Source: an uncultured delta proteobacterium
GTDB taxonomy: Bacteria; Desulfobacterota; Binatia; Binatales; Binataceae
Length of the DNA stretch: 64,000 nucleotides
Assembly: GCA_963794325.1 (NCBI GenBank)
Contig: CAWCDG010000005.1
Coordinates: 320,001 to 384,000, forward strand
Direction: 5' to 3'
The notes beneath the pieces were generated by a model. The model was not told the origin of the DNA, did no database searches, and saw nothing but the letters and a program-made list of their open reading frames with translations. The stretch's first letter is position 1. Each line of letters begins with the position of its first letter. This document shows positions 1 through 64,000 of the stretch, piece after piece. The position numbers and the translations under genes are program-made.

Positions 1-720
1 GCCGTCGCACGCGGGATAGACGTTGGTCGGGCATGCACCCCAATGGCGATTCCCGAGCCGCTTGAACTTCATCCCTTGCAGCGCGGGCGCGACCGCACTG
101 GTCAATGCTGGAATCGCCACGTCGAGCATCGCGACCTCGACATGCTGCCCGCGCCCGGTTTTGCCGCGATGGATCAGCGCGGCCAGAATCCCGCTCACCA
201 GATGGCTGCCGGTGCCCATGTCGATAAAAGTGGCCGAGGTTTTCACCGGATGGTCAGGGAATCCAGTTACGCTGATGAAGCCCGACGACGCCTGGATCGT
301 GTTGTCCATCGAGCCGAGCTTCGCGTAGCGGCTGTCAGAGCCGTAGCCCTTGCCCGAGGCGTAGATCAGCCGCGGGAATCGCGCGGCGATCTGGTCGTAC
401 GCGAGGCCGAATGATTCCATCACGCCGTCGAGATAGTTCTCGACCAGCACGTCGGCGTCCTCGAGCAGCTTGAGCACGATTTCCTGCCCGCGGGGCCTCT
501 TCAGATTGATTGTGACCGAGCGCTTGTTCGCGTTGAGCATCAGGAACGAGTAGCCGGCGCCGCCGGGAGGCAGTTCCGGCCGCCGCAGAACTTCGCCGGT
601 AACGGGCGGCTCGATCTTGATTATATCGGCGCCCATCGCTGCGAGTTGCAGGGTGCAATACGGCGCCGCGTAAACCTGGCCCAGGTCGATCACGCGGATT
701 CCATCAAGCGGCAGACTCAT
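1..720 (-). CDS. CoA-transferase family III (CaiB/BaiF), 3' end outside window
   Basis: Read manually from ATG at 720: MSLPLDGIRVIDLGQVYAAPYCTLQLAAMGADIIKIEPP..., followed by NANKRSVTINLK and DVLVENY motifs. Follows the acyl-CoA dehydrogenase. Absent from the ORF track because it runs off the edge. Confidence 0.9.
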   Translation of the reverse strand, partial: MSLPLDGIRVIDLGQVYAAPYCTLQLAAMGADIIKIEPPVTGEVLRRPELPPGGAGYSFLMLNANKRSVTINLKRPRGQEIVLKLLEDADVLVENYLDGVMESFGLAYDQIAARFPRLIYASGKGYGSDSRYAKLGSMDNTIQASSGFISVTGFPDHPVKTSATFIDMGTGSHLVSGILAALIHRGKTGRGQHVEVAMLDVAIPALTSAVAPALQGMKFKRLGNRHWGACPTNVYPACDG

Positions 721-730
721 CGTGGGAACC

Positions 731-1894
731 TTATCGCAGGAGCGAGCGCGCGATCACCATCCGATGCACCTCGCTGGGGCCCTCGCCGATTCGGCGGATT
801 CGCGCCTCGCGATACCATCGCTCGATCGGAAACTCCTTGCTGACGCCGTATCCGCCATGTATCTGCACCGCGCGATCGATAACGCGGCCGAGCACCTCGC
901 TCGAATAGAGTTTCGCGATCGACGCCTCGGTGCGGAAGTCCTCGCCGCGGTCGGCCTTCCACGCGCCTTCCCACGTCAGCCATCGCGCCGCGCGCAGCTC
1001 GACTTCCGAATCCGCGAGCATCCACTGGATAGCCTGGCGCTTCGAGAGCAACTCGCCGAACGTGCTGCGCTGCTTGGCGTGATCGATAGCCATCCTGAGC
1101 GCCGCGACTCCCACACCGACGTTACACGCCGAGTACGGGAAGCGCAGGCGAGTAAGCAGATCGAGGCATAGGTTCAATCCTTCGCCCTCGGGCCCGAGGC
1201 GTTGCTCAATCGGCACCACGCAGTCCTCGAACTGAACTTCGTTGGGGAGCGCCGACGTGCGGAGTGTGCGGAATGGCCGCGCCGTGAATCCGGGCGTGCC
1301 CTTCTTGATTATGAAGCAGGTAATTCCCTTGCGGCCCGCCTTCGCGTCGGTGCGGGTGAAGACGACGCCCCACTCCGCCTCATGCGCATGCGAGATGAAA
1401 ATCTTGGTGCCGTTGATGACGTAGGTATCGCCCTGGCGGACCGCCTTGCACTGAATCGCACCGGCAGGATCGGATCCGCCCGACGGTTCCGTGATCGCGA
1501 AGAACGTATGCCACGCATTCTTGATCGTGCCGCCGGCGTAGGTGCGCTTCTGTTCCTCGGTGCCCGCGTAAATCACCGGTGGCGGCGTGCGCCCGAAGAC
1601 GCCACATCCGGGATTGTAGAGCCCCATGCGATGCTGCGCCATTTCTTCGGTCAGCACGCACATGTCGAAGGTGCCGAGGCCGCCGCCGCCGTACTCGCGC
1701 GGCGCGCCCATACACCACATGCCGGCGGCTTGCGCCTTGTGCGCGATTCGCCAGTAGTCGTCCTCGGGAATCTCGGCCGCGTCGGGATCGCATCGCGCTT
1801 CGATCGGAATAATTTCCTCGCGGATAATTTTGCCGACCTGGTCGCGAAGCTCGCGCAGTTCCGGCGACAGTGTGAATCCGTTGTCAGCGTCCAT
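731..1894 (-). CDS. Acyl-CoA dehydrogenase
   Basis: FAITEPSGGSD, INGTKIFIS, QIHGGYG and RIGEGPSEVHR motifs. Start placed at MDADNGF (1894), overlapping the upstream stop. Confidence 0.93.
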   Translation of the reverse strand: MDADNGFTLSPELRELRDQVGKIIREEIIPIEARCDPDAAEIPEDDYWRIAHKAQAAGMWCMGAPREYGGGGLGTFDMCVLTEEMAQHRMGLYNPGCGVFGRTPPPVIYAGTEEQKRTYAGGTIKNAWHTFFAITEPSGGSDPAGAIQCKAVRQGDTYVINGTKIFISHAHEAEWGVVFTRTDAKAGRKGITCFIIKKGTPGFTARPFRTLRTSALPNEVQFEDCVVPIEQRLGPEGEGLNLCLDLLTRLRFPYSACNVGVGVAALRMAIDHAKQRSTFGELLSKRQAIQWMLADSEVELRAARWLTWEGAWKADRGEDFRTEASIAKLYSSEVLGRVIDRAVQIHGGYGVSKEFPIERWYREARIRRIGEGPSEVHRMVIARSLLR

Positions 1895-3766
1895 CAGAAG
1901 AGTTCCTCCGCCGGTTTGCCGTCTCGATCGAGCCCGCGCTGCAGTGCGCGGATCCACATCTCGCGAATCCATTCGAGGTCGTATGAACCCCAGGTGCCTT
2001 TAATTTCCGGATCGATCGAGCGGATGTGCGCGATAGCGTCGGTGACTCGTGTGATCGCGGCTGCTCCCCAAATCTGGCGATGCACTCCGGTCTGCTGCAA
2101 CGCTCCCAGGTAGTCAGACAGACCGGCAAGTACGTCGCTGCTGTAGCGCCACAATTCCTTCTCGGCATCGGCAAGACGAGTGTCCGAGCTCGACGCAATC
2201 TGGTCGGCCGCGGCAATCGCCTCGTTGAAGGTCAGCGCCGCCTCCTGAAGCTCCTCGCGCTTGCGGACAGCTTTCTCGGGCGGCATCACCGGGCTCATCA
2301 CGTCCGCATAGTCGAGGCACAACTTCGACGCTCGTTCGACAGCGCGATAGGCCGCCGCCATCTCGGAAGCGCATCGCGGATGCCGGCCGCAAGCCGTCTC
2401 GACTGAAGTCGGCTGAGGATCGAAACCCGGATCTCGCGAGCCGCGCACGAATGCCTCGAGGTTCACCGGGTACGCCATCACGCTGTACGCGCCGAACGTC
2501 AGGCACGAAATGCTGGTAAGACCCAACTGTCGATAGGCGCGAAGGTCGCTGGCGACAATCGCGGGCGTCGCGAAACCCAAGCCGCCGAACAGGATCGCGT
2601 CGGCATAATACTCGAAGATGTGGCCGCGGCCGTTGAAAATGTCGATGTACCGTTTCAACGATTCGAGGTAGCGAGGATTGATCTCGCACGCCGGATCATC
2701 GATCGCGTGACTGTAGCATCGCTCGCGCGGAGCCCATTCGAACCACACGTTGTCGAGCGGCCTCAAGCCTGGCTGCGGATCGATCGTGTCGTGATAAGCG
2801 AGGTACGCGATCGGCGGCGCGTTGGAGTCGGCGCCCAATTCGCTCGCGATCGCATTCACGACCTTCATGTATTGGAGCTGCGGCGGGAGCCCGCGGCACT
2901 GACCGCATCGACACCATGCGCCACGACGCACGTCCGCGCCCCAGATGTGCAGCAGCTCGTTCTCGGGATGATCGCGAACGTAGGCGAGCGCGCTCGCGCG
3001 GACTAGAGCGACGGCGTCGGGATTGGAGACGCAGAGATTGCCGACCGCACTTCGAACGCCGTCGTCGCCTGCTGGAAAATATTCGGGGTGATCGGCGAAG
3101 CGATCGCGCGGCAGCAGGAGTTGCAGGACGTGGCCGCCATACTCGACGCCAATTCCGTGCTCGCGCAGCAGCGGCGCGATTTCGTCGATCTTGAGCTTCG
3201 TGTCATGCGCATGGCGGATGTAGGAGAACGCGTTGATGCCTCGACGCGCCATCCATGGGATAAATTCGCGGTCGTGGCGCAGGTGCAAGTCGAGTCGGTC
3301 GGGGACGCTGTAGTTCCAGGTCATGATGTCGGAGATGAATGCGCGGCGCTTGAAGGCTGGCGTGACGCGCCACGGTTCGAGCGTCGCGAGGCGGCCGGCG
3401 TCGATGCGCGGATACGACGGCGCCGACGCCCGGTGAAAATCGCGCGCCGAGCTTTTCAAGCAGATTCGACTCAGCGTGGATCAACCCGCGCTCGGTACCC
3501 GAGCGAATTATTGTCGATTCGGCGGCGCGCGAGATGTCGAAGCTGTCACCTTCGAGTTCGATTGCGGGTGCGGGACCGGAAGCTATCGAGCTGCCGAGAT
3601 CGATTCTGATTTCGGTCGGCGTCAGCGATGCGTCGGGGGTCGAGGCGACTTCGGCTCCGAGCATCGACGAGAGTCCGCTCGACAAGTCGCGAGACGCGAG
3701 CGTCGCGACTTCGCCGGCGCTGGCGCTGAAGCGAATTCGGGGTGCGGCAGAGCCTTCTTTGGTCAT
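1894..3766 (-). CDS. DUF4838-like protein with glycoside-hydrolase-like N-terminal domain; frameshift near 3420
   Basis: ORF 3203..3766 (..ERGLIHAESNLLEKLGARF..) continues in ORF 1894..3459 (HPEYF, NLCVSNP, WCRCGQC, YLAYHDT, FEYY). Joined span is 3n+1. Confidence 0.65.
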
Positions 3767-3783
3767 TATACAGAACTCGCGAT

Positions 3784-3852
3784 GCGTTCGGGCCGTCGTT
3801 TTTCCGTCGGTTCGGGAATGATAACATGAGCGTCACGCTTTGGTAGCGCAGC
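3784..3852 (+). repeat. 69-bp direct repeat, copy 1
   Basis: gcgttcgggccgtcgtttttccgtcggttcgggaatgataacatgagcgtcacgctttggtagcgcagc; 67/69 identical to 6552..6620. Confidence 0.95.
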
Positions 3853-3865
3853 CGTCGCAACAGAA

Positions 3866-4546
3866 TCAAACTCCGCGGTGTCTTGTTGCCGATGTGGTCT
3901 TCACGCCACGACGCGCACGCGAGGCTCGCGCGCTTGTGCGTTTCGTCGGGCTGCATCCTTCAAGAAAGACATCCATGGCGTTCATGAAACGCTTTTCAAG
4001 TGAATCGGACCTATCGCCCCACCATCCGCTGGCCCAGTTACCGGCAATGAGTATGAAAATCCCTTCCATCATTTCCGCGAGATCCAGCGCCTTACGATCG
4101 GCGCGGATTTCGCCGCGCTTTTGACCTTCAACGAAGAGTCGTTCGTATTGCTTGTAGAGTTGGCGAGATCTGTCGGCCAGAACGCCCTTCACGTCGGTCA
4201 TCATCCTCGATTGCTTTGCAACGAGCACATGAAACTCAGGGTCTGAGTCCCACGACGTCGACCATTGGCGCATCAAGCTGCGAATCCGGTCGGGCACGCC
4301 GCAATCGTGGCGCTCGAGTTCGCGTTTCACTGACGCGATTGAGAATTCGAGCATCTCCACCGCAAAGGCCATTATCAGAGCATCTTTGGTGGGAAAGTAG
4401 TTGAAGAAAGTGACTTCGCTGATGCGCAGCCGCTCGACGATGTCGCGGACGCGGGTCTCCTCGTAACCTCGTTTTCGAAACAGCGCAGCCGCCGTATTCA
4501 GAATCGCGCGGCGCTGCTCGGCTTTCTTTTCCTCGCGCAAGCCCAT
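3866..4546 (-). CDS. TetR/AcrR family transcriptional regulator
   Basis: LREEKKAEQRRAILNTAAALFRKRGYEETRVRDIVERLRISEVTFFNYFPTKDAL is a typical TetR HTH. Alternative start at 4657. Confidence 0.92.
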   Translation of the reverse strand: MGLREEKKAEQRRAILNTAAALFRKRGYEETRVRDIVERLRISEVTFFNYFPTKDALIMAFAVEMLEFSIASVKRELERHDCGVPDRIRSLMRQWSTSWDSDPEFHVLVAKQSRMMTDVKGVLADRSRQLYKQYERLFVEGQKRGEIRADRKALDLAEMMEGIFILIAGNWASGWWGDRSDSLEKRFMNAMDVFLEGCSPTKRTSARASRARRGVKTTSATRHRGV

Positions 4547-4639
4547 CGCCCGATCAATTACACATCGAGAGCCGCGAAGGGAACTTAAGACTGAGACGCT
4601 GCTCTTGCCGACGGCGCGGCCCGCAGCGATCCCGCTGCG

Positions 4640-6541
4640 TTGACTTTGGTTCACCATATATATTTAGTTCACTTCACTATTATGCAAAAGTCGATGGAAC
4701 GCCCGGATAGAGTTTCAACTGGTCAAGCCGCAGAGGCGCTGCAGCCCGAGGCGGGGCGCTCGAAGCCCGCGCGTATGCGCGCTCGCGTCGCAGCCGGCAT
4801 CAGGACGGCGCTCGCCGACCGCCGGATGCCGCTGGTAGCTGCGTTCCTCGCCGCCGTTGGGATGCTGCCGGCGCTGAGCGGCGGCTGGCAGATGGATGAT
4901 TATTTTCAGCGCGTCACGCTCCTCGGTTTGGGCGATTCCAAACCGATCAATACCTTCATCCAATACATCGATCGCGCACACAACCTGCGCCAGATGAATT
5001 ACGGCACGATGCCCTGGTGGGGCTCGCCGGACTTGCATCAGGCGTTTCTGCGCTACGCGAGCACCCTTGCGATGATGCTCGATTATCGCCTTTGGCCGAA
5101 CAATCCCGCCCTGATGCACCTGCACAGTCTGCTCTGGCTTGCAGCGGCGGTTCTGGTGGCCGCGCTTCTCTATCGCGAGGTGATGGGCGCGACGTGGGTC
5201 GCTGGACTGGCGGCCCTGATGTACGCGATCGATGGCGCGCATGCGTTGCCGGCCGCATACCTGGCCAACCGCAATGCTTTGATTGCCTGCTGCTTCGGAT
5301 TCCTGAGCGTGCTGGCATTCGTTCGCTGGCGTCGGCGCGGGCGTTCGATAAATCGATGGCTGAGCGTGTTGATGCTGGGGTTGGCGCTATCCGCGGGCGA
5401 GATGGGGTTGGCGACAGTGGCGTACCTGTTTTCCTACGCGATGATTGTTGACGCGGACGAATTTCGAGCGCGGCTCACGCGGCTCCTGCCTCATGGCGCA
5501 GTGCTGGCGGCGTGGGCTTTGATCTACAAGCTTGGCAATTTCGGTTCGCACGGCTCGGGCTTTTACCTGGACCCGGCGCGCGATCCGCTCGGCTTCGCCG
5601 CTTCGTTTTGCCAGCGCGCGGCGTTCCTGATGATGGGACAGTGGTCGCCGCTCCCGGCCGAGATGAGTATGGCCAACGCGCCCGGCTCCTCGGCGTTCTT
5701 CCATCTGAGCGTCTTCAGCTGCGTGGTCGCCGCGATCGTGGTGGTGCTCTTTATCCCGCTAGTCCTGCGCGATCGGGTGGCGCGGTTCTGGGGCCTTGGT
5801 ATGCTGCTTTCGTTGATCCCGATTGGCGCGGTGGGTCCGGAGAATCGTTTGCTCGGCTTCGTCGGCCTGGGCTCGATGGCGCTGCTCGCTCAAATGACGC
5901 AGGCCCTTTGCGCAGGCACTTTCGCCGCGTCGCGTGTCTGGAAGGGATTTGCGTGGGCTGCGACTCTGCTCCTCCTCCTGGTACATCTGGTCGCCGCGCC
6001 GTTACTCGGGATCGTTCGGCTCGACTACCAGGCCGACGCCAGCGCCCGGATGACGCGTGCGATGGCGAGCGTTCCAACTGATCCGCGAATCGCCTCCCAG
6101 GACCTGGTGTTGATTAACCCGCCCGACCAGATCTACCTCGTCGGCGCGATTTGGGCCGTGAACCTGCTCGAGCACCGGCCGAAGCCGCGGCACATACGCG
6201 CGCTCTCCACCGGAGGCGATCTTGAGGTCACGCGCGTCGGGCCTCGCTCGCTACAAATACGTTTTCCCGGTGGATTCTTTCCGACCGCATTCAGTCGTTT
6301 TGTGCGCAGTCCAGATGAGCGCTTTTCGCCTGGACAGCATTTCGATCTGCCGGGTCTCTCGGTCACGGTCGAGTCTCTTGACGCGCAAGGTGACCCCGAT
6401 CAGGTGCTGTACGCGTTCCCGGTACCGCTCGAAGATCCTTCGTTGCGCTGGATGAGCTGGCACGATGGCGTATATGTCCCGTGGAGCCCGCCAGCGCTCG
6501 GCCAGACCGAGAAGCTGCCTGCCATGCGTGGAATCTTTTAG
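4640..6541 (+). CDS. Multi-pass membrane protein, probable GT-C fold glycosyltransferase
   Basis: Many hydrophobic helices, a DD motif in the first loop (WQMDDY) as in PMT/TMTC-like enzymes, and a soluble C-terminal domain. Start uncertain (4682-4786). Confidence 0.55.
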   Translation: MTLVHHIYLVHFTIMQKSMERPDRVSTGQAAEALQPEAGRSKPARMRARVAAGIRTALADRRMPLVAAFLAAVGMLPALSGGWQMDDYFQRVTLLGLGDSKPINTFIQYIDRAHNLRQMNYGTMPWWGSPDLHQAFLRYASTLAMMLDYRLWPNNPALMHLHSLLWLAAAVLVAALLYREVMGATWVAGLAALMYAIDGAHALPAAYLANRNALIACCFGFLSVLAFVRWRRRGRSINRWLSVLMLGLALSAGEMGLATVAYLFSYAMIVDADEFRARLTRLLPHGAVLAAWALIYKLGNFGSHGSGFYLDPARDPLGFAASFCQRAAFLMMGQWSPLPAEMSMANAPGSSAFFHLSVFSCVVAAIVVVLFIPLVLRDRVARFWGLGMLLSLIPIGAVGPENRLLGFVGLGSMALLAQMTQALCAGTFAASRVWKGFAWAATLLLLLVHLVAAPLLGIVRLDYQADASARMTRAMASVPTDPRIASQDLVLINPPDQIYLVGAIWAVNLLEHRPKPRHIRALSTGGDLEVTRVGPRSLQIRFPGGFFPTAFSRFVRSPDERFSPGQHFDLPGLSVTVESLDAQGDPDQVLYAFPVPLEDPSLRWMSWHDGVYVPWSPPALGQTEKLPAMRGIF

Positions 6542-6551
6542 CCGGGTTCGC

Positions 6552-6620
6552 GCGTTCGGGCCGTCGTTTTTCCGGCGGTTCGGGAATGATAACATGAGCG
6601 TCGCGCTTTGGTAGCGCAGC
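6552..6620 (+). repeat. 69-bp direct repeat, copy 2 (upstream of mrp; contains TGaTAACAT extended -10-like motif)
   Basis: Matches 3784..3852 with 2 mismatches. Confidence 0.95.
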
Positions 6621-6660
6621 TTCATCTGAATCGACACCATCGACAGGTCCGACTGCCACA

Positions 6661-7728
6661 ATGCCGAGCCCTAATGAAATTCTCGCCGAACTCAAGAAAG
6701 TAAAATACCCCGGCTTCAGCCGCGACATCGTATCGTTCGGGATCATCAAGGATATCGAAGTCGCATACGCGGGCGTGACCGTTTCGCTCACGATGGCGTC
6801 GGCGAAACCCGAAGTCGTCGAGAAAATTGTGGCCGAGGTGAAGGCTACGGTCGCGGCGATGCCGGGCGTGCCCGCCGTCAACGTGCAAATCGAGCAGCCG
6901 GCGCAGACCGCGCCCAAGGCGGCAGCAGGCGTCGCGCAGCCGCGATCGATTGCGGGCGTAAAGCATATCGTCGCGGTTGCGAGCGGCAAGGGCGGCGTCG
7001 GCAAATCCACCGTCGCGGTGAATCTTGCGCTCGCGATGCACGCGCTCGGATGGCGAGTCGGCCTGATGGACGCCGACGTATACGGGCCGAGCGTCGCGAT
7101 GATGGTCGGAGTCGAGAAGGCGCCGACGCTCACGAAGGAGCGGCGCATCATTCCACTGGAGCGCTATGGCATCCGCTACATTTCGATGGCGCTGTTCATC
7201 AACGACGAGACCGCGGTCATCTGGCGCGGGCCGATGGTCACCAAGCTGGAGACGGAATTTCTGTTCAACGTCGAGTGGGGCGAATTGGATTGCCTGGTGC
7301 TCGACTTGCCGCCCGGCACTGGTGACGCGCAACTGACAATCACACAGCGGGTGGCGCTCGACGGCGGGGTGATCGTCACGACGCCGCAAGAGATCGCGCT
7401 GCTCGACGTCAAGCGAGGCGTCGCGATGTTCGAGGAAGTTCACGTACCGGTGCTCGGCGTGGTCGAGAACATGAGCTATTACCTGTGCCGCAAGTGTAAC
7501 CATCGCCACGAGATTTTCGCGCATGGGGGTGGCGCGCGGCTGGCGGAGTCGCTCAACGTGCCGTTCCTGGGTGAGCTGCCGCTGGTTCGCGAGCTGCGCG
7601 AGGGCGGAGACAACGCGAGTCCGATCGTCGCGTCGAATCCGGCGCATCCGGTGAGCGCGGCATTCAAGTCGATTGCGTCGAAAGTGATCGAAGGACTCGA
7701 TCGAACCGAAGCGCAGCGCGCCTCTTAG
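6661..7728 (+). CDS. apbC: Mrp/NBP35 Fe-S cluster carrier ATPase with N-terminal DUF59
   Basis: SGKGGVGKST, DADVYGPS, VIWRGPM, DLPPGTGD, ENMS and CxxC motifs. Confidence 0.95.
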   Translation: MPSPNEILAELKKVKYPGFSRDIVSFGIIKDIEVAYAGVTVSLTMASAKPEVVEKIVAEVKATVAAMPGVPAVNVQIEQPAQTAPKAAAGVAQPRSIAGVKHIVAVASGKGGVGKSTVAVNLALAMHALGWRVGLMDADVYGPSVAMMVGVEKAPTLTKERRIIPLERYGIRYISMALFINDETAVIWRGPMVTKLETEFLFNVEWGELDCLVLDLPPGTGDAQLTITQRVALDGGVIVTTPQEIALLDVKRGVAMFEEVHVPVLGVVENMSYYLCRKCNHRHEIFAHGGGARLAESLNVPFLGELPLVRELREGGDNASPIVASNPAHPVSAAFKSIASKVIEGLDRTEAQRAS

Positions 7729-7739
7729 CTTTTCACTGA

Positions 7740-8504
7740 ATGTCAGAGCGGCCAAAGATTTCGCTGATTACGATTACGCGCGACGAAGAAGCGCTGATCG
7801 GAGAGTGCATCAAGAGCGCGTGGTTCTGCGACGAGAAAATAATCATCGACTCGTTCTCGACCGACAAGACCGTCGAGATTGCGCGCGCACTTTGCGCCGA
7901 CGTGGTCCAGCATGAGTTCACCAACTACGTGATGCAGAAGCAGATGGCGCTCGATCGCGCGACCGGCGAATGGGTGCTGCTGATGGATGCGGACGAGCAG
8001 GCGACGCATGATCTCGGCGAGGAAATCCTGCGCGCGGTGTCGTCGCCGTCGGCGGCTGACGGCTACCGGATTCGGCGCATCCTCTATCACCTCGGGCACT
8101 ACTACTCGCACGCGATCTATCCCGACACGCCGGTGCGCCTGTTCCGTCGCGACAAAGGCCATATCGGCGGCCGCGATCCGCATGACAAAGTTGTCGTTGA
8201 CGGACGCGTCGAGCGGCTCGATAAGCCGATTCTGCATTTCAGCTATCGCGACATCTCGGATCACGTCGCTACGATCAATCGGTTCAGCTCGCGCGCGGCG
8301 ATGGAGCAGGAGCCGAACGCGTTCACGCCGTTCAAGATGATCGCGAACCCGGCGTGGCGCTTTTTCAACTTCTATGTAATCCGCGGCGGCTTCCGCGACG
8401 GCGGACGCGGATTGTACGCGGCAATGACGGCGGCGTTCTACGTGTTCCTGAAATACGCGAAGCTCTACGAGCGGCGGCTGAAATCGCGGACCGGGGAAGG
8501 GTAG
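7740..8504 (+). CDS. Glycosyltransferase family 2 (WaaE/KdtX-like)
   Basis: IIDSFSTDKT, WVLLMDADE (DxD) and RLFRR motifs; C-terminal GGFRDGGRG. Confidence 0.88.
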   Translation: MSERPKISLITITRDEEALIGECIKSAWFCDEKIIIDSFSTDKTVEIARALCADVVQHEFTNYVMQKQMALDRATGEWVLLMDADEQATHDLGEEILRAVSSPSAADGYRIRRILYHLGHYYSHAIYPDTPVRLFRRDKGHIGGRDPHDKVVVDGRVERLDKPILHFSYRDISDHVATINRFSSRAAMEQEPNAFTPFKMIANPAWRFFNFYVIRGGFRDGGRGLYAAMTAAFYVFLKYAKLYERRLKSRTGEG

Positions 8505-8613
8505 ATCACTTCATTTAAAGTGAAACCCTTCGCGGGTTTCACGCTTCCGCGGCAGGGGTGACCCCTGCACCCAGTAGTATCGCGCCGCAGACCTGATAAT
8601 TTAGCGACTGCCC

Positions 8614-10440
8614 ATGAGACGACTGTTCTTCTACGTACGCCGGTATTGGACCTGGTACGGACTCGGAATGCTCTGCACGCTGGTCGCGTCGGCCTGCGGG
8701 ATGACGGTCGCATACCTGAGCGGCGCCGCAATCAGCGCTGTGCAGGCGCATCACGCGCAAACCTTCACTCCGCTGGCGAAGCTCGGGCTGCCGGCGCAGG
8801 AGTCGCTCGACCGAATCGTGTTGATGCTGTGCGGCGCAGCGCTCCTTGGCGGCATCGCGAGATGGCTTTCGCGCATGACTATTTTCAACACGGGTCGCGA
8901 CATCGAGTACGATCTGCGCAACGACCTGTTCGTACACCTGACCCATCTCGGTGCCGATTTTTACGACAAGCATAAAGTCGGCGACCTGATGTCCCGCCTG
9001 GTCAACGACCTTACCGCGGTGCGGATGATGGTCGGGATGGGCGTGGTGACGTTTGCCGACGCTCCCGCGACCGTGACGTTCGCGCTCATCTTCATGCTGA
9101 GCGCCAACGTAAAGCTGACCATCGTTGTGATCGTGCCTTACGTGTTGCTGATGATTGGAATGAAGCAACTGTCGCGATCTCTGATGGTGCGCAATCTGCG
9201 CGTGCAGGAGGGGCTCGGCGGAATTGAATCCAAGGTCCAGGAAAGCCTGGCCGGGATTCACGTCGTGAAGGCCTATGCGCTCGAAGATCACGAGTCGGCG
9301 CTGTTCCGCAAAGCCAACGACGACTACAACGAACTGGGCCTGGCGCTCGCGCGGCTCCGCGGCGCGATGTTCCCCATAATTCGCGGTACCTCAACTGTCG
9401 CGGTGATGGTCCTGCTGATTTACGGCGGCTCGATGGTCACGCGCGAGAAGCTGCAAGTCGGCGACCTCGTCGCCTTCATGGGCTATCTGTCGAGGATGGC
9501 ATGGCCAGTCACCTCGATGGGCTACATGATTTCGGTGTATCAACGCGCGAAGGCTGCGATGAAACGTCTCAACGAAATTTTCGCAGCGCCGCCGCAGGCC
9601 GGCGAGCTCGAAGACAGCGGCGTCCGGCTCGACGTGAAGGGCGCGATCGAATGGGACCACGTGTCGTTCAGCTATTTCTTGCGCGACGGCGTGGCGGGCG
9701 CGGTCGCGGAATCGAACGGGAGCCAGGGCAACGGTCATTACCGCTACGCATTGAAGGACGTGACGGTGCGCGTGCCGGCCGGCGGCAAACTTGCGATCGT
9801 CGGGCGCACCGGTTCGGGAAAATCCACGATGGTGAAGCTGCTGACTCGCCTGATCGAGCCGACCGACGGGCGGGTACTGCTCGACGGCAAGGATATTCGC
9901 GACCTGCCGCTGCACTCGCTGCGCAAGACGCTGGGTGTGGTGCCGCAGGAGCCGATCCTGTTTTCCGACACGCTCGCGCGCAACATCGCGTTTGGACGGC
10001 CGGACGCCACTCTGGCTGAAATCGAAAACGCCGCAGGCGTCGCCGGTCTCGAATCAGACATCGCGGTGTTGCCGCATGGTCTGGACACAATCGTCGGCGA
10101 ACGCGGAATGTCGCTGTCGGGCGGGCAGAAGCAGCGCGCAACGATCGCGCGCCTGCTGACATATCGGCCCGGAGTCGTGGTGCTGGACGACGCGCTGTCG
10201 AGCGTCGATACGGAAACTGAAAAATCGATCCTCGACGGCCTGGAAGCGTCGGTCAGCGGCCGCACCGCGATAGTGGTGTCGCATCGCGCGTCCACGGTGC
10301 GCGACGCCGATGAGATCGTGGTGCTCGAAGACGGTCAGATCGCCGAGCGCGGAACGCACGAGCAACTGATGGCGCGGCACGGAATTTACGCCGAACTGTT
10401 CCATCGCCAACTGATGGAAGAGGAGCTGGCCCGGTACTAG
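8614..10440 (+). CDS. ABC exporter permease/ATPase half transporter (MdlA-like)
   Basis: TM domain plus Walker A GRTGSGKS, LSGGQ and degenerate Walker B VVVLDD. Confidence 0.93.
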   Translation: MRRLFFYVRRYWTWYGLGMLCTLVASACGMTVAYLSGAAISAVQAHHAQTFTPLAKLGLPAQESLDRIVLMLCGAALLGGIARWLSRMTIFNTGRDIEYDLRNDLFVHLTHLGADFYDKHKVGDLMSRLVNDLTAVRMMVGMGVVTFADAPATVTFALIFMLSANVKLTIVVIVPYVLLMIGMKQLSRSLMVRNLRVQEGLGGIESKVQESLAGIHVVKAYALEDHESALFRKANDDYNELGLALARLRGAMFPIIRGTSTVAVMVLLIYGGSMVTREKLQVGDLVAFMGYLSRMAWPVTSMGYMISVYQRAKAAMKRLNEIFAAPPQAGELEDSGVRLDVKGAIEWDHVSFSYFLRDGVAGAVAESNGSQGNGHYRYALKDVTVRVPAGGKLAIVGRTGSGKSTMVKLLTRLIEPTDGRVLLDGKDIRDLPLHSLRKTLGVVPQEPILFSDTLARNIAFGRPDATLAEIENAAGVAGLESDIAVLPHGLDTIVGERGMSLSGGQKQRATIARLLTYRPGVVVLDDALSSVDTETEKSILDGLEASVSGRTAIVVSHRASTVRDADEIVVLEDGQIAERGTHEQLMARHGIYAELFHRQLMEEELARY

Positions 10441-10443
10441 GCG

Positions 10444-12279
10444 ATGCAGCAGGGCGAGGAAAAACAGCTCGGAGGCGCGCGCGATTACGCGCTGCTGAAG
10501 TTCGTGTGGACGTATGTGCGTCCGTACCGGCGGCTGTTCTTTCTGTCGGTGATCCTGATGCCGCTCAACTCGGCCTTCGCGCTCGCGCAACCCTACATCA
10601 TCCAGCTCATCATCGATCTCTTCCTGGCGCATCATAAGACCGCGCCGCCGGCGTGGCTGGCTGCGATCTTCCGGCATACCGGCGGTGCGAGCCTGACGAC
10701 GATGGCCCCGATTTACATTCTGCTGGTCGCGGGAGAGTTCGCGACATTTTACGCGCAGTTCTATCTGACGATCATGGTCGCACAGTATTCGCTGTCGGAT
10801 TTGCGGCTTGCCGTTTTCAACCACGTCGAGCGGCTGCCGATGTCGTTTTTCGATCGCACGCCGGTGGGCAGACTGGTCAGCCGCATGACCACCGACATCG
10901 ACGCGATTAACGACATGTTCGCGTCGGGAGCGCTGACGGTGTTCGTCGATGTGATGACGATGACGGGAATCGTGGTCATCATGTGGGCCAAGAGTCCGCA
11001 TCTGGCGCTGTGGGCGCTGATCGCGATTCCGCCGCTGCTGCTGTTCATCAACCTTTTCCGCGTGCGCGCGCGGGTCGTTTACCGGCAGATTCGCGAGCGG
11101 CTGGCGGCGGTCAATGCCTACCTTTCGGAGTCGCTGGCGGGGATGACGGTGGTCCAGCTCTTCACGCGCGAGCGCACCAGTCGTGACGAGTTCGACGTTT
11201 TGAACTCGCGCAGCCGCGATGCGCAGATGATGGCGAACATTTACGAGACCGGGCTGTTTGCCGGCGTCGATACTGTGGCATCAATCACGATCGGAGTAAT
11301 TCTGTGGGCGGGCGGCGGCGAAGCGCTCCATCGCGTGATCACGATCGGCACGCTGGTCGGTTTCATGCAGTACGCGCAGATGTTCTTCATGCCGCTGCGG
11401 GAAATTTCGAACAAGTACACCGCGATGCAATCCGCGCTCGCGTCGGCGGAGCGAATCGAGCAATTGATGGAAGAACCGTTCATCGTGTCGAGTCCCGCGG
11501 TGCCGAAATTGCCGACGGTCTCGCGCGGGTCGATCGTGTTCGATCGGGTCAACTTCGAATACCGTAAGGACGAACCGATACTGAAAGACCTGAGTTTCAC
11601 GGTCGAGCCGGGACAGAAAATTGCGATCGTCGGACCCACCGGTTCCGGAAAAACAACCATCATCAAGTTGCTGAACCGCTTCTACGACGTGCGGAGCGGG
11701 CGAATCCTGGTCGATGGAATCGACGTGCGCGAATGGGACCTGCGCGCGCTGCGGCGCACGATCGGGCTCGTGCAGCAGGACGTCTTCCTGTTCGCCGGCG
11801 ACGTGATCGAGAACATCAGGCTCGGGCTCGATCTCAGCGAATCGGAAGTGCGCGATGCGCTGCGGCGGGCGCAGGCTTTGCGCTTCGTCGAGCGCCTTCC
11901 CGACGGGCTCAACGAGCAGATTCGCGAACGCGGGGCGAACCTGTCGGCGGGTCAGCGGCAGTTGCTATCGTTCGCGCGCGCGCTCGCATACAACCCGCGA
12001 ATTCTTGTGATGGACGAAGCGACCTCGAGCGTCGACAGCGAGACCGAGCGCCTGATTCAGCTTGCACTCAACGAATTGCTTGCGGAGCGCACTGCCGTCG
12101 TAATCGCGCATCGACTATCGACGATCGAGCGGGCCGATCGGATCATGGTGCTTGGCGGAGGGATGCTGCGCGAGAGCGGTACGCATGACGAATTGCTCGC
12201 GCAGCGCGGACTTTACTACCGGCTATTCGAGTTGCAATACGCGGCGATGGCAAACAGCGACCGCCTCGTAGCGGGCTGA
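10444..12279 (+). CDS. ABC exporter permease/ATPase half transporter (MdlB-like)
   Basis: GPTGSGKT, LSAGQ and ILVMDEATS. Starts 3 bp after its partner, so a heterodimer is likely. Confidence 0.93.
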   Translation: MQQGEEKQLGGARDYALLKFVWTYVRPYRRLFFLSVILMPLNSAFALAQPYIIQLIIDLFLAHHKTAPPAWLAAIFRHTGGASLTTMAPIYILLVAGEFATFYAQFYLTIMVAQYSLSDLRLAVFNHVERLPMSFFDRTPVGRLVSRMTTDIDAINDMFASGALTVFVDVMTMTGIVVIMWAKSPHLALWALIAIPPLLLFINLFRVRARVVYRQIRERLAAVNAYLSESLAGMTVVQLFTRERTSRDEFDVLNSRSRDAQMMANIYETGLFAGVDTVASITIGVILWAGGGEALHRVITIGTLVGFMQYAQMFFMPLREISNKYTAMQSALASAERIEQLMEEPFIVSSPAVPKLPTVSRGSIVFDRVNFEYRKDEPILKDLSFTVEPGQKIAIVGPTGSGKTTIIKLLNRFYDVRSGRILVDGIDVREWDLRALRRTIGLVQQDVFLFAGDVIENIRLGLDLSESEVRDALRRAQALRFVERLPDGLNEQIRERGANLSAGQRQLLSFARALAYNPRILVMDEATSSVDSETERLIQLALNELLAERTAVVIAHRLSTIERADRIMVLGGGMLRESGTHDELLAQRGLYYRLFELQYAAMANSDRLVAG

Positions 12280-12304
12280 CGCCGGTTCGTCGAAAGTATC
12301 AGTC

Positions 12305-13405
12305 ATGATCATGCGGCCAGCGCGCGCGCAATCCCGGACGGCATATCCGATCCGTATCATCGCGCTAATCCTTGCGCCGATTCTGCTGAGCGGATGCTAC
12401 ATCGCGCGCGCCGCATACGAGGAAGGCCGAATTCTGTGGAACCGCAAGCCAATCGACGACGTGCTGGCGCGCAAAGATCTTCCGGCCGACACTCGCGAGA
12501 AGCTCGAGACGGTGCTCGCGGTGCGCAAGTTCGCCGCCGATCAACTCGGTGAAAATGTCGGTGGTGCGTATGAGACAATCGCGCAGGTGAATCAAAGCGC
12601 GGTGGTGCATGTCGTGATGGCGGCGCCGCGCGACTCGCTCGTGCCGTACACCTGGTGGTTCCCGATTGTCGGCAATGTGCCGTACCGCGGATATTTCGAA
12701 CAGAAGGACGCGCTGGCCGAGGCCGCCGCGCTCGAGGAGGAGGGACTCGACACGATGGTGCGCCCCTCGATCGCGTTCTCGAGCCTCGGATTTTTCAGCG
12801 ACCCGCTGCTGACGAATCTGCTGAAGCTGGACCGCGTCGAGTTGGCCGGCGTGATGATTCACGAACTGTTCCATCGCACCTATTACATGGCCAGCGACGC
12901 GATGTTCGACGAGTCAGCAGCCAACTACGTCGGCACCGCGGGCGCGGTCGCATTTTTCGCGGCCACCGACGGCGAGTCCGCGCCCACGACGAAAGCGGCG
13001 CGAGAGATCCTTGACAGCGACATGAAATTCGCGCGCTTCATGCTCCAGGAGCAGGCGCGCCTGCTCGACATCTATATGGCTAACCTGCCGAGTAAGGAGC
13101 TCGACCAGCGGCGCGAAGCGGCTTTCGCGGCAATCAAGGCGGACTATGCCGCGTTGGAGCCTTCGCTATCGGGACTCGAGCGCTTCGACCTCGACAAGCA
13201 GCCGCTGAACAACGCGGTGATGGTGAATTATCTGATCTACTTCCATCAGCTCGACAACTTTGCGGCGCTCAATCGGATGAATCACGGTGACTTGCGCGCA
13301 ACGATCGCGCAGATCATTTCGATTGCGAAAGCGCATCCCGACGATCCCTTCTACGCAATCTCGCAGGTGGTTCGCGATGCTCCCGCTGCTCCTGCGGGCA
13401 GCTAG
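12305..13405 (+). CDS. Putative zinc aminopeptidase lipoprotein (DUF2265 family)
   Basis: Lipobox LSGC, WWFPIVGNVPYRGYF, and zinc motif HELFH..FDESAA. Confidence 0.85.
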   Translation: MIMRPARAQSRTAYPIRIIALILAPILLSGCYIARAAYEEGRILWNRKPIDDVLARKDLPADTREKLETVLAVRKFAADQLGENVGGAYETIAQVNQSAVVHVVMAAPRDSLVPYTWWFPIVGNVPYRGYFEQKDALAEAAALEEEGLDTMVRPSIAFSSLGFFSDPLLTNLLKLDRVELAGVMIHELFHRTYYMASDAMFDESAANYVGTAGAVAFFAATDGESAPTTKAAREILDSDMKFARFMLQEQARLLDIYMANLPSKELDQRREAAFAAIKADYAALEPSLSGLERFDLDKQPLNNAVMVNYLIYFHQLDNFAALNRMNHGDLRATIAQIISIAKAHPDDPFYAISQVVRDAPAAPAGS

Positions 13406-14025
13406 CCTCTCAGCGCGTCAGCGATTACACGTGACAGTTCCGCTTCGCGACCGCCGAAGAAGTGATCGGTGCCGGCGACAATCTCGAGTCGCGCCGAGCC
13501 GCCAATTTTCGATGTGAGCGCTTGCAGACCCGCGACCGGCGAGTACGAATCGCGATCACCTGAGACCAGCAGCACCGGCTTCGATGCGCCATCCGGAATG
13601 CGCGCATCGGCCATCGCAAGCGGCAACGCGACCGCGACAATTCGCGAGATCTCGACGCGTTCGTATCCAGCGCTCACCGCGACCATCGCGCCGAACGAAT
13701 ATCCGGTCATCGCGGCATTCTCTTTGCGCACGCCTCGCTGCGCCAATAGAAATGTCATCGCAGCGACCGCATCCTCGACTTCGCCGGGGCCGCCATCATG
13801 CTCACCCTCGCTGCCCCCGACGCCACGAAAGTTGAAGCGCAACGTCGCGTATCCCGATTGCCACATCGCCTCGAGGATCGCCTCGACAACGTTGTTGTGC
13901 ATCGAGCCGCCGTACATCGGATGCGGGTGGCAGACCACAGCCGCGGGAGCGCCGCCTCCCGGATTGGCGAGCAATCCTTCCAGCATCAAATCACCGGACC
14001 GAAATGAGACCTGAATTTCGTTCAT
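13402..14025 (-). CDS. Alpha/beta hydrolase
   Basis: CHPHPMYGGSMHN, RFNFRGVG, GYSFG nucleophile and DHFF motifs. Confidence 0.9.
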   Translation of the reverse strand: MNEIQVSFRSGDLMLEGLLANPGGGAPAAVVCHPHPMYGGSMHNNVVEAILEAMWQSGYATLRFNFRGVGGSEGEHDGGPGEVEDAVAAMTFLLAQRGVRKENAAMTGYSFGAMVAVSAGYERVEISRIVAVALPLAMADARIPDGASKPVLLVSGDRDSYSPVAGLQALTSKIGGSARLEIVAGTDHFFGGREAELSRVIADALRG

Positions 14026-14116
14026 CGCGGGGGCTTCCTATAAAACTTAAACCGTCGCTTTATGTTTTTCGTAACCGCAGTTTGCGCCGGTCGGTGATAT
14101 AATACAGCCGATAGCG

Positions 14117-14572
14117 ATGGATGAAACTCCCCGCATCGCCGTTGACCGGATGCTGATGCGATTGGCGCGGTGGCTGAGGCTGCTCGGCGCCGACGTTATC
14201 ACCGACGCGTCGCTTACCGGCGCCGAGCTTCTCAAGCTTGCTCGCGCAGACAACAGAATCCTGGTGACGCGCGACAAGCGCCTTCGAACCGCCGCTGACG
14301 TCTGTTTCGTCGTGAGTAATTCCATCAGGGGTCAACTGCGCGAGGCCCTCCGCCGCTTCAATCTCGACCCGCACGTGATTGCGCTCACGCGATGCTCGCG
14401 ATGCAACACTTCGCTCGCCGCGGTCGCGCGAGAACTGGTATCGCTGCGAGTTCCGCCTTACGTTTTCGCCAGTCATGATCGATTTGCCGAATGCCTCACG
14501 TGCGGCCGCATTTACTGGCCTGAAACGCACCCAGCGCGAATGCATGCGATGCTGGATTCGATCGCGTTCTGA
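14117..14572 (+). CDS. Mut7-C RNase domain protein (DUF82)
   Basis: DRMLMRLARWLRLLGAD, RILVTRD and zinc ribbon RCSRCN..CLTCGRIYW. Confidence 0.88.
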   Translation: MDETPRIAVDRMLMRLARWLRLLGADVITDASLTGAELLKLARADNRILVTRDKRLRTAADVCFVVSNSIRGQLREALRRFNLDPHVIALTRCSRCNTSLAAVARELVSLRVPPYVFASHDRFAECLTCGRIYWPETHPARMHAMLDSIAF

Positions 14573-14573
14573 T

Positions 14574-14607
14574 AGCCGGATGAACCGCGTCCGGGCTGGC
14601 TTTTTGT
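14574..14607 (+). terminator. Possible rho-independent terminator
   Basis: Imperfect stem agccgga..tccgggct followed by ggctttttgt, right after the stop codon. Confidence 0.4.
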
Positions 14608-14691
14608 ATGCATTGCGTCAGGTAGTCTTCCGCGACTATAAGATTTATGGGGATCTTGGATTCGAGGAACTGATTAACCGGCGGGGAAAAA

Positions 14692-15966
14692 ATGTTTAAT
14701 TTCAGGGCGTTGCCATCTGCGCTCGCAATCTTGCTCCTCACTCCGCTGAGCGCGCACGCGGTCTCGCTAAGCCTCAACGGAAACAGCGCCGACCTGCAGA
14801 TGGACAATACGCAGGCAGTCTATGCCAGCGACAGCAATGGCGTGCCGGTGCTGATCACCGGAATCGGAATGAAGGCGCCCGGGGGCGGCGTCGTGACCGA
14901 AGTCGGCGTGCCATCGATGATGCCCGACGGACGCGTGATTTTCGGCGCGGAGTCGCAGCCTAAAGACACCAACATCAAACCCCGATGGAATATTTTCATC
15001 GGCAATGCCGACGCGGTCCCCAGCCATCGCATGATCACTGCGCTCAATCCGAAGGCGCTCGAGGGCGATTGCACGCCGGCCTTCAAGGGCGACCCGTACC
15101 CGATCGCGGATATGGATGAAAATATCGCGTTCATATCGGCGGTGCCGCACGGCCGCGATACGCTCTTCTTCTACTCGCACGGAAAGCTCGCCTGCATGGC
15201 GAAGGCGGGCCAGAAAACCAATGAAGGGCACGAGATCGCGGTGCTCAGTTTTGGCAGCGCCCAAATGGGTGACGACGGCCAGGTCGTGTTCACCGGGTTC
15301 CTGGGAGATAGCCTAAAGCCGAGCGGACATCATCAGGCGCTCCTGTTCGCATCGCTTGGCCGCGGCGTCTCGGAGCTGGCGGTCGAAGGCGAATACGGAC
15401 CGAATCATACGCTCTACCAGCGCCCGTTCGGATTGCCGGCTGCCCTTCCCAGTCAGCTTGGAACGATGGTCGCGTTCACCGCCAAGACTCCCACCGGCGC
15501 GGCGCTCTTTCTGTACAACGGGGGCTCGATGGCAAGGATACTGCCGACGGGCACGCTCACGAGCGTCGGCCCCGTGACTTATCTGTCAGCGGGACGGCCG
15601 GGGCTGATGGCAGACGGAACCACTGCGGTACTCGCGGGATGCGCGCGCATTCCTGCGATTTTCCGGCTGTCGCGCCAACGGCTTGACCTGCGGATCGAGC
15701 GCGGACAGCTGACTCCGTTCGGCACTGAGCTCGAGTCGCTCGGTGATCCGGTGCTGACGGCATCAGGCGCGATGTTTGTCGGGGCCACCGATTCCGACGA
15801 CCGAGAAAAACTCTTCGTGCTTTCGCCAGACGACGCGTTCTCTGAGGTCGGCGAAACAGAGTTCATCTATCGAATCGCGATGGGCGCGCAGAAGCATCAC
15901 TCGATCTTCACCGGCACCCTCACGGTAAATCAGCACGGCGACTTCGCATACCTGGGCGGCCGCTAA
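14692..15966 (+). CDS. Secreted hypothetical protein, beta-propeller-like (NxxGxxAF-type repeats)
   Basis: Signal peptide (..LSAHA). Repeats such as DGRVIF, DGQVVF and NQHGDFAY. Confidence 0.6.
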   Translation: MFNFRALPSALAILLLTPLSAHAVSLSLNGNSADLQMDNTQAVYASDSNGVPVLITGIGMKAPGGGVVTEVGVPSMMPDGRVIFGAESQPKDTNIKPRWNIFIGNADAVPSHRMITALNPKALEGDCTPAFKGDPYPIADMDENIAFISAVPHGRDTLFFYSHGKLACMAKAGQKTNEGHEIAVLSFGSAQMGDDGQVVFTGFLGDSLKPSGHHQALLFASLGRGVSELAVEGEYGPNHTLYQRPFGLPAALPSQLGTMVAFTAKTPTGAALFLYNGGSMARILPTGTLTSVGPVTYLSAGRPGLMADGTTAVLAGCARIPAIFRLSRQRLDLRIERGQLTPFGTELESLGDPVLTASGAMFVGATDSDDREKLFVLSPDDAFSEVGETEFIYRIAMGAQKHHSIFTGTLTVNQHGDFAYLGGR

Positions 15967-15984
15967 CTGCCGCTCTAGAAATCC

Positions 15985-16023
15985 GGTCCCCCTTCCCGCT
16001 CGGGAAGGGGTTAGGGGTTAGGT
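15985..16023 (+). repeat. REP-like palindromic element
   Basis: ccccttcccgctcgggaaggggttaggggttaggt forms a hairpin; its reverse complement recurs at 22227-22307. Confidence 0.8.
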
Positions 16024-16091
16024 CGCCAGTCATCCGCAGTAACTCCAGATATCACGAACGCCTTTTCTGCGTCCCCGCTTCCTGCCATTTT

Positions 16092-16760
16092 ATGCAGATG
16101 GCAGAACATCAGAAATTTATTACCCTTACTCCGAAACTATACGACTACCTGATCGCGCACGGGCACAACGGCGATCCGCTCCGCGCCGAGCTGGCCGCTG
16201 AGACCGCAAAGCTCGGGATGATCAGCGGGATGCAGATTGCCGCCGAGCAAGGTACCTTCATGGCAATCCTGGCCGGCGCGATCGGCGCGCGATCCGCGAT
16301 CGAAGTCGGGACGTTCACCGGCTACAGCGCGCTATGCGTCGCGCGCGCATTGCCCGCCGACGGCAAGCTTCTGTGCTGCGACATCAACGAACAATGGACC
16401 AGCGTCGGGAAGCCATACTGGGAGCGCGCCGGCATCGCAAACAAGATCACGCTCAAGCTCGCCCCTGCCGCGGAGACGCTGAAAGCGCTGCCCGCGTCGC
16501 ACACCTTCGATTTCGCATTCATCGATGCGGACAAAACCAGCTACGCGATTTACTACGAGGAAATCCTGAAACGGCTGCGTCCAAACGGCCTCATCATAGT
16601 CGACAATGTGCTGTGGAACGGCGCGATCATCGACGAGACGAAGCAGGACGCCGACACGCAGGCGCTGCGCAAGCTCAACGATTTCATCGCGAAAGACACG
16701 CGGGTCGAAGCCGTGATGGTCGGTATCGCAGATGGCCTGACAATCGTGCGCAAGAAGTAG
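16092..16760 (+). CDS. SAM-dependent O-methyltransferase (caffeoyl-CoA OMT-like)
   Basis: IEVGTFTGYS, FDFAFIDADK and DNVLWNG motifs. Confidence 0.92.
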   Translation: MQMAEHQKFITLTPKLYDYLIAHGHNGDPLRAELAAETAKLGMISGMQIAAEQGTFMAILAGAIGARSAIEVGTFTGYSALCVARALPADGKLLCCDINEQWTSVGKPYWERAGIANKITLKLAPAAETLKALPASHTFDFAFIDADKTSYAIYYEEILKRLRPNGLIIVDNVLWNGAIIDETKQDADTQALRKLNDFIAKDTRVEAVMVGIADGLTIVRKK

Positions 16761-16773
16761 CTGCGCGGCCGGC

Positions 16774-17286
16774 GTGAACGAACTCCGCACTGTTCGCCTG
16801 ATCGGCACGCCGGCCGGCCCGGGCGACTTCGCGGACATCCGCAGTCTGCATGGTGATCCGCGCGTGATGGCGACGCTGTCCGCTGATGGCAGAACTTTTA
16901 CGGAAGATCAGAGCCGCGCGTTTCTGGAACGCGCCTCCGATCACTGGAAGTCCCACGGCTTCGGACTGTGGATCCTTCGCGAGCAGGCCAGCGGCGAGTT
17001 CGTCGGTTACGGTGGAATCAAACACGCGATGGTCGAAGGCCAAGACGAGATCGAACTGGCGTATGCGATCAGATTCGAGCACTGGGGCAAAGGACTCGCG
17101 ACCGAGATTTCAATCGCAGCGCTGAAGCTGGGGTTCGATACGATGCACCTGGATCGAATCGTCGCCTTCACCCTCCCCCACAATAAAGCGTCGCGTGGCG
17201 TGATGGAGCATTGTGGATTCACCTACCTGCGCGACATCGTGCACGCCGGCCTCCCGCACGTCCTCTATATTCTGGAAGCTCGATGA
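16774..17286 (+). CDS. GNAT N-acetyltransferase (RimJ/RimL-like)
   Basis: HGFGLW, WGKGLATE and NKASRGVMEHCGF motifs. Confidence 0.88.
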   Translation: MNELRTVRLIGTPAGPGDFADIRSLHGDPRVMATLSADGRTFTEDQSRAFLERASDHWKSHGFGLWILREQASGEFVGYGGIKHAMVEGQDEIELAYAIRFEHWGKGLATEISIAALKLGFDTMHLDRIVAFTLPHNKASRGVMEHCGFTYLRDIVHAGLPHVLYILEAR

Positions 17287-17354
17287 AAACCTGCGTCGGC
17301 GGATTGTCCGGCTAGTGAAGGGCGTGTACACTGTGCATACAATCGAGGTAGCGG

Positions 17355-17627
17355 TTGGAATACGAATGGGATCCCAAAAAAGCCGACCGGAACCTACACA
17401 AGCACGGTGTTGAGTTCGTCGACGCTGTAGTCGTGCTCGACGATGACCGCGCGATTACGCTGCCCAACGATCATCCGAGCGAGGAGCGGTATTTGACCTT
17501 CGGCATGGATGCACAAGGACGGGTGCTGGCGCTCTCGTACGCAATTAAAGCAAGCACCATTCGCATTATCTCTGCGCGCGTAGCGACCCCGGGTGAGCGG
17601 GCGCAATACGAGGACAAACGAATATGA
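17355..17627 (+). CDS. brnT: BrnT family toxin (type II TA)
   Basis: EWDPKKADRNLHKHGVEF..EER..IRIISAR; ATGA overlap with the antitoxin. Confidence 0.9.
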   Translation: MEYEWDPKKADRNLHKHGVEFVDAVVVLDDDRAITLPNDHPSEERYLTFGMDAQGRVLALSYAIKASTIRIISARVATPGERAQYEDKRI

Positions 17628-17893
17628 AGCGGGAGTACGATCTCAGCAAGGGCAAGCGCGGAGCCGTAGTGCCTCTGCCGCCGGAAAAGATTCGGATCAC
17701 GATACGACTGGACCGCGACATCGTGGATCAATTTCGCGACCAGGTCCGTCGAGCCCACCGCGGCAACTATCAAACACTGATCAACGACGCGCTTCGAGAG
17801 CACTTGCAGCGTCCGAGCCTTGCCGAGGAAGTCGGCAAGGAAGTTCGTTCGGTATTACGCGAAGAGCTGCACCGGGCAAAAGCGACGGCCTAA
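17624..17893 (+). CDS. brnA: BrnA family antitoxin
   Basis: MKREYDLSKGKRG..KIRITIRLDRDIVDQF..YQTLINDALR (RHH). Confidence 0.9.
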   Translation: MKREYDLSKGKRGAVVPLPPEKIRITIRLDRDIVDQFRDQVRRAHRGNYQTLINDALREHLQRPSLAEEVGKEVRSVLREELHRAKATA

Positions 17894-17931
17894 CTCTTTT
17901 TCGCTAAACTTGCTTGACCGAGATTATCCAC

Positions 17932-20368
17932 ATGGACGAACGCTACGACTCCAAAAAAATCGAGCCCTTCTGGCAGGCCGAATGGGACCGCACCAATCTC
18001 TACCTCACGCGCGAGGAGCCCTGGCGCCCGAAATTTTACATCCTTGAGATGTTCCCCTATCCCAGTGGCGCCGGTCTCAGCGTCGGCCATCTGCACAACT
18101 ACGTCCCGTGCGACGTCGTTGGCCGGTACAAGCGGATGGCGGGATTCAACGTGCTGCATCCGATGGGATGGGACGCGTTTGGATTGCCCGCGGAAAACGA
18201 AGCCGTCCTGAAGGGATCGCATCCGACTGAGACCGTCCCGCGCTATGCCGCCAACTTCAAACGCCAACTGACGATTTCCGGATGCGCCTACGACTGGTCG
18301 CGCGAGATCAATTCGTCATCGCCCGAGTATTACAAATGGACCCAATGGTTCTTCCTGATGCTCCACAAGCGCGGGCTGGCCTACCGCGCGACGGGCGCGC
18401 AATGGTGGTGCGACAAATGCGGCACCGTGCTGGCCAACGAGCAGGTCATCAACGGATGCTGCTGGCGGCATACAGATAATCCGGTCAGCAAGAAGGACCT
18501 CGAGCAGTGGTACATCAAGATCACCGACTACGCTGATCGATTGCTCGCCGATCTCGACGGGATCGATTGGCCCGAACCGATCAAGCTGATGCAGCGCAAC
18601 TGGATCGGGCGCAGCGAAGGCGCGGAACTGGCCTTCCCGGTGACAGGTCGCGCCGGCAAGGAAGTCCGCTTCTTCACGACGCGTCCCGACACCGTCTTCG
18701 GCGTGTCGTTCATGGTTCTCGCGCCCGAGCATCCACTGGTCGCCGAGATAACGACGCCTGAGCAGCGCGCGAAGGTCGATGCCTACGTCGCCGAGGCGCG
18801 CCGCCAGACCGAGATCGAGCGGATGTCCACCGCAAAAGAAAAGTCCGGGGTCTTCACCGGCGCTTATGCGCACAACGTCTTCACCGACAAAGACATTCCG
18901 ATCTGGATCGCCGACTACGTCCTGATGGGCTACGGCACCGGCGCGATCATGGCGGCGCCCGGCGAGGATCAGCGCGATTTCGAATTCGCGACGAAGTACG
19001 GCCTCGACATTCCGCGGGTGACCGCACCGGCCGATGGCAGCGCACCGCCTGCTGATCGCGCATTCAGCGACCACGGCATCGCGATCAACTCTGGTTTTCT
19101 GAACGGTAAAAAAACGGCTGAGGCGATCACTGCCGTATGCGAGTACGCTGAAAAACACGGAATCGGCCGCGCGACTATCAACTACCGGATGCGCGACTGG
19201 CTGATCTCGCGTCAGCGCTACTGGGGATGCCCGATCCCAATCGTGTACTGCAAGACCGACGGAATCGTGCCGGTACCGGAAGACCAACTGCCCGTGCTGC
19301 TGCCCGCCGATGAAGGACTATCTGCCGCCGGGCACCGGCCGCTCCCCGCTCGCGAACGTGCAGGAGTTCGTCAACACGACCTGCCCCAAGTGCGGCGGCC
19401 CGGCCGAGCGCGAGACCGACACGCTCGACGGCTTCGCGTGCTCGTCATGGTACTTCCTGCGCTTCGCGTCGCCGCATGAAGACACGCGTCCCTTCGATCG
19501 CCGCGCCGTCGATTACTGGCTGCCGGTCGATCTCTACGTCGGCGGCGCCGAGCACGCCGTGATGCATCTGTTATACGCGCGGATGTGGACCAAGGTGATG
19601 TTCGACGAAGAGCTGATCGGATTCGACGAACCGTTCCCGAGTTTGCGCAACCAGGGCGTGGTGTGGGCGAGCGACGGCCAGCGGATGTCGAAGAGCAAGG
19701 GCAACGTGGTCACGCCAGACGCGATGATCGAAAAGTACGGCGCGGACGCGCTCCGGCTCTGGGAGCTGTACATGAGCCCCTTCGACGAAGCGACCAACTG
19801 GAACGAAAGCGGCGTCGCCGGCCCGCTAAGATTCATCCAGCGCGTGTGGACGATGATGCGCCGCTACGTCGAGGCTGGCGCTCCGGAGGGAACTCCCAAC
19901 GAAGAAACCCAGAAGCGCGCACACAAAGCGATCCAGCTGGTCACCGATCACATCGAGCGCCTGCGCTTCAACACCGCAATCGCCGCGCTGATGGATCATC
20001 TGAACCACCTGGCGAAGCTCAAGCCCGAAGAGATGGGCCGCTTCACCGCCGAATCATTCATCCTGCTGCTAGCCCCGATGGCGCCGCACGTTACAGAAGA
20101 AATCTGGCGCGCGCTAGGCCACACGACGTCAGTCCACCTGGAACCCTGGCCAAAGTTCGACGCAAAACTCGTACGCGACGAAATGGTCACAGTAGTAGTG
20201 CAGGTAAGCGGCAAAGTCCGCGACCGCCTCCAAGTCCCCGCCGGCACGTCCGAAGATGAGGTGCGCGCCATGGCCCTCAACAGCGAGGCCGTCAAACGTC
20301 ACCTCGACGGCAAACCGCCAAAGAAGTTCATCTTCATAAAAGACAAGATGCTCAGCATCGTCGTCTAG
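17932..20368 (+). CDS. leuS: Leucine--tRNA ligase; frameshift near 19305
   Basis: MFPYPSG, GWDAFGLPAEN, QRNWIG, DWLISRQRYWG in ORF 17914..19479; YVGGAEHA and RMSKSKGN in ORF 19310..20368. Joined span is 3n+1. Confidence 0.95.
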
Positions 20369-20478
20369 CCCGCGGGAAGACTGGGAGCGCTGGTCAGATT
20401 TCAACTACGAACCATGCCCTTGCGCATGACTCCGCCGACAGCGATCTGGATTTATACTGGGCCGTGTGCTAACCGAGA

Positions 20479-21309
20479 GTGCACAGATTAAGTTATATGC
20501 TAATCGAGAAATGGCAGACCAAGCCGCTGAAGTCCATCACTGGTTTGCTATTGATGCTATGCGCTCTCACCTTACTTTCACGCACAGTTCAAGCACAAAC
20601 ATCCTTAACCGCGTGCGAGAACAATCAGACACATAGAGTCCGTTTTCCAGCGGTTGGAAAGTCGTGCAAATCCGACGAAACTGCAATTACGCTTGAGGGA
20701 CCCGGACCGGCGGGGCCATCGGGACCGACGGGGCCATCGGGAGCACAAGGGATACAGGGACCAACAGGACCTTCTGGGGCGCCGGGCGGTTCTTCGGGAG
20801 GGCCTAGCCTCGATTTGGAAGGTACGGGTGCGCTCGTGCCGACCTCGCCGACTTGCGGAGCGGATGGCTGCCCCGGCGATCTGACCGCTTCACTAACCGG
20901 CCCGCCCTTCCAGCAATTGTCATTGGATATGAGCGTATCCGTCAGTGCGACGGCTGGCTCCGATTCCTGTTACCACACGACTGGCTTTGCCTCGATTAAC
21001 CCAGGCGGCAATCAGTCGCAGGTTACTTTTGTTGGCGAGCTGTGCCTGCCCTCCTTCTTCACATACCTGTTGAAGGGAACCGTGAACATCATTCCGGTTA
21101 ATGTCTGTCCATCCACACCACCATTGATGGTTTCGGCAGGTCAGCTCATCGCATACGGCGCCGTTCACACCCTCGGCGCAATGCCGACGCCGGGACCCAC
21201 GCCGGTGAATCCAATTCCGATGAACAACATCGGCGGCGGCGATGCCGGGGCGATCATCAGCATCATCGGATCGAGCGGACAGATACCGGCGCCATGTCCA
21301 AGCCCGTGA
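20479..21309 (+). CDS. Secreted hypothetical protein with short collagen-like Gly-X-Y stretch
   Basis: Signal peptide (..TVQA), GPAGPSGPTGPSGAQGIQGPTGPSGAPG, and a Cys-containing beta-rich C-terminus. Confidence 0.6.
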   Translation: MHRLSYMLIEKWQTKPLKSITGLLLMLCALTLLSRTVQAQTSLTACENNQTHRVRFPAVGKSCKSDETAITLEGPGPAGPSGPTGPSGAQGIQGPTGPSGAPGGSSGGPSLDLEGTGALVPTSPTCGADGCPGDLTASLTGPPFQQLSLDMSVSVSATAGSDSCYHTTGFASINPGGNQSQVTFVGELCLPSFFTYLLKGTVNIIPVNVCPSTPPLMVSAGQLIAYGAVHTLGAMPTPGPTPVNPIPMNNIGGGDAGAIISIIGSSGQIPAPCPSP

Positions 21310-21418
21310 CCACGGCACCTCGCTGCGTGTAGCTCACCGCATTCGGCACGAACCTTGAAGGACGCGCGCCGCCCGTGCGATGCTCGCAACGATACGACAT
21401 CAGCGAGGAGCGACCCAT

Positions 21419-22189
21419 ATGGCCGAGGAAGTTCTCAAAGTTACACGCCAGCCGAATTATGCGGTGCTGACGCTCAACCGTCCCGAGAAACGCAACGCGC
21501 TCAATCAGCCGTTGATTGACGCGCTCGACCAGGCGCTCCGGAAGTTCGAGAGCGATCGCGAAATCCGCGCGCTGCTGTTGCGTGGCGAGGGCGCGAGCTT
21601 TTGCGCGGGAATCGACCTCAAGGAAGTCGACGAGACCAGCGGCGTCCACAACCCGACTTCGCTCGAGTCGGTATTCGGGCGACTGGAACGGTTTCCGGTG
21701 CCGACTATCGCGGCCGTGCAGGGTGCTGCGCTCGCCGGAGGACTCGAGCTCGCGCTGCATTGCGACCTTCGGATCGCGTCGGAGAACGCGAAGCTCGGCA
21801 TGACGCTCGGACGCGTCGGCCTGATGGTGCCGTATGACTTCACGCGCAAGCTGATCGAGGTTTGCGGATCGGCCAACACCGCGTGGATTCTCTACACCGC
21901 CGACCTGCTCGATGCGGAGCGCGGACGGCATATGAATATCGTTCACGAGGTCGTCGCGGATGCGAAGCTCGCCGAAGCGACCACCGCGCTGGCCGAGAAG
22001 ATCGCGGCCAATGCCCCACTCTCGCTGCGCGCGATGAAGGCGACCGTCCGCAGATGCATGAGCGAGACCTTCGACGCGTGGCACGACGACATGCTGCAGA
22101 TGGCGCGCTCGGTTCGCGAGAGCAGCGACGCCAAGGAAGGCGTGCGCGCGTTCCTCGAAAAGCGCAAGCCGGTGTGGAAGGCGCAGTAG
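21419..22189 (+). CDS. Enoyl-CoA hydratase/isomerase family
   Basis: LNRPEKRNAL, FCAGIDL, GGLELALHCD and EGVRAFLEKRKP motifs. Confidence 0.92.
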   Translation: MAEEVLKVTRQPNYAVLTLNRPEKRNALNQPLIDALDQALRKFESDREIRALLLRGEGASFCAGIDLKEVDETSGVHNPTSLESVFGRLERFPVPTIAAVQGAALAGGLELALHCDLRIASENAKLGMTLGRVGLMVPYDFTRKLIEVCGSANTAWILYTADLLDAERGRHMNIVHEVVADAKLAEATTALAEKIAANAPLSLRAMKATVRRCMSETFDAWHDDMLQMARSVRESSDAKEGVRAFLEKRKPVWKAQ

Positions 22190-22226
22190 CGGTCCTTTGA
22201 TGACGTCGCGGGCGTGGGGCCGAAGA

Positions 22227-22380
22227 ACCTAACCCCTAACCCCTTCCCGAGCGGGAAGGGGAACCGGATGGTTGGGAGTAACCTCTTCCCGAGCGGGAAG
22301 GGGAACCAGCAGGAAGGCAACGCGGCCGTCCTATCCCCCCTCGCCCCCTTTCCAGAATGGAAAGGGGGAACGGAGAGCAG
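22227..22380 (-). repeat. Cluster of REP-like palindromes between convergent genes
   Basis: Two copies of cttcccgagcgggaaggggaacc (22227-22265 and 22279-22307) plus the hairpin ccccctttcc-agaat-ggaaaggggg. Confidence 0.8.
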
Positions 22381-22396
22381 TGCGTTCTGCACTCGC

Positions 22397-23434
22397 CTAT
22401 TCCGAATGTCTGCCCAGTGCGTTGCGGATCGCGGCGGCGCTTTGCAACAGCGAGCTCGGCAGATTCAACGTTCCTGCGACATTTGAATATGGATACAGGC
22501 GCGCATTGATATGCGCGTGCAGCGGGAGGCCCTCGCCCTGGTGAATTTCATAGTCGAGCGGCAACGGCCCGAGGATCATCAGTACGCGATAGATCGCATT
22601 TGCAAACTGCCGCATCTGGTCCGGCGTCAGCTCTGACAGCAGTCCCCGATAGTCGGGCATCACGACGTCGTAGCTGCGCGGGAACAAGCCGATCGGGCTC
22701 GCATAGCTGACGACCGAGTCGCCGCGATCGATTACGAGCTTGAGCCGCTCCATCAGCGCGACCAGCTCGTGCCACAGATGAGGATTCTCGCGCTCGGCCC
22801 GCGCCTCCGCGATCACGGCGGGAAACGGCTCCGGCGATCCGATGATCTGTTGATGCAGATGCGGCTGCGACGCGCCCGACTCGCGGCCCTGATTCTTGCG
22901 AATGACGACGGAACTGACGTTGGGATTTTCCAGCGCGAGGCGCATCACGCGCGCATCGGCTTGCATCAAATGCAGGAAATGCCCGCCGCCGAGCGCTCCG
23001 GTGAACATCAGATCGGCAGCCGTCCGCGGCGCGTCGATAAAATGACGCGGATCCTCGATAACGATGTACGACTCGTTGCGATTCCCGGTCAGCTCGGCAG
23101 GAATCCGCGGGAACAGATTGTTGATCACCCGCACCACCCACGGCGCATCGTGATTCGTCTTCGCACCGGTCCATTCCGGAATTTCATCGCGCGTCACTCT
23201 AAACAGCTCGCGCGTCGTCATGCTTTCGTTGCCCGGGCAGAACGGACACGACCCGGTCGCGTGACGAATTCTTTCAGGATTCAAATGCGGCGTGCCGGGA
23301 GCGGCATCCTCGCGGACGCCGAGCGTGAATGCGAAGCTCTTGCCGCGGACATCGACAACGTATGAAATCACGCCGGTGACCGGATTTTTGATCCACACCA
23401 GCGCGCCATCACGAATTTCGCATTCTATCGGCAT
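22397..23434 (-). CDS. GalT-like (HIT superfamily) nucleotidyltransferase
   Basis: CPFCPGNE, VRVINNLFP and GASQPHLHQQ (HxHxQ). Confidence 0.78.
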   Translation of the reverse strand: MPIECEIRDGALVWIKNPVTGVISYVVDVRGKSFAFTLGVREDAAPGTPHLNPERIRHATGSCPFCPGNESMTTRELFRVTRDEIPEWTGAKTNHDAPWVVRVINNLFPRIPAELTGNRNESYIVIEDPRHFIDAPRTAADLMFTGALGGGHFLHLMQADARVMRLALENPNVSSVVIRKNQGRESGASQPHLHQQIIGSPEPFPAVIAEARAERENPHLWHELVALMERLKLVIDRGDSVVSYASPIGLFPRSYDVVMPDYRGLLSELTPDQMRQFANAIYRVLMILGPLPLDYEIHQGEGLPLHAHINARLYPYSNVAGTLNLPSSLLQSAAAIRNALGRHSE

Positions 23435-23520
23435 CGGAACGTGATCACCTTTAACAATTGCCGCGACGCCATTACAACGCGCGCTCGAAACCGTTGCGAG
23501 CCGTGTTCAACCGGGTCGCC

Positions 23521-23697
23521 TTGACTCTGCCCACCGGCTCCGTTATCCCAAGTGGTGAGGATGAGGACCCGGCAAACCGGGACGAATCGGGGACTGGCGA
23601 TCCGCAGGCGCGGGTACCAGCCTTTTTTTTGGTTCTTCTTTTTCAGTGTCTCGTTTCCCGGTATTCGCGAGTCTCCTACGCCTTTGAATAGTTGAAA
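23521..23697 (+). promoter_or_regulatory. Putative promoter and leader (hairpin + U-run; 44-codon Phe-rich uORF)
   Basis: TTGACT-17bp-TATCCC; ccgc-aggc-gcgg stem followed by 8 T; ATG 23561..TGA 23695 ends 2 nt before the next ATG. Confidence 0.35.
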
Positions 23698-24849
23698 ATG
23701 CCGCAAATCAAGAAATATTTGTTCACGCCCGGACCGGCGCCGGTGCCGCCCGAGGTTCTGCTCGAGATGGCGCGTCCCATCATCCACCATCGCACGCCCG
23801 AGTTCAGCGCCGCACTCGACCAAGCGCGCGATCGGATGAAGCCGCTCTACGGCACTTCGGGCGAAGTGATCCTGCTCGCATCCACGGGGACTGGCGCGAT
23901 GGAAGCGGCGGTTATCAATCTGCTGCAGCCGGGCGACCACGCGATCTACGTCAACGGCGGCAAGTTCGGCGAGCGATGGGGCAAGCTGCTCGCCGCCTTC
24001 GGCATGGTCGGGCACGAGGTGCGCGTCGAATGGGGCCGAGCGGCACGGCCTGGACAAATCGAGGATGCGTTCAAGGCGTTTCCCGAATCGCGCGCCGTGC
24101 TGGTGCAAGCCAGCGAAACTTCGACTTGCGCGGTGCATCCGGTGGCCCCGATCGGCGAGGTCACCCGCAAACGCGGCGCGATGCTGATCGTTGACGGCAT
24201 CACGTCGGTCGGCGTGTTCGAGCAGAAGATGGACGAATGGGGCGTTGACGCATTCGTCACCGGCAGCCAGAAAGCGCTCATGCTGCCGCCAGGCCTCGGG
24301 ATGGTCGCGCTGTCGGCGCGCGCGATCGATGTCGCAAAGACAGTCAAGACGCCGCGCTTCTATTTCGATCTGCTGAAAGAATTGAAGGCGCAGCGCGACG
24401 AGCATACCACCGCGTGGACTGCGGCCGTGTCGCTGATTTTCGGACTTAACAAATCGCTCGAACTGATTCATGCGGAAGGTCTGCCGCAGGTTTACGCGCG
24501 TCATGCGCTGATGGCCGAGGCGACGCGCGACGCGGCTGCCGCACTCGGGATGAAACTGCTATCACCGGACAATCCCGCACCCGGCGTCACCGGCATTCTG
24601 ATTCCCGAGGGTCTTGACGGCGGCAAGCTGGTCAAGTTCCTGCGCGACAGTCTCGGCGTGTCGGTGCAGGGCGGACAGGATCAGATGAAGGGCAAGCTCG
24701 TACGCATCGGGCACATGGGCCATCTGAGCCCGTTTGATACGCTAATCGCGGTCAGCGCGCTCGAGATGGGACTGAAACATATCGGCGCAAACATTCAACT
24801 TGGCGCCGGCGTCGCAGCAGTTCAGGCGCGCCTGGCACGGAGCATCTGA
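23698..24849 (+). CDS. Class V PLP aminotransferase (serine-pyruvate/phosphoserine aminotransferase type)
   Basis: LFTPGP, IHHRTPEF, STGTGAMEA, TGSQKALMLPPG and RIGHMG motifs; directly upstream of serA. Confidence 0.9.
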   Translation: MPQIKKYLFTPGPAPVPPEVLLEMARPIIHHRTPEFSAALDQARDRMKPLYGTSGEVILLASTGTGAMEAAVINLLQPGDHAIYVNGGKFGERWGKLLAAFGMVGHEVRVEWGRAARPGQIEDAFKAFPESRAVLVQASETSTCAVHPVAPIGEVTRKRGAMLIVDGITSVGVFEQKMDEWGVDAFVTGSQKALMLPPGLGMVALSARAIDVAKTVKTPRFYFDLLKELKAQRDEHTTAWTAAVSLIFGLNKSLELIHAEGLPQVYARHALMAEATRDAAAALGMKLLSPDNPAPGVTGILIPEGLDGGKLVKFLRDSLGVSVQGGQDQMKGKLVRIGHMGHLSPFDTLIAVSALEMGLKHIGANIQLGAGVAAVQARLARSI

Positions 24850-24856
24850 AACTCAC

Positions 24857-26452
24857 ATGGCGGAAACTTTCCGCGTCCTTTTAAGCGACTCGCTTGCGGC
24901 GCAGGGGATCGAAGTCCTCAAGCGCTTCCCGCAGTTACAGTTCGAGGTCAAGACCGGACTCAAGCCCGACGAGCTGGCGAAAATAATCGCGCCCTACGAC
25001 GCGCTGTTGATTCGCAGCGGCACTCGGGTCACACGCGAACTGATCGATGCGGCCACGTCGCTCAAAGTGATCGGGCGCGCAGGGGTCGGCGTCGACAACG
25101 TCGATCTCGAAGCGGCGACGCGTCGCGGAATCGTCGTGATGAACAGCCCGACCGGCAATAGCGTGACGACCGCGGAGCATGCGGTGACCATGATGATGGC
25201 GCTGGCGCGGCACATCCCGGCGGCTAACGCCTCGATTCATGCTGGAAAATGGGATCGCAGCAAATTCACCGGCACCGAGGTGTGCAACAAAACGCTGGGC
25301 GTCGTTGGCCTCGGTAACATCGGGCGAATCGTTGCGGACCGCGCGATCGGGCTCAAGATGAAAGTGATCGGCTACGATCCGATCCTGACGGCGGAAGCTG
25401 CCGCGCGGGTGGGTGTCGAGCTGGTCAGCCTTGACGAGCTTTTCAAGCGCGCCGATTTCATTACCGTTCACACTCCGCTGACTGACGATACGCGCGGAAT
25501 CGTAGGCGCTGCGGCGTTCGCGAAAATGAAGAAGGGCGTGCGAATCATCAACTGTGCGCGCGGCGGAATCGTCGATGAAACCGCGCTCGCCGAGGCGCTG
25601 AAATCCGGCAAAGTAGCAGGCGCCGCGCTCGACGTGTTCGTCGAGGAGCCGCCGCCCGCCGACCATCCGCTGCTCCAGTACGATTCCGTGATTGCAACGC
25701 CGCACCTCGGCGCCGCCACCGACGAGGCGCAAGTCCAGGTCTCGGTCGATATCGCGCATCAGGTCGCGGAGTTTCTGATCGACGGAACGATTCGGCAGGC
25801 GGTCAATATCCCGGCGCTATCGACCAAAGAACTCGAGATACTCGGGCCTCATCTCATGCTCGGCGAAAAGCTGGGCAGGCTCGCTGCGCAATTAATCACC
25901 GACGCGCCGACCGAACTGACGCTCGCGTTCGGCGGTGAGGCGGCGAACCTCAAGCCCGACGCAATCACCGCCGCCGTGTTGAAGGGCTTGATGAGCGGGT
26001 TCCTCGAAGAGGATCTGAACTACGTCAACGCGCCTTTCATCGCTCGCGAGCGCGGGATCAGCATTATCGAAACGCGCTCGCGCGAGGTGACCGACTACGT
26101 GAACACCTTGACGCTCACGGTTCGCACCGGCGCCGGCGAGCATGAAGTCTCCGGGGCAGTGCTGGGAAATCGCGCGCTGCGCCTGACTCGCATCGACGGA
26201 TACCGCGTCGAGGCGGTACCCGAGGGCTATTTCCTGATGCTGCACAACCGCGACGTGCCGGGCGTAGTGGGCGCCGTGGGTACGATGCTCGGGCAGGCCG
26301 GGATAAATATTGGCGGCCTGGAACTCGGCCGCGATCGCGTGGGAGGAACCGCGCTCAGCATTTTCGAAGTGGACGAGCCGGTGCCGGGCGCCGTCCTCGA
26401 CAAGCTCAAGACGTTGCCAGCGATTACCGCGGCGTCGCTACTCAAGCTCTGA
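24857..26452 (+). CDS. serA: D-3-phosphoglycerate dehydrogenase (long form with ASB and ACT domains)
   Basis: [29 protein letters not shown] and C-terminal [12 protein letters not shown] domain. Confidence 0.95.
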
Positions 26453-26539
26453 ATTTATTTTGCGCATGAGGCATTTCAGCCCGATAGGTGTGCGCGGAGA
26501 TCCGCGAAAAGCGAAATTGAGGCTGGTCGGGGGAGAGAC

Positions 26540-27835
26540 ATGAAAACAGTTGCGGTGGTCGGCACGCAGTGGGGCGATGAGGGCAAGGGCAAGATCGTCG
26601 ATATGCTCGCGGCCGACGCCGATGTGGTCGTCCGCTTCCAGGGCGGAAACAACGCCGCGCACACGCTGGTAGTTGGCGGCAAGAAATTTGTCCTGCGGCT
26701 GGTGCCCGCCGGCGCGCTGCATCCGGGCAAGGCTTGCGTGATTGGCAATGGCCTGGTCGTCAATCCGATTGCGCTGCTCAGCGAAATCGCAGACCTCAAA
26801 CGCAGCGGCCATCTAGCCGACGACAGCCTGTTCAAGATCAGTTACGAAGCGCACATGGTGATGCCGTATCATCTCGCGATCGATCGCGCGCGCGAGGCGC
26901 GGGCGGGCAAGCGCGCAATCGGCACGACCGGATTCGGAATCGGCCCTGCCTACGAAGACAAGATGGCGCGCGTGGGACTGCGCTTCGAGGATTTGCTCGA
27001 TTTCAAATTCTTCGAGGAGAAACTTCGCCGTAACATCGTCGAGAAGAACGCGTATCTGAAGGCATTGCTGAAGACCAAACCGATCAAGGCCGACGAAACT
27101 GTCGACGCAATGAAAAAAGCCCGCCGCCGGCTGCTCCCGTATTTGTGCGACACCGGCGCGTTCGTCAGCGAAGCGATCGACTCCGGCCAGCGCGTCCTGT
27201 TCGAGGGCGCTCACGGCACGATGCTGGATATCGATCATGGCACCTACCCGTTTGTGACCTCGTCGAGTTGCGTCGCAAGCGCAGTCTTCAGCGGTACCGG
27301 CATCGGACCGGGCAATCTGGAAGCGGTGCTCGGCATCAGCAAGGGCTACACGACGCGCGTCGGCGCGGGACCGTTCCCAAGCGAGTTCACCGGCTACCTC
27401 GCCGATTCGTTGCGCGAAGAGGGCGACGAGTTCGGCGCCGCGACCGGGCGTCCACGGCGAATCGGATGGTTTGATGCGGTGCTTGCGCGCTACACGGCTC
27501 GCGTCAACGGGATGTGGGCGCTCGCGCTGACCAAGCTCGACGTTTTGACCGGAATCGATCCGATTAAGATTTGCGTCGGCTACATCGTGAAAGGGAAGCG
27601 TTACGACGATATGCCGCCGTCGCATCGGATGCTCATCAACGCCAAACCTATCTTCGAAGAGATGCCTGGCTGGAGCGAGAGTCCGGCAGGCGCGCGCACG
27701 CTCGCCGAATTGCCCTCGAGCGTGCGGCGCTACGTAGATCGAATCAGCGAGCTGGTGGGAGTGCCCATCGCAATGATCGGCGTAGGCAAGGAGCGTGAAG
27801 CGACGATCGTGATCAGCAATCCTTTCGCCGACTAA
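26540..27835 (+). CDS. purA: Adenylosuccinate synthetase
   Basis: QWGDEGKGK, GIGPAYEDK, GTYPFVTSS, TGRPRRIGW and TKLDVL motifs. Confidence 0.97.
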   Translation: MKTVAVVGTQWGDEGKGKIVDMLAADADVVVRFQGGNNAAHTLVVGGKKFVLRLVPAGALHPGKACVIGNGLVVNPIALLSEIADLKRSGHLADDSLFKISYEAHMVMPYHLAIDRAREARAGKRAIGTTGFGIGPAYEDKMARVGLRFEDLLDFKFFEEKLRRNIVEKNAYLKALLKTKPIKADETVDAMKKARRRLLPYLCDTGAFVSEAIDSGQRVLFEGAHGTMLDIDHGTYPFVTSSSCVASAVFSGTGIGPGNLEAVLGISKGYTTRVGAGPFPSEFTGYLADSLREEGDEFGAATGRPRRIGWFDAVLARYTARVNGMWALALTKLDVLTGIDPIKICVGYIVKGKRYDDMPPSHRMLINAKPIFEEMPGWSESPAGARTLAELPSSVRRYVDRISELVGVPIAMIGVGKEREATIVISNPFAD

Positions 27836-28004
27836 GTTCGTTTTTCTGCTCTCGTCGGGTTTCCAAGCTCGCCTGGATAGCCTCGAGGATGTTGGCGAGA
27901 GCTTCAGCTTCTGTTCGGCCCTGAGACAGGCAACCCGGAAGGGCCGGGCACTCCACGACGATGAAACCTGCTTCGTCGGGTTCGAGGGTTACTAGAAACT
28001 TCAT
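27813..28004 (-). CDS. hicB: HicB family antitoxin (short, orphan)
   Basis: MKFLVTLEPDEAGFIVVECPALPGCLSQGRTEAEALANILEAI; 63 aa. Confidence 0.82.
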   Translation of the reverse strand: MKFLVTLEPDEAGFIVVECPALPGCLSQGRTEAEALANILEAIQASLETRREQKNELSRRKDC

Positions 28005-28051
28005 GCTTTCACTCTGGCGCACGGAATCAGAGAACGAATCCTGAGTACTCC

Positions 28052-29243
28052 CTACACTGCGCACACTGCTGCCAGGCTTGAGATTGCGACGCCGCGGCGT
28101 CCCAGACGCACGTCGTTGCGATCGAATCCGTTGGTCGTGTAGCCGATCGAAATTCCTGTCGCCGGATCGGCCCATCCAATCTGCCCGCCCGCGCCGCCAT
28201 GACCGAATGCCAGCGCCGAGTTGGTCTTGCCGAAGCCGCGATAGTTCGCGAGCCCGTCGCCACCGGCCACGACGACTCCCAGCGCGCGGTTGCACTTCAC
28301 GCCGAAAATCGGATCCTTGTAATCGCCGGAACGCACGCGCAACGCATCCTTGAGCGCTTCAGGCTTGATGATCGGTGCGCCGTCGATGCTTCGATTGTGC
28401 AGAAGTCCCTGGTAGAACAGCGCGAGGTCGCCCGCCGTCATCACTCCGCCGCCGCCCGGCACGCCGGCTTCCATCACATTCGGGCGGTTGAAGCCGAGGA
28501 TCGCATCTTCGGTAACTTCGGTCACAGGCATCGGAGGCAGTCCGAGTTTCTTCCGCTCCTCATCGGATAGCGCCTCGCCGACGTAGCAAAGTTGCGCGAC
28601 GCGATTTTGATATTCGCGCGGCAAGCCGACCCGCAGTTCCGGCAGTCCGAGCGGCGTGGAAATCCGTTCATGCACGAATTGACGAAAATCCTTGCCGGTG
28701 CGCCGCTCGATTATTTCCGCGATCACCCAGAAGCCTGAGGTCGGGTGATATTCGAACTTGCTGCCCACCGGCCATTCGAGCCGCCATTTCGCGAATCGCT
28801 CGAGGCGCTTGCTCTTGTCGATCCAATCATCCTGCGGATATGGCGCGTTGGGAAATCCGCCGACGTGCAGCAGGACCTGCTCGACAGTCATCTTGTCCTT
28901 TCCGTTAGTGCCGAACTCGGGGATGATCTCCGCGACGACCTCGCTGGTTTTGAGCTTGCCTTCGCCGATCAGAATCCACGATGCCGCCGACATGATCGCC
29001 TTGGTGCACGAGAAGATCACGTAGAGCGTTTCGTTGGTGGCGGCTTTTTCAGTGCCACCCTGGACTGCGCGGCCGACCGTGCGCATCGCACCGATCTTTC
29101 CGTTGCGTGCAATCGCGATCTGCGTCGATGGCAGCAAGCCCGTCTTTGACTTCGCGCTCCGCTCGACTGAAAAGCGCTTCTACCTTTGCGGGATCGAGAC
29201 CTACATCGCGTGGGCTATCTGCAAAATGAGTTTGCGCGGGCAT
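28052..29243 (-). CDS. Serine hydrolase, beta-lactamase family; frameshift near 29140
   Basis: IFSCTK (SxxK), FEYH and FGHGG motifs. The N-terminus MPAQTHFADSPRDVGLDPAKVEAL lies in the adjacent frame. Confidence 0.85.
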
Positions 29244-29303
29244 CGCGTTACACCTCTCCGGAGAATTGTGGTCCTCGGGATATAACACAGCAGAGCGGAT
29301 TCG

Positions 29304-30218
29304 TCATTCGGACTGAGTGCGTGCCCGGCCCTGCGCCGAAATCCATCCCGCCCGGCCGGGGAGCGTGGTACGAATCACCTCGCACGCCGGCAATTCTGCG
29401 CGATTCAGCCGCGATGCGATCTTGCGCAGTTGTACGAATGTCGCGCCCTGCTCCTTTAGCGCGCGGATCAGCGCGGTAAAGCTATCCAGCTGGCTCATCC
29501 CTTCGGTCTCGGCGTGAATCGTATGCACGTTGAGCGCGTCGGGCTTACACAAGCCCAGGTAAAACTCGCGCACCGCACTGTCATCGGACAAATCGCGGCG
29601 TCCCATCACCTCGTCGAGCGTCGGCAGCGTCGTCGGAATTTCGGGCGTCGCGAGGACTCGCCTCTCGACAATGCATCGGTACGGCGCGACACCTCGCGTG
29701 TCACTACGATAGTCCAGGCCCATCGCATCGAGAGCGAGCAGCGCCGCATTGTTGGTACGCCACCCGGGAGCGGCGAAACTCTTCGACGGTTCACCAAGGA
29801 TCGCGCGGTACGCCTCGAAGGCGTCGCCGAGTTCGTTACGCACACCGGCCTCGCCGATGTCGTCGAGGTGATCCTGCCATCGCACGTGATCGTAGCCGTG
29901 CACGCCAACCTCGAAGCCGCGCGCTTTCAGATCGCGAATGATGTTGGGAAACGACAGTGCAATCGGCCGCGACGGCAGCAGCGTCCCGGACAGAATCGTA
30001 CGCGTGCCGTACATCGAAACAGCCTTGGTGCGAAACATCTTCGATAGGAATCCTCGATTTCGAAACACGCGCAGAATTGCGCGGCCGGAATTGTCAGGAC
30101 CCATCGTGATATAGAAGCTCGCCGCGACGCCTTCGCGCTCGAGCATCGAGGCCAGCCGCGGCACGCCCAATTCGAGCCCCTGATGGGTATCGACGTCGAT
30201 CTTTAGTGCGACTTCCAC
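29304..30218 (-). CDS. arnD: Polysaccharide deacetylase, ArnD-like deformylase
   Basis: ALKIDVDT, GPDNSGRA, HGYDHVRWQD, IPTTLPTLDE and HTIHAETEG; arn cluster context. Confidence 0.85.
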   Translation of the reverse strand: MEVALKIDVDTHQGLELGVPRLASMLEREGVAASFYITMGPDNSGRAILRVFRNRGFLSKMFRTKAVSMYGTRTILSGTLLPSRPIALSFPNIIRDLKARGFEVGVHGYDHVRWQDHLDDIGEAGVRNELGDAFEAYRAILGEPSKSFAAPGWRTNNAALLALDAMGLDYRSDTRGVAPYRCIVERRVLATPEIPTTLPTLDEVMGRRDLSDDSAVREFYLGLCKPDALNVHTIHAETEGMSQLDSFTALIRALKEQGATFVQLRKIASRLNRAELPACEVIRTTLPGRAGWISAQGRARTQSE

Positions 30219-30267
30219 GCGGAGCGAATCGCAGGCAGCTAGCAGGCCGTTGATAAATCACGGCTTG

Positions 30268-30320
30268 CTCCCCCTCTCTTATCTCCCCCGCAAAAGAGCG
30301 GGAGAGAAGATAAAGGAAAG
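30268..30320. repeat. Imperfect intergenic hairpin (REP-like)
   Basis: tcttatctcccccgc-aaaaga-gcgggagagaagata inverted repeat inside the arn operon. Confidence 0.45.
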
Positions 30321-30394
30321 CAGCCAGCTTTTACGCAGGGTGTTGATATCACATTTGCGAAATGATTCATCGTCGGAGTTTTCTCAACACCCTG

Positions 30395-31360
30395 CTAGGA
30401 AGCCATCTCTTTGCGGAACCAGTCCATCGAGATTTTCACGCCGTCGCGCAGGTTTACCTTCGGCGTGACCTTCAGCAACGTACGCATCTTGGTGTTGTCG
30501 GGAACGCGGCGCGGGATGTCCTCGTAGCTATTGCCGTACACTTCTTCTTGCGTAACGAATTTGATTTTCGATTTCGTCGGCCCGAACAATTCGAGCATCA
30601 GCTTGGCGAACTCGAGCACTGTCGTCTCGACATCGACGCCGATGTTAATCGCCTCGCCGTCTGCCGCGGGATTCACTCCCGCCTGCACGGTAGCCTCGAT
30701 CGCATCGGTGACGTACGTGAAGCATCGCGTCTGCAAGCCGTCGCCGACGACAGTCAGATCGGCGCCGCGCAGCAGTTGGCCCATGAAGATCGTAAACAGC
30801 CGGCCCACATCGACCTTGTCGAGCCTCGGGCCGTACGCGTTGAAATAGCGGACGACCGTAACCGGCATCCCGAGCTTGTGATACGCGAAACAGAAATGCT
30901 CGCCTACTGCCTTCGACGTCGAGTAGCACCAGCGGTCGATGCTGGTCGCGCCAAGCACGCGATCATCGTCCTCGCGCCACGGCACTTTCGGATTGCGTCC
31001 GTACACTTCGGAGGTCGAGCTGAAGACCACGCGCTTGTTGTGCTTGTAGGCGGCCTTCAGCACGTTCTGCGTGCCGTTTACGTTTACGTTCAGCGTCTCG
31101 TAGGGATCAGCAACGTAGTGCTCGACGCCGACGACCGCCGCGAGATGGTAAAGCAGATCGACCTTCGAGACGAGACTATCGATCAACTCGACGTTGAACA
31201 CTGAATCGTGCACGTAGTGAAACCGCGGATTGTTCAGGATATGACGAACTTTGGCGATCGAGCCGGTGTCCAGCACGAAAACCTCGTCGCCACGCGCGAT
31301 GAACGCATCCGAAAGATGTGATCCGAGAAATCCGGCACCGCCGGTTATGAGAACCCGCAT
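30395..31360 (-). CDS. NAD-dependent epimerase/decarboxylase (ArnA C-terminal-domain-like)
   Basis: GGAGFLG, STSEVYG, RWCYSTSK and YFNAYGPR motifs. Confidence 0.85.
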   Translation of the reverse strand: MRVLITGGAGFLGSHLSDAFIARGDEVFVLDTGSIAKVRHILNNPRFHYVHDSVFNVELIDSLVSKVDLLYHLAAVVGVEHYVADPYETLNVNVNGTQNVLKAAYKHNKRVVFSSTSEVYGRNPKVPWREDDDRVLGATSIDRWCYSTSKAVGEHFCFAYHKLGMPVTVVRYFNAYGPRLDKVDVGRLFTIFMGQLLRGADLTVVGDGLQTRCFTYVTDAIEATVQAGVNPAADGEAINIGVDVETTVLEFAKLMLELFGPTKSKIKFVTQEEVYGNSYEDIPRRVPDNTKMRTLLKVTPKVNLRDGVKISMDWFRKEMAS

Positions 31361-31375
31361 GTGACCTCCGCGAAA

Positions 31376-32320
31376 CTAGTCGAATTGAATAGTATCTTTG
31401 ACGCGGCTTGATTGCGAAAGAGCCTCGCGCGCAATGCTCTCGACGCCGCCCTCGAACTGCGCGACCTTCACGATGACACTGCCCTCGCCCGCCGCGACCT
31501 CAAGCGCTCCATCCGCTGTCTCGCGCATGATTTTACCCGGCTCGCCGCATGCGCCATTTTCCGCGCCAATCTTCGCTTCCCATATCAGCAACTTTCGACC
31601 GCCAACGAAACAGAACGCGCCGGGATACGGATGCGTCACCGCGCGCACGAGGTTGAAAATCCTGCGCGCCGGCCATCGCCAGTCTATCCGTCCGTCCTCC
31701 GGCTTCCTGCGCCCGAAGTAACTTCCCTTCGCGATATCCATTTTTCGCCGCGGCGCGTCGCCCGCGACGATCTTCGGATGCAGCTCGTTGATCAGTTCGA
31801 CGCCCAACGGCACCAGCTTGCGATACAACGTGAGCGCATTGTCGCCGTCATCGATCGCAACCGCTCGATTCCCGACGATATCTCCACTGTCCGCGCGCGC
31901 AACCATATGATGCAACGTCACACCGGTCTCGCGTTCCCCATTCACCAGCACCCAGTTCACCGGCGCGCGGCCTCGATAGGCCGGCAGCAGCGACGGGTGC
32001 AGATTGAAGGCTCCCAGCGAAGCCAGCTCGAGCACGCTCTCGGGAATCAGGTGACGATACGAGAAAGAATAGATCACCGCCGGCTTCAGCATGCCGATTT
32101 TCGCGGCAGCGGCCTCGACGCTCTCATCAACGTAAACCGGGACGTCGTGACCCGCGGCCAGCTCAGCACACGACCGCCACCAGATCTCTTCATGTGAATC
32201 GTCGCGATGCGTAAACAGGGCTGCAATCGGCACGCCCATCTTCAGCAACGCATCGATGCACGCGTAACCCATCTCATGGTACGCGAACAGGACACATCGA
32301 GCCGACTTCACAGACTCCAC
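31376..32320 (-). CDS. Formyltransferase (ArnA N-terminal-domain-like)
   Basis: FAYHEMG, FNLHPSLLPAYRGRAPVNW and NLVRAVTHPYPGAF motifs. Confidence 0.88.
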   Translation of the reverse strand: MESVKSARCVLFAYHEMGYACIDALLKMGVPIAALFTHRDDSHEEIWWRSCAELAAGHDVPVYVDESVEAAAAKIGMLKPAVIYSFSYRHLIPESVLELASLGAFNLHPSLLPAYRGRAPVNWVLVNGERETGVTLHHMVARADSGDIVGNRAVAIDDGDNALTLYRKLVPLGVELINELHPKIVAGDAPRRKMDIAKGSYFGRRKPEDGRIDWRWPARRIFNLVRAVTHPYPGAFCFVGGRKLLIWEAKIGAENGACGEPGKIMRETADGALEVAAGEGSVIVKVAQFEGGVESIAREALSQSSRVKDTIQFD

Positions 32321-32329
32321 GATTGATCG

Positions 32330-33358
32330 TCAGTCGCGATGGTCGGGTTCCGACTCGTCCGGAGGGGCTTCGGCTCCATGGACCTTTCGCACGATGTAGG
32401 TAGGGCGGCGCCGCACTTCCAGGTAGATACGCCCGACGTATTCCCCGATCAGTCCGAGCGCCAGGAAAATCAAGCCGAACAGAAAGAACTCGACGGAGGA
32501 TACCGTCCACAGCGCGCCTTCCTCCTGCGGCCCGTAGATCAATCGATGACCCAGCAGGACGAACGCGAAGAGCACGGCGGGCACCGAAATTAATATCCCG
32601 GTCATGCTCAGAATCTGAATCGGAATGAGTGAGAACCCGGTGATCAGGTTGAGGCTGAGCTTCACCAGACTGAACAAGTTGTACTTCGACTGGCCACTAG
32701 CGCGATCGTCGTGGGCGACCGGGATTTCCGCAACGCGCTTGGCGAACGAGTTCGCGAGCGCGGGCACGAACGCCGCCTTCTCGTCGCACTCGACGACCGT
32801 ATCGACGATGTGCCGACGATACGCGCGCAACATGCATCCATAATCATGCATCGGTACGCCGACAACCAACGACGTCACCCGGTTTTGCAGCCGTGACGCG
32901 AACTTCCGGTATGCCTGGTCATGACGCTCCTCGCGCCATCCGCCGACGACGTCGTTGCCTTCGTCGATCGCGGCGATCAGCCGCGGAATTTCCTCCGGCG
33001 GATTCTGCAAGTCCGCATCGAGGGTGACGACCACGTCGCCGCGCGATTGTCTGAAGCCGGCGAGGATCGCCGAATGCTGTCCGAAGTTGCGCGCCAGCTC
33101 CACGACTCGCACGCGACCTTCTTCACCCGCCGCTATCTCGCGCAGGATGCCGAGCGAGTCGTCGCGCGATCCGTCGTCGATAAAGACCGTTTCCCATGGA
33201 CGGTCCAGGCCGTCGAGCACCGGCTTGAGGCGCGCCCAGAGCGACGGCAAATTCGCCGATTCGTTGAACACCGGAACGACGATCGACACCAAGCCTCGCT
33301 CCGCACGCGATACTGCCGAAGTGCTTCGGATCGGTGATATTTTGCCGGGGAAACTCAA
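32330..33358 (-). CDS. arnC: Undecaprenyl-phosphate glycosyltransferase, ArnC-like (GT2)
   Basis: VVPVFNE, DDGSRD, RNFGQH, DADLQNPPE, DYGCMLRAY and two C-terminal TM helices. Confidence 0.87.
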   Translation of the reverse strand: MSFPGKISPIRSTSAVSRAERGLVSIVVPVFNESANLPSLWARLKPVLDGLDRPWETVFIDDGSRDDSLGILREIAAGEEGRVRVVELARNFGQHSAILAGFRQSRGDVVVTLDADLQNPPEEIPRLIAAIDEGNDVVGGWREERHDQAYRKFASRLQNRVTSLVVGVPMHDYGCMLRAYRRHIVDTVVECDEKAAFVPALANSFAKRVAEIPVAHDDRASGQSKYNLFSLVKLSLNLITGFSLIPIQILSMTGILISVPAVLFAFVLLGHRLIYGPQEEGALWTVSSVEFFLFGLIFLALGLIGEYVGRIYLEVRRRPTYIVRKVHGAEAPPDESEPDHRD

Positions 33359-33492
33359 GGAACGTGCGCGACCTGACCGTGATCATTCGACGTGAAACCG
33401 CCGTCGCGTGAGGTGATTCTTGCAGACGGCGTGGCGAAATTAAAGATAGCCCAGTTGACCGCGCATGATCTCCTCGCGAGACTGCATCGACC

Positions 33493-35224
33493 ATGCTCGA
33501 TCGCAACCTCCGACTTACCATCTACGCGCTGCTCGCGGCGATCGTCTATCTTCCCGGTCTGGGCCGGCCCGCGCTGTGGGAGCCCGATGAAGGCCGATAC
33601 GCCGAAATCGCGAGAGAGATGGTTGTGACGGGCGACTACGTCACGCCGCACGACGACTTCGAGCTATATTTCGAAAAGCCTCCCCTGGTCTATTGGGTAA
33701 ACGCGGCGTCGATCAAAATCTTCGGCGTCAATGAATTCGCGGTGCGTTTGCCGGCCGCGCTCTTCAGCATCGGACAAATCGTAGTCACCGCCGCATTGGC
33801 AGAGATCATGTTCGGCGCAGCGACGGGACTGTTCGCGGCACTCGCGCTCGCGCTGAGTCCGCTCTTTTTTGGCTTCGCGCGATTCGCGACGCTCGATCCC
33901 GCGCTCGCATTTTTCCTTACCGCCGCGCTCGGCGCCTTCTATGTCGCCGCGCGTGACGATTCATTCTCACAAGCTTCATCGCGCCGATGGATGCTGATTG
34001 CCGCCGCGATGCTCGCGATGGGCACGCTCGCCAAAGGCCCGATCGCATTGCTTCTCGGCGGCGCGATCCCACTGGCATGGCTGGCCGTTCAGCACCGACT
34101 ACGCGAGACCGCGAAGATGCCGCTGGTCTGGTGCGGCCTCCTCTACGCTGCAATCGTCATCCCGTGGTTCGTCTTGATGGAAGCGCGAAATCCCGGCTTC
34201 TTGCGCTTCTTCTTCATCCACGAGCATCTCGAACGCTACGTCACGTCGAGCGAACACGGATGGGGCCCGTGGTTCTTCATTCCAATCGTGATCGGCGGAA
34301 CCTGGCCGTGGATTTTCTTCGTGCCGACTGGATGGTCCGCGATGCGCGCTGACGACGCCTTGCCCGACACCGTGCCAGCGTTGTCGTTGTCTCGCCGATC
34401 CGCCGCGAACTTTCTCGCCATCTGGTTCGTCGTGGTCTTCGTGTTCTTCTCGATTCCCCGCTCCAAGCTCGGCAGCTATATCCTGCCCGCGCTTCCTCCG
34501 CTCGCGATCGTCGCGGGCTACGGCCTGGCGCGTATCTCCACTCTCGACGGCAATGCTTCGCCGCCGTCTGCTTGCGGCCGTCGCGATTGCAAATATCCTA
34601 CTCGCGGCGGCTGTGTTCGGATTGGTCGAACTCGCACACGCTTCAATAAATCCGGCGCTGAGCTTCGACGGATTGCTGATCGCCGCCGTTCTGGCCGCTG
34701 GCGCGATTGCCATGTACGTGCTCGGCCGCAACGCGTCGCTCGTTCTGTACGCAATCGGCGCGCTCGCGCTCGCGATGCTCGCGACGGTGCCGCTGGCCGC
34801 GCGTCTGCGCGAAGACGCATCCCCGATTTCCACATATCGCAACCTTGCAAATGCGGTCGTGCCCTATCTGTCGGACGACTGCGCACTGGCCTCATACCGC
34901 CATTACGTCCAATCGCTGCCGTTCTACACCAACCATCGTGAGACTCGCGTCGAGTACTGGGGCGAGCTGTCCGAAGTTTCCCCTCCGATACCGGGCAAGT
35001 CTGTATATCTCGTCGGCTCCGAAGCGCGGCTGCGCCAGGTCTGGTCGTCTGGCGCGTGCATGGTTCTGATTGCGAACGCTCGCGATCTGAAGGGGCTCGA
35101 GGATTCGTTGAAGCCTGCGCCGGTTGTCATCGGATGCGAGGGTAAGAAATTTGCGCTGTACAATGGCTACCTCGCGCCGCCACCGGCCGCAGCCGCTTGT
35201 CTCAACCCGGGAGCAACAAAATAG
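33493..35224 (+). CDS. arnT: ArnT/GT83-like lipid-carrier glycosyltransferase; frameshift near 34550
   Basis: LWEPDEGRYAEIAREM, YFEKPPL, LAKGP and SKLGSYILP; continues in ORF 34553..35224. Confidence 0.82.
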
Positions 35225-35297
35225 TGGAAACTGGAATCGAGACACTTGGATTCGGACGCGTTCGACTGTAGCTTGGCCGATGAGAGAATAATCAATC

Positions 35298-35954
35298 GTG
35301 GCTGACAATAAATCAAAATCGAAAATTCAGGCTGCCGAATCAGCGGCCAACGGCGTCGACGCGGAACCTTCGCTCGGCCATTTGATTACCGAGACCCGCG
35401 AGCGCAAAGGCATGACCCGCGATCAAGTCGCGACCGAAGCTCATCTGCCGCCGCATTACGTCAAAATGATCGAGAGCGACAGCTACGACATGATTTCGGA
35501 TCGCCTCTACCTGGTTCCGTTTCTTCGCCGCTACGCAACTTTCCTGGGTCTTGATGCCGAAGAGATCGCTTCTCGCTTCGTCAGCAGCGTTCAACACGCC
35601 GAGGCCAACGTAGTGCGTATCTCGCAAGAGATCACGATGGTCGATAGGAAGCCCGGCGGCAGCCGTGGAATCCTGTTCGCGATTCTTGTCGTAGCGGTGG
35701 TTCTATTGCTCGCGGATCTCGCCTGGCGCCGCTACCAGGAGCATGAAGCGTCGCTCCCTGCTCCGGTAGCCTCACCGGCTGCGATGGCTTCCAGCGCCCA
35801 GGCGCCGAATGAGACTCTGCCGCCGGTTAGCATCGTGACGAATCCCGAGGCGGCTGCTCCGCCCGCTGTTTCAAATATCCCGCGACCCGCTACGGCGCCG
35901 CCGGCTGCGAATCACTCAGCACCGCCGCACCCGATACCGCATCCCGCGAACTGA
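35298..35954 (+). CDS. RodZ-like HTH membrane protein with Pro/Ala-rich tail
   Basis: LGHLITETRERKGMT..FLRRYATFLGLD HTH plus one TM helix; no recognisable periplasmic DUF4115 domain. Confidence 0.7.
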   Translation: MADNKSKSKIQAAESAANGVDAEPSLGHLITETRERKGMTRDQVATEAHLPPHYVKMIESDSYDMISDRLYLVPFLRRYATFLGLDAEEIASRFVSSVQHAEANVVRISQEITMVDRKPGGSRGILFAILVVAVVLLLADLAWRRYQEHEASLPAPVASPAAMASSAQAPNETLPPVSIVTNPEAAAPPAVSNIPRPATAPPAANHSAPPHPIPHPAN

Positions 35955-35964
35955 CGACTGATCG

Positions 35965-36648
35965 CTAGTGAAGGACGGCGTTGGCGATCTCTTCGGCAAC
36001 GAGCTCTTTGGCGTGCCGCACGTCGTCGCCCGAATGTACGACTGCAACCACCTTTAACTGATCGGCCGCGCCTTCCAGTGATGCGCGCGCGACAATCACG
36101 GTGTCGTAGATCTGGTTCTTCGGGATGGAATCGTACGGCGTCGGCCCGTTACTGAACGCATTGCGGCGCATCTGGTAGGCTCGGAACTGCGCGGTCATCG
36201 GATCGTCGGGAGCAAGTGCCTGGCGGCGAGCCTCCTGTGCGAACGGATCGATCGGTTGATTTCCGCTGTCGCCCAACGGCGGCGCGTCAGCTCCGGCCTG
36301 TTTCAATAACTCGACCATCGCCGGATCGCCGGGGAACATCTGATGCAACGACACTCCCGGCGCGAGCATTTGCTGATTCACCGTCACCGTGAGCGTAACC
36401 GAATTCTCCGAGTTGGACGGCTGCCCATGACGCGCGGCGCGCAGATCTTCGTTCAACACGTTCTGCACGACCGGATCGGTGCATATTGCGATGACGGTGG
36501 CGTTGGCGGGCGCGTTCAGCTTGCCCGCCATCTTGACCTCGGCCGCTTGCGCAAATCCGCCGATAGCTACTGCAATAGCCAGTGCGCCGATCGCTCGATG
36601 CCGTGCTTTACTCACTCGATTCTCACCGGTATGCGCGCGCGGCCTCAA
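35965..36648 (-). CDS. Secreted hypothetical protein
   Basis: Signal peptide (..GGFAQA); co-oriented with the upstream operon. Start may be ~36615. Confidence 0.55.
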   Translation of the reverse strand: MRPRAHTGENRVSKARHRAIGALAIAVAIGGFAQAAEVKMAGKLNAPANATVIAICTDPVVQNVLNEDLRAARHGQPSNSENSVTLTVTVNQQMLAPGVSLHQMFPGDPAMVELLKQAGADAPPLGDSGNQPIDPFAQEARRQALAPDDPMTAQFRAYQMRRNAFSNGPTPYDSIPKNQIYDTVIVARASLEGAADQLKVVAVVHSGDDVRHAKELVAEEIANAVLH

Positions 36649-37705
36649 TCGGCCAGATCGCGATCACCTCGTCGCCGCGCACTACATAGTATTCGCTATG
36701 CAGATTGATGGTGGTGTCGTTATGGCTCGGAATGATCTCGATCTTCGATCCGGGCTCGAGACTGCTTTCACCCGCCGCCACACTTGCATGTTCTTCTGAC
36801 AGATGCGCCACCTTCATCCCGGTGCCCTTGATCATCGGGGGACCGAATTCGTTGGTCAGCGATTTCATCCCCGCGTCGATAATCGCACGCGCCCCGCGCC
36901 GCGATATTACTGTCGAAAGCAGCGACAACGCCGGACGACCGAGGTCCGGGCGCACGTTGCGATACGCGCCGTCCATGAAAACGTATGAACCCGCCTGTAC
37001 TTCGGTTACGTCGGGCCAGTTGCCGGTGATGTCATAAGTGCCGGTCCCGCCTGCGCTCACAATCTCCGGCGCGAGTCCCGCAGCTCGCAGTGCTTCGACG
37101 TGGCGGCTGAGCGTGGTCAAAGCCTCACGCGCAGTGGCGATTCGTTTCTCAGCATTCGGAATGAGCACCGCGTGGCCTTCATAGCCCATCACGCCGCGAT
37201 AGTTGAGCCCTGATCGCTTCGCGAAGCGCACCAGCCCGACGGTCTCCTCGGGCGACTCCGTGCCGCATCGATGCATACCGGTGTCGACTTCGATAATCAC
37301 GTCGGCGGTTCTGCCGGCACGCGCCGCGCCCGCTTCGAGCTCGCGCACGTTGAACTCGCTCTCGATCGTTCCGATCAAACTGATTTGCGCCGCGGCTTTG
37401 AAAAACCGATCGATCTTGGACGCCCCCGCAATCTGATTTGCGAGCAGCACCGGGCCCAGGCCGGCGCGCGCCAGCACCTCGACCTCGCCAAGCTTCGACG
37501 CGGTTACTCCGATCGCCCCGGCGGCGAGCTGTCGCCGGGCGATCTCCGGCGTTTTCGGCGTCTTGAAATGCGGCCTGAGTTTCTGCTGACGCGCGGCGAA
37601 GTACTCGCCCATCGCGCGGATATTTTCCTCGACGATGTCGAGGTCGAGGATCAACGCGGGCGTATCGATATCGCGCTTGGTCATCGCAAAAACTCCATCA
37701 CGCAC
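36623..37705 (-). CDS. D-threonine aldolase / DSD1-family PLP enzyme
   Basis: DTPAL, RPHFKT, EVDTGMHRCG, GYEGH, QAGSYVFMD and LSEEH motifs. Confidence 0.87.
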   Translation of the reverse strand: MRDGVFAMTKRDIDTPALILDLDIVEENIRAMGEYFAARQQKLRPHFKTPKTPEIARRQLAAGAIGVTASKLGEVEVLARAGLGPVLLANQIAGASKIDRFFKAAAQISLIGTIESEFNVRELEAGAARAGRTADVIIEVDTGMHRCGTESPEETVGLVRFAKRSGLNYRGVMGYEGHAVLIPNAEKRIATAREALTTLSRHVEALRAAGLAPEIVSAGGTGTYDITGNWPDVTEVQAGSYVFMDGAYRNVRPDLGRPALSLLSTVISRRGARAIIDAGMKSLTNEFGPPMIKGTGMKVAHLSEEHASVAAGESSLEPGSKIEIIPSHNDTTINLHSEYYVVRGDEVIAIWPIEAARAYR

Positions 37706-38200
37706 TCACGGAATCTTCTGCTGCAGCAATTCATTCGCGCGTGCAGCGCGCCACTTCACGAGACGATCGCCGAGCTTGGCGTCATTCAGCGCGATTATCT
37801 GCGCCGCTAGCAGACCGGCATTCGCCGCGCCGGGTTTGCCGATCGCCATCGTCGCCACCGGCACGCCCTTGGGCATCTGCACGATCGACAACAGCGAATC
37901 GATTCCATTGAGCGACGTCGTCGGCATCGGCACGCCGATCACCGGGAGGATAGTCTTCGCCGCGACCACGCCCGCAAGATGCGCCGCACCGCCGGCGCCT
38001 GCGATTATTACACGCAGCCCGCGGCCCGCCGCCTTCGCCGAATACTCCAGCGTGACGTCGGGCGTGCGATGCGCCGACATGATCCGAACTTCATGCGGCA
38101 CTTGAAGTTCGTCCATGACCTCCGCCGCCGCCGACATGTACTCCCAGTCGCTCTTGCTGCCCATGATCACGCCCACAATCACTGCCTTGCTGTCCGCCAT
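37706..38200 (-). CDS. purE: N5-CAIR mutase
   Basis: IMGSKSD, SAHRTP, AGAGGAAHLAG and SIVQMPKGVPVAT motifs. Confidence 0.96.
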   Translation of the reverse strand: MADSKAVIVGVIMGSKSDWEYMSAAAEVMDELQVPHEVRIMSAHRTPDVTLEYSAKAAGRGLRVIIAGAGGAAHLAGVVAAKTILPVIGVPMPTTSLNGIDSLLSIVQMPKGVPVATMAIGKPGAANAGLLAAQIIALNDAKLGDRLVKWRAARANELLQQKIP

Positions 38201-38295
38201 GTTGTCCCTCGTACGCAGCAGGCTGATTCTCGTCCGGCTCCATGTCAAGCCACACGCGGTCCGCGCCAATCTGGAACGGCTGAACGATTCCTGCG

Positions 38296-39315
38296 ATGAA
38301 TTGGCGCGTGGCTTCCGAGAAACAGGAGGAGAGCTCAGCAGAGCGCGCTCAGCCGCATGAGGTCAGCCTCGGCCATTGGCATCGAATTGGCGCCGAGCTG
38401 ATCGCGATAATCTATATCGCGCTGATCGCTGGGATCGCGCACGCAACCGGCGCTTTCTACGTTTTGTTTCCCGAACTCGGCGCGCTTTCTCACGATGTCT
38501 TCACGCGGCCGCGAGGCACTTGGGCAAGCGCGCCGCTGCTCCTGGCGATTACTCCAGTGCTCACCGGCGTGATCGGGATCGTCGTCACGCGCGCCCTCCC
38601 GTACGGATTTTTCTCGGTGCTGCTGACAGTGACTGCCGCGGTCGTCGCGATACTGGCGCTCAAATCACCTATCGCGCCTGCGATTTCGGCCGGCCTGCTC
38701 CCGCTGGTGCTTGGGGTGAAGAGCTGGTGGTACCCGCCGGCGATTCTGCTGGGCACTACGATCCTGGCGGTGCTTTCGGTTCTATGGACACAGCTGAGTG
38801 TGGCGCAAAACTGGCTCGAGCCGATCAACGCGGCGGAGGTGCTCGATGAAGCAATCGAGCAGACTCCGGCCGGCTCCTGGTGGCTGATCCCGCTGATGCT
38901 GTTCGTGGCGACTGGCGTCCTGTTCGTGAAACTGACAGGCCTGCGATTCTTACTTTTTCCGCCGCTGGTCGTCATCGGGTTCGAGATGTTTGCGCATACT
39001 GCGATCTGTCCGTGGGCCAAGCGGCCATGGCTATTACCGGTCGCCTGTATGCTGACCGCCGCGGTCGGACTTCTGTTCTGGAATTTGCTCGGAGTCGGAC
39101 CGATTGCAGTCGCGTGCAGTATGGCAGGTGGAGTTTTGGTGCTGCGCTTGTTCGACTTGCACGTGCCACCGGCGCTGGCGGTCGCACTACTTCCGTTCGT
39201 GATGGACTCTCCGACTATCGCCTACCCGATTTCAGTCGGAATCGGCACCCTGCTCATGACGCTGTGGTTTCTTTTTTACAAATCGTTTTTCGGCGGATTG
39301 GAGCAAGGCGTTTGA
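38296..39315 (+). CDS. HPP-family-like membrane protein with two internal repeats
   Basis: Duplicated halves LFPELGAL/LFPPLVVI and APAISAGLLP/PPALAVALLP; about 10 TM helices. Confidence 0.65.
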   Translation: MNWRVASEKQEESSAERAQPHEVSLGHWHRIGAELIAIIYIALIAGIAHATGAFYVLFPELGALSHDVFTRPRGTWASAPLLLAITPVLTGVIGIVVTRALPYGFFSVLLTVTAAVVAILALKSPIAPAISAGLLPLVLGVKSWWYPPAILLGTTILAVLSVLWTQLSVAQNWLEPINAAEVLDEAIEQTPAGSWWLIPLMLFVATGVLFVKLTGLRFLLFPPLVVIGFEMFAHTAICPWAKRPWLLPVACMLTAAVGLLFWNLLGVGPIAVACSMAGGVLVLRLFDLHVPPALAVALLPFVMDSPTIAYPISVGIGTLLMTLWFLFYKSFFGGLEQGV

Positions 39316-39326
39316 TTTGTAGGACA

Positions 39327-40469
39327 TCAGTCCTGCACCAGGTTTCGAAAGTTCTCTGTGAAGAAGCGCGCCTTGGTCGCCTCGGGATAGTCGGCAATGC
39401 TCGCTTCGAATCTGCCGATCGGATCGCGGCCGCCCTCAGCGTGCGGATAGTCGGTCGAGAACATAAAGAGCCGGTCGTTGGACTGGCGGATCAGTTCGCC
39501 GACATCTTCGAAGGGATATGGCGTAAAGCGCAACTGATCGTCGATCTGTTCGGACGGCCGCCGCTGCATTTCGCGCAAATGCGGCTCGGGCTTTGACCAT
39601 ACGTTGGCGATATGATCGAGCCGCCGGCGCATCGCCGGAACCCATCCGGCGCCGAGCTCGATACATCCACCGCGCAAAGTGGGAAATCGATCGAGCACAC
39701 CGTCGAGGATCAGCACCGAGAGAAATTTTTCGGCGGAGTGAAAGATGCAAGTCATGTCCTTGGAGCCGACGACCTCGGCGCCGCCGCGCGCGGTCTTGCG
39801 ATTCGGGAAGCCGTCAATCATCCATTCGGGGCCGATCGACAACGTGCTGCTGCCGACGTGCAGCACGAATGACGCGCGCGCTTCAGCGAGTCGGGCCCAA
39901 ATCGGATCATGAGCGCTATGTCCCGGTGAGCGTCCGGGCGCTTCCGAGGGCAGCATGAACATCCGCAATCCTTCGGCCAGCGCGCGATCGAGTTCAGCCG
40001 CCGAGCGCTCGGGATCGTCCAACACGAGAATACCGGTTGCGACCAGGCGCGGTTCATCGGCAACGAACGCCATCATCGCGCGATTGAATGCCCTGACGCC
40101 TCCGTAGCGGACCTCGCGATCCTTGCACGCGAAAAGGGTGGCCGCGGCGAATGAAGAAAAGATGACTTGGCGCTGGATTCGCAGCGCGTCGAGCACATTG
40201 CCGCGCTCCTTGCTGTTGAATGCGCCGAGTGCGGCGTACCACTTCGGCCCGCGAAGGATTTGATCGCCAAGCGCTTTCAGCTCCGCGACGGTTTCCGGCG
40301 TATGGCCGTGCCTCCCGCTGTCGGGCAGTCCGGCCAATGTCGAATCGAGACTTCCGACCGGAAGGATCGCCGGCAAGCGGTCACGAATCGCAGGATCCGC
40401 ATACGCGGTCAGAAAATCCGGCAACTCCATGATATGGCTGTCGGGATCATTTAGAATTCGCGGCGTCAT
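39327..40469 (-). CDS. Amidohydrolase family protein (Amidohydro_2)
   Basis: NDPDSHIME, VLHVG, ELGAGW and FSTDYPH motifs. Confidence 0.88.
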   Translation of the reverse strand: MTPRILNDPDSHIMELPDFLTAYADPAIRDRLPAILPVGSLDSTLAGLPDSGRHGHTPETVAELKALGDQILRGPKWYAALGAFNSKERGNVLDALRIQRQVIFSSFAAATLFACKDREVRYGGVRAFNRAMMAFVADEPRLVATGILVLDDPERSAAELDRALAEGLRMFMLPSEAPGRSPGHSAHDPIWARLAEARASFVLHVGSSTLSIGPEWMIDGFPNRKTARGGAEVVGSKDMTCIFHSAEKFLSVLILDGVLDRFPTLRGGCIELGAGWVPAMRRRLDHIANVWSKPEPHLREMQRRPSEQIDDQLRFTPYPFEDVGELIRQSNDRLFMFSTDYPHAEGGRDPIGRFEASIADYPEATKARFFTENFRNLVQD

Positions 40470-40559
40470 TGTCCTGACCTCCGAATCGACCTCGGCGGCA
40501 TCGATTGCTCGCTTGATCGATATCAGAATTGAAGGCCGATCATCCACGGGTCCACGGTC

Positions 40560-41331
40560 TTAAGGCTTGCCTGGAAGGGTGGGCGGTAAAGAACCCGGCA
40601 ACGCGGCCGGCGGCGGTGGCGCTATCCCCGCTCCACCAGTATCGCCCACCAAACTACTCACGTCACCGGACGGAATCCCTGTCATTCCTAGCGGTCCGGG
40701 CGACAGCGGAGGCGAGTCGCCAGGAATGGTAGTTTCGTAGCCCGCGTCAATCATAGTTTCCGAAGAAGATGGAAGCGCGGCATTTTGCGCGCCGACGCTG
40801 CCCTCGTAGGTCTTGACGTCCGTGAAGCGAGTGATTTCGCCGAACCCGTACCTGTGAGCACCATCCGAGTAGGCAGTGTCAAACTTGGTGCCGCGTACCG
40901 AAAGTATCGCGTTGGGTGTGTGGATCTGGAAATTGGGCGGACTGCCGCTAGAGGTATGCTTGACGATCGAGCGCAGGACTCCTGCAAGCAGGCCAATCTT
41001 CGTTGAAGTCGCGGCGCCATCAGCGCCTAGCAGTTGCTCATCGATCGTAAGCACACTTGCTGAGCCTGCTTTGAGAACGCTGCCGCCGGCTAGAGTTATG
41101 GCAAGGTGGCCCGAGGTAATAGTTATCTGATCGCCGATATCTACAACCGTCCCTATCGCCACATCGATTCGATTACCAGCTCGTTGAAGACTTGCGGTTC
41201 CGCTAAGGGCGGTCACGGACCCGGCGATAGTTTGCGCTTGCGCCATCCCAGCTGAATGCTAGGAACGCAAGGCAGCCAGCGATGGCAAGGATATTCGAGT
41301 CACGCGAGATTGAGCGGCACCGCAGCTTCAT
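40560..41331 (-). CDS. FecR-domain periplasmic protein; signal peptide separated by frameshift near 41250
   Basis: GSVTALSG..GDQI..FQIHTPNAILSVRGTKF. Upstream ATG 41331 gives MKLRCRSISRDSNILAIAGCLAFLAFS one base out of frame. Confidence 0.75.
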
Positions 41332-41382
41332 AATTTTACTTAGCGTGGTCACTGAGATACGGACCTCCCAACCCGGGGGCAG

Positions 41383-44300
41383 CTAGCGATTCTCGCGCGC
41401 AGTTGGCTTGTCGCTCACAGTGTAAACTTGGCCGGCCCGAATGTAGAGCTTTCTGGCTTCCTCCAGCGTGAACGGGCGTGCGCCGCGGCGGCCGAAGACC
41501 GCCAGCTGGTTACCGCTCTCGTCGACGGCGCGATCGCGGTCGAGACCCTTCGGAATCGCAAGCGCGGGCCCTCGCGTCGCAAAGGTCGCGATCAGCTTGG
41601 GTGAAGGACGCGGAGAAAACCCCTGATAGGTTGGGGAGTCATTCGGAGAGATCAGCTCCAGCACGTGCAGGCCGTTCTTTCCGTCGGCCAGATATGCAAA
41701 AACACTTGCGTCGGTCATGCCTATCTTGGTGTCGTTCAGATCATTGATCTTGCCATCGGCATTGTAGGTCTGATCGATTCGCGGATGCTCGGGACGTTCC
41801 ACATCGACGATCACCAACCCCTGTGCTCCGGCTGATAAGTATGCGTAAGTGCGAGCCACGTAGATGTTGCGCGCATCCGGCAGCGCAATCGCGGCGGCGT
41901 CCACGGGGCGCGGACTGGTTGGCTCGGTAACGTCGATGACCTTCAGTCCCTGCGAGTCGACAACGAACGCGTAACGAAATTGCACCGAGATTGCCCGCGG
42001 CTGGACGACGTGCGGCGCGTTGACTTCGCTTACCACCTTGAGCTGTGCGGGGTTAGAGATATCCACAACAACGATTCCCCGATCGCAGAGCACGTACGCA
42101 TAGTTACCAGCGATCGTACCGCCGAGCGCGCCGTTCAGGATTCCGCCAGGATTGAACCCAGGGCCACGCTTGAAGAAGTTATCGTCCGGATTGCCATTCC
42201 CCAGGGTTATTACATCAACTGCTATAAGTCCTTCGTACTTGTCCGTGATGAAAGCGTACTCAGCAGAGAGCGGGGGCTTTTGCTCCAGGTTCTCCGCGCG
42301 ATGCGATCGCTGGGGATCTATAAGCATGGTCGTCGGCAGCATGACGGAGGTCGCGTACTTGGTCGACACGTAGGTTCGCTGCCCTAGCGGCGAAACGGGC
42401 GCGGAGGTAAATCGCTCGGAGAATCCCTTGTTGTCCAGATTCGCTATATCGTAAACGACGAAACCACCTTTGCCCTGCGCGGTGAAGAGATACTCCCCTC
42501 GATTCTGGATAGTCTTACATTCGCCGTGGAATTCAGGCGCGGCGCCTTTCCACCCGATCTTAAGGACTGCGCCATGCTCAAAGGAATCGTGCAGGACACG
42601 TCCGCCGGTTACGAAGGATTTGAATTCGTCGGGATAAGCCAATTCGTGCAGATGACTCCCAATAACAGCTTGAGGCTCGTCGCGTTCTGTAACGATCACC
42701 GCTTCCATTCCTTCAGTTCCTTCGGCAACCCAGCAGTACCTTCCGATGAAATTGACGAAATTGGTGCCTTGCATCAGCAACTGCGCCATCTTTGCGTTGT
42801 TGTCGTTGTCCGCCGAGATGTGACAATCGGTGCATTGCTTGGTCTCTTCCGCGCGGACCGTGTGCGGAACCGTCGTACTGAATGCCTGCGCGGCAAAGCC
42901 TTCGGCAGAAACTGGAACCTGCTGCGTGTAAATCACTTCGCGCTCGGGATTGTATGAAGAAACCTCGACGGCGCATGACGACCGCGCCGGCGAAATCCGG
43001 TTTCCGGTAGTCACGCCGTCCTTGGCGATCATGAAAACGTCGTCGCGCAGCGTCTGAAAGTTGTAGCTGGTCCAGTTGCGCGTCATGTCGCCGTCGTAGT
43101 GAAGAATCGGGCGACGCATGTTCGCCTTCATCGGCAGATGGCATCCGAAGCAACTCGGAACCCATGACGAATGACAGGTCTGACAGGCCATGCTATCGAG
43201 CGGATGCGCCAGGTCCGCATCGGAAACGTCGATTTTACCCCAGGTCTTACCGTCCTTCTGGATTGTGTGTGCATAGGCGGCCTCTTCCCAAGCACTCTTC
43301 CATGCCTTAGAGGCGGGATTATCGATCGTAGCGAGTTGAGGTATAGGCCATTGCAGGTCCTTGTCCATTGTGGATTGTTGCTTGACTTCGATTACGCCGC
43401 CAGCCTCGCGCCGCACTCGAAAGCGCTGTCCGAAGGGCGTCTTCTTCGCGCCGGAGTCCCTGGAGAAATTAATTCGCTCACCCGCTGCGCCATTACCGCT
43501 GGCTTCAAAGGTCGTGTACTTCGAGTAAGTACCGTGACAGTCCTCGCATCGAACCTGGATGGGCCCACGCACCTCATCATATAGCTTGCCATTACCATGT
43601 GCGTCGCCAACGAAATGGCAGTCTGCGCATTGCATTCCGTATTCATTGTGGATGTCCTGCAGCTTGACCGCCCGCCGCCACTTGTACTTGTTGTCTGCGA
43701 TCACGTGATCGTGCTTGTCGAGCAGATTACCGTGGGTATCGTGCTTCCAGACGTATCTGAATAGCCAGCCATGACCATGGAAATCGGCGAGCTGCACCCG
43801 GCTGAGTTTGGGATTCAGCTCAGAACTCGCCTGCAGGAACTTCCGATCCGACCATAGACCTTTGACGTTGGCGCCCTCGGGATTCGCCATCAGGTCAACC
43901 GCTTCTTCGTCCGCTCCGGGACGCTTGGCCTTCTTTGGGTAGAAGAACTCACCGTCACTTTCATTGTCCCACCAGATGGTGCCGAAGTAACTGTTAGTGA
44001 CGGTAGTCCCCGGATGGACATGGCATACGACGCACTGGGACGAAGGAATTGAATTAGTCAGTTGATGCTTGATGGGATAGCCTGACACATCTTTAGGTAT
44101 CGACTTGTCCGCCGACGCACTGTGGCCGGTATTTCCGAACTTTGCGAAGGTTCCCGAATGCTCCTTGTCGCTATCGTTCGCATAAACGACGTGGCAAGAG
44201 GTGCATCCGCTGGACCTATAGTCGCCCGGATGATCGTTGGTGCCGAGAAACCACAGCGTTGGATCCATGAGACGGGTCTTGTGCAGGCTGAGAAACACAG

Positions 44301-45138
44301 GGTCCGTTCGCACCTTGGTGCCCAGGCCTCGGACACTCAGGCGGTTTTCGCCACGCTCGAAGACACGAAGGACGTTGCCGGGCTGTGAGATCTCAAAGCG
44401 GGCGAGCGGATCCAGATAAGGCACGACTCCATGTTTGAGGGTGTCCTCCGCAGTGGGAGGGGGAAGTGTTTGCACGCGAGTAGGATTGCCGTTCTCCGAG
44501 TAGGACTCGCCGAATCGCCCGATTTTCTCAGGATAAACTCCGTTGTTGTATAGCGCCGCTTCCCACAGCATGGGACCGGTCGCCATCATGCTCTTGCGGA
44601 CGTTCTCGACTTCGTCGATGTGGCATCCCTTACTGCCGCAACTCATACGCGCCGCGCGCAAATCGCCCGGATTCACAAATCGCACAAACTGCGGCGACTC
44701 GTTGTTTAACATCGAATAGGAGCGCACCGGATTCTGGCCGCTCTTTGGCCAATCTTCGGGATAAAGCGGCTGAACGTGAGCAGTTTCTTTTTTTGACGCC
44801 TTAGGATCTCCGCCGTGACAATCGACACATCCTATGGGCAGTTTGTCGGGATGCATCTCCTCGATTCCTGCGTGACAACCGGCCGCTTTGCAGCCGACGC
44901 TTTTCGCATCCGCCTCGGCCTGCGTCTGATCGGAAATGTCCGGCGGAATTATTACTTTGGCGTCTGCAAGGCGGGCTGGTACTGAATGCTCCGGAAGCAT
45001 CGCGCCAGGATTTGCAGGATCGTAAGCGCGATTGCATCCGAGATACACCATAGCTGTGCCGAGAATCGCGCATACCACGAGAGCTACGCGCAGCATGGTT
45101 CGTATCAACTGCGTAGGGTGGTCTCGGCTCGGTATCAC
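41383..45138 (-). CDS. Large multiheme c-type cytochrome with C-terminal LVIVD repeats, probable lipoprotein
   Basis: 8 CxxCH (CVDCH, CTSCH, CVVCH, CADCH, CEDCH, CQTCH, CFGCH, CTDCH) and 2 Cx4CH; IVVVDISNP, LKVIDVTEP, LVIVDVERP repeats; hydrophobic leader ending YLGC. Confidence 0.88.
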   Translation of the reverse strand: MIPSRDHPTQLIRTMLRVALVVCAILGTAMVYLGCNRAYDPANPGAMLPEHSVPARLADAKVIIPPDISDQTQAEADAKSVGCKAAGCHAGIEEMHPDKLPIGCVDCHGGDPKASKKETAHVQPLYPEDWPKSGQNPVRSYSMLNNESPQFVRFVNPGDLRAARMSCGSKGCHIDEVENVRKSMMATGPMLWEAALYNNGVYPEKIGRFGESYSENGNPTRVQTLPPPTAEDTLKHGVVPYLDPLARFEISQPGNVLRVFERGENRLSVRGLGTKVRTDPVFLSLHKTRLMDPTLWFLGTNDHPGDYRSSGCTSCHVVYANDSDKEHSGTFAKFGNTGHSASADKSIPKDVSGYPIKHQLTNSIPSSQCVVCHVHPGTTVTNSYFGTIWWDNESDGEFFYPKKAKRPGADEEAVDLMANPEGANVKGLWSDRKFLQASSELNPKLSRVQLADFHGHGWLFRYVWKHDTHGNLLDKHDHVIADNKYKWRRAVKLQDIHNEYGMQCADCHFVGDAHGNGKLYDEVRGPIQVRCEDCHGTYSKYTTFEASGNGAAGERINFSRDSGAKKTPFGQRFRVRREAGGVIEVKQQSTMDKDLQWPIPQLATIDNPASKAWKSAWEEAAYAHTIQKDGKTWGKIDVSDADLAHPLDSMACQTCHSSWVPSCFGCHLPMKANMRRPILHYDGDMTRNWTSYNFQTLRDDVFMIAKDGVTTGNRISPARSSCAVEVSSYNPEREVIYTQQVPVSAEGFAAQAFSTTVPHTVRAEETKQCTDCHISADNDNNAKMAQLLMQGTNFVNFIGRYCWVAEGTEGMEAVIVTERDEPQAVIGSHLHELAYPDEFKSFVTGGRVLHDSFEHGAVLKIGWKGAAPEFHGECKTIQNRGEYLFTAQGKGGFVVYDIANLDNKGFSERFTSAPVSPLGQRTYVSTKYATSVMLPTTMLIDPQRSHRAENLEQKPPLSAEYAFITDKYEGLIAVDVITLGNGNPDDNFFKRGPGFNPGGILNGALGGTIAGNYAYVLCDRGIVVVDISNPAQLKVVSEVNAPHVVQPRAISVQFRYAFVVDSQGLKVIDVTEPTSPRPVDAAAIALPDARNIYVARTYAYLSAGAQGLVIVDVERPEHPRIDQTYNADGKINDLNDTKIGMTDASVFAYLADGKNGLHVLELISPNDSPTYQGFSPRPSPKLIATFATRGPALAIPKGLDRDRAVDESGNQLAVFGRRGARPFTLEEARKLYIRAGQVYTVSDKPTARENR

Positions 45139-45157
45139 TCTCGATCGCTCCGACTGC

Positions 45158-47152
45158 TCAATAGGTCAGCGTGAGATTCATGAAGCTCGAGAAGAGCGTC
45201 TTTGCCTGATAGATATCGCGAAACCCATTGCCAGGAGCCAGGACCGAGAACCCGCCGGTCACGATGACGTTATCAATCAGCAGCGGTCGGTAACGGAACG
45301 CGACACTGTAGTCAAAACCAACATTGTGACCCAGGTCATTTTGATGGAGTATCGATTCCAGAACGGCAACCTTGTCGAACTGGATGAAGCTCACGTTAAA
45401 CATCGCCATAAGCTCAGGCGTGATCTTGGCGTCAACACCCGCGTTGTACTGCAAGACGCCGGGATTCACGAAGTTTGCCTGCCCCTGTAGTTTGTCACGC
45501 AAATCCGGAACCAGGCTCAAAGGATTGATCAAAGGAACTTGTGTGCCGGACAAGCCGATACCCACACGGTTGAAATAGGAGAATGGGACTCCGGAGAAAT
45601 TCGGATCGTCCTGTATCGTGTCGAATCCGCTCGCGGTATGCCCGTGTGGGTTGCCGCTCCCCGACGCATAGAAAAAGGAGCCCCTGAATCGGAGCCAATC
45701 GTGATCGTACGAGAGCTCGAGCGCTGCCATCTGCGCGTTGATATTGACCTTGTGGCCGGCGATGTCGTTGAAGCCGTCGTGGCCAACGGCTTCGTAGAAC
45801 GCATGCGAGACGTTGATTCGGCCTATGTGACCGTCACTGGTACAGCCGAAATAGGCCGTATCGACAGCGTGAGGTTTAACCGTTCCGATCAACGACGGAC
45901 GCACCAGGAACCCATTGTCGTTGTATAGGATGTGTCCGTTGTCGTTGTTATAGGCGAAGTCTAACTGCATATTGTAGCCGTCAAACAGAAAATCCTGACG
46001 GGTGAAGTTGAACAGTCCTATATTCTGATCGCGCCCGACGAATAGCGTGTTCAGTCCGCTGTTAGTGTCCTTTTCGAGAGGCCTGAAGTATGCGAGGTTC
46101 CATTGATCGCGGTTCGACTCGAAATTGCCGAACAGTCGAATGCCCGGATCGTTGTCAGAGAAGATGAAGCCACGGAAATCGCTGGTGAAACCCTGAACAC
46201 CCGCAGTCACTGACACGATGTCGTAGTAAGGGCTGAGGTCGGCGAGCTTGTAGGATACGAAGGCCTCCTGCACCGCGATGTGGCCGTTGGTGCGAGTGGT
46301 TCCATCGGCCGGATTGACATTGACGATCCCTCTTTCGTTTGTGTCCAGGTAGTTGAGATTGAACACCGGGGTAAACTTGAATTCCCAATCAAGCGGCTTG
46401 AAGCCCGCATCGCCATGGAACAGGTCGAACGAAAAAATCAGATTTTCCTGAACTGAAGTCTCGTCGCCGCTGCCAAAAAAGTTTGAACTATTCGGGCTCT
46501 GGGTGCTCACTCCGCTGGCCACCGGTAGCCGTTTGAACACCCAATCGACGTCATTGACTCCGGTCAGATCCAAAAACGTGTGGTCGCCAATAATCGGATA
46601 GTCGCCTTTCAGCACGTTCTGGTCGTAAGGATCCCACCAATGCCCCAACTGATACGGGTATTCGCCGGGGGTATTGAGCGTGTAGCGATCCCAGTCAGGA
46701 AATCCTATGCGCCATCGATCCGGTACCGGGATGAAATCCTGATCCGGAGTGGACTTAACCGCGGGCTCTAATACCGGTGGCGCAAAACCAAGCGGCGCCA
46801 TCGGATTAGTCGCGCCGCTCCATTCGGCGGCCTGCGCCTTCAGCTTCTCGTCGGTCGAGCTGGCGCTGCTTTTGTTTGACGGGCTCGAATTGGACGCTGC
46901 CTCCGTCGACTGGTCGTCGTTGGCCGCGACTATTCGTGGAAAAAATATTGTGACAGAGACGAGGAGACCGACAACGCTCAGGCGGAGCAGGCTTCGAGAA
47001 CCGATAGCGAATCGCGAGGTCGCGACCACCGCAGGAGCCCGACTGTTATTCAAAACAGGCGGAACATATTCCAGACGTTCGCATAGTGTCAACCATTGCG
47101 GAGGCCCGGCTTGACTCTGGGCAAGTCCTCTTGTGTATTGTAGCCGACTCAA
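45158..47152 (-). CDS. Probable outer-membrane beta-barrel protein
   Basis: Signal-like segment, amphipathic aromatic-rich strands and C-terminal FMNLTLTY. True start is probably downstream of 47152. Confidence 0.68.
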   Translation of the reverse strand: MSRLQYTRGLAQSQAGPPQWLTLCERLEYVPPVLNNSRAPAVVATSRFAIGSRSLLRLSVVGLLVSVTIFFPRIVAANDDQSTEAASNSSPSNKSSASSTDEKLKAQAAEWSGATNPMAPLGFAPPVLEPAVKSTPDQDFIPVPDRWRIGFPDWDRYTLNTPGEYPYQLGHWWDPYDQNVLKGDYPIIGDHTFLDLTGVNDVDWVFKRLPVASGVSTQSPNSSNFFGSGDETSVQENLIFSFDLFHGDAGFKPLDWEFKFTPVFNLNYLDTNERGIVNVNPADGTTRTNGHIAVQEAFVSYKLADLSPYYDIVSVTAGVQGFTSDFRGFIFSDNDPGIRLFGNFESNRDQWNLAYFRPLEKDTNSGLNTLFVGRDQNIGLFNFTRQDFLFDGYNMQLDFAYNNDNGHILYNDNGFLVRPSLIGTVKPHAVDTAYFGCTSDGHIGRINVSHAFYEAVGHDGFNDIAGHKVNINAQMAALELSYDHDWLRFRGSFFYASGSGNPHGHTASGFDTIQDDPNFSGVPFSYFNRVGIGLSGTQVPLINPLSLVPDLRDKLQGQANFVNPGVLQYNAGVDAKITPELMAMFNVSFIQFDKVAVLESILHQNDLGHNVGFDYSVAFRYRPLLIDNVIVTGGFSVLAPGNGFRDIYQAKTLFSSFMNLTLTY

Positions 47153-47218
47153 TCCGGGGATGATCTTTTCCCCAAGGTCGACTGCTCGCTATCGTTCGCT
47201 GGGGGCCTGGAGCAACGA

Positions 47219-48793
47219 ATGGGTGACAAGCATCGAGCTGCAAAGGAGGGCGCCAGCGTGCGTCGAGGAGCGATGGTCCTGCTCGCCTTCGTTCTTAGCG
47301 CGATGCATCCTGTTGCCGTTTGCGCGCTCGAAACGTTGAACACAGCGCCTCTCACTGTCAGCGACGTCGAGAACATAATCTCGGCGGCCGTGACCCGTGC
47401 GGTGCACGACAGAGTGGCTGTGATTGTTGCCGTAAGCGATCGCGAGGGTAACCCGCTCGCCGTTTACGACATGACCAACGCTCCAACCGGCAGCAAGGAC
47501 GCCGACGTCATCAACAGAATTGCGACGCTGCCCTGCTCTCCTCCCACCACAACGCCTTGCAATCCGACTCTGGCAGAGCGCACTGCGCTGGAAAAAGCCC
47601 GGACGGCGGCATTTCTGAGCAGCGACCAGGACGCGTTTTCGACCTTGACCGCTGCGACTCTGGTCGCAACTCACTTTCCGCTGCATATCTCCAACACTGC
47701 ACAAGCGCCATTGTTTGGCCTGCAGTTTTCTCAACTCCCATGCAGCGACGTGACGCCGGCTAACGGCGCGACTGGGGCGCTCGGCGGTATCCCGCTGTAC
47801 AAAAATAACGACATTGCCGGTGGAATCGGCGTCGACGGCGCAAGCAAGGGCGAAAACGAAAAGATCGCGTTGGCCGGCGATTCGAAATACAGCCCGAGCG
47901 CCGCAATCACCGCCAACCAGATCTACCTCGGCGGATTTCAGCTGCCATGGACCAATCAGCCGCCGCCGAAGCGGCTCGCATTGATTCCATTCGCCAGCCT
48001 CCCCGGAGCCCCCAGTCCGAACTACCCGGACATAATCGCCACTCCACCGACGAGCTTCCCGCCCGCGGTGTTTGCAGGAGTCGCAGGCGAGATTCGCTTT
48101 CCAATCGTGGACAGCTCGAGGCCGGTTCCGGTGAAGCTCACGGCGGCGGACGTGACGACGATAATCACCCAGTCTGTTGCCATAGCCAAACAGACCCGCG
48201 CGGCGATTCGCCAACCTATAGGGGTGCCCGCGCGAATGCAGGTCGGCGTGACCGATCTCGATGGCTCAATCCTTGGCGTCTTTAGAACTAACGACGCAAC
48301 CATGTTCAGCCTGGATATTGTTGTGCAGAAAGGTCGCTCAGTAACCGCATTCAGCGATCCCAATCAGCCTCTCGGTCATCAGTTGCGGCAATCGCTCGGA
48401 GTCGGCGCCAATCGCGAGATTGCCTTCACGACGCGAACGATTGGATTCCTGGCCCAGCCTTTCTATCCACCGGGCATTGACGGGACATCGCCGGGACCGC
48501 TACTCCACTTGCAGGGTAATCTGTTTAAGATGAAACCGACGGCGCCATGCATTCCCAATGGTGTTACCAACGGCGATGGCATCACCGCGTTTCCGGGTAG
48601 CACTCCGCTGTACAAGTCGGGGATCCTCGTCGGCGGGCTCGGTATCAGCGGCGACGGCGTCGACCAGGACGACTATGTGACAAACGCGGGCGCAGCAGGT
48701 TATCTCCCGGACCTATCCATTAGGGCAGACCAGATTGTGTTTCGAGGCACCCCGCTTCCATTTTTTAAATTTCCGCGACAGCCGGGTTTATAG
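47219..48793 (+). CDS. Secreted heme-binding protein with two GlcG/HbpS domains
   Basis: IVAVSDREG..ALEKARTAAF..GGIPLYK..GGIGVDG is repeated as VGVTDLDG..VQKGRS..GSTPLYK..GGLGISGDGVDQDD. Confidence 0.8.
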   Translation: MGDKHRAAKEGASVRRGAMVLLAFVLSAMHPVAVCALETLNTAPLTVSDVENIISAAVTRAVHDRVAVIVAVSDREGNPLAVYDMTNAPTGSKDADVINRIATLPCSPPTTTPCNPTLAERTALEKARTAAFLSSDQDAFSTLTAATLVATHFPLHISNTAQAPLFGLQFSQLPCSDVTPANGATGALGGIPLYKNNDIAGGIGVDGASKGENEKIALAGDSKYSPSAAITANQIYLGGFQLPWTNQPPPKRLALIPFASLPGAPSPNYPDIIATPPTSFPPAVFAGVAGEIRFPIVDSSRPVPVKLTAADVTTIITQSVAIAKQTRAAIRQPIGVPARMQVGVTDLDGSILGVFRTNDATMFSLDIVVQKGRSVTAFSDPNQPLGHQLRQSLGVGANREIAFTTRTIGFLAQPFYPPGIDGTSPGPLLHLQGNLFKMKPTAPCIPNGVTNGDGITAFPGSTPLYKSGILVGGLGISGDGVDQDDYVTNAGAAGYLPDLSIRADQIVFRGTPLPFFKFPRQPGL

Positions 48794-48838
48794 ATATCGG
48801 AGCCAAGGTGTAGAAGTGATGCCGAGAGGGAGGTCCAC

Positions 48839-49477
48839 ATGAACAAACCAACGAGTAACCTTGCCGCGTTCCTCATGATGGCGCTCGTGGCGGGCCTTTT
48901 CGCGTTGACGCCATCCGTAGTGCTGGCCGACGGACATGCGTACGTCGGTGAAAGCAAATGCGAGGACTGCCACGATTCGCAGCACGAAAAACTCGACGTC
49001 ATCGGCCCCGACGGCACTAAGTCCGACCCGGTCACTGTCTGGATGAAGGACCCTCACCATAAGGCATTCGATGCGTTGACTGGGGATTGGGGAAAACAGG
49101 CGGCCAAAAAAGCGAGCGTCGCCGATCCACAAGCTGACGGATCGATGTGCCTGACTTGTCATGCCACCGGCACGGGCGGCAACAATCCACCTGATCCTAG
49201 TGAAGGAGTGTCATGCGAGGCATGTCACGGTGCAGCGGCTGACTATGTGGCAAGAGACAAGCACGGCGAGATCGGCAACGATCCGGCGAAAATGGCGGCG
49301 GCGGTAGCGCTGGGTATGATCGATATGCGCAAGATTGACGTGCGCGAGAATAATTGCCGCGGCTGTCACGTGGTCGATACTTCCAAGCGGCCCTGCTATC
49401 GCGCAAGCGAGAAGCCCTTCGACGTTCACAATGACAAGAAGTTCCGGCATTGGAGAGATAACATCCCGCCAATCTGA
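48839..49477 (+). CDS. Tetraheme cytochrome c (c554-like)
   Basis: Signal peptide; YVGESKCEDCH, CLTCH, EGVSCEACHG and CRGCH; SD gagg. Confidence 0.88.
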   Translation: MNKPTSNLAAFLMMALVAGLFALTPSVVLADGHAYVGESKCEDCHDSQHEKLDVIGPDGTKSDPVTVWMKDPHHKAFDALTGDWGKQAAKKASVADPQADGSMCLTCHATGTGGNNPPDPSEGVSCEACHGAAADYVARDKHGEIGNDPAKMAAAVALGMIDMRKIDVRENNCRGCHVVDTSKRPCYRASEKPFDVHNDKKFRHWRDNIPPI

Positions 49478-49548
49478 TCTGATCCTGGGTTGAGCCGCTA
49501 ACTGCATCATGAGGGGCCGGCGGGCTAGCCGACTCCTTATGTCGTCGA

Positions 49549-51081
49549 TCAGAATCCTTTTCGAGTCATGCGGATACCTATCGATTTCATGAATGCGGTC
49601 GGCAACTCCGCATTTAGCATCGCGAACACGAAGTCGTTCTCGATTTCAATCGGCTCGGTCAGCCTTACGACGCTCGGATTGGCTTCTTGGCGCTCCGCGG
49701 AGGGTGTCTGAGGCGCTCGCTCTTCGGTCTTGCGGCTTCTGAACGATGTTGTCAGCCACGCGAATAAACCACGCCGCGGCGGTTGTTGAGCAGACTGGTC
49801 TGTCGTTTCCTGCACCTGCTGGCGCGATGATTCCGCCATTGGAGCAAGGACGACTTTGCCAGGTTTGATCTCGGTCACTTGACTCCACGGATACACAGTA
49901 ATCTGCGCTCTCTGCTGCAGGTCGCTGATTTTTACGGCGTTCTCAGGCGAGACCCGCGAACTGAGTGCCGCGTCGCGGAAGGAGTAGGAGACGGTATTGC
50001 GCAGCGCAGGATCCGCGAGCATCTGTGTCACCTCGGCGCCGGAGTTTCCCCCTCCAACGACCAGGACCCGCTTGTCCTTGAACTCCTCGGGCTCGATCAG
50101 GCCGTAGAAAACGCGATCGGCCGTTTCGCCATCAACATTCAGCTTGCGTGGAGTGCCACGCACGCCGATTGCCAGGACTACATAGCGCGCTTTGAAGCTT
50201 TTGCCGGGACGCGTTGCGATTTCAAACAATTCGTCGGCCCGACTTATGGAAATGACCTCCTCGCGCTCATTGATCTGGAGCTGCATCGTACGCAGCATCT
50301 CTTCCCATTTTTCGACCAGCTCTTCCTTGGTGCGATCGCCCTCCAAATAGAAGGAGCCGTATTCATCCAGCTCGATTGGACTTGCCTGAACAAACTTGCC
50401 GCGCGGAAAGGTGCGGATCGTGCTTGCCGCAGTATCTTTCTCCAGCGCCAGGTAGTTCAGCCCATTTGACTTGGCCGACCATGCCGCGCCGATTCCCGTC
50501 GGACCGCATCCAACTATCGCGACGTCGTAAACCTCGGGCTCGACCGCTCGCTTCTCATGTCGAATCGCATTGGCAATAGCCACAACCACCTGGCGGCCCG
50601 AACGCATCACAAGATTGATCGAGGACGTTCGTCCGCTAGCTTCGCCGGCGACATAGACGCGTGGGACGTTGCTCTCATAAGTGTCGTCGAGCACGGGAAT
50701 CTCCGGCGTTCGCTGTGGACCGGAGTCCGAAACCAGCCGGCGACGTGATTCCGGCGGCAGATAGCGGAGGTAGCCAACTCCGATCAAGGTCATAGTCACC
50801 AGTGCGAGGATCGCGAGCCACCACGGACGCAACGTGACCCTTCGAAGCGCGATGCTCGGAGATCCATTGTGCAAGCCGTGCAACGAAATCGTGTAGGCCG
50901 CAAGCCGCAACTCCGGCGGTTGATGGGGCCGGGTCGTAGGCGCCTTGGACGGGAAATCCTTGATCAGTTTGCCGCCGCGATAGTAGGTGTGGAACGCGTG
51001 GCAATCAGCACAGGCATTAAGCGTCTTCTCCCATGGATAACTCCAGTACCTCGAGCTGACCAGCTTCAGCTCGACTCGAGC
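49549..51081 (-). CDS. FAD/NAD(P)-dependent oxidoreductase (TrxB/YpdA-like) preceded by a heme motif and TM helix; probable C-terminal part of a fusion
   Basis: Frame is open 49549..51081 with CADCH (50998-51012), TM WWLAILALVTMTLIGVGYL, VYVAGE, IVGCGPTG, LAIGVRGTPR and VVGGGNSG. No proper start before TTG 50910. Confidence 0.8.
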   Translation of the reverse strand, partial: ARVELKLVSSRYWSYPWEKTLNACADCHAFHTYYRGGKLIKDFPSKAPTTRPHQPPELRLAAYTISLHGLHNGSPSIALRRVTLRPWWLAILALVTMTLIGVGYLRYLPPESRRRLVSDSGPQRTPEIPVLDDTYESNVPRVYVAGEASGRTSSINLVMRSGRQVVVAIANAIRHEKRAVEPEVYDVAIVGCGPTGIGAAWSAKSNGLNYLALEKDTAASTIRTFPRGKFVQASPIELDEYGSFYLEGDRTKEELVEKWEEMLRTMQLQINEREEVISISRADELFEIATRPGKSFKARYVVLAIGVRGTPRKLNVDGETADRVFYGLIEPEEFKDKRVLVVGGGNSGAEVTQMLADPALRNTVSYSFRDAALSSRVSPENAVKISDLQQRAQITVYPWSQVTEIKPGKVVLAPMAESSRQQVQETTDQSAQQPPRRGLFAWLTTSFRSRKTEERAPQTPSAERQEANPSVVRLTEPIEIENDFVFAMLNAELPTAFMKSIGIRMTRKGF

Positions 51082-52096
51082 TCAGGATGCCAAGGGGGTC
51101 TGTCCATGACGCTACTTGCCCCGAGGGTGTTCCTGCCTCGTGCGCGTGACAACTGAAGCATTTCCCGATCTCTCTGGTGCTCGAATCCCGCGGCTTCTCA
51201 CTCTCCTCGATATGCAGATGACACTCGGCACACTCCGCCTTTAGATGACCCGCGGAATGAGGTGTGAAAGTCGCGTTGATAGGACGGAACACTGCTGACT
51301 CAACAAACGGGATTGTCGGAGGCTCGGGCGTAGCGCTGCCGGCGGCGCTCGCGAGCTTCAAGTCTTCGTCCTGCCAACTCGAATGGCAGGTGCTTGCGGT
51401 GCATCCGGTGGTTACTATCGCAAATTCTTCGGGCTTTTCGCGTGACGGAGCGCTCACCAGATGACACGACCGGCAAGCGAGATGCTGTTCCGTGTGATCG
51501 AGCCCGCCGGCCAGCTCCGCAGCGGCCTTCTCGGCAGCTTGCTTGCGCGACGCTGATCGCATCCTTTGCGCGTCGGTTCTCGCTTCCCGCAAGTGTTTGA
51601 GAGTGTCTTCGAGATGCTGCTTATGGTTGAAGTCCTTGGCAAAGTTTTGGATCGACTTCCATTGAACATGCAGGCTGTGACCGTGTGCGCCGACCCCAGC
51701 TATCGAGTCATGCGCATGACACGCGCTGCAACTAGTTCCCGAAGTGGCGACAAAATCGACCTTGCGGCCCTTGTGATCCGTATGGCAAGAAAGACATGCC
51801 AGTTGATCGTTGAAACCAGCCAGATGCTTTCCGGGGTCCAGCCCAACGTCCTTGTCGTCGAGATTGACGTTCAAGTGGTCGGAGTTATGAATAATGTTAC
51901 CGTGACAATCGACACATCCGGTGCTGGCTAACGCGACGCCGCTCCACGGCTGGTGGCATACGGCGCAGTTTCCACCGAAGGGCTCGTGACCTTCAAGGAC
52001 AGGGCCCGGCGAATAACTTCGATGGAATGAGAGCAGGATGGCCAGCACCGCCAGTGTGACTATGCCGGCGACTGTCAGTTGGCTACGGCGCTTCAT
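51017..52096 (-). CDS. Multiheme cytochrome c (c3-like); probable N-terminal part of a fusion
   Basis: N-terminal TM helix then SPGP; 7 CxxCH plus CTASTCH. ATG 52096 overlaps the upstream stop (ATGA). Confidence 0.85.
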   Translation of the reverse strand: MKRRSQLTVAGIVTLAVLAILLSFHRSYSPGPVLEGHEPFGGNCAVCHQPWSGVALASTGCVDCHGNIIHNSDHLNVNLDDKDVGLDPGKHLAGFNDQLACLSCHTDHKGRKVDFVATSGTSCSACHAHDSIAGVGAHGHSLHVQWKSIQNFAKDFNHKQHLEDTLKHLREARTDAQRMRSASRKQAAEKAAAELAGGLDHTEQHLACRSCHLVSAPSREKPEEFAIVTTGCTASTCHSSWQDEDLKLASAAGSATPEPPTIPFVESAVFRPINATFTPHSAGHLKAECAECHLHIEESEKPRDSSTREIGKCFSCHAHEAGTPSGQVASWTDPLGILSSSRAEAGQLEVLELSMGEDA

Positions 52097-53028
52097 ATTC
52101 CGCCGAAGTAAAGAACCCCTACCACGTGAAATATCAGAAGTGCGAATGTCAGCACCGATAAGACTATGTGAAGATCCAGCCACCCAGTGCTGAGATGAAT
52201 ATTGAAAGAGTTATGATCGAGATTTACCTTGCGAGCCGCGAGGGCTAGAAGCTCGCGATAGGTCTTCTCATCGCCGGATTCTGCAATCCTTGCGGCCGCC
52301 GCCGCGCAGACTTGCTGACCGGGATCGATACCCTTTATCGTCGCCATCAAGAGAGTCCATCTCGACGCGGATCTATCGCTGAGAAGTATAGGCTTGATGT
52401 GGTCGATGTATGCCTTGGTTAGCTGCTCGCTATGCCCGAGAATTTTCTCCTCTGCCTCGCGATAGACCGCGCTGACCTTGGAATCGACATCCTCGAGCCG
52501 CACCTGGTGCTCGGCGAGCCGCGTCATCGCGTGCGGAAGTTTGTCCTGCAGTATCGCGCCGAAGATTCCGCTGATGAATAGCAACAGCACGAGTGTTGCG
52601 AGCGCAGCCTCCAAAGGACTCATCGCGGTCGTGGTGATGTGCCACGACAAGGGCAGCAACGCGAGCATCCCGAGCGTGAGATGAAACGCGCGCCATGTTT
52701 CGAGCCGATCTAGCTGGACCAGCCGATGTTGAATTGAGGCTGGAAAGATCTTCCCAGTGAATTGCAGCACGCGGATCGAGAACCAGATGTTGCGCTTGCG
52801 GACGCTGTACCATGCGATCGCGATAAAGCTTGCCAGCGCGATAGAGCCCGACCAGTATTCTCCAATCTCACGCCCGAAGGTTGAAGTCGCCGCGTTCAGG
52901 CCTGCCACCGCGATCAGACAAATGGTCAGCCAGAGCCAGATGCGGATCGGGATCGCGCGACCTCGGCGATCGCGAATATTCAAGGTTGGTCGGTTTGCGG
53001 CGGCGGCTCGAGCCTCTCGAGTAGCCAT
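52093..53028 (-). CDS. Membrane protein with paired TM histidines (cytochrome b / ferric-reductase-like)
   Basis: WRAFHLTLG..SWH and WLDLHIVLS..LIFHVV helices. Confidence 0.65.
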   Translation of the reverse strand: MATREARAAAANRPTLNIRDRRGRAIPIRIWLWLTICLIAVAGLNAATSTFGREIGEYWSGSIALASFIAIAWYSVRKRNIWFSIRVLQFTGKIFPASIQHRLVQLDRLETWRAFHLTLGMLALLPLSWHITTTAMSPLEAALATLVLLLFISGIFGAILQDKLPHAMTRLAEHQVRLEDVDSKVSAVYREAEEKILGHSEQLTKAYIDHIKPILLSDRSASRWTLLMATIKGIDPGQQVCAAAAARIAESGDEKTYRELLALAARKVNLDHNSFNIHLSTGWLDLHIVLSVLTFALLIFHVVGVLYFGGI

Positions 53029-53031
53029 CGG

Positions 53032-54706
53032 CTAGTCGTTCGAGCCCATGGCTTTTCTGACGCGATCGGGCCCGGCGATTACCACGCCGGTCGCGGTCGG
53101 GAAGAGATCGGAAGGCTTGATTCTCATCGCGGAGCCCGTCGGGCACGCATGAACACATCCCATGAACGGAAGCCCGTCGCACAGATCGCACTTTATGGGA
53201 TAGGCAGCCGGGATGTGGGCCGCGCTCTTTGACAAAGACTCGGTGCTCGATTCGGACTGCTCTTTGGATGCCTGATTGCGGCCAAGAATCCGTTGCCAGA
53301 GGCTGCGCTCGATCCGCTCGTGATCGCCGCGCTCGTGACTCGCAAAGATCCTGCTCCATAGGCCTTGTTCGACCGCGTGTGAAGGAACCGGATAAGGCCG
53401 GAAGAATTCTTTGCCGAGAGTCTCGGCTTTTCGATCCTGCGCCGCATCGAACTTACCGGTCTCGATCATCGCGATGTTGTCGTAGGGGCAGGCGATCGCG
53501 CAATTGCCGCATCCGATGCACATGTCGTATTGAAAGTAGATCTCGCCTTCCGGCCTTCGCTTGACCGCGCCGGTCGGGCAACTGTTCATGCATTTGGGAT
53601 CGTCGCAATGGCGGCACGCGGCCGGTATCAGGTATTTGCCCAGCTGGATCCCGGTCCTAATCAGGCGGCTGGTGCCATGAAGCGACTCGCACGCGGTTAC
53701 GCAATTATCGCACTTGACGCATAGGTCCAGATCCATCACCAGCAGCGCATCGGCCTGAATGACGCCAAACTGTCCGCTGTCTTTCAGAATCTCCGATAGC
53801 TCCGGCGTCAACTGTTCCTCAGCCGCGAGGCGGCGTTCTATGGTCGAACGCACTTGCGCTTCGGCCGAAGGAAATTGCTTGATGAGAGCCGCGACGTCCT
53901 CGCCGAGAATCTTGATCACCTCGCACTTACCCGCCGTTAAGACGCTCGCATTGCGAACGCCGCCACCGCCGATCAGCGACATCTCGCCGAAATACTCGCC
54001 GGCCCGCCGATATGCGAGCACCCGTTGAGTGCCATCTTTGGCTTGGCGGACAACTTGGACGTAGCCGTCGCGGACGATGTACAGACTGTCGCCGACCTCA
54101 CCCTGCTTGACCAGCACGATTCCGCGTTGGTCGTAGCGTTTGATCTCGCAATCCGCGAGCAGGCGATCGATGAACTCGTCCTTAACGCCCTTGAAGAGCT
54201 CGAGTTCATTGACCATCACGCGAATTGCGCGTTCGCGAAATCGGGCGGAGAGCAAGGCGCGTGCCTCGTCATTCGTTTCGACAAATTTGAGGCAATGCCG
54301 CGGGAATGTAGAAGATCTCGGCACCGTCCTGCGCAGCGACTATATCCAGCGTGCGTGGAAGTCCGCCCAACGCGCCCATTTCGCCGTAGAACTCGCCGGC
54401 GACACGCGCGGCAACCTTGGTCCTGACCGCGCCATCGATTTCGAAGAGGTCCACGCCGCCCTTCAGAATGAAGCAGAGATCGAGCTCATATTCGCCCTTA
54501 CTGCAGATGAGCTCGCCCCGGCGAAAATTCGCGAGGCGCATCGCAGCCTCGGAATCAAAGCCTTTCAGGAATGCGTCGCGCTGTTCGTCAGAAAAATGTT
54601 TGAAGAGATCGAATCCGGAAAGCTCGGACCACAATTCGTTCCCGGGCCTTCTAATCGGTACTCCAGCAAAACTCACAGGGCCACCGGCTACCGTGCCGCT
54701 GCTCAT
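53032..54706 (-). CDS. Tandem cyclic-nucleotide-binding domains plus 4x[4Fe-4S] ferredoxin; frameshift near 54300
   Basis: GEFYGEMGALGGLPRT and GEYFGEMSLIGGGGVRNASV; CVKCDNCVTAC, CRHCDDPKCMNSCP, CIGCGNCAIACP and CDLC..CVHACP. Joins as AEIFYIP/RHCLKF. Confidence 0.85.
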
Positions 54707-54741
54707 CTGTCAATAGCGGCCGACTGAACCGCATTTCGCTT

Positions 54742-55464
54742 TTAGAATCTTTCCTTGAAGGGACGGACTTCGAGCTCCATCGTCCATGCGCTCGGATCCT
54801 GATGCGCGAGATGCCAGTAGGTCTCTGCGATCGCCTCGGGCTTGAGAAAGTCGCCGTCTTTCAGGCTCGGCTTTAGTCCCCGCGCGCCAGGGATGTCGAT
54901 GCTGCCGTCCACGTTGATCCACACCACGTGGATGCCTTTCGGACCAAGGTCGCGAGCGAGTGATTGCGCCAGCCCGCGCATCGCGAACTTCGCGGGTCCA
55001 AACGAGACCGACTTCGCCCCAGCCTTCACGCCGGCGGTCGCCCCGGTGAAGAGCATCGTGCCATGCCCGCGCGCGATCATGCCGGGCGCGACTTCCTTGG
55101 CTGCGACGAACGCCCCGAGCGCATTCACCCGCCAGTCCGCTTCGTACTGCTCGGGCGTGATCTCTGTGATACTTCCGAATGCGCCGGTGCCCGCGTTATA
55201 GAGGAGCACCTCGGGCTCGCCGAGTTCTTTCCGAATGACGCGAAACGCATCGGCTATCTGCGCGGGATCGCTGACATCGCAACTGACGTCCAACACCGTC
55301 GCGCCGCTCTTCCGGACCTCGCCAGCGAGTGCTTTCAAATACTCCGCTTTGCGCGCGAGCATGGCGACCGCGTAGTTCGTAGCGAAGCGACGGGCGAGTG
55401 CGGCGCCAAGTCCCGGACCGACTCCGATAACGACCGCAACAGGTTGGTTAGACAGGGTACCCAT
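54742..55464 (-). CDS. SDR family oxidoreductase
   Basis: GVGPGLG, LYNAG, FTGATA and AKFAMRGLAQSLAR motifs. Confidence 0.9.
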   Translation of the reverse strand: MGTLSNQPVAVVIGVGPGLGAALARRFATNYAVAMLARKAEYLKALAGEVRKSGATVLDVSCDVSDPAQIADAFRVIRKELGEPEVLLYNAGTGAFGSITEITPEQYEADWRVNALGAFVAAKEVAPGMIARGHGTMLFTGATAGVKAGAKSVSFGPAKFAMRGLAQSLARDLGPKGIHVVWINVDGSIDIPGARGLKPSLKDGDFLKPEAIAETYWHLAHQDPSAWTMELEVRPFKERF

Positions 55465-55540
55465 AACTGGTGCTCCTTTGTGCGTGACGCGCTAGCGACT
55501 GCTCGCCAAGTGCATTCTCGCATGACACTCCAGTGATTGC

Positions 55541-56398
55541 CTATTTGTCTGCGGCGACATCGGAGCCGCTCCGGTCACTGGGTGCAGGGGTCACCCCTGC
55601 CGCCAGGATCGCGAGCGCGGTCTTGTGCAGCTCGCGATCGCCGGCGGCGATGATTTGTCCACCGTCGTACGGCGAGCCGCCCGACCAGTTCGTCACGACT
55701 CCACCCGCAGCCTCGATGATCGGGATGAGCGGCTGGATATCGTAAGGCTGCAAGCCCGATTCGATAACCAGGTCGATGAAGCCCGCGGCGACGAGGCAGA
55801 ACGAATAGCAATCGCCGCCGTAACGCCTCATGCGCGCCTTCGACGCCACCGCTCGAAACGCATCGCGCTCGCCCGGTCCCGTGAACATCGCAGGATCGGT
55901 TGCGCTGACGATCGCGTCGTCGAGCCGCCGGCATTCCCGCACGTTAAGCTTGTCGCTGGAACCGCCGCGCCTCAGTTCGGCCCCCATGCGCGAACCAACG
56001 AACGTCTCACCCGTGTACGGCTGATGCATCACGCCAATCACCGGCCGCACACCGTCGTTGAGTGCGATCAAAACTCCCCAATGCAGTTGTCCGATAATGA
56101 ACGCTCGCGTGCCGTCGATCGGATCGATGATCCAGGTGAGCGGGTCGGTGCCGGCTGCGAAGCCATGCTCCTCGCCGAGGATGTTGTGGCCGGGATAGAC
56201 GCGCTGAATCTCGTCGCGAATCGCCTGCTCCGCCGCACGATCGGCGAGCGTCACCGGATCGTAGCCGGCCCCGGCGATCTTGTTCTCGACCTCGAGGCGC
56301 GCGCGAAAGTGCGGCAGGATCGTGCGTCCCGCGAGGTCCGCGAGATGGCACGCGAATGCGGTGTACTCCGAGATCGCGCGATCGTCCATCGTCGTCAT
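55541..56398 (-). CDS. hisN: Histidinol-phosphatase, inositol monophosphatase family
   Basis: DPVTLADRAAE, GEE, WIIDPIDGTRAF, GGDCY and LQPYD motifs. Confidence 0.85.
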   Translation of the reverse strand: MTTMDDRAISEYTAFACHLADLAGRTILPHFRARLEVENKIAGAGYDPVTLADRAAEQAIRDEIQRVYPGHNILGEEHGFAAGTDPLTWIIDPIDGTRAFIIGQLHWGVLIALNDGVRPVIGVMHQPYTGETFVGSRMGAELRRGGSSDKLNVRECRRLDDAIVSATDPAMFTGPGERDAFRAVASKARMRRYGGDCYSFCLVAAGFIDLVIESGLQPYDIQPLIPIIEAAGGVVTNWSGGSPYDGGQIIAAGDRELHKTALAILAAGVTPAPSDRSGSDVAADK

Positions 56399-56463
56399 AG
56401 TTGGCAATCGAGGAAGTTTTTGCAATGCATGGAAGGCGATAATGTTGAAGGGCGGCGCAATAG

Positions 56464-57162
56464 TTGGACGGCCCAAGTTTGCGAGTTGACAAAATCCTTG
56501 TGAATACCGAACGAATCAGAATCGAAAGGGACCGCGCGGCTTTACTGATAGTCGACATGCAACCGGATTTCCTTCCGGGCGGCACATTGCCCGTCCCCGG
56601 AGCGGACGCGATTGTGTCCCCTATGCGCAAACTAATGAACTCCGGGTGCTTCGACTTGATCGTCGCATCGCAGGACTGGCACCCGCGCGACCACGTTTCG
56701 TTTGCCAGCAACCATCCTGGTCGAAAGCCGATGGACACGATCGAGCTCTACGGCCATCCGCAAACCCTCTGGCCCGACCACTGTATCCAGGGCACACCGG
56801 GTGCCGCGATGCATCCGGAGCTGCCTTGGGAGAGAGTCGCCGCAATCATCAGAAAGGCCACCGATCGACAAACTGATTCTTACAGTGCGCTTCGCAACAA
56901 CTGGAATCCGCAAGGCAATCGGCCGCCGACCGGACTGACCGGTTATCTTAAGAATCGAGGCATCGAAGATCTCTTCCTATGCGGTGTCGCCGGCGACTTC
57001 TGCGTCAAATGGACTGCCGAGGACGCCCTCGATGAAGGCCTCCGCGTGCACGTAATTTGGGACCTATGTCGATCTATCGATCCTTCATCTGACGAGCTAG
57101 TCGCTCGCGCGCTCCACTCGCGCGGCGCCGATATCATCTCCGTCCTGAACCTGCCGCTGTAG
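56464..57162 (+). CDS. pncA: Nicotinamidase/pyrazinamidase
   Basis: VDMQPDF, SQDWHP, LWPDHC, RKA..DSYSA and GVAGDFCV. Start may be GTG ~56500. Confidence 0.9.
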   Translation: MDGPSLRVDKILVNTERIRIERDRAALLIVDMQPDFLPGGTLPVPGADAIVSPMRKLMNSGCFDLIVASQDWHPRDHVSFASNHPGRKPMDTIELYGHPQTLWPDHCIQGTPGAAMHPELPWERVAAIIRKATDRQTDSYSALRNNWNPQGNRPPTGLTGYLKNRGIEDLFLCGVAGDFCVKWTAEDALDEGLRVHVIWDLCRSIDPSSDELVARALHSRGADIISVLNLPL

Positions 57163-57205
57163 GCTCGACGGCAAGCGTTCCCGCAAGTGTGCCGCATAGC
57201 CGCGG

Positions 57206-58633
57206 TTACGGGACTTCGGTGCTCGCGTCCAGCCACGCGAGCATCAGCTCATTCACCATCGACGGATCGAGCGAGGCCGCGCCGCCGCCGTACACCGCGC
57301 CGCTGCGCGCGGGCGTCGCCGGCGGATTCTTCGCGTATTCGACGCCGGCCGCGATGTCCCTGACGAAGCGCGTCGCAACTCCCGGCAGCGTCTGCGGCAA
57401 TGTGACGCACAGATGAAAGCCCGCGGGCTTCTGAAGCCCGTTGAGACGCCATCCGCGCTCCGCGAGAAAATCGTTCACGTGGTAGATATCCACCTGGTCG
57501 GACGTGAACGCGATGCAGTAGGTCGGCTTGCCGATAATCTTGAGCTCAGGGATTTTTGCGACTCCTGTTTTGATCGTATCCGCTGCCTTCATGATGCGCC
57601 GCGTCGCCTTCAGGTAGCCCTCCTCGCCGAGCGTGACCATCGCGGCCCAGGTCGATGCGCTGATTCCCTCCGAGCGGCTGCCGGCAACCGTCGGCGACGC
57701 ATACAACCCGCCCTGCCAGTCGGTGATCGAAAAGTACATGCGCCGGCGCAACGCGCGATTTCGATAGAGCACGACTGACGCACCCTTCAGCCCATAGCCC
57801 CATTTGTGCGTGTCGCAGGACATCGAGGTGACGCCCGGCAAACGGAAGTCGAACACAGGAATGTCGTACCCGAGCTTCGCGATCCACGGCAGGATGAACC
57901 CGCCGAAGCAGCTATCGACATGCAGGCCGATGCCGGCTTCTAGCGCGAGGTTGGATAACTTCTCGATCGGATCGATCAACCCGTGCGGATAATTCGCCGC
58001 CGAGCCCGCGATCGCGATGGTGTTGGGACCGATTGCGCGCCGCATCGCGTCCACGTCGGCCAGGTAATCGGGGCCGACCGGTACGCGAATCAGCTTGATG
58101 CCGAAAAAGTGCGCGCCTTTTGAAAATGCCGGATGAATCGTGTCCGGCACCACCATCTCGGGCGCCGTGATTGCGCGCTCGGCCCGCGCTTTCTCCCGAT
58201 ACGCCAGCATAGGCAGGATGATGCTCTCGGTGCCGCCCGACGTGATCGCGCCGCACACGTCGGCCTGCGGATCTTTCTCGCGCGCCAGCTCTGCGCCGAG
58301 CATCCGCGCCGTCATCGCGATTACTTCGCCCTCGAACTTGGTGCCGCTCGGGCACATGTCGCGCTGCAGCAGGTTGACGTGCGAAAAGAGCGAGAACACG
58401 CGGTTGAGGTAAGCGTAGTGCTCCATCCCGCCGTGGTAGTAGGTGCCTGATATCTGGCCGGTCTGCCAGCGTGCGTTTTCCTCGCGCGCGATGCTGCGCA
58501 GCTCGCGCATGACGTCCTCGGGCTTGCGGCTCTTTGTGGGCAGCTCGCGATAGGTCTCGAAGGTTTCGCGATAGGGAAACATATCTCCGAAAGGCCCGGA
58601 GGGTTCTTGCTGCTTCTTCGCTGCTTTGGGCAT
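57206..58633 (-). CDS. Sphingosine-1-phosphate-lyase-like PLP enzyme (group II decarboxylase fold)
   Basis: SGTYYHG, TSGGTESI, LHVDSCFGG, SCDTHKWG, WQGGLYASP and GSRS motifs. Confidence 0.82.
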   Translation of the reverse strand: MPKAAKKQQEPSGPFGDMFPYRETFETYRELPTKSRKPEDVMRELRSIAREENARWQTGQISGTYYHGGMEHYAYLNRVFSLFSHVNLLQRDMCPSGTKFEGEVIAMTARMLGAELAREKDPQADVCGAITSGGTESIILPMLAYREKARAERAITAPEMVVPDTIHPAFSKGAHFFGIKLIRVPVGPDYLADVDAMRRAIGPNTIAIAGSAANYPHGLIDPIEKLSNLALEAGIGLHVDSCFGGFILPWIAKLGYDIPVFDFRLPGVTSMSCDTHKWGYGLKGASVVLYRNRALRRRMYFSITDWQGGLYASPTVAGSRSEGISASTWAAMVTLGEEGYLKATRRIMKAADTIKTGVAKIPELKIIGKPTYCIAFTSDQVDIYHVNDFLAERGWRLNGLQKPAGFHLCVTLPQTLPGVATRFVRDIAAGVEYAKNPPATPARSGAVYGGGAASLDPSMVNELMLAWLDASTEVP

Positions 58634-58699
58634 GGAACGACTCCTTGGAGATCTCTCGTCGATTTGAATACTAGTCCATCGACCCGTTCAATCCGACGC

Positions 58700-60277
58700 T
58701 CATGTGCCCGGGTTGAGGCGGCGGTAGATCGCGCGGTTGCGCTTGTAGAATTCGAGGAATTCGCGGAACTGGCGATCGTAGATGCGCCGGTTGATCTCGA
58801 TCGGCCGATACTCGGCGGCGATCTTCACCCGTCCAGAGATTTCCTCGATCGTAATCTCGCCCAGCGCGGCAAACGCCGCCATCGCAGCGCCGACAGCGTT
58901 GGCATTGCGCGGATTGGCGACCTGCCGCACTGTGCATCCGAGTACGTCGGCCTGGATCTGGCACCATAGATCAGAGCTCGCGCCGCCGCCGATGAAATTG
59001 AGCTGCTCGAACGGCCGCCCAATGAACTTCTCGAGGTGACCCTTGAGCCATCGCAGGTTGTACGCGACGCCTTCCATCACCGCGCGCACGTAATGGCCGC
59101 GGCTGGTGCGCGCAGTCTGGTTGAAGAAGGCGCTGCGCGTCGATGCGTCCTCGTGTGGTGCAAGCACCCCGTTGATCCATGGCGTGAAGATTAAGCCGTC
59201 GCTCCCGGGCGGGACTTCCGCGGCGAGCCGGTTCATGTCGGCATAAACGTCGATGGGAGAATTCGCACTTCCAGCGGGATACAAAATGTCTTTCAGGAAT
59301 TCGAGACTGCGACCCGCGGCGCCCTGCTCGGCGCCCACCATGTAGCGACCCGGGAGCGCAGCCGGCATCGCAGTCAGCATGTGCAGCGGATCGGTTTTCT
59401 TCGCCGGCACATGGCAGCTCATCCACGACGAGGTGCCGATATAGAAGTATCCCTCATAGTCGCGCACGGTGCCGGCGCCTAGGGTCGCCGCATGGCCATC
59501 GGCGGAGCCCATCACGACGCGAGTTGAAGGCGTCAGGCCGAGGTCCGCCGCGACCCCGGGTTTGATTGGGCCGAGCACGGAGTTGACCGGCCGCAAGTCA
59601 GGCAACTTCGCGCGATCGACTCCGGCCATCGCAAGCAACTCGGGTACATAGTCAATCCTGTCAGGATTGCGAATGTCAGTTAACCAGTAAGTGAACATCG
59701 TCGCGTACGACGCCGCAAATTGCCCGGTGAGGCGCAGGTTGAGGTAGTCCATCGGCTCGAGAAACTTGAAAGTCCGCGCATACATCTCGGGTCGCTCGTT
59801 CTTGATGAAGAGGATATGCCCGAGGCCATCGACGCCCGATTGAACTGGCGCGCCGCCCGTGAAGCGCAGCCATTTGAGCACCTTGAACAGTCCGTAGCCC
59901 TGGATTCGCGGCCATCCGCCGGAGACTGCGCGATTGTATTTCGCGCCGCGCGTGTCCATCCACGAGATCGCATTCCCGATTGCCGCGCCGCCCTCATCAA
60001 CGGCCACTGTGACAGCCCACAGCGTGGTGCATGCGACGGCGATGATCTGTTCCGCTGGTACGCGCGAGGCCGCGATCGCCTCCTTCGCTGAGCCGCACAC
60101 GGAGCGCCACCATTCCTCGGGATCATGCTCGACCGCACCGCCCTCCATGAACATCGTAGTGGTATGACGGATTGCCGATGCGACGACTTCACCCGCACTC
60201 GAAACAACGGCGGCCTTGGTGCTGCCGGATCCCATATCGATGGCGAGCACGTATTTCAGCGGAATGGAGGATGGCAT
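58700..60277 (-). CDS. FGGY-family carbohydrate kinase (xylulokinase-like)
   Basis: AIDMGSGSTKA, WMDTR, IGTSSW, RAVMEGVA and GGGASS motifs. Confidence 0.9.
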   Translation of the reverse strand: MPSSIPLKYVLAIDMGSGSTKAAVVSSAGEVVASAIRHTTTMFMEGGAVEHDPEEWWRSVCGSAKEAIAASRVPAEQIIAVACTTLWAVTVAVDEGGAAIGNAISWMDTRGAKYNRAVSGGWPRIQGYGLFKVLKWLRFTGGAPVQSGVDGLGHILFIKNERPEMYARTFKFLEPMDYLNLRLTGQFAASYATMFTYWLTDIRNPDRIDYVPELLAMAGVDRAKLPDLRPVNSVLGPIKPGVAADLGLTPSTRVVMGSADGHAATLGAGTVRDYEGYFYIGTSSWMSCHVPAKKTDPLHMLTAMPAALPGRYMVGAEQGAAGRSLEFLKDILYPAGSANSPIDVYADMNRLAAEVPPGSDGLIFTPWINGVLAPHEDASTRSAFFNQTARTSRGHYVRAVMEGVAYNLRWLKGHLEKFIGRPFEQLNFIGGGASSDLWCQIQADVLGCTVRQVANPRNANAVGAAMAAFAALGEITIEEISGRVKIAAEYRPIEINRRIYDRQFREFLEFYKRNRAIYRRLNPGT

Positions 60278-60310
60278 CAGTAATTCCGCTCGCGCTGGAC
60301 GGTTTCGCGG

Positions 60311-61456
60311 CTACTCTTCTGTCAGCGCGTTCAGGTCGGAGATCGCCTCGACGAAGTCTTCCATGAACTCTTTCACCACTGCGCGAGTTGATTTCACGCT
60401 GTCGATCAAACCGACGCCCTGGCCGACGAAATAGGTGACCATTTCGCGCGCCTTCGGGTTGCCGCGCTCGGCTGCGAGATCGACGGCGTGGAGAGCAGGC
60501 TCGCTGATGAGGCTTTGCAGCGGCATCGGCAGCGCGCCGGGGCTGCCCGCGCCCTCCCACGCGTCGGTCCAGGTCGAACGCAACTGGCGCGACGGTTTGC
60601 CAGTGCGGCCTTTGGAACGAACGGTGTCGCGCGATCGCGCTTCGATCATTTTCTGGCGAAAGATTTCCGAGGTCTCCGATTCCGTCGTCGCCAGCCACAC
60701 CGACCCGGTCCACACGCCGGCCGCGCCCATCGCCATGCAGGCCGCCATCTGGCGGCCGGTCATGATGCCGCCGGCGGCCAATACCGGAACCTCGCGGATC
60801 AATTTGATCGCGCGAAGCACTTCGGGGATAAGCACGATAGTCGAGACTTCGCCGCAATGGCCGCCAGCCTCGCCGCCTTGCGCGACAATTATATCGACTC
60901 CCGCTTTGGCCTGGCGCACTGCATGTTCCGGCGCTCCCACCAGCGCAGCGACCGGCACTCCATGCTGATGGCCCATATCGATCATGGCCTGCGGCGGCAC
61001 GCCAAGCGCGTTGGCGATCAATTTGATCGGATGCTGAAATGCAGCCTCGAGCAGCTTCAGCGCGTATTCCGGCTGAAACGGGACGGGCCCATCGGGAGAC
61101 CTGACGCGCCCTTCTTCAATCGCCTGCGAGGGCTCGATTCCATGCCTGGAAAGGAGATCGCGCACGAAATCCTTGTGTTGCTGCGGGATGCGCTCCGCGA
61201 GCGAGCGGTTTGTGACGCCCTGCTCGTATTTGATCGAGAGGTTCTCCGGAATGAGCACATCGATCCCGTATGGCTTGCCGTCGATGTGATCGTCGATCCA
61301 TTTCAGCTCGCGCTCGAGCTGATCGATCGTGAAGGCGGTTGCTCCAAGCACTCCGAAACCGCCCGCCCGGCTCACGGCGGCCACCACGTCGCGGCAGTGG
61401 CTGAACGCCACCAACGGAAAATCGATGCCGAGCATTTTACAAATCGGTGTGTTCAC
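60311..61456 (-). CDS. Nitronate monooxygenase family flavoprotein
   Basis: AVSRAGGFGVLG, AQGGEAGGH, LAAGGI and GQGVG motifs. Confidence 0.9.
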   Translation of the reverse strand: MNTPICKMLGIDFPLVAFSHCRDVVAAVSRAGGFGVLGATAFTIDQLERELKWIDDHIDGKPYGIDVLIPENLSIKYEQGVTNRSLAERIPQQHKDFVRDLLSRHGIEPSQAIEEGRVRSPDGPVPFQPEYALKLLEAAFQHPIKLIANALGVPPQAMIDMGHQHGVPVAALVGAPEHAVRQAKAGVDIIVAQGGEAGGHCGEVSTIVLIPEVLRAIKLIREVPVLAAGGIMTGRQMAACMAMGAAGVWTGSVWLATTESETSEIFRQKMIEARSRDTVRSKGRTGKPSRQLRSTWTDAWEGAGSPGALPMPLQSLISEPALHAVDLAAERGNPKAREMVTYFVGQGVGLIDSVKSTRAVVKEFMEDFVEAISDLNALTEE

Positions 61457-61483
61457 TCTGACGACTCCTTGCAGCTCATGATT

Positions 61484-61560
61484 CTATCTGCCGATTCGTC
61501 GCGCGTTGAGCTCACTGAACCATACACCACCATCGGGCGCGATATCGATTCCGCGGCAAG
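61484..61560 (-). pseudogene. Fragment of a Vgb-lyase-like beta-propeller repeat
   Basis: RGIDIAPDGGVWFSELNARRIGR* with no upstream continuation. Confidence 0.45.
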
Positions 61561-61838
61561 TTGAGGTCTCGCCACTGCGCAAGGATTTCGATTTCATTTT
61601 CGAGTTGCCCGCGTCGGTGTTCGAAGGAGTCGCGGCGGGACTGATCGACTTGATCGACGCCGGATTAAAGGACAGCGTCAAGATCACCGGGGATATGAGA
61701 GTCCTGATCAGGCATGCAGAATTGGTGAACGTGATCTACGGCGTTTACGCGCGCGAGATCGAAACGACTTGGCCGAAGGGCAAGCCGGCAAGACCGGCGA
61801 CGCGATGCTCCGCGCCGATTCGCGTCGCGTCGCTATGA
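61556..61838 (+). pseudogene. Possible SCP2-like domain fragment
   Basis: DFIFELPASVFEGVAAGLIDLIDAGLKDSVKITGDMRVL resembles an SCP2 C-terminus; no clear start. Confidence 0.3.
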
Positions 61839-62429
61839 AGCTTCAGCGGCCTTCGCCGCCATCGTCGCGTGGGCCCACCAGACGAGCTCATCCAAAGCCG
61901 ACTTCGTGGCAGCAAGCAGGCTTGCCTCGATGTCTTCGATGGGCTTGTTTGCCCCCATCGGGGAGGTCGACATGAAATCGGCGCCGCCAATGTGGACGGA
62001 GGCTGCGGTCGAAACCATTCGCAGCGCAATCGCGATGAGGCCTAGATGCTCAACCGCCCGCGCCGCTCCGCTTCCCCCGTAACCAATGGCAGTGAACGGC
62101 TTCCGTCCCCACTCCTTATAGGCCTGGTCGAGTGCGTTCTTCAGCACACCCGTGATCGAGTGATTGTATTCGGCGACCACGAAGACGAAACCGTCATACC
62201 GTGCGAGCGTTTTCTGCCAGCGCAATGCCTCGGCGTTCTCGCTGGGCATCGAGATAAGCGGCCCCTTCTCATCGAAGAACGGCAGCGGATGGTCGAGGAG
62301 GTCAAGAAGCTCCGCCTCGATGTCGTCACGGGCCTGTGCCTGCTTCAGCATCCAGCCAGCGGCCTTGTCGGCGTACCGACCGGGCCGGGTGGAACCAATC
62401 ACGACGGCGATGCGGGGTTTCGTGGTCAT
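61833..62429 (-). CDS. NADPH-dependent FMN reductase
   Basis: GSTRPGR, AEYNHSITGVLKNALD and YGGSGAARAVEHL motifs. Confidence 0.92.
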   Translation of the reverse strand: MTTKPRIAVVIGSTRPGRYADKAAGWMLKQAQARDDIEAELLDLLDHPLPFFDEKGPLISMPSENAEALRWQKTLARYDGFVFVVAEYNHSITGVLKNALDQAYKEWGRKPFTAIGYGGSGAARAVEHLGLIAIALRMVSTAASVHIGGADFMSTSPMGANKPIEDIEASLLAATKSALDELVWWAHATMAAKAAEAS

Positions 62430-62517
62430 GATAACTTCAAATTTTGATTTCGGATGCCGCTGTTCAACCTATTCGCTGACTTTACGACTCGTTTCGTGTG
62501 GTATCGGTCTCGATGGG

Positions 62518-62934
62518 CTAGGGCTTGGGGCTCGCGTCCATCTCGGAGGCCCGCGCCAGTGCTTGCGTGTCGACATACTCCTGGATGTTCGTCAGTTTGC
62601 CGTTTCGAACGGTAATGGCGAAGACAAAGTGGTCCTCGAACGTCCTATTCGTGGCTTTGACTTTCCCCCTCGCGAAACCGACGACCAGAACCCGGTCTCC
62701 CTGCGCTACGAATTCGGGGGGATTTGGGAATGAAGTTTCCATATTTTTGGAAGCCTTCTGAAGCAAGTCCGCCAATCCCGCGTGCCCGCGGTACGTGCCG
62801 GCCAGCGGCCAGTCCTCGCCCGGAATGATCCACTCGATATCTTCGGCACACAACGCCAGCAGACCTTGCCTATCGCTGCCGCCCATTGCTGCAAAAAAGT
62901 CCTTCACAATCTGGACATTCTTCTGAATGCTCAT
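62518..62934 (-). CDS. SnoaL-like / NTF2-family protein (copy 1)
   Basis: EDIEWIIPGEDWPLAGTYRGH..FVAQGDRV..EYVDT. Confidence 0.88.
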   Translation of the reverse strand: MSIQKNVQIVKDFFAAMGGSDRQGLLALCAEDIEWIIPGEDWPLAGTYRGHAGLADLLQKASKNMETSFPNPPEFVAQGDRVLVVGFARGKVKATNRTFEDHFVFAITVRNGKLTNIQEYVDTQALARASEMDASPKP

Positions 62935-62982
62935 CGAGATCTCTCCATTTCTCTCTACATCGGATCGCGCGGTGTCGGTAAA

Positions 62983-63408
62983 TCAGCCGACACCGACGCC
63001 AAGTTGTTGCTGCATTACAGAAGCCGCATTGTAGCAATGAAAGGAAATGATCTTTCCATCCTCGAGGTGAAAAACATCGCAAGACGGGACATCTATTGCC
63101 TTGCCCGTGGGAGCTAGAGTTCCAGAAGCAAGGACCAGCTCACCTTTATGCGTTCCCCGAGTTGCGAGCTCGACAACGACGACGTTCTCCGCGACGTAGA
63201 TGCTGATCAACTCACGGTGGACATCAGGAAATGCACTTGCGAAGCCGGCAATAGAGTCACCAATGGCCTGCCCGCGAAACTTTTTGCCGGAAGGAATGTC
63301 GTACATGTATCCTTCCTCAGAGAAGAGAGAGACAAACTTCTCTCTATCCGTTCCTTGCCCCTCTGCGGCGGCGTAAAGCTCTCTGATGAGTTCTTCATTG
63401 CGAAGCAT
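62983..63408 (-). CDS. Ester cyclase / SnoaL-like protein
   Basis: AFPDVHRE..RGTHKG..PTGKAIDVPSCDVF. Confidence 0.87.
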   Translation of the reverse strand: MLRNEELIRELYAAAEGQGTDREKFVSLFSEEGYMYDIPSGKKFRGQAIGDSIAGFASAFPDVHRELISIYVAENVVVVELATRGTHKGELVLASGTLAPTGKAIDVPSCDVFHLEDGKIISFHCYNAASVMQQQLGVGVG

Positions 63409-63585
63409 ATTTAATCCTTCCCGCAGTCGGTTACTGTCTGTTGACTTGCTGCCGGTGGTGTTGTGGATCTGCCGGTGAGTCGTACTGTCGGTGATTCAGC
63501 CGATATCGACTTTCATGGCGATATCCCAGGTGCCGGCTCCGATCACCCCGTTAGGGGGTCCTTGTTCCACGCCCGCGCGCAGCAT

Positions 63586-63637
63586 GAACGCGCGCGGCAC
63601 GCTGTTTACGGTTCAGAAGGCGTTGCCGCTGTTCAAC
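63586..63637 (+). pseudogene. Internal fragment of an SDR oxidoreductase
   Basis: NARGTLFTVQKALPLFN is a characteristic SDR helix with no flanking SDR sequence. Confidence 0.55.
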
Positions 63638-63686
63638 CTATTCGCTGAGTTTACGACTCGTTTCGTGTGGTATCGATCTCGATGGG

Positions 63687-64000
63687 CTAGGGCCTGGGGC
63701 TCGCGGCCGTCTCGGAGGCCCGCGCCAGTGCTTGCGTGTCGATATACTCCTTGATGTGCGCTATTTTGCCGTCTCGAATGGTAATGTCGAAGACCCACTC
63801 GTCCCTGTACGGCTTATTCGTAGCGTAGATTTTTCCCGTAGCGACGCCGATGACTAGAACCCGGTCTCCCTGCGCCACGAATTCGGGGGGCGTTGGGTAT
63901 TTCATTTCCACCTCTTTGGACGCCTTCTTAAGCACAGCCGCCAATTCCGCGTGCCCGCGGTACGTGCCTGCGAGCGCCCAGCCCTCGCCCGGAATGATCC
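63687..64000 (-). CDS. SnoaL-like / NTF2-family protein (copy 2), 5' end outside window
   Basis: Paralog of 62518..62934 at offset 1169 bp: IIPGEGWALAGTYRGH..FVAQGDRV..EYIDTQALARASE. Confidence 0.85.
   Translation of the reverse strand, partial: IIPGEGWALAGTYRGHAELAAVLKKASKEVEMKYPTPPEFVAQGDRVLVIGVATGKIYATNKPYRDEWVFDITIRDGKIAHIKEYIDTQALARASETAASPRP

Follow-up and report, generated by a model that had tools for sequence, protein, structure and literature searches.

The window, by which we mean the whole 64,000-nucleotide stretch of DNA that was analysed, comes from a soil Binatia genome and contains a block of about 14 kb with the following eight genes:

40560-41246, minus strand: FecR-domain protein, 228 aa (Pfam FecR, 3.1e-9)
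41383-45138, minus strand: haem/LVIVD protein, 1251 aa (Pfam LVIVD, 1e-24, and Cytochrom_c3_2)
45158-47152, minus strand: beta-barrel protein, 664 aa (no Pfam match)
47219-48793, plus strand: tandem HbpS/GlcG (DUF336) protein, 524 aa (Pfam HbpS-like, 1.3e-25, three stretches)
48839-49477, plus strand: c554-like tetrahaem cytochrome, 212 aa (Pfam Cytochrome_C554, 2e-10)
49549-52183, minus strand: haem-flavoprotein gene, two ORFs in the window, 51017-52183 (388 aa) and 49549-50910 (453 aa)
52093-53028, minus strand: five-helix membrane protein, 311 aa (Pfam DUF4405, below threshold only)
53032-54706, minus strand: cNMP/Fe-S gene, two ORFs in the window, 54269-54706 (145 aa) and 53032-54324 (430 aa)

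The open reading frames and Pfam confirmed the eight genes and all the domains assigned to them in a preliminary description of this DNA, and our recount of haem motifs across the island returned exactly the same total of 23 (20 CxxCH and 3 Cx4CH). The three units of the island lie on differing strands. The architectures proposed for the haem-flavoprotein and for the cNMP/Fe-S protein also stand, but neither gene is intact in the window, since a 1-bp insertion near 51033 interrupts the first and one near 54301 the second. In relatives the haem-flavoprotein is a single ORF of 881 aa (G022) or 855 aa (G009), as is the cNMP/Fe-S protein, of 556-558 aa, in G022, G009 and G004. Base 51033 is absent from soil-metagenome contigs of runs X2 and X3 and base 54301 from a contig of run X1 at 99.5% identity, and because these public contigs lack both bases the two insertions look like assembly errors. 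A third indel probably affects the FecR gene, whose signal peptide lies in another frame than the ORF, with the true start likely upstream near 41330; the orthologue in G022 (275 aa) has its signal peptide. Three frame breaks within 14 kb might instead mark a decaying relic that the organism is losing, which we regard as very improbable: every break is one base, the downstream frames are still open and conserved, and metagenome contigs at 99.5% and at 96-97% identity are without the two inserted bases. The genome comprises only 10 contigs yet has a completeness score of 85%, which suggests an indel-prone assembly.

The DNA common to same-genus relatives consists solely of positions 40595-54733, sharing ends at both coordinates, and this block matches the coordinates given in the preliminary description. 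Sequence comparison thus indicates an island that behaves as one unit and moves as one block within the genus. Among 40 relatives, orthologues of the cNMP/Fe-S protein (E<=7e-28) were found in the same seven that carry the pair of barrel and haem-propeller genes, while the other 33 (two of which, G019 and G024, are flagged as unpublished) had none, the next best match (3.5e-19) covering residues 30-187, the cNMP-binding part only. In five relatives the cNMP/Fe-S gene and the pair share a contig, either side by side or separated by about 6 to 23 kb. Across 36 loci from several phyla with full 10-kb flanks, gene order is conserved and the cNMP/Fe-S gene was present in 27, the membrane-protein gene in 26 and a TM-anchored multihaem gene in 28. 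The membrane-protein family occurs in 37/37 of the barrel-bearing genomes in a sample of 201 Binatia and in 17/17 of those in a sample of 151 Acidobacteriota, counts in which related genomes are not independent samples and which include two positives flagged as unpublished (G204 and G272). In 23 of these 37 Binatia the barrel and membrane-protein genes lie on one contig, 4-33 kb apart. The family also occurs without the barrel, in 22 of the 59 Binatia and 18 of the 35 Acidobacteriota genomes that hold it. The strand arrangement and the genomes carrying the inner module alone would suit a chance juxtaposition of two or three unrelated modules, an explanation already disfavoured and one that we consider hardly credible given the 37/37 and 17/17 co-occurrence, the presence of the inner module within 10 kb in 27 of the 36 full-flank loci and the movement of the island as one block. 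The expectation that similar uncharacterised clusters exist in other genomes was thus borne out by relatives across phyla, and we conclude that the block is a member of a widespread, uncharacterised system.

The inner-membrane module comprises three proteins. The haem-flavoprotein (Pfam Pyr_redox_3, 4.9e-34, and Cytochrom_c3_2, 9.9e-11) consists of an N-terminal TM anchor, a nine-haem periplasmic domain, a second TM helix and a cytoplasmic TrxR/YpdA-like FAD/NAD(P)H oxidoreductase, the best solved relatives of which are YpdA/Bdr (2.5e-20) and TrxR-type ferredoxin-NADP reductases. Its 388-aa piece holds 7 CxxCH and 1 Cx4CH, and another CxxCH precedes the 453-aa ORF, in the stretch that the frameshift affects. 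The membrane protein carries two His pairs, H116/H130 and H287/H301, each at i and i+14, a spacing that fits two stacked b haems. These four His, along with two Trp, are unchanged in 34/34 aligned sequences, and on this pattern we regard the protein as a putative di-haem b transmembrane wire. It matched no Pfam family above cut-off and no solved relative by sequence, and its placement in a haem-b family failed when hhalign was run against the genome's own Ferric_reduct protein (probability 3%). As a lead only, the cluster closest to it according to a protein language model (score 0.92) bears the name 'ferric reductase like transmembrane component'. The cNMP/Fe-S protein has neither a signal peptide nor an HTH domain and contains two cNMP-binding domains (Pfam cNMP_binding, 3.8e-18 and 1.1e-9) and, after these, a ferredoxin domain with sites for four [4Fe-4S] clusters; many Fer4 families match, and all four Cys motifs were counted. 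Its solved relatives are the cNMP domains of PKA-R/CRP and ferredoxins of the HycB/NrfC type, and the phosphate-binding cassette FGE...R.A is present in the window protein and, by a strict pattern, in 21/38 homologues.

That these proteins work together is suggested by fusions. In 14 of the 36 loci that encode it, the membrane protein is attached to the C-terminus of the cNMP/Fe-S protein. G027 encodes a Pyr_redox_3 - cNMP - Fer4 fusion, G039 and L058 encode FHA - multihaem - Fer4 - Pyr_redox_3, and the Terriglobia form has a NuoG-like 2Fe-2S/4Fe-4S N-terminus. Hydropathy places the haem-flavoprotein N-in/C-in and the membrane protein N-in, in agreement with the fused forms, and this continuity from cytoplasm through membrane to periplasm supports part of the earlier proposal of one redox chain reaching the outer membrane. 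The NAD(P)H input that the proposal included is not general: since the flavoprotein is present in just 6/80 loci, being replaced by an FHA domain in Pyrinomonadaceae and by a NuoG-like module in Terriglobia, this input appears from gene content to be lineage-specific. That most lineages dispense with the flavoprotein would also fit a quinol-linked branch, in which a CbcL/CymA-like quinol oxidase, made up of the di-haem b protein together with the nine-haem domain on its TM anchor, feeds periplasmic cytochromes, while the Fe-S and flavoprotein parts in the cytoplasm serve for regulation or as a side input. The pairing in the island resembles the layout of Geobacter CbcL, where a multihaem c domain goes together with a membrane protein that holds two b haems. 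We nevertheless consider such a branch decidedly unlikely: searches of Pfam and NCBIfam matched no NapC/NirT, NrfD or other quinone-interacting family, and the Fe-S fusions to the membrane protein (14 loci) and to the flavoprotein (G027) suggest that electrons enter or leave on the cytoplasmic side as an integral function of the inner module.

Genes for nucleotide cyclases accompany some of these loci. A CHASE2 adenylate/guanylate cyclase adjoins the cluster in 5/80 loci, which agrees with cNMP control, and the system may be gated by cNMP. FecR adjoins the CHASE2 cyclase in G022, L040, L042, L070 and L081, and the two lie next to the cluster in L040, L042, L033, L070 and L081.

On the outer side, the 1251-aa protein carries ten haem motifs (8 CxxCH and 2 Cx4CH, residues ~80-775), all invariant across 42 sequences, and continues into a fused C-terminal LVIVD beta-propeller; that domain and the C-terminal tail are likewise rich in invariant residues. 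Its relatives are numerous (at least 7957 90%-identity clusters at E<=1e-20), and the names given among the 120 listed are 'hypothetical protein' except for two, 'LVIVD repeat' and 'LPXTG-motif cell wall-anchored protein'. In the structural model the propeller is confident and the haem half poor, so that the nearest cytochrome relatives could not be placed. The barrel, formerly a guess, is now supported as an outer-membrane AlgE-like beta-barrel by an AlphaFold2 model (pLDDT 80.4, ~20 strands, N-terminal region of low complexity) with AlgE as top Foldseek matches (E 1e-16, TMt 0.62-0.72), the 664-aa protein having neither a Pfam nor an NCBIfam match. Its gene lies directly upstream of the haem-propeller gene, a succession kept in 67/80 loci and in 36/36 of those with full flanks. 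The tandem HbpS/GlcG protein, found in 49/80 loci with an iterated HMM, is predicted from its hydrophobic N-terminus to be secreted, and the tetrahaem cytochrome (four CxxCH, signal-like N-terminus) is predicted to be periplasmic. The tetrahaem protein was rejected as a Cyt554 equivalog (NCBIfam Cyt554, 43.7 bits against a cut-off of 400).

The location of the ten-haem protein bears on whether electrons leave the cell. The preliminary description called it a lipoprotein, and the window's own protein does have a signal peptide with the lipobox LYLGC (Cys35). Most relatives do not: a strict lipobox pattern was matched by 6/45 full-length relatives, though it overlooked at least two loci of the same genus that do show LYLGC (L033 and L034), and most other printed N-termini are ordinary signal peptides. 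Since most relatives lack the lipobox, the protein may be periplasmic. It could then be a soluble or membrane-tethered oxidoreductase with its active site in the propeller and electrons supplied by the inner module, the barrel merely passing a small soluble substrate in or out and no electrons crossing the outer membrane. The narrow 18-stranded AlgE channel as the top solved match of the barrel, the invariant residues of propeller and tail, and cofactor-bearing propellers among the structural neighbours (cd1 nitrite reductase, N2O reductase, AztD) all favour this enzyme, which we hold to be unlikely though worth serious attention. The propeller matches are generic (E ~1e-6 to 1e-8, TMq ~0.2), Pfam and NCBIfam yielded no known catalytic family, the window's own protein has its lipobox, and a 23-haem chain is long for supplying a periplasmic enzyme.

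As first supposed, no characterised system matches the island: searches with four families against NCBIfam, solved-structure sequences and a large protein collection returned no named one, and no description was found in the literature searched. The proposed likeness to porin-cytochrome conduits holds in part. As in Shewanella MtrCAB and Geobacter Pcc/Ext, a barrel gene adjoins a large multihaem cytochrome gene and a periplasmic multihaem relay is present, and the window's ten-haem protein bears a lipobox as MtrC does. The barrel, however, has an AlgE fold rather than an MtrB-like one and matches no Pfam family, MtrB/PioB included; the island is without an MtrA-like cytochrome (DmsE/MtrA-family TIGR03508, 18-20 bits against a cut-off of 192), ExtM matched over only ~50 residues (73.5 bits, cut-off 800), the cytochrome is fused to an LVIVD propeller, and the cytoplasmic Fe-S and flavin input with cNMP domains is the island's own. 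In the parts of the reports that describe them, multihaem cytochromes are encoded with beta-propeller proteins in Desulfovibrio ferrophilus DFE_0448-0465 (PMC9769857) and, together with a beta-barrel, in the 'Ca. Tenderia' uet cluster (bioRxiv 10.1101/2022.05.06.490989). As described in those parts, the propellers are separate NHL-repeat proteins, unlike the fused LVIVD domain of the island, and the clusters include no cNMP/Fe-S, His-pair membrane protein, flavoprotein or HbpS/GlcG partner.

The inner module has parallels of its own. Tmc, Hmc and DsrMKJOP are transmembrane redox complexes with an Fe-S subunit in the cytoplasm, a cytochrome b in the membrane and a multihaem cytochrome in the periplasm. 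The island shares with these, and with di-haem succinate:quinone reductases, flavin and/or Fe-S inside, two b haems spanning the membrane and c haems outside, but scores fell far below cut-off (DsrO 69.3 against 200, HmcB 43 against 420, TmcA 16.8 against 114), no CCG/Hdr-type subunit is present, and cNMP domains are not known in any of these complexes. The same logic is found in NOX/FRE ferric-reductase-domain proteins (NADPH, FAD, two b haems, then an acceptor outside), with His pairs ~13 residues apart on two helices; Pfam Ferric_reduct was not matched, the hhalign probability was low, and in the island flavin, Fe-S and haem b sit on separate subunits that feed c haems.

Our tentative interpretation, to which we give a little under an even chance, is that the eight genes form an accessory island encoding a two-part, multi-subunit electron conduit, and the best reading of its course, held about as firmly, is a path under cNMP regulation that starts at NAD(P)H, runs by way of FAD, Fe-S clusters, b haems and c haems, and ends at the outer membrane. 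The cytoplasmic TrxR-like domain would accept electrons from NAD(P)H and hand them to the cNMP-binding ferredoxin and its four [4Fe-4S] clusters. This ferredoxin would dock on the five-helix membrane protein, where two His pairs would hold two stacked b haems. These would move electrons across the membrane to the nine-haem domain, on the same polypeptide as the flavoprotein, and the soluble tetrahaem cytochrome would pass them on to the ten-haem/beta-propeller protein, partner of the AlgE-like barrel encoded directly upstream, for reduction of an acceptor that is either extracellular or let in via the barrel. Binding of cAMP or cGMP to the tandem cNMP domains would control flow through the Fe-S wire, and in sister loci the nucleotide would come from the CHASE2 cyclase paired with the FecR protein. 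The sequences and models establish which genes are present, their cofactor motifs and conservation, the co-occurrence, the fusions and the barrel fold; the contacts between subunits, the direction of flow, the NAD(P)H donor, the cNMP gating, the acceptor or substrate and any role of the HbpS/GlcG protein are inferred. Such a route would skip quinones and dissipate membrane potential, which points to a regulated electron outlet rather than a coupling site. Flow in the opposite direction, with Fe(II), Mn(II), reduced humics or a similar donor outside the cell or in the periplasm reducing a cytoplasmic acceptor via the Fe-S protein and flavoprotein, appears improbable. Multihaem chains are in principle reversible and c554-type cytochromes work in oxidative pathways of nitrifiers, but such donors would have to send electrons inward both against the membrane potential and to the NAD(P) couple, a doubly uphill transfer, and the island is without an oxidase or carbon-fixation partner.

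The AlgE-like fold predicted for the barrel recalls Alginate_exp porins, although the island barrel is without a PF13372 match and the island without alginate synthesis genes. In G188, a stand-alone inner module adjoins a true Alginate_exp porin and a pentahaem cytochrome.

The eight genes of the island were delimited by ORF calling and assigned with Pfam as follows.

Genes of the island (window coordinates, strand, product and basis)
40560-41246, minus strand: FecR-domain protein (ORF call and Pfam)
41383-45138, minus strand: 1251-aa protein with c-type haem motifs and LVIVD repeats, here the ten-haem protein (ORF call and Pfam)
45158-47152, minus strand: 664-aa protein of no family, here the barrel (ORF call; Pfam without a match)
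47219-48793, plus strand: secreted tandem HbpS/GlcG protein (ORF call and Pfam)
48839-49477, plus strand: c554-like tetrahaem cytochrome (ORF call and Pfam)
49549-52183, minus strand: multihaem piece and TM/flavoprotein piece, here the haem-flavoprotein (ORF call and Pfam)
52093-53028, minus strand: membrane protein (ORF call)
53032-54706, minus strand: two pieces with two cNMP-binding domains and a four-cluster ferredoxin, here the cNMP/Fe-S protein (ORF call and Pfam)

Every domain named in the preliminary description of these genes was recovered by Pfam, and its count of 20 CxxCH and 3 Cx4CH motifs was reproduced when one CxxCH in a shifted frame was included; the island proteins also hold four [4Fe-4S] cysteine motifs. 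The molybdopterin, hydrogenase, NrfA and Hao subunits said there to be absent were indeed not found with Pfam or NCBIfam, and no NCBIfam model reached its curated cut-off among the island proteins. The description of eight whole genes held for their number but not for their integrity, as two are split in the window by frame breaks. Alignment with three same-genus relatives, in which both are intact single ORFs of 556-558 aa (cNMP/Fe-S protein) and 855-881 aa (haem-flavoprotein), places one extra base in each split gene, near 54301 and near 51033. These sites were checked against contigs assembled from public soil-metagenome runs (X1 to X3; assembled contigs only, no raw reads). The base at 54301 is missing from an X1 contig (five other letters and one gap over 1166 bases), and the base at 51033 is missing from X2 and X3 contigs, which at ~96-97% identity are more diverged, X1 having no cover over bin 51017-51133. 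In addition, the signal peptide of the FecR protein (MKLRCRS...LAFLAFSW; window 41240-41390) lies in a frame other than that of the rest of the gene, the switch falling at a GGG run near 41250, which is probably, from the sequence, a third 1-bp indel of the island. Because only one base is involved in each break and the frame beyond it stays open and conserved, and because the assembly consists of 10 contigs at 85% completeness, the breaks are likely, although not proven, to be consensus errors of an indel-prone assembly and not signs of decay; the metagenome contigs may come from sister strains.

Our initial expectation that the island juxtaposes separate modules was overturned by co-occurrence. 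Among 201 evenly sampled Binatia genomes (E<=1e-20 for the barrel, E<=1e-10 for the membrane-protein family), the barrel was found in 37 and the membrane-protein family in 59, with all 37 barrel genomes among the 59 and both genes on one contig, 4-33 kb apart, in 23 of the 37. The corresponding numbers for 151 Acidobacteriota genomes were 17 and 35, and again every barrel genome (17/17) held both; the sampled genomes are related, hence not independent, and the positives include G204 and G272, flagged unpublished. Of the 40 relatives, exactly the seven with both the ten-haem protein and the barrel also matched the cNMP/Fe-S protein strongly (E<=7e-28); the best match elsewhere (3.5e-19) is confined to its cNMP-binding part, residues 30-187. 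A search of species-representative genomes with the barrel profile gave at least 599 matching stretches, and 587 of those listed were confirmed; the best 80 of these at least 587 loci, all in metagenome-assembled genomes, come from Binatia, several Acidobacteriota classes, Planctomycetota, Methylomirabilota/Rokubacteria and a few others. Neighbours of these 80 barrel genes were counted with iterated profiles.

Neighbours of the barrel gene (best 80 loci; subset of 36 loci with full 10-kb flanks)
Ten-haem protein: 67/80; 36/36
HbpS/GlcG protein: 49/80; 23/36
g6a-like multihaem protein: 45/80 (an upper bound, as haem profiles cross-hit); 28/36
cNMP/Fe-S protein: 38/80; 27/36
Membrane protein: 36/80; 26/36
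c554-like cytochrome: 31/80; 21/36
Flavoprotein: 6/80; 5/36
FecR protein: 5/80; 4/36

Where found, the ten-haem gene always lies directly downstream of the barrel, and the 13 loci without a match are mostly at or near a contig end. The order cNMP/Fe-S protein, membrane protein, multihaem protein is conserved in the full-flank loci, and in a Planctomycetota genome whose locus misses this inner module within 10 kb the membrane-protein family is encoded on another contig. We are confident that the island represents one conserved system, whose relatives across Binatia, Acidobacteriota, Planctomycetota and Methylomirabilota bear out both the earlier suspicion that similar uncharacterised clusters exist in other genomes and the conserved co-occurrence on which its reading as a unit turned.

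The converse association fails, the membrane-protein family being present without the barrel in 22 Binatia and 18 Acidobacteriota genomes. Since, in addition, the three-gene inner module stands alone, without the barrel, in three Binataceae genomes, we conclude that this module is the more general part and the barrel/ten-haem pair one of its outputs. In one of these, the same-genus genome G188 (locus L116, G188:C1:809500-829499, positions 7488-17774), from which the barrel/ten-haem pair is missing, the cNMP/Fe-S and membrane proteins are fused into one of 817 aa, and the module has as neighbours a pentahaem c554-like cytochrome of 545 aa, a 471-aa protein without a family and a true Alginate_exp porin; the same pairing of a pentahaem cytochrome with a ~470-aa protein occurs in G156. 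Of the 36 loci having the membrane-protein domain, 14 encode it as the C-terminus of the cNMP/Fe-S protein. An 823-aa protein of G027 unites the Pyr_redox_3 flavoprotein with two cNMP domains and the ferredoxin, and the flavoprotein of G039 and L058 shares its chain with three FHA domains, a multihaem domain and a Fer4 domain. The Terriglobia cNMP/Fe-S protein has three cNMP domains instead of two and an N-terminal extension of the NuoG-like 2Fe-2S/4Fe-4S type. In Pyrinomonadaceae an FHA domain replaces the flavoprotein on the multihaem partner and three further cytochromes are present. This richer variant (L087, 448-9549, and 13 similar loci) joins the cNMP/Fe-S and membrane proteins in a fusion and further comprises an FHA-TM-heptahaem protein, a small c7-type cytochrome with four CxxCH haems, two nine-haem MtrC-domain-like cytochromes, a 256-aa protein without a family and a 699-aa HbpS/GlcG protein. 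As read from these sequences, the natural fusions define the subunit order, which would provide a design basis for biochemical reconstitution.

The membrane protein has five hydrophobic helices. Its H116, H130, H287 and H301 are invariant in 34/34 sequences across phyla and form two pairs; within each, the second His follows the first at i+14, and an invariant Trp lies four residues ahead of the first. Such an arrangement is the one expected for two putative b haems stacked across the membrane. Although this two-pair, two-helix pattern is that of the ferric reductase domain (PF01794), Pfam gave no match to that family and hhalign a probability of only 3% between the membrane-protein family and the genome's own Ferric_reduct protein; a language-model look-up, taken as a lead only, placed the nearest cluster among those named ferric-reductase-like. 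Otherwise, Pfam returned a sub-threshold DUF4405 match only, and a sequence search of solved structures no match. Positive-inside reasoning on a hydropathy estimate, made with no dedicated predictor, suggests a cytoplasmic N-terminus and a cytoplasmic 120-residue loop, in agreement with the fused forms and with the N-in/C-in layout (TM helix, nine haems, TM helix, flavoprotein) estimated in the same way for the haem-flavoprotein. The flavoprotein belongs to the wider Pyr_redox_3/TrxR-like fold by Pfam; it scores 139.8 bits against the equivalog cut-off of 339.9 of the YpdA/Bdr bacillithiol-disulfide reductases (TIGR04018), and its solved relatives, the best being 7a7b (2.5e-20), include ferredoxin-NADP reductases. 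It is to be noted that the membrane-protein profile matches contain one in-frame TGA in ten genomes of the Binatia sample (G046, G081, G086, G098, G112, G138, G144, G160, G168, G204) and four of the Acidobacteriota sample (G271, G272, G306, G340); on the simplest reading, this TGA is the stop codon of the cNMP/Fe-S gene upstream, which the match would span.

The 664-aa protein, which has no family in Pfam or NCBIfam, was modelled (mean pLDDT 80.4) as a ~20-strand barrel following a disordered N-terminal stretch of 100 residues, and among solved structures AlgE takes all the top matches (E ~1e-16, TMt 0.62-0.72), general porins coming next. The likeness to AlgE is one of fold only, with no Pfam match to Alginate_exp (PF13372) and no alginate genes in the island. 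In the model of the ten-haem protein (mean pLDDT 61) the haem half is poor and the C-terminal propeller confident, a fold search returning generic propellers only; sequence searches of solved structures gave nothing for this protein or for the barrel profile. Across 42 ten-haem sequences, none of the ten haem motifs varies, nor does a long C-terminal tail. A lipobox (LYLGC in the window) is present in the window's protein and its same-genus orthologues; the strict pattern was found in 6/45 full-length relatives, missing at least two same-genus loci that clearly have a lipobox, and in other lineages most N-termini of the relatives listed show an ordinary signal peptide. Clustered at 90% identity, the ten-haem/propeller family in public data comprises at least 7957 groups, and those of the 120 relatives listed that bear a name at source are called "hypothetical protein" with two exceptions ("LVIVD repeat" and "LPXTG-motif cell wall-anchored protein"); relatives of the cNMP/Fe-S protein bear automatic domain names. 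The HbpS/GlcG assignment (PF03928) is well above threshold, with 90.3 bits over three stretches against a gathering score of 25. When barrel residues 100-589 were modelled in complex with the ten-haem protein's C-terminal half, the ipSAE values were 0.02 and 0.00, which weigh neither way on binding. The main rival to an outward conduit takes up the porin-like fold differently, making the barrel a substrate channel for a periplasmic enzyme that the same inner module would feed; we consider it unlikely.

By analogy, the working of the system would combine that of a porin-cytochrome conduit with that of a transmembrane module resembling Tmc/Hmc or NOX, but family-level membership of a known conduit or complex failed in every test tried with Pfam, NCBIfam and hhalign. 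Unlike the MtrCAB conduit, the island has no MtrB/PioB-family barrel match in Pfam or NCBIfam, and its tetrahaem and nine-haem proteins score 18-20 bits with MtrA/DmsE (TIGR03508; cut-off 192). The Geobacter ExtM model (NF040943) fell short of its cut-off of 800, with 73.5 bits and a best match confined to residues 494-542. Scores for DsrMKJOP, Hmc and Tmc components were equally short of their cut-offs (DsrO, 69.3 against 200; HmcB, 43.3 against 420; HmcA, 20.9 against 400; TmcA, 16.8 against 114). Beta-propeller proteins are described in putative electron-transfer clusters of Desulfovibrio ferrophilus and 'Ca. Tenderia' (PMC9769857; bioRxiv 10.1101/2022.05.06.490989); there they are described as separate NHL proteins, whereas the island propeller is of the LVIVD type and fused to a cytochrome. 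A literature search, with subscription journals mostly outside its coverage, returned no description of the cluster or of an LVIVD-multihaem fusion.

Although the cNMP/Fe-S protein has the cNMP domains of a CRP/FNR transcription factor, no HTH family was found by Pfam and the four-cluster ferredoxin stands in its place. The FGE...R.A phosphate-binding cassette of the ferredoxin-proximal cNMP domain is kept in the window and, by strict pattern, in 21/38 homologues. At L040, a locus from a different genus of Binatia, three genes come after the cluster, for a CHASE2 adenylate/guanylate cyclase, a 281-aa protein and a FecR protein; such a cyclase also adjoins the cluster in L042, L033 (the G022 locus), L070 and L081. 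All three genes lie beside the island in L040 and L042, and at least FecR and the cyclase in G022; in the window only FecR adjoins the island, the trio being found elsewhere in its genome (contig C2:4802-8703, L113). We know of no earlier case in which an Fe-S electron wire carries cyclic-nucleotide-binding domains. Direct switching of a redox wire by a cyclic nucleotide would, if true, amount to a new kind of regulation, and the domains offer an experimental handle, namely whether cAMP or cGMP switches electron flow.

The most economical reading of the full mechanism is a regulated outward conduit, to which we give slightly less than an even chance. Electrons would pass from NAD(P)H to FAD on the TrxR-type fold, then to four [4Fe-4S] clusters forming a wire like those of HycB and NrfC, solved relatives of the cNMP/Fe-S protein, and through two b haems and nine c haems to the tetrahaem shuttle, which would deliver them to the ten-haem/propeller protein with its barrel. 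Such a route would bypass quinones and carry negative charge outward, thus spending both reductant and membrane potential, which would explain the second-messenger and FHA control. The single continuous chain, possibly cNMP-gated, that was proposed for these genes agrees with the hydropathy layout and the cofactor motifs, but the electron flow itself is what we infer. More speculatively, and in our estimation rather improbably, many aerobic soil bacteria of the Binatia, Acidobacteriota, Planctomycetota and Methylomirabilota might possess an undescribed second-messenger-gated electron outlet, a multi-subunit, envelope-spanning counterpart of the eukaryotic NOX/FRE ferric reductases, in which cAMP/cGMP or phospho-signalling would open the Fe-S wire and send cytoplasmic reducing power via b and c haems to the outer-membrane ten-haem/propeller protein for reductive mobilisation of Fe/Mn, humic reduction or disposal of excess reductant. 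The carriers belong to dominant, poorly cultured soil lineages, and if electrons are exported this would be a major unrecognised route of soil heterotrophs into iron, manganese and humic redox chemistry.

The borders of the island were mapped by DNA comparison. The DNA that the window has in common with G022, of the same genus, spans 40595-54733 at 80.7% and ends there, and that in common with G009 spans 41382-54743; G004 has the same genes, rearranged, with a ~6.5-kb gap. The ten-haem protein, full-length or as two adjoining pieces spanning it, was found in only 3/24 other same-genus and 4/16 other same-class genomes sampled, and the cluster is therefore accessory. Its G+C content (55-58% inside the block, window 42000-54000, against 60-62% on both sides) would fit acquisition as a block. 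There is no tRNA in the window and no convincing flanking repeat at the borders, and scans of the intergenic regions for Fur-box and CRP-site consensus gave no signal (best Fur 11-12/19 against a background mean of 10.3 and maximum of 14). Within the island, an exact 20-nt direct repeat (44813-44832 and 51900-51919) lies in the two multihaem genes, its copies being near the CVDCH haem motifs (haem 2) common to both proteins.
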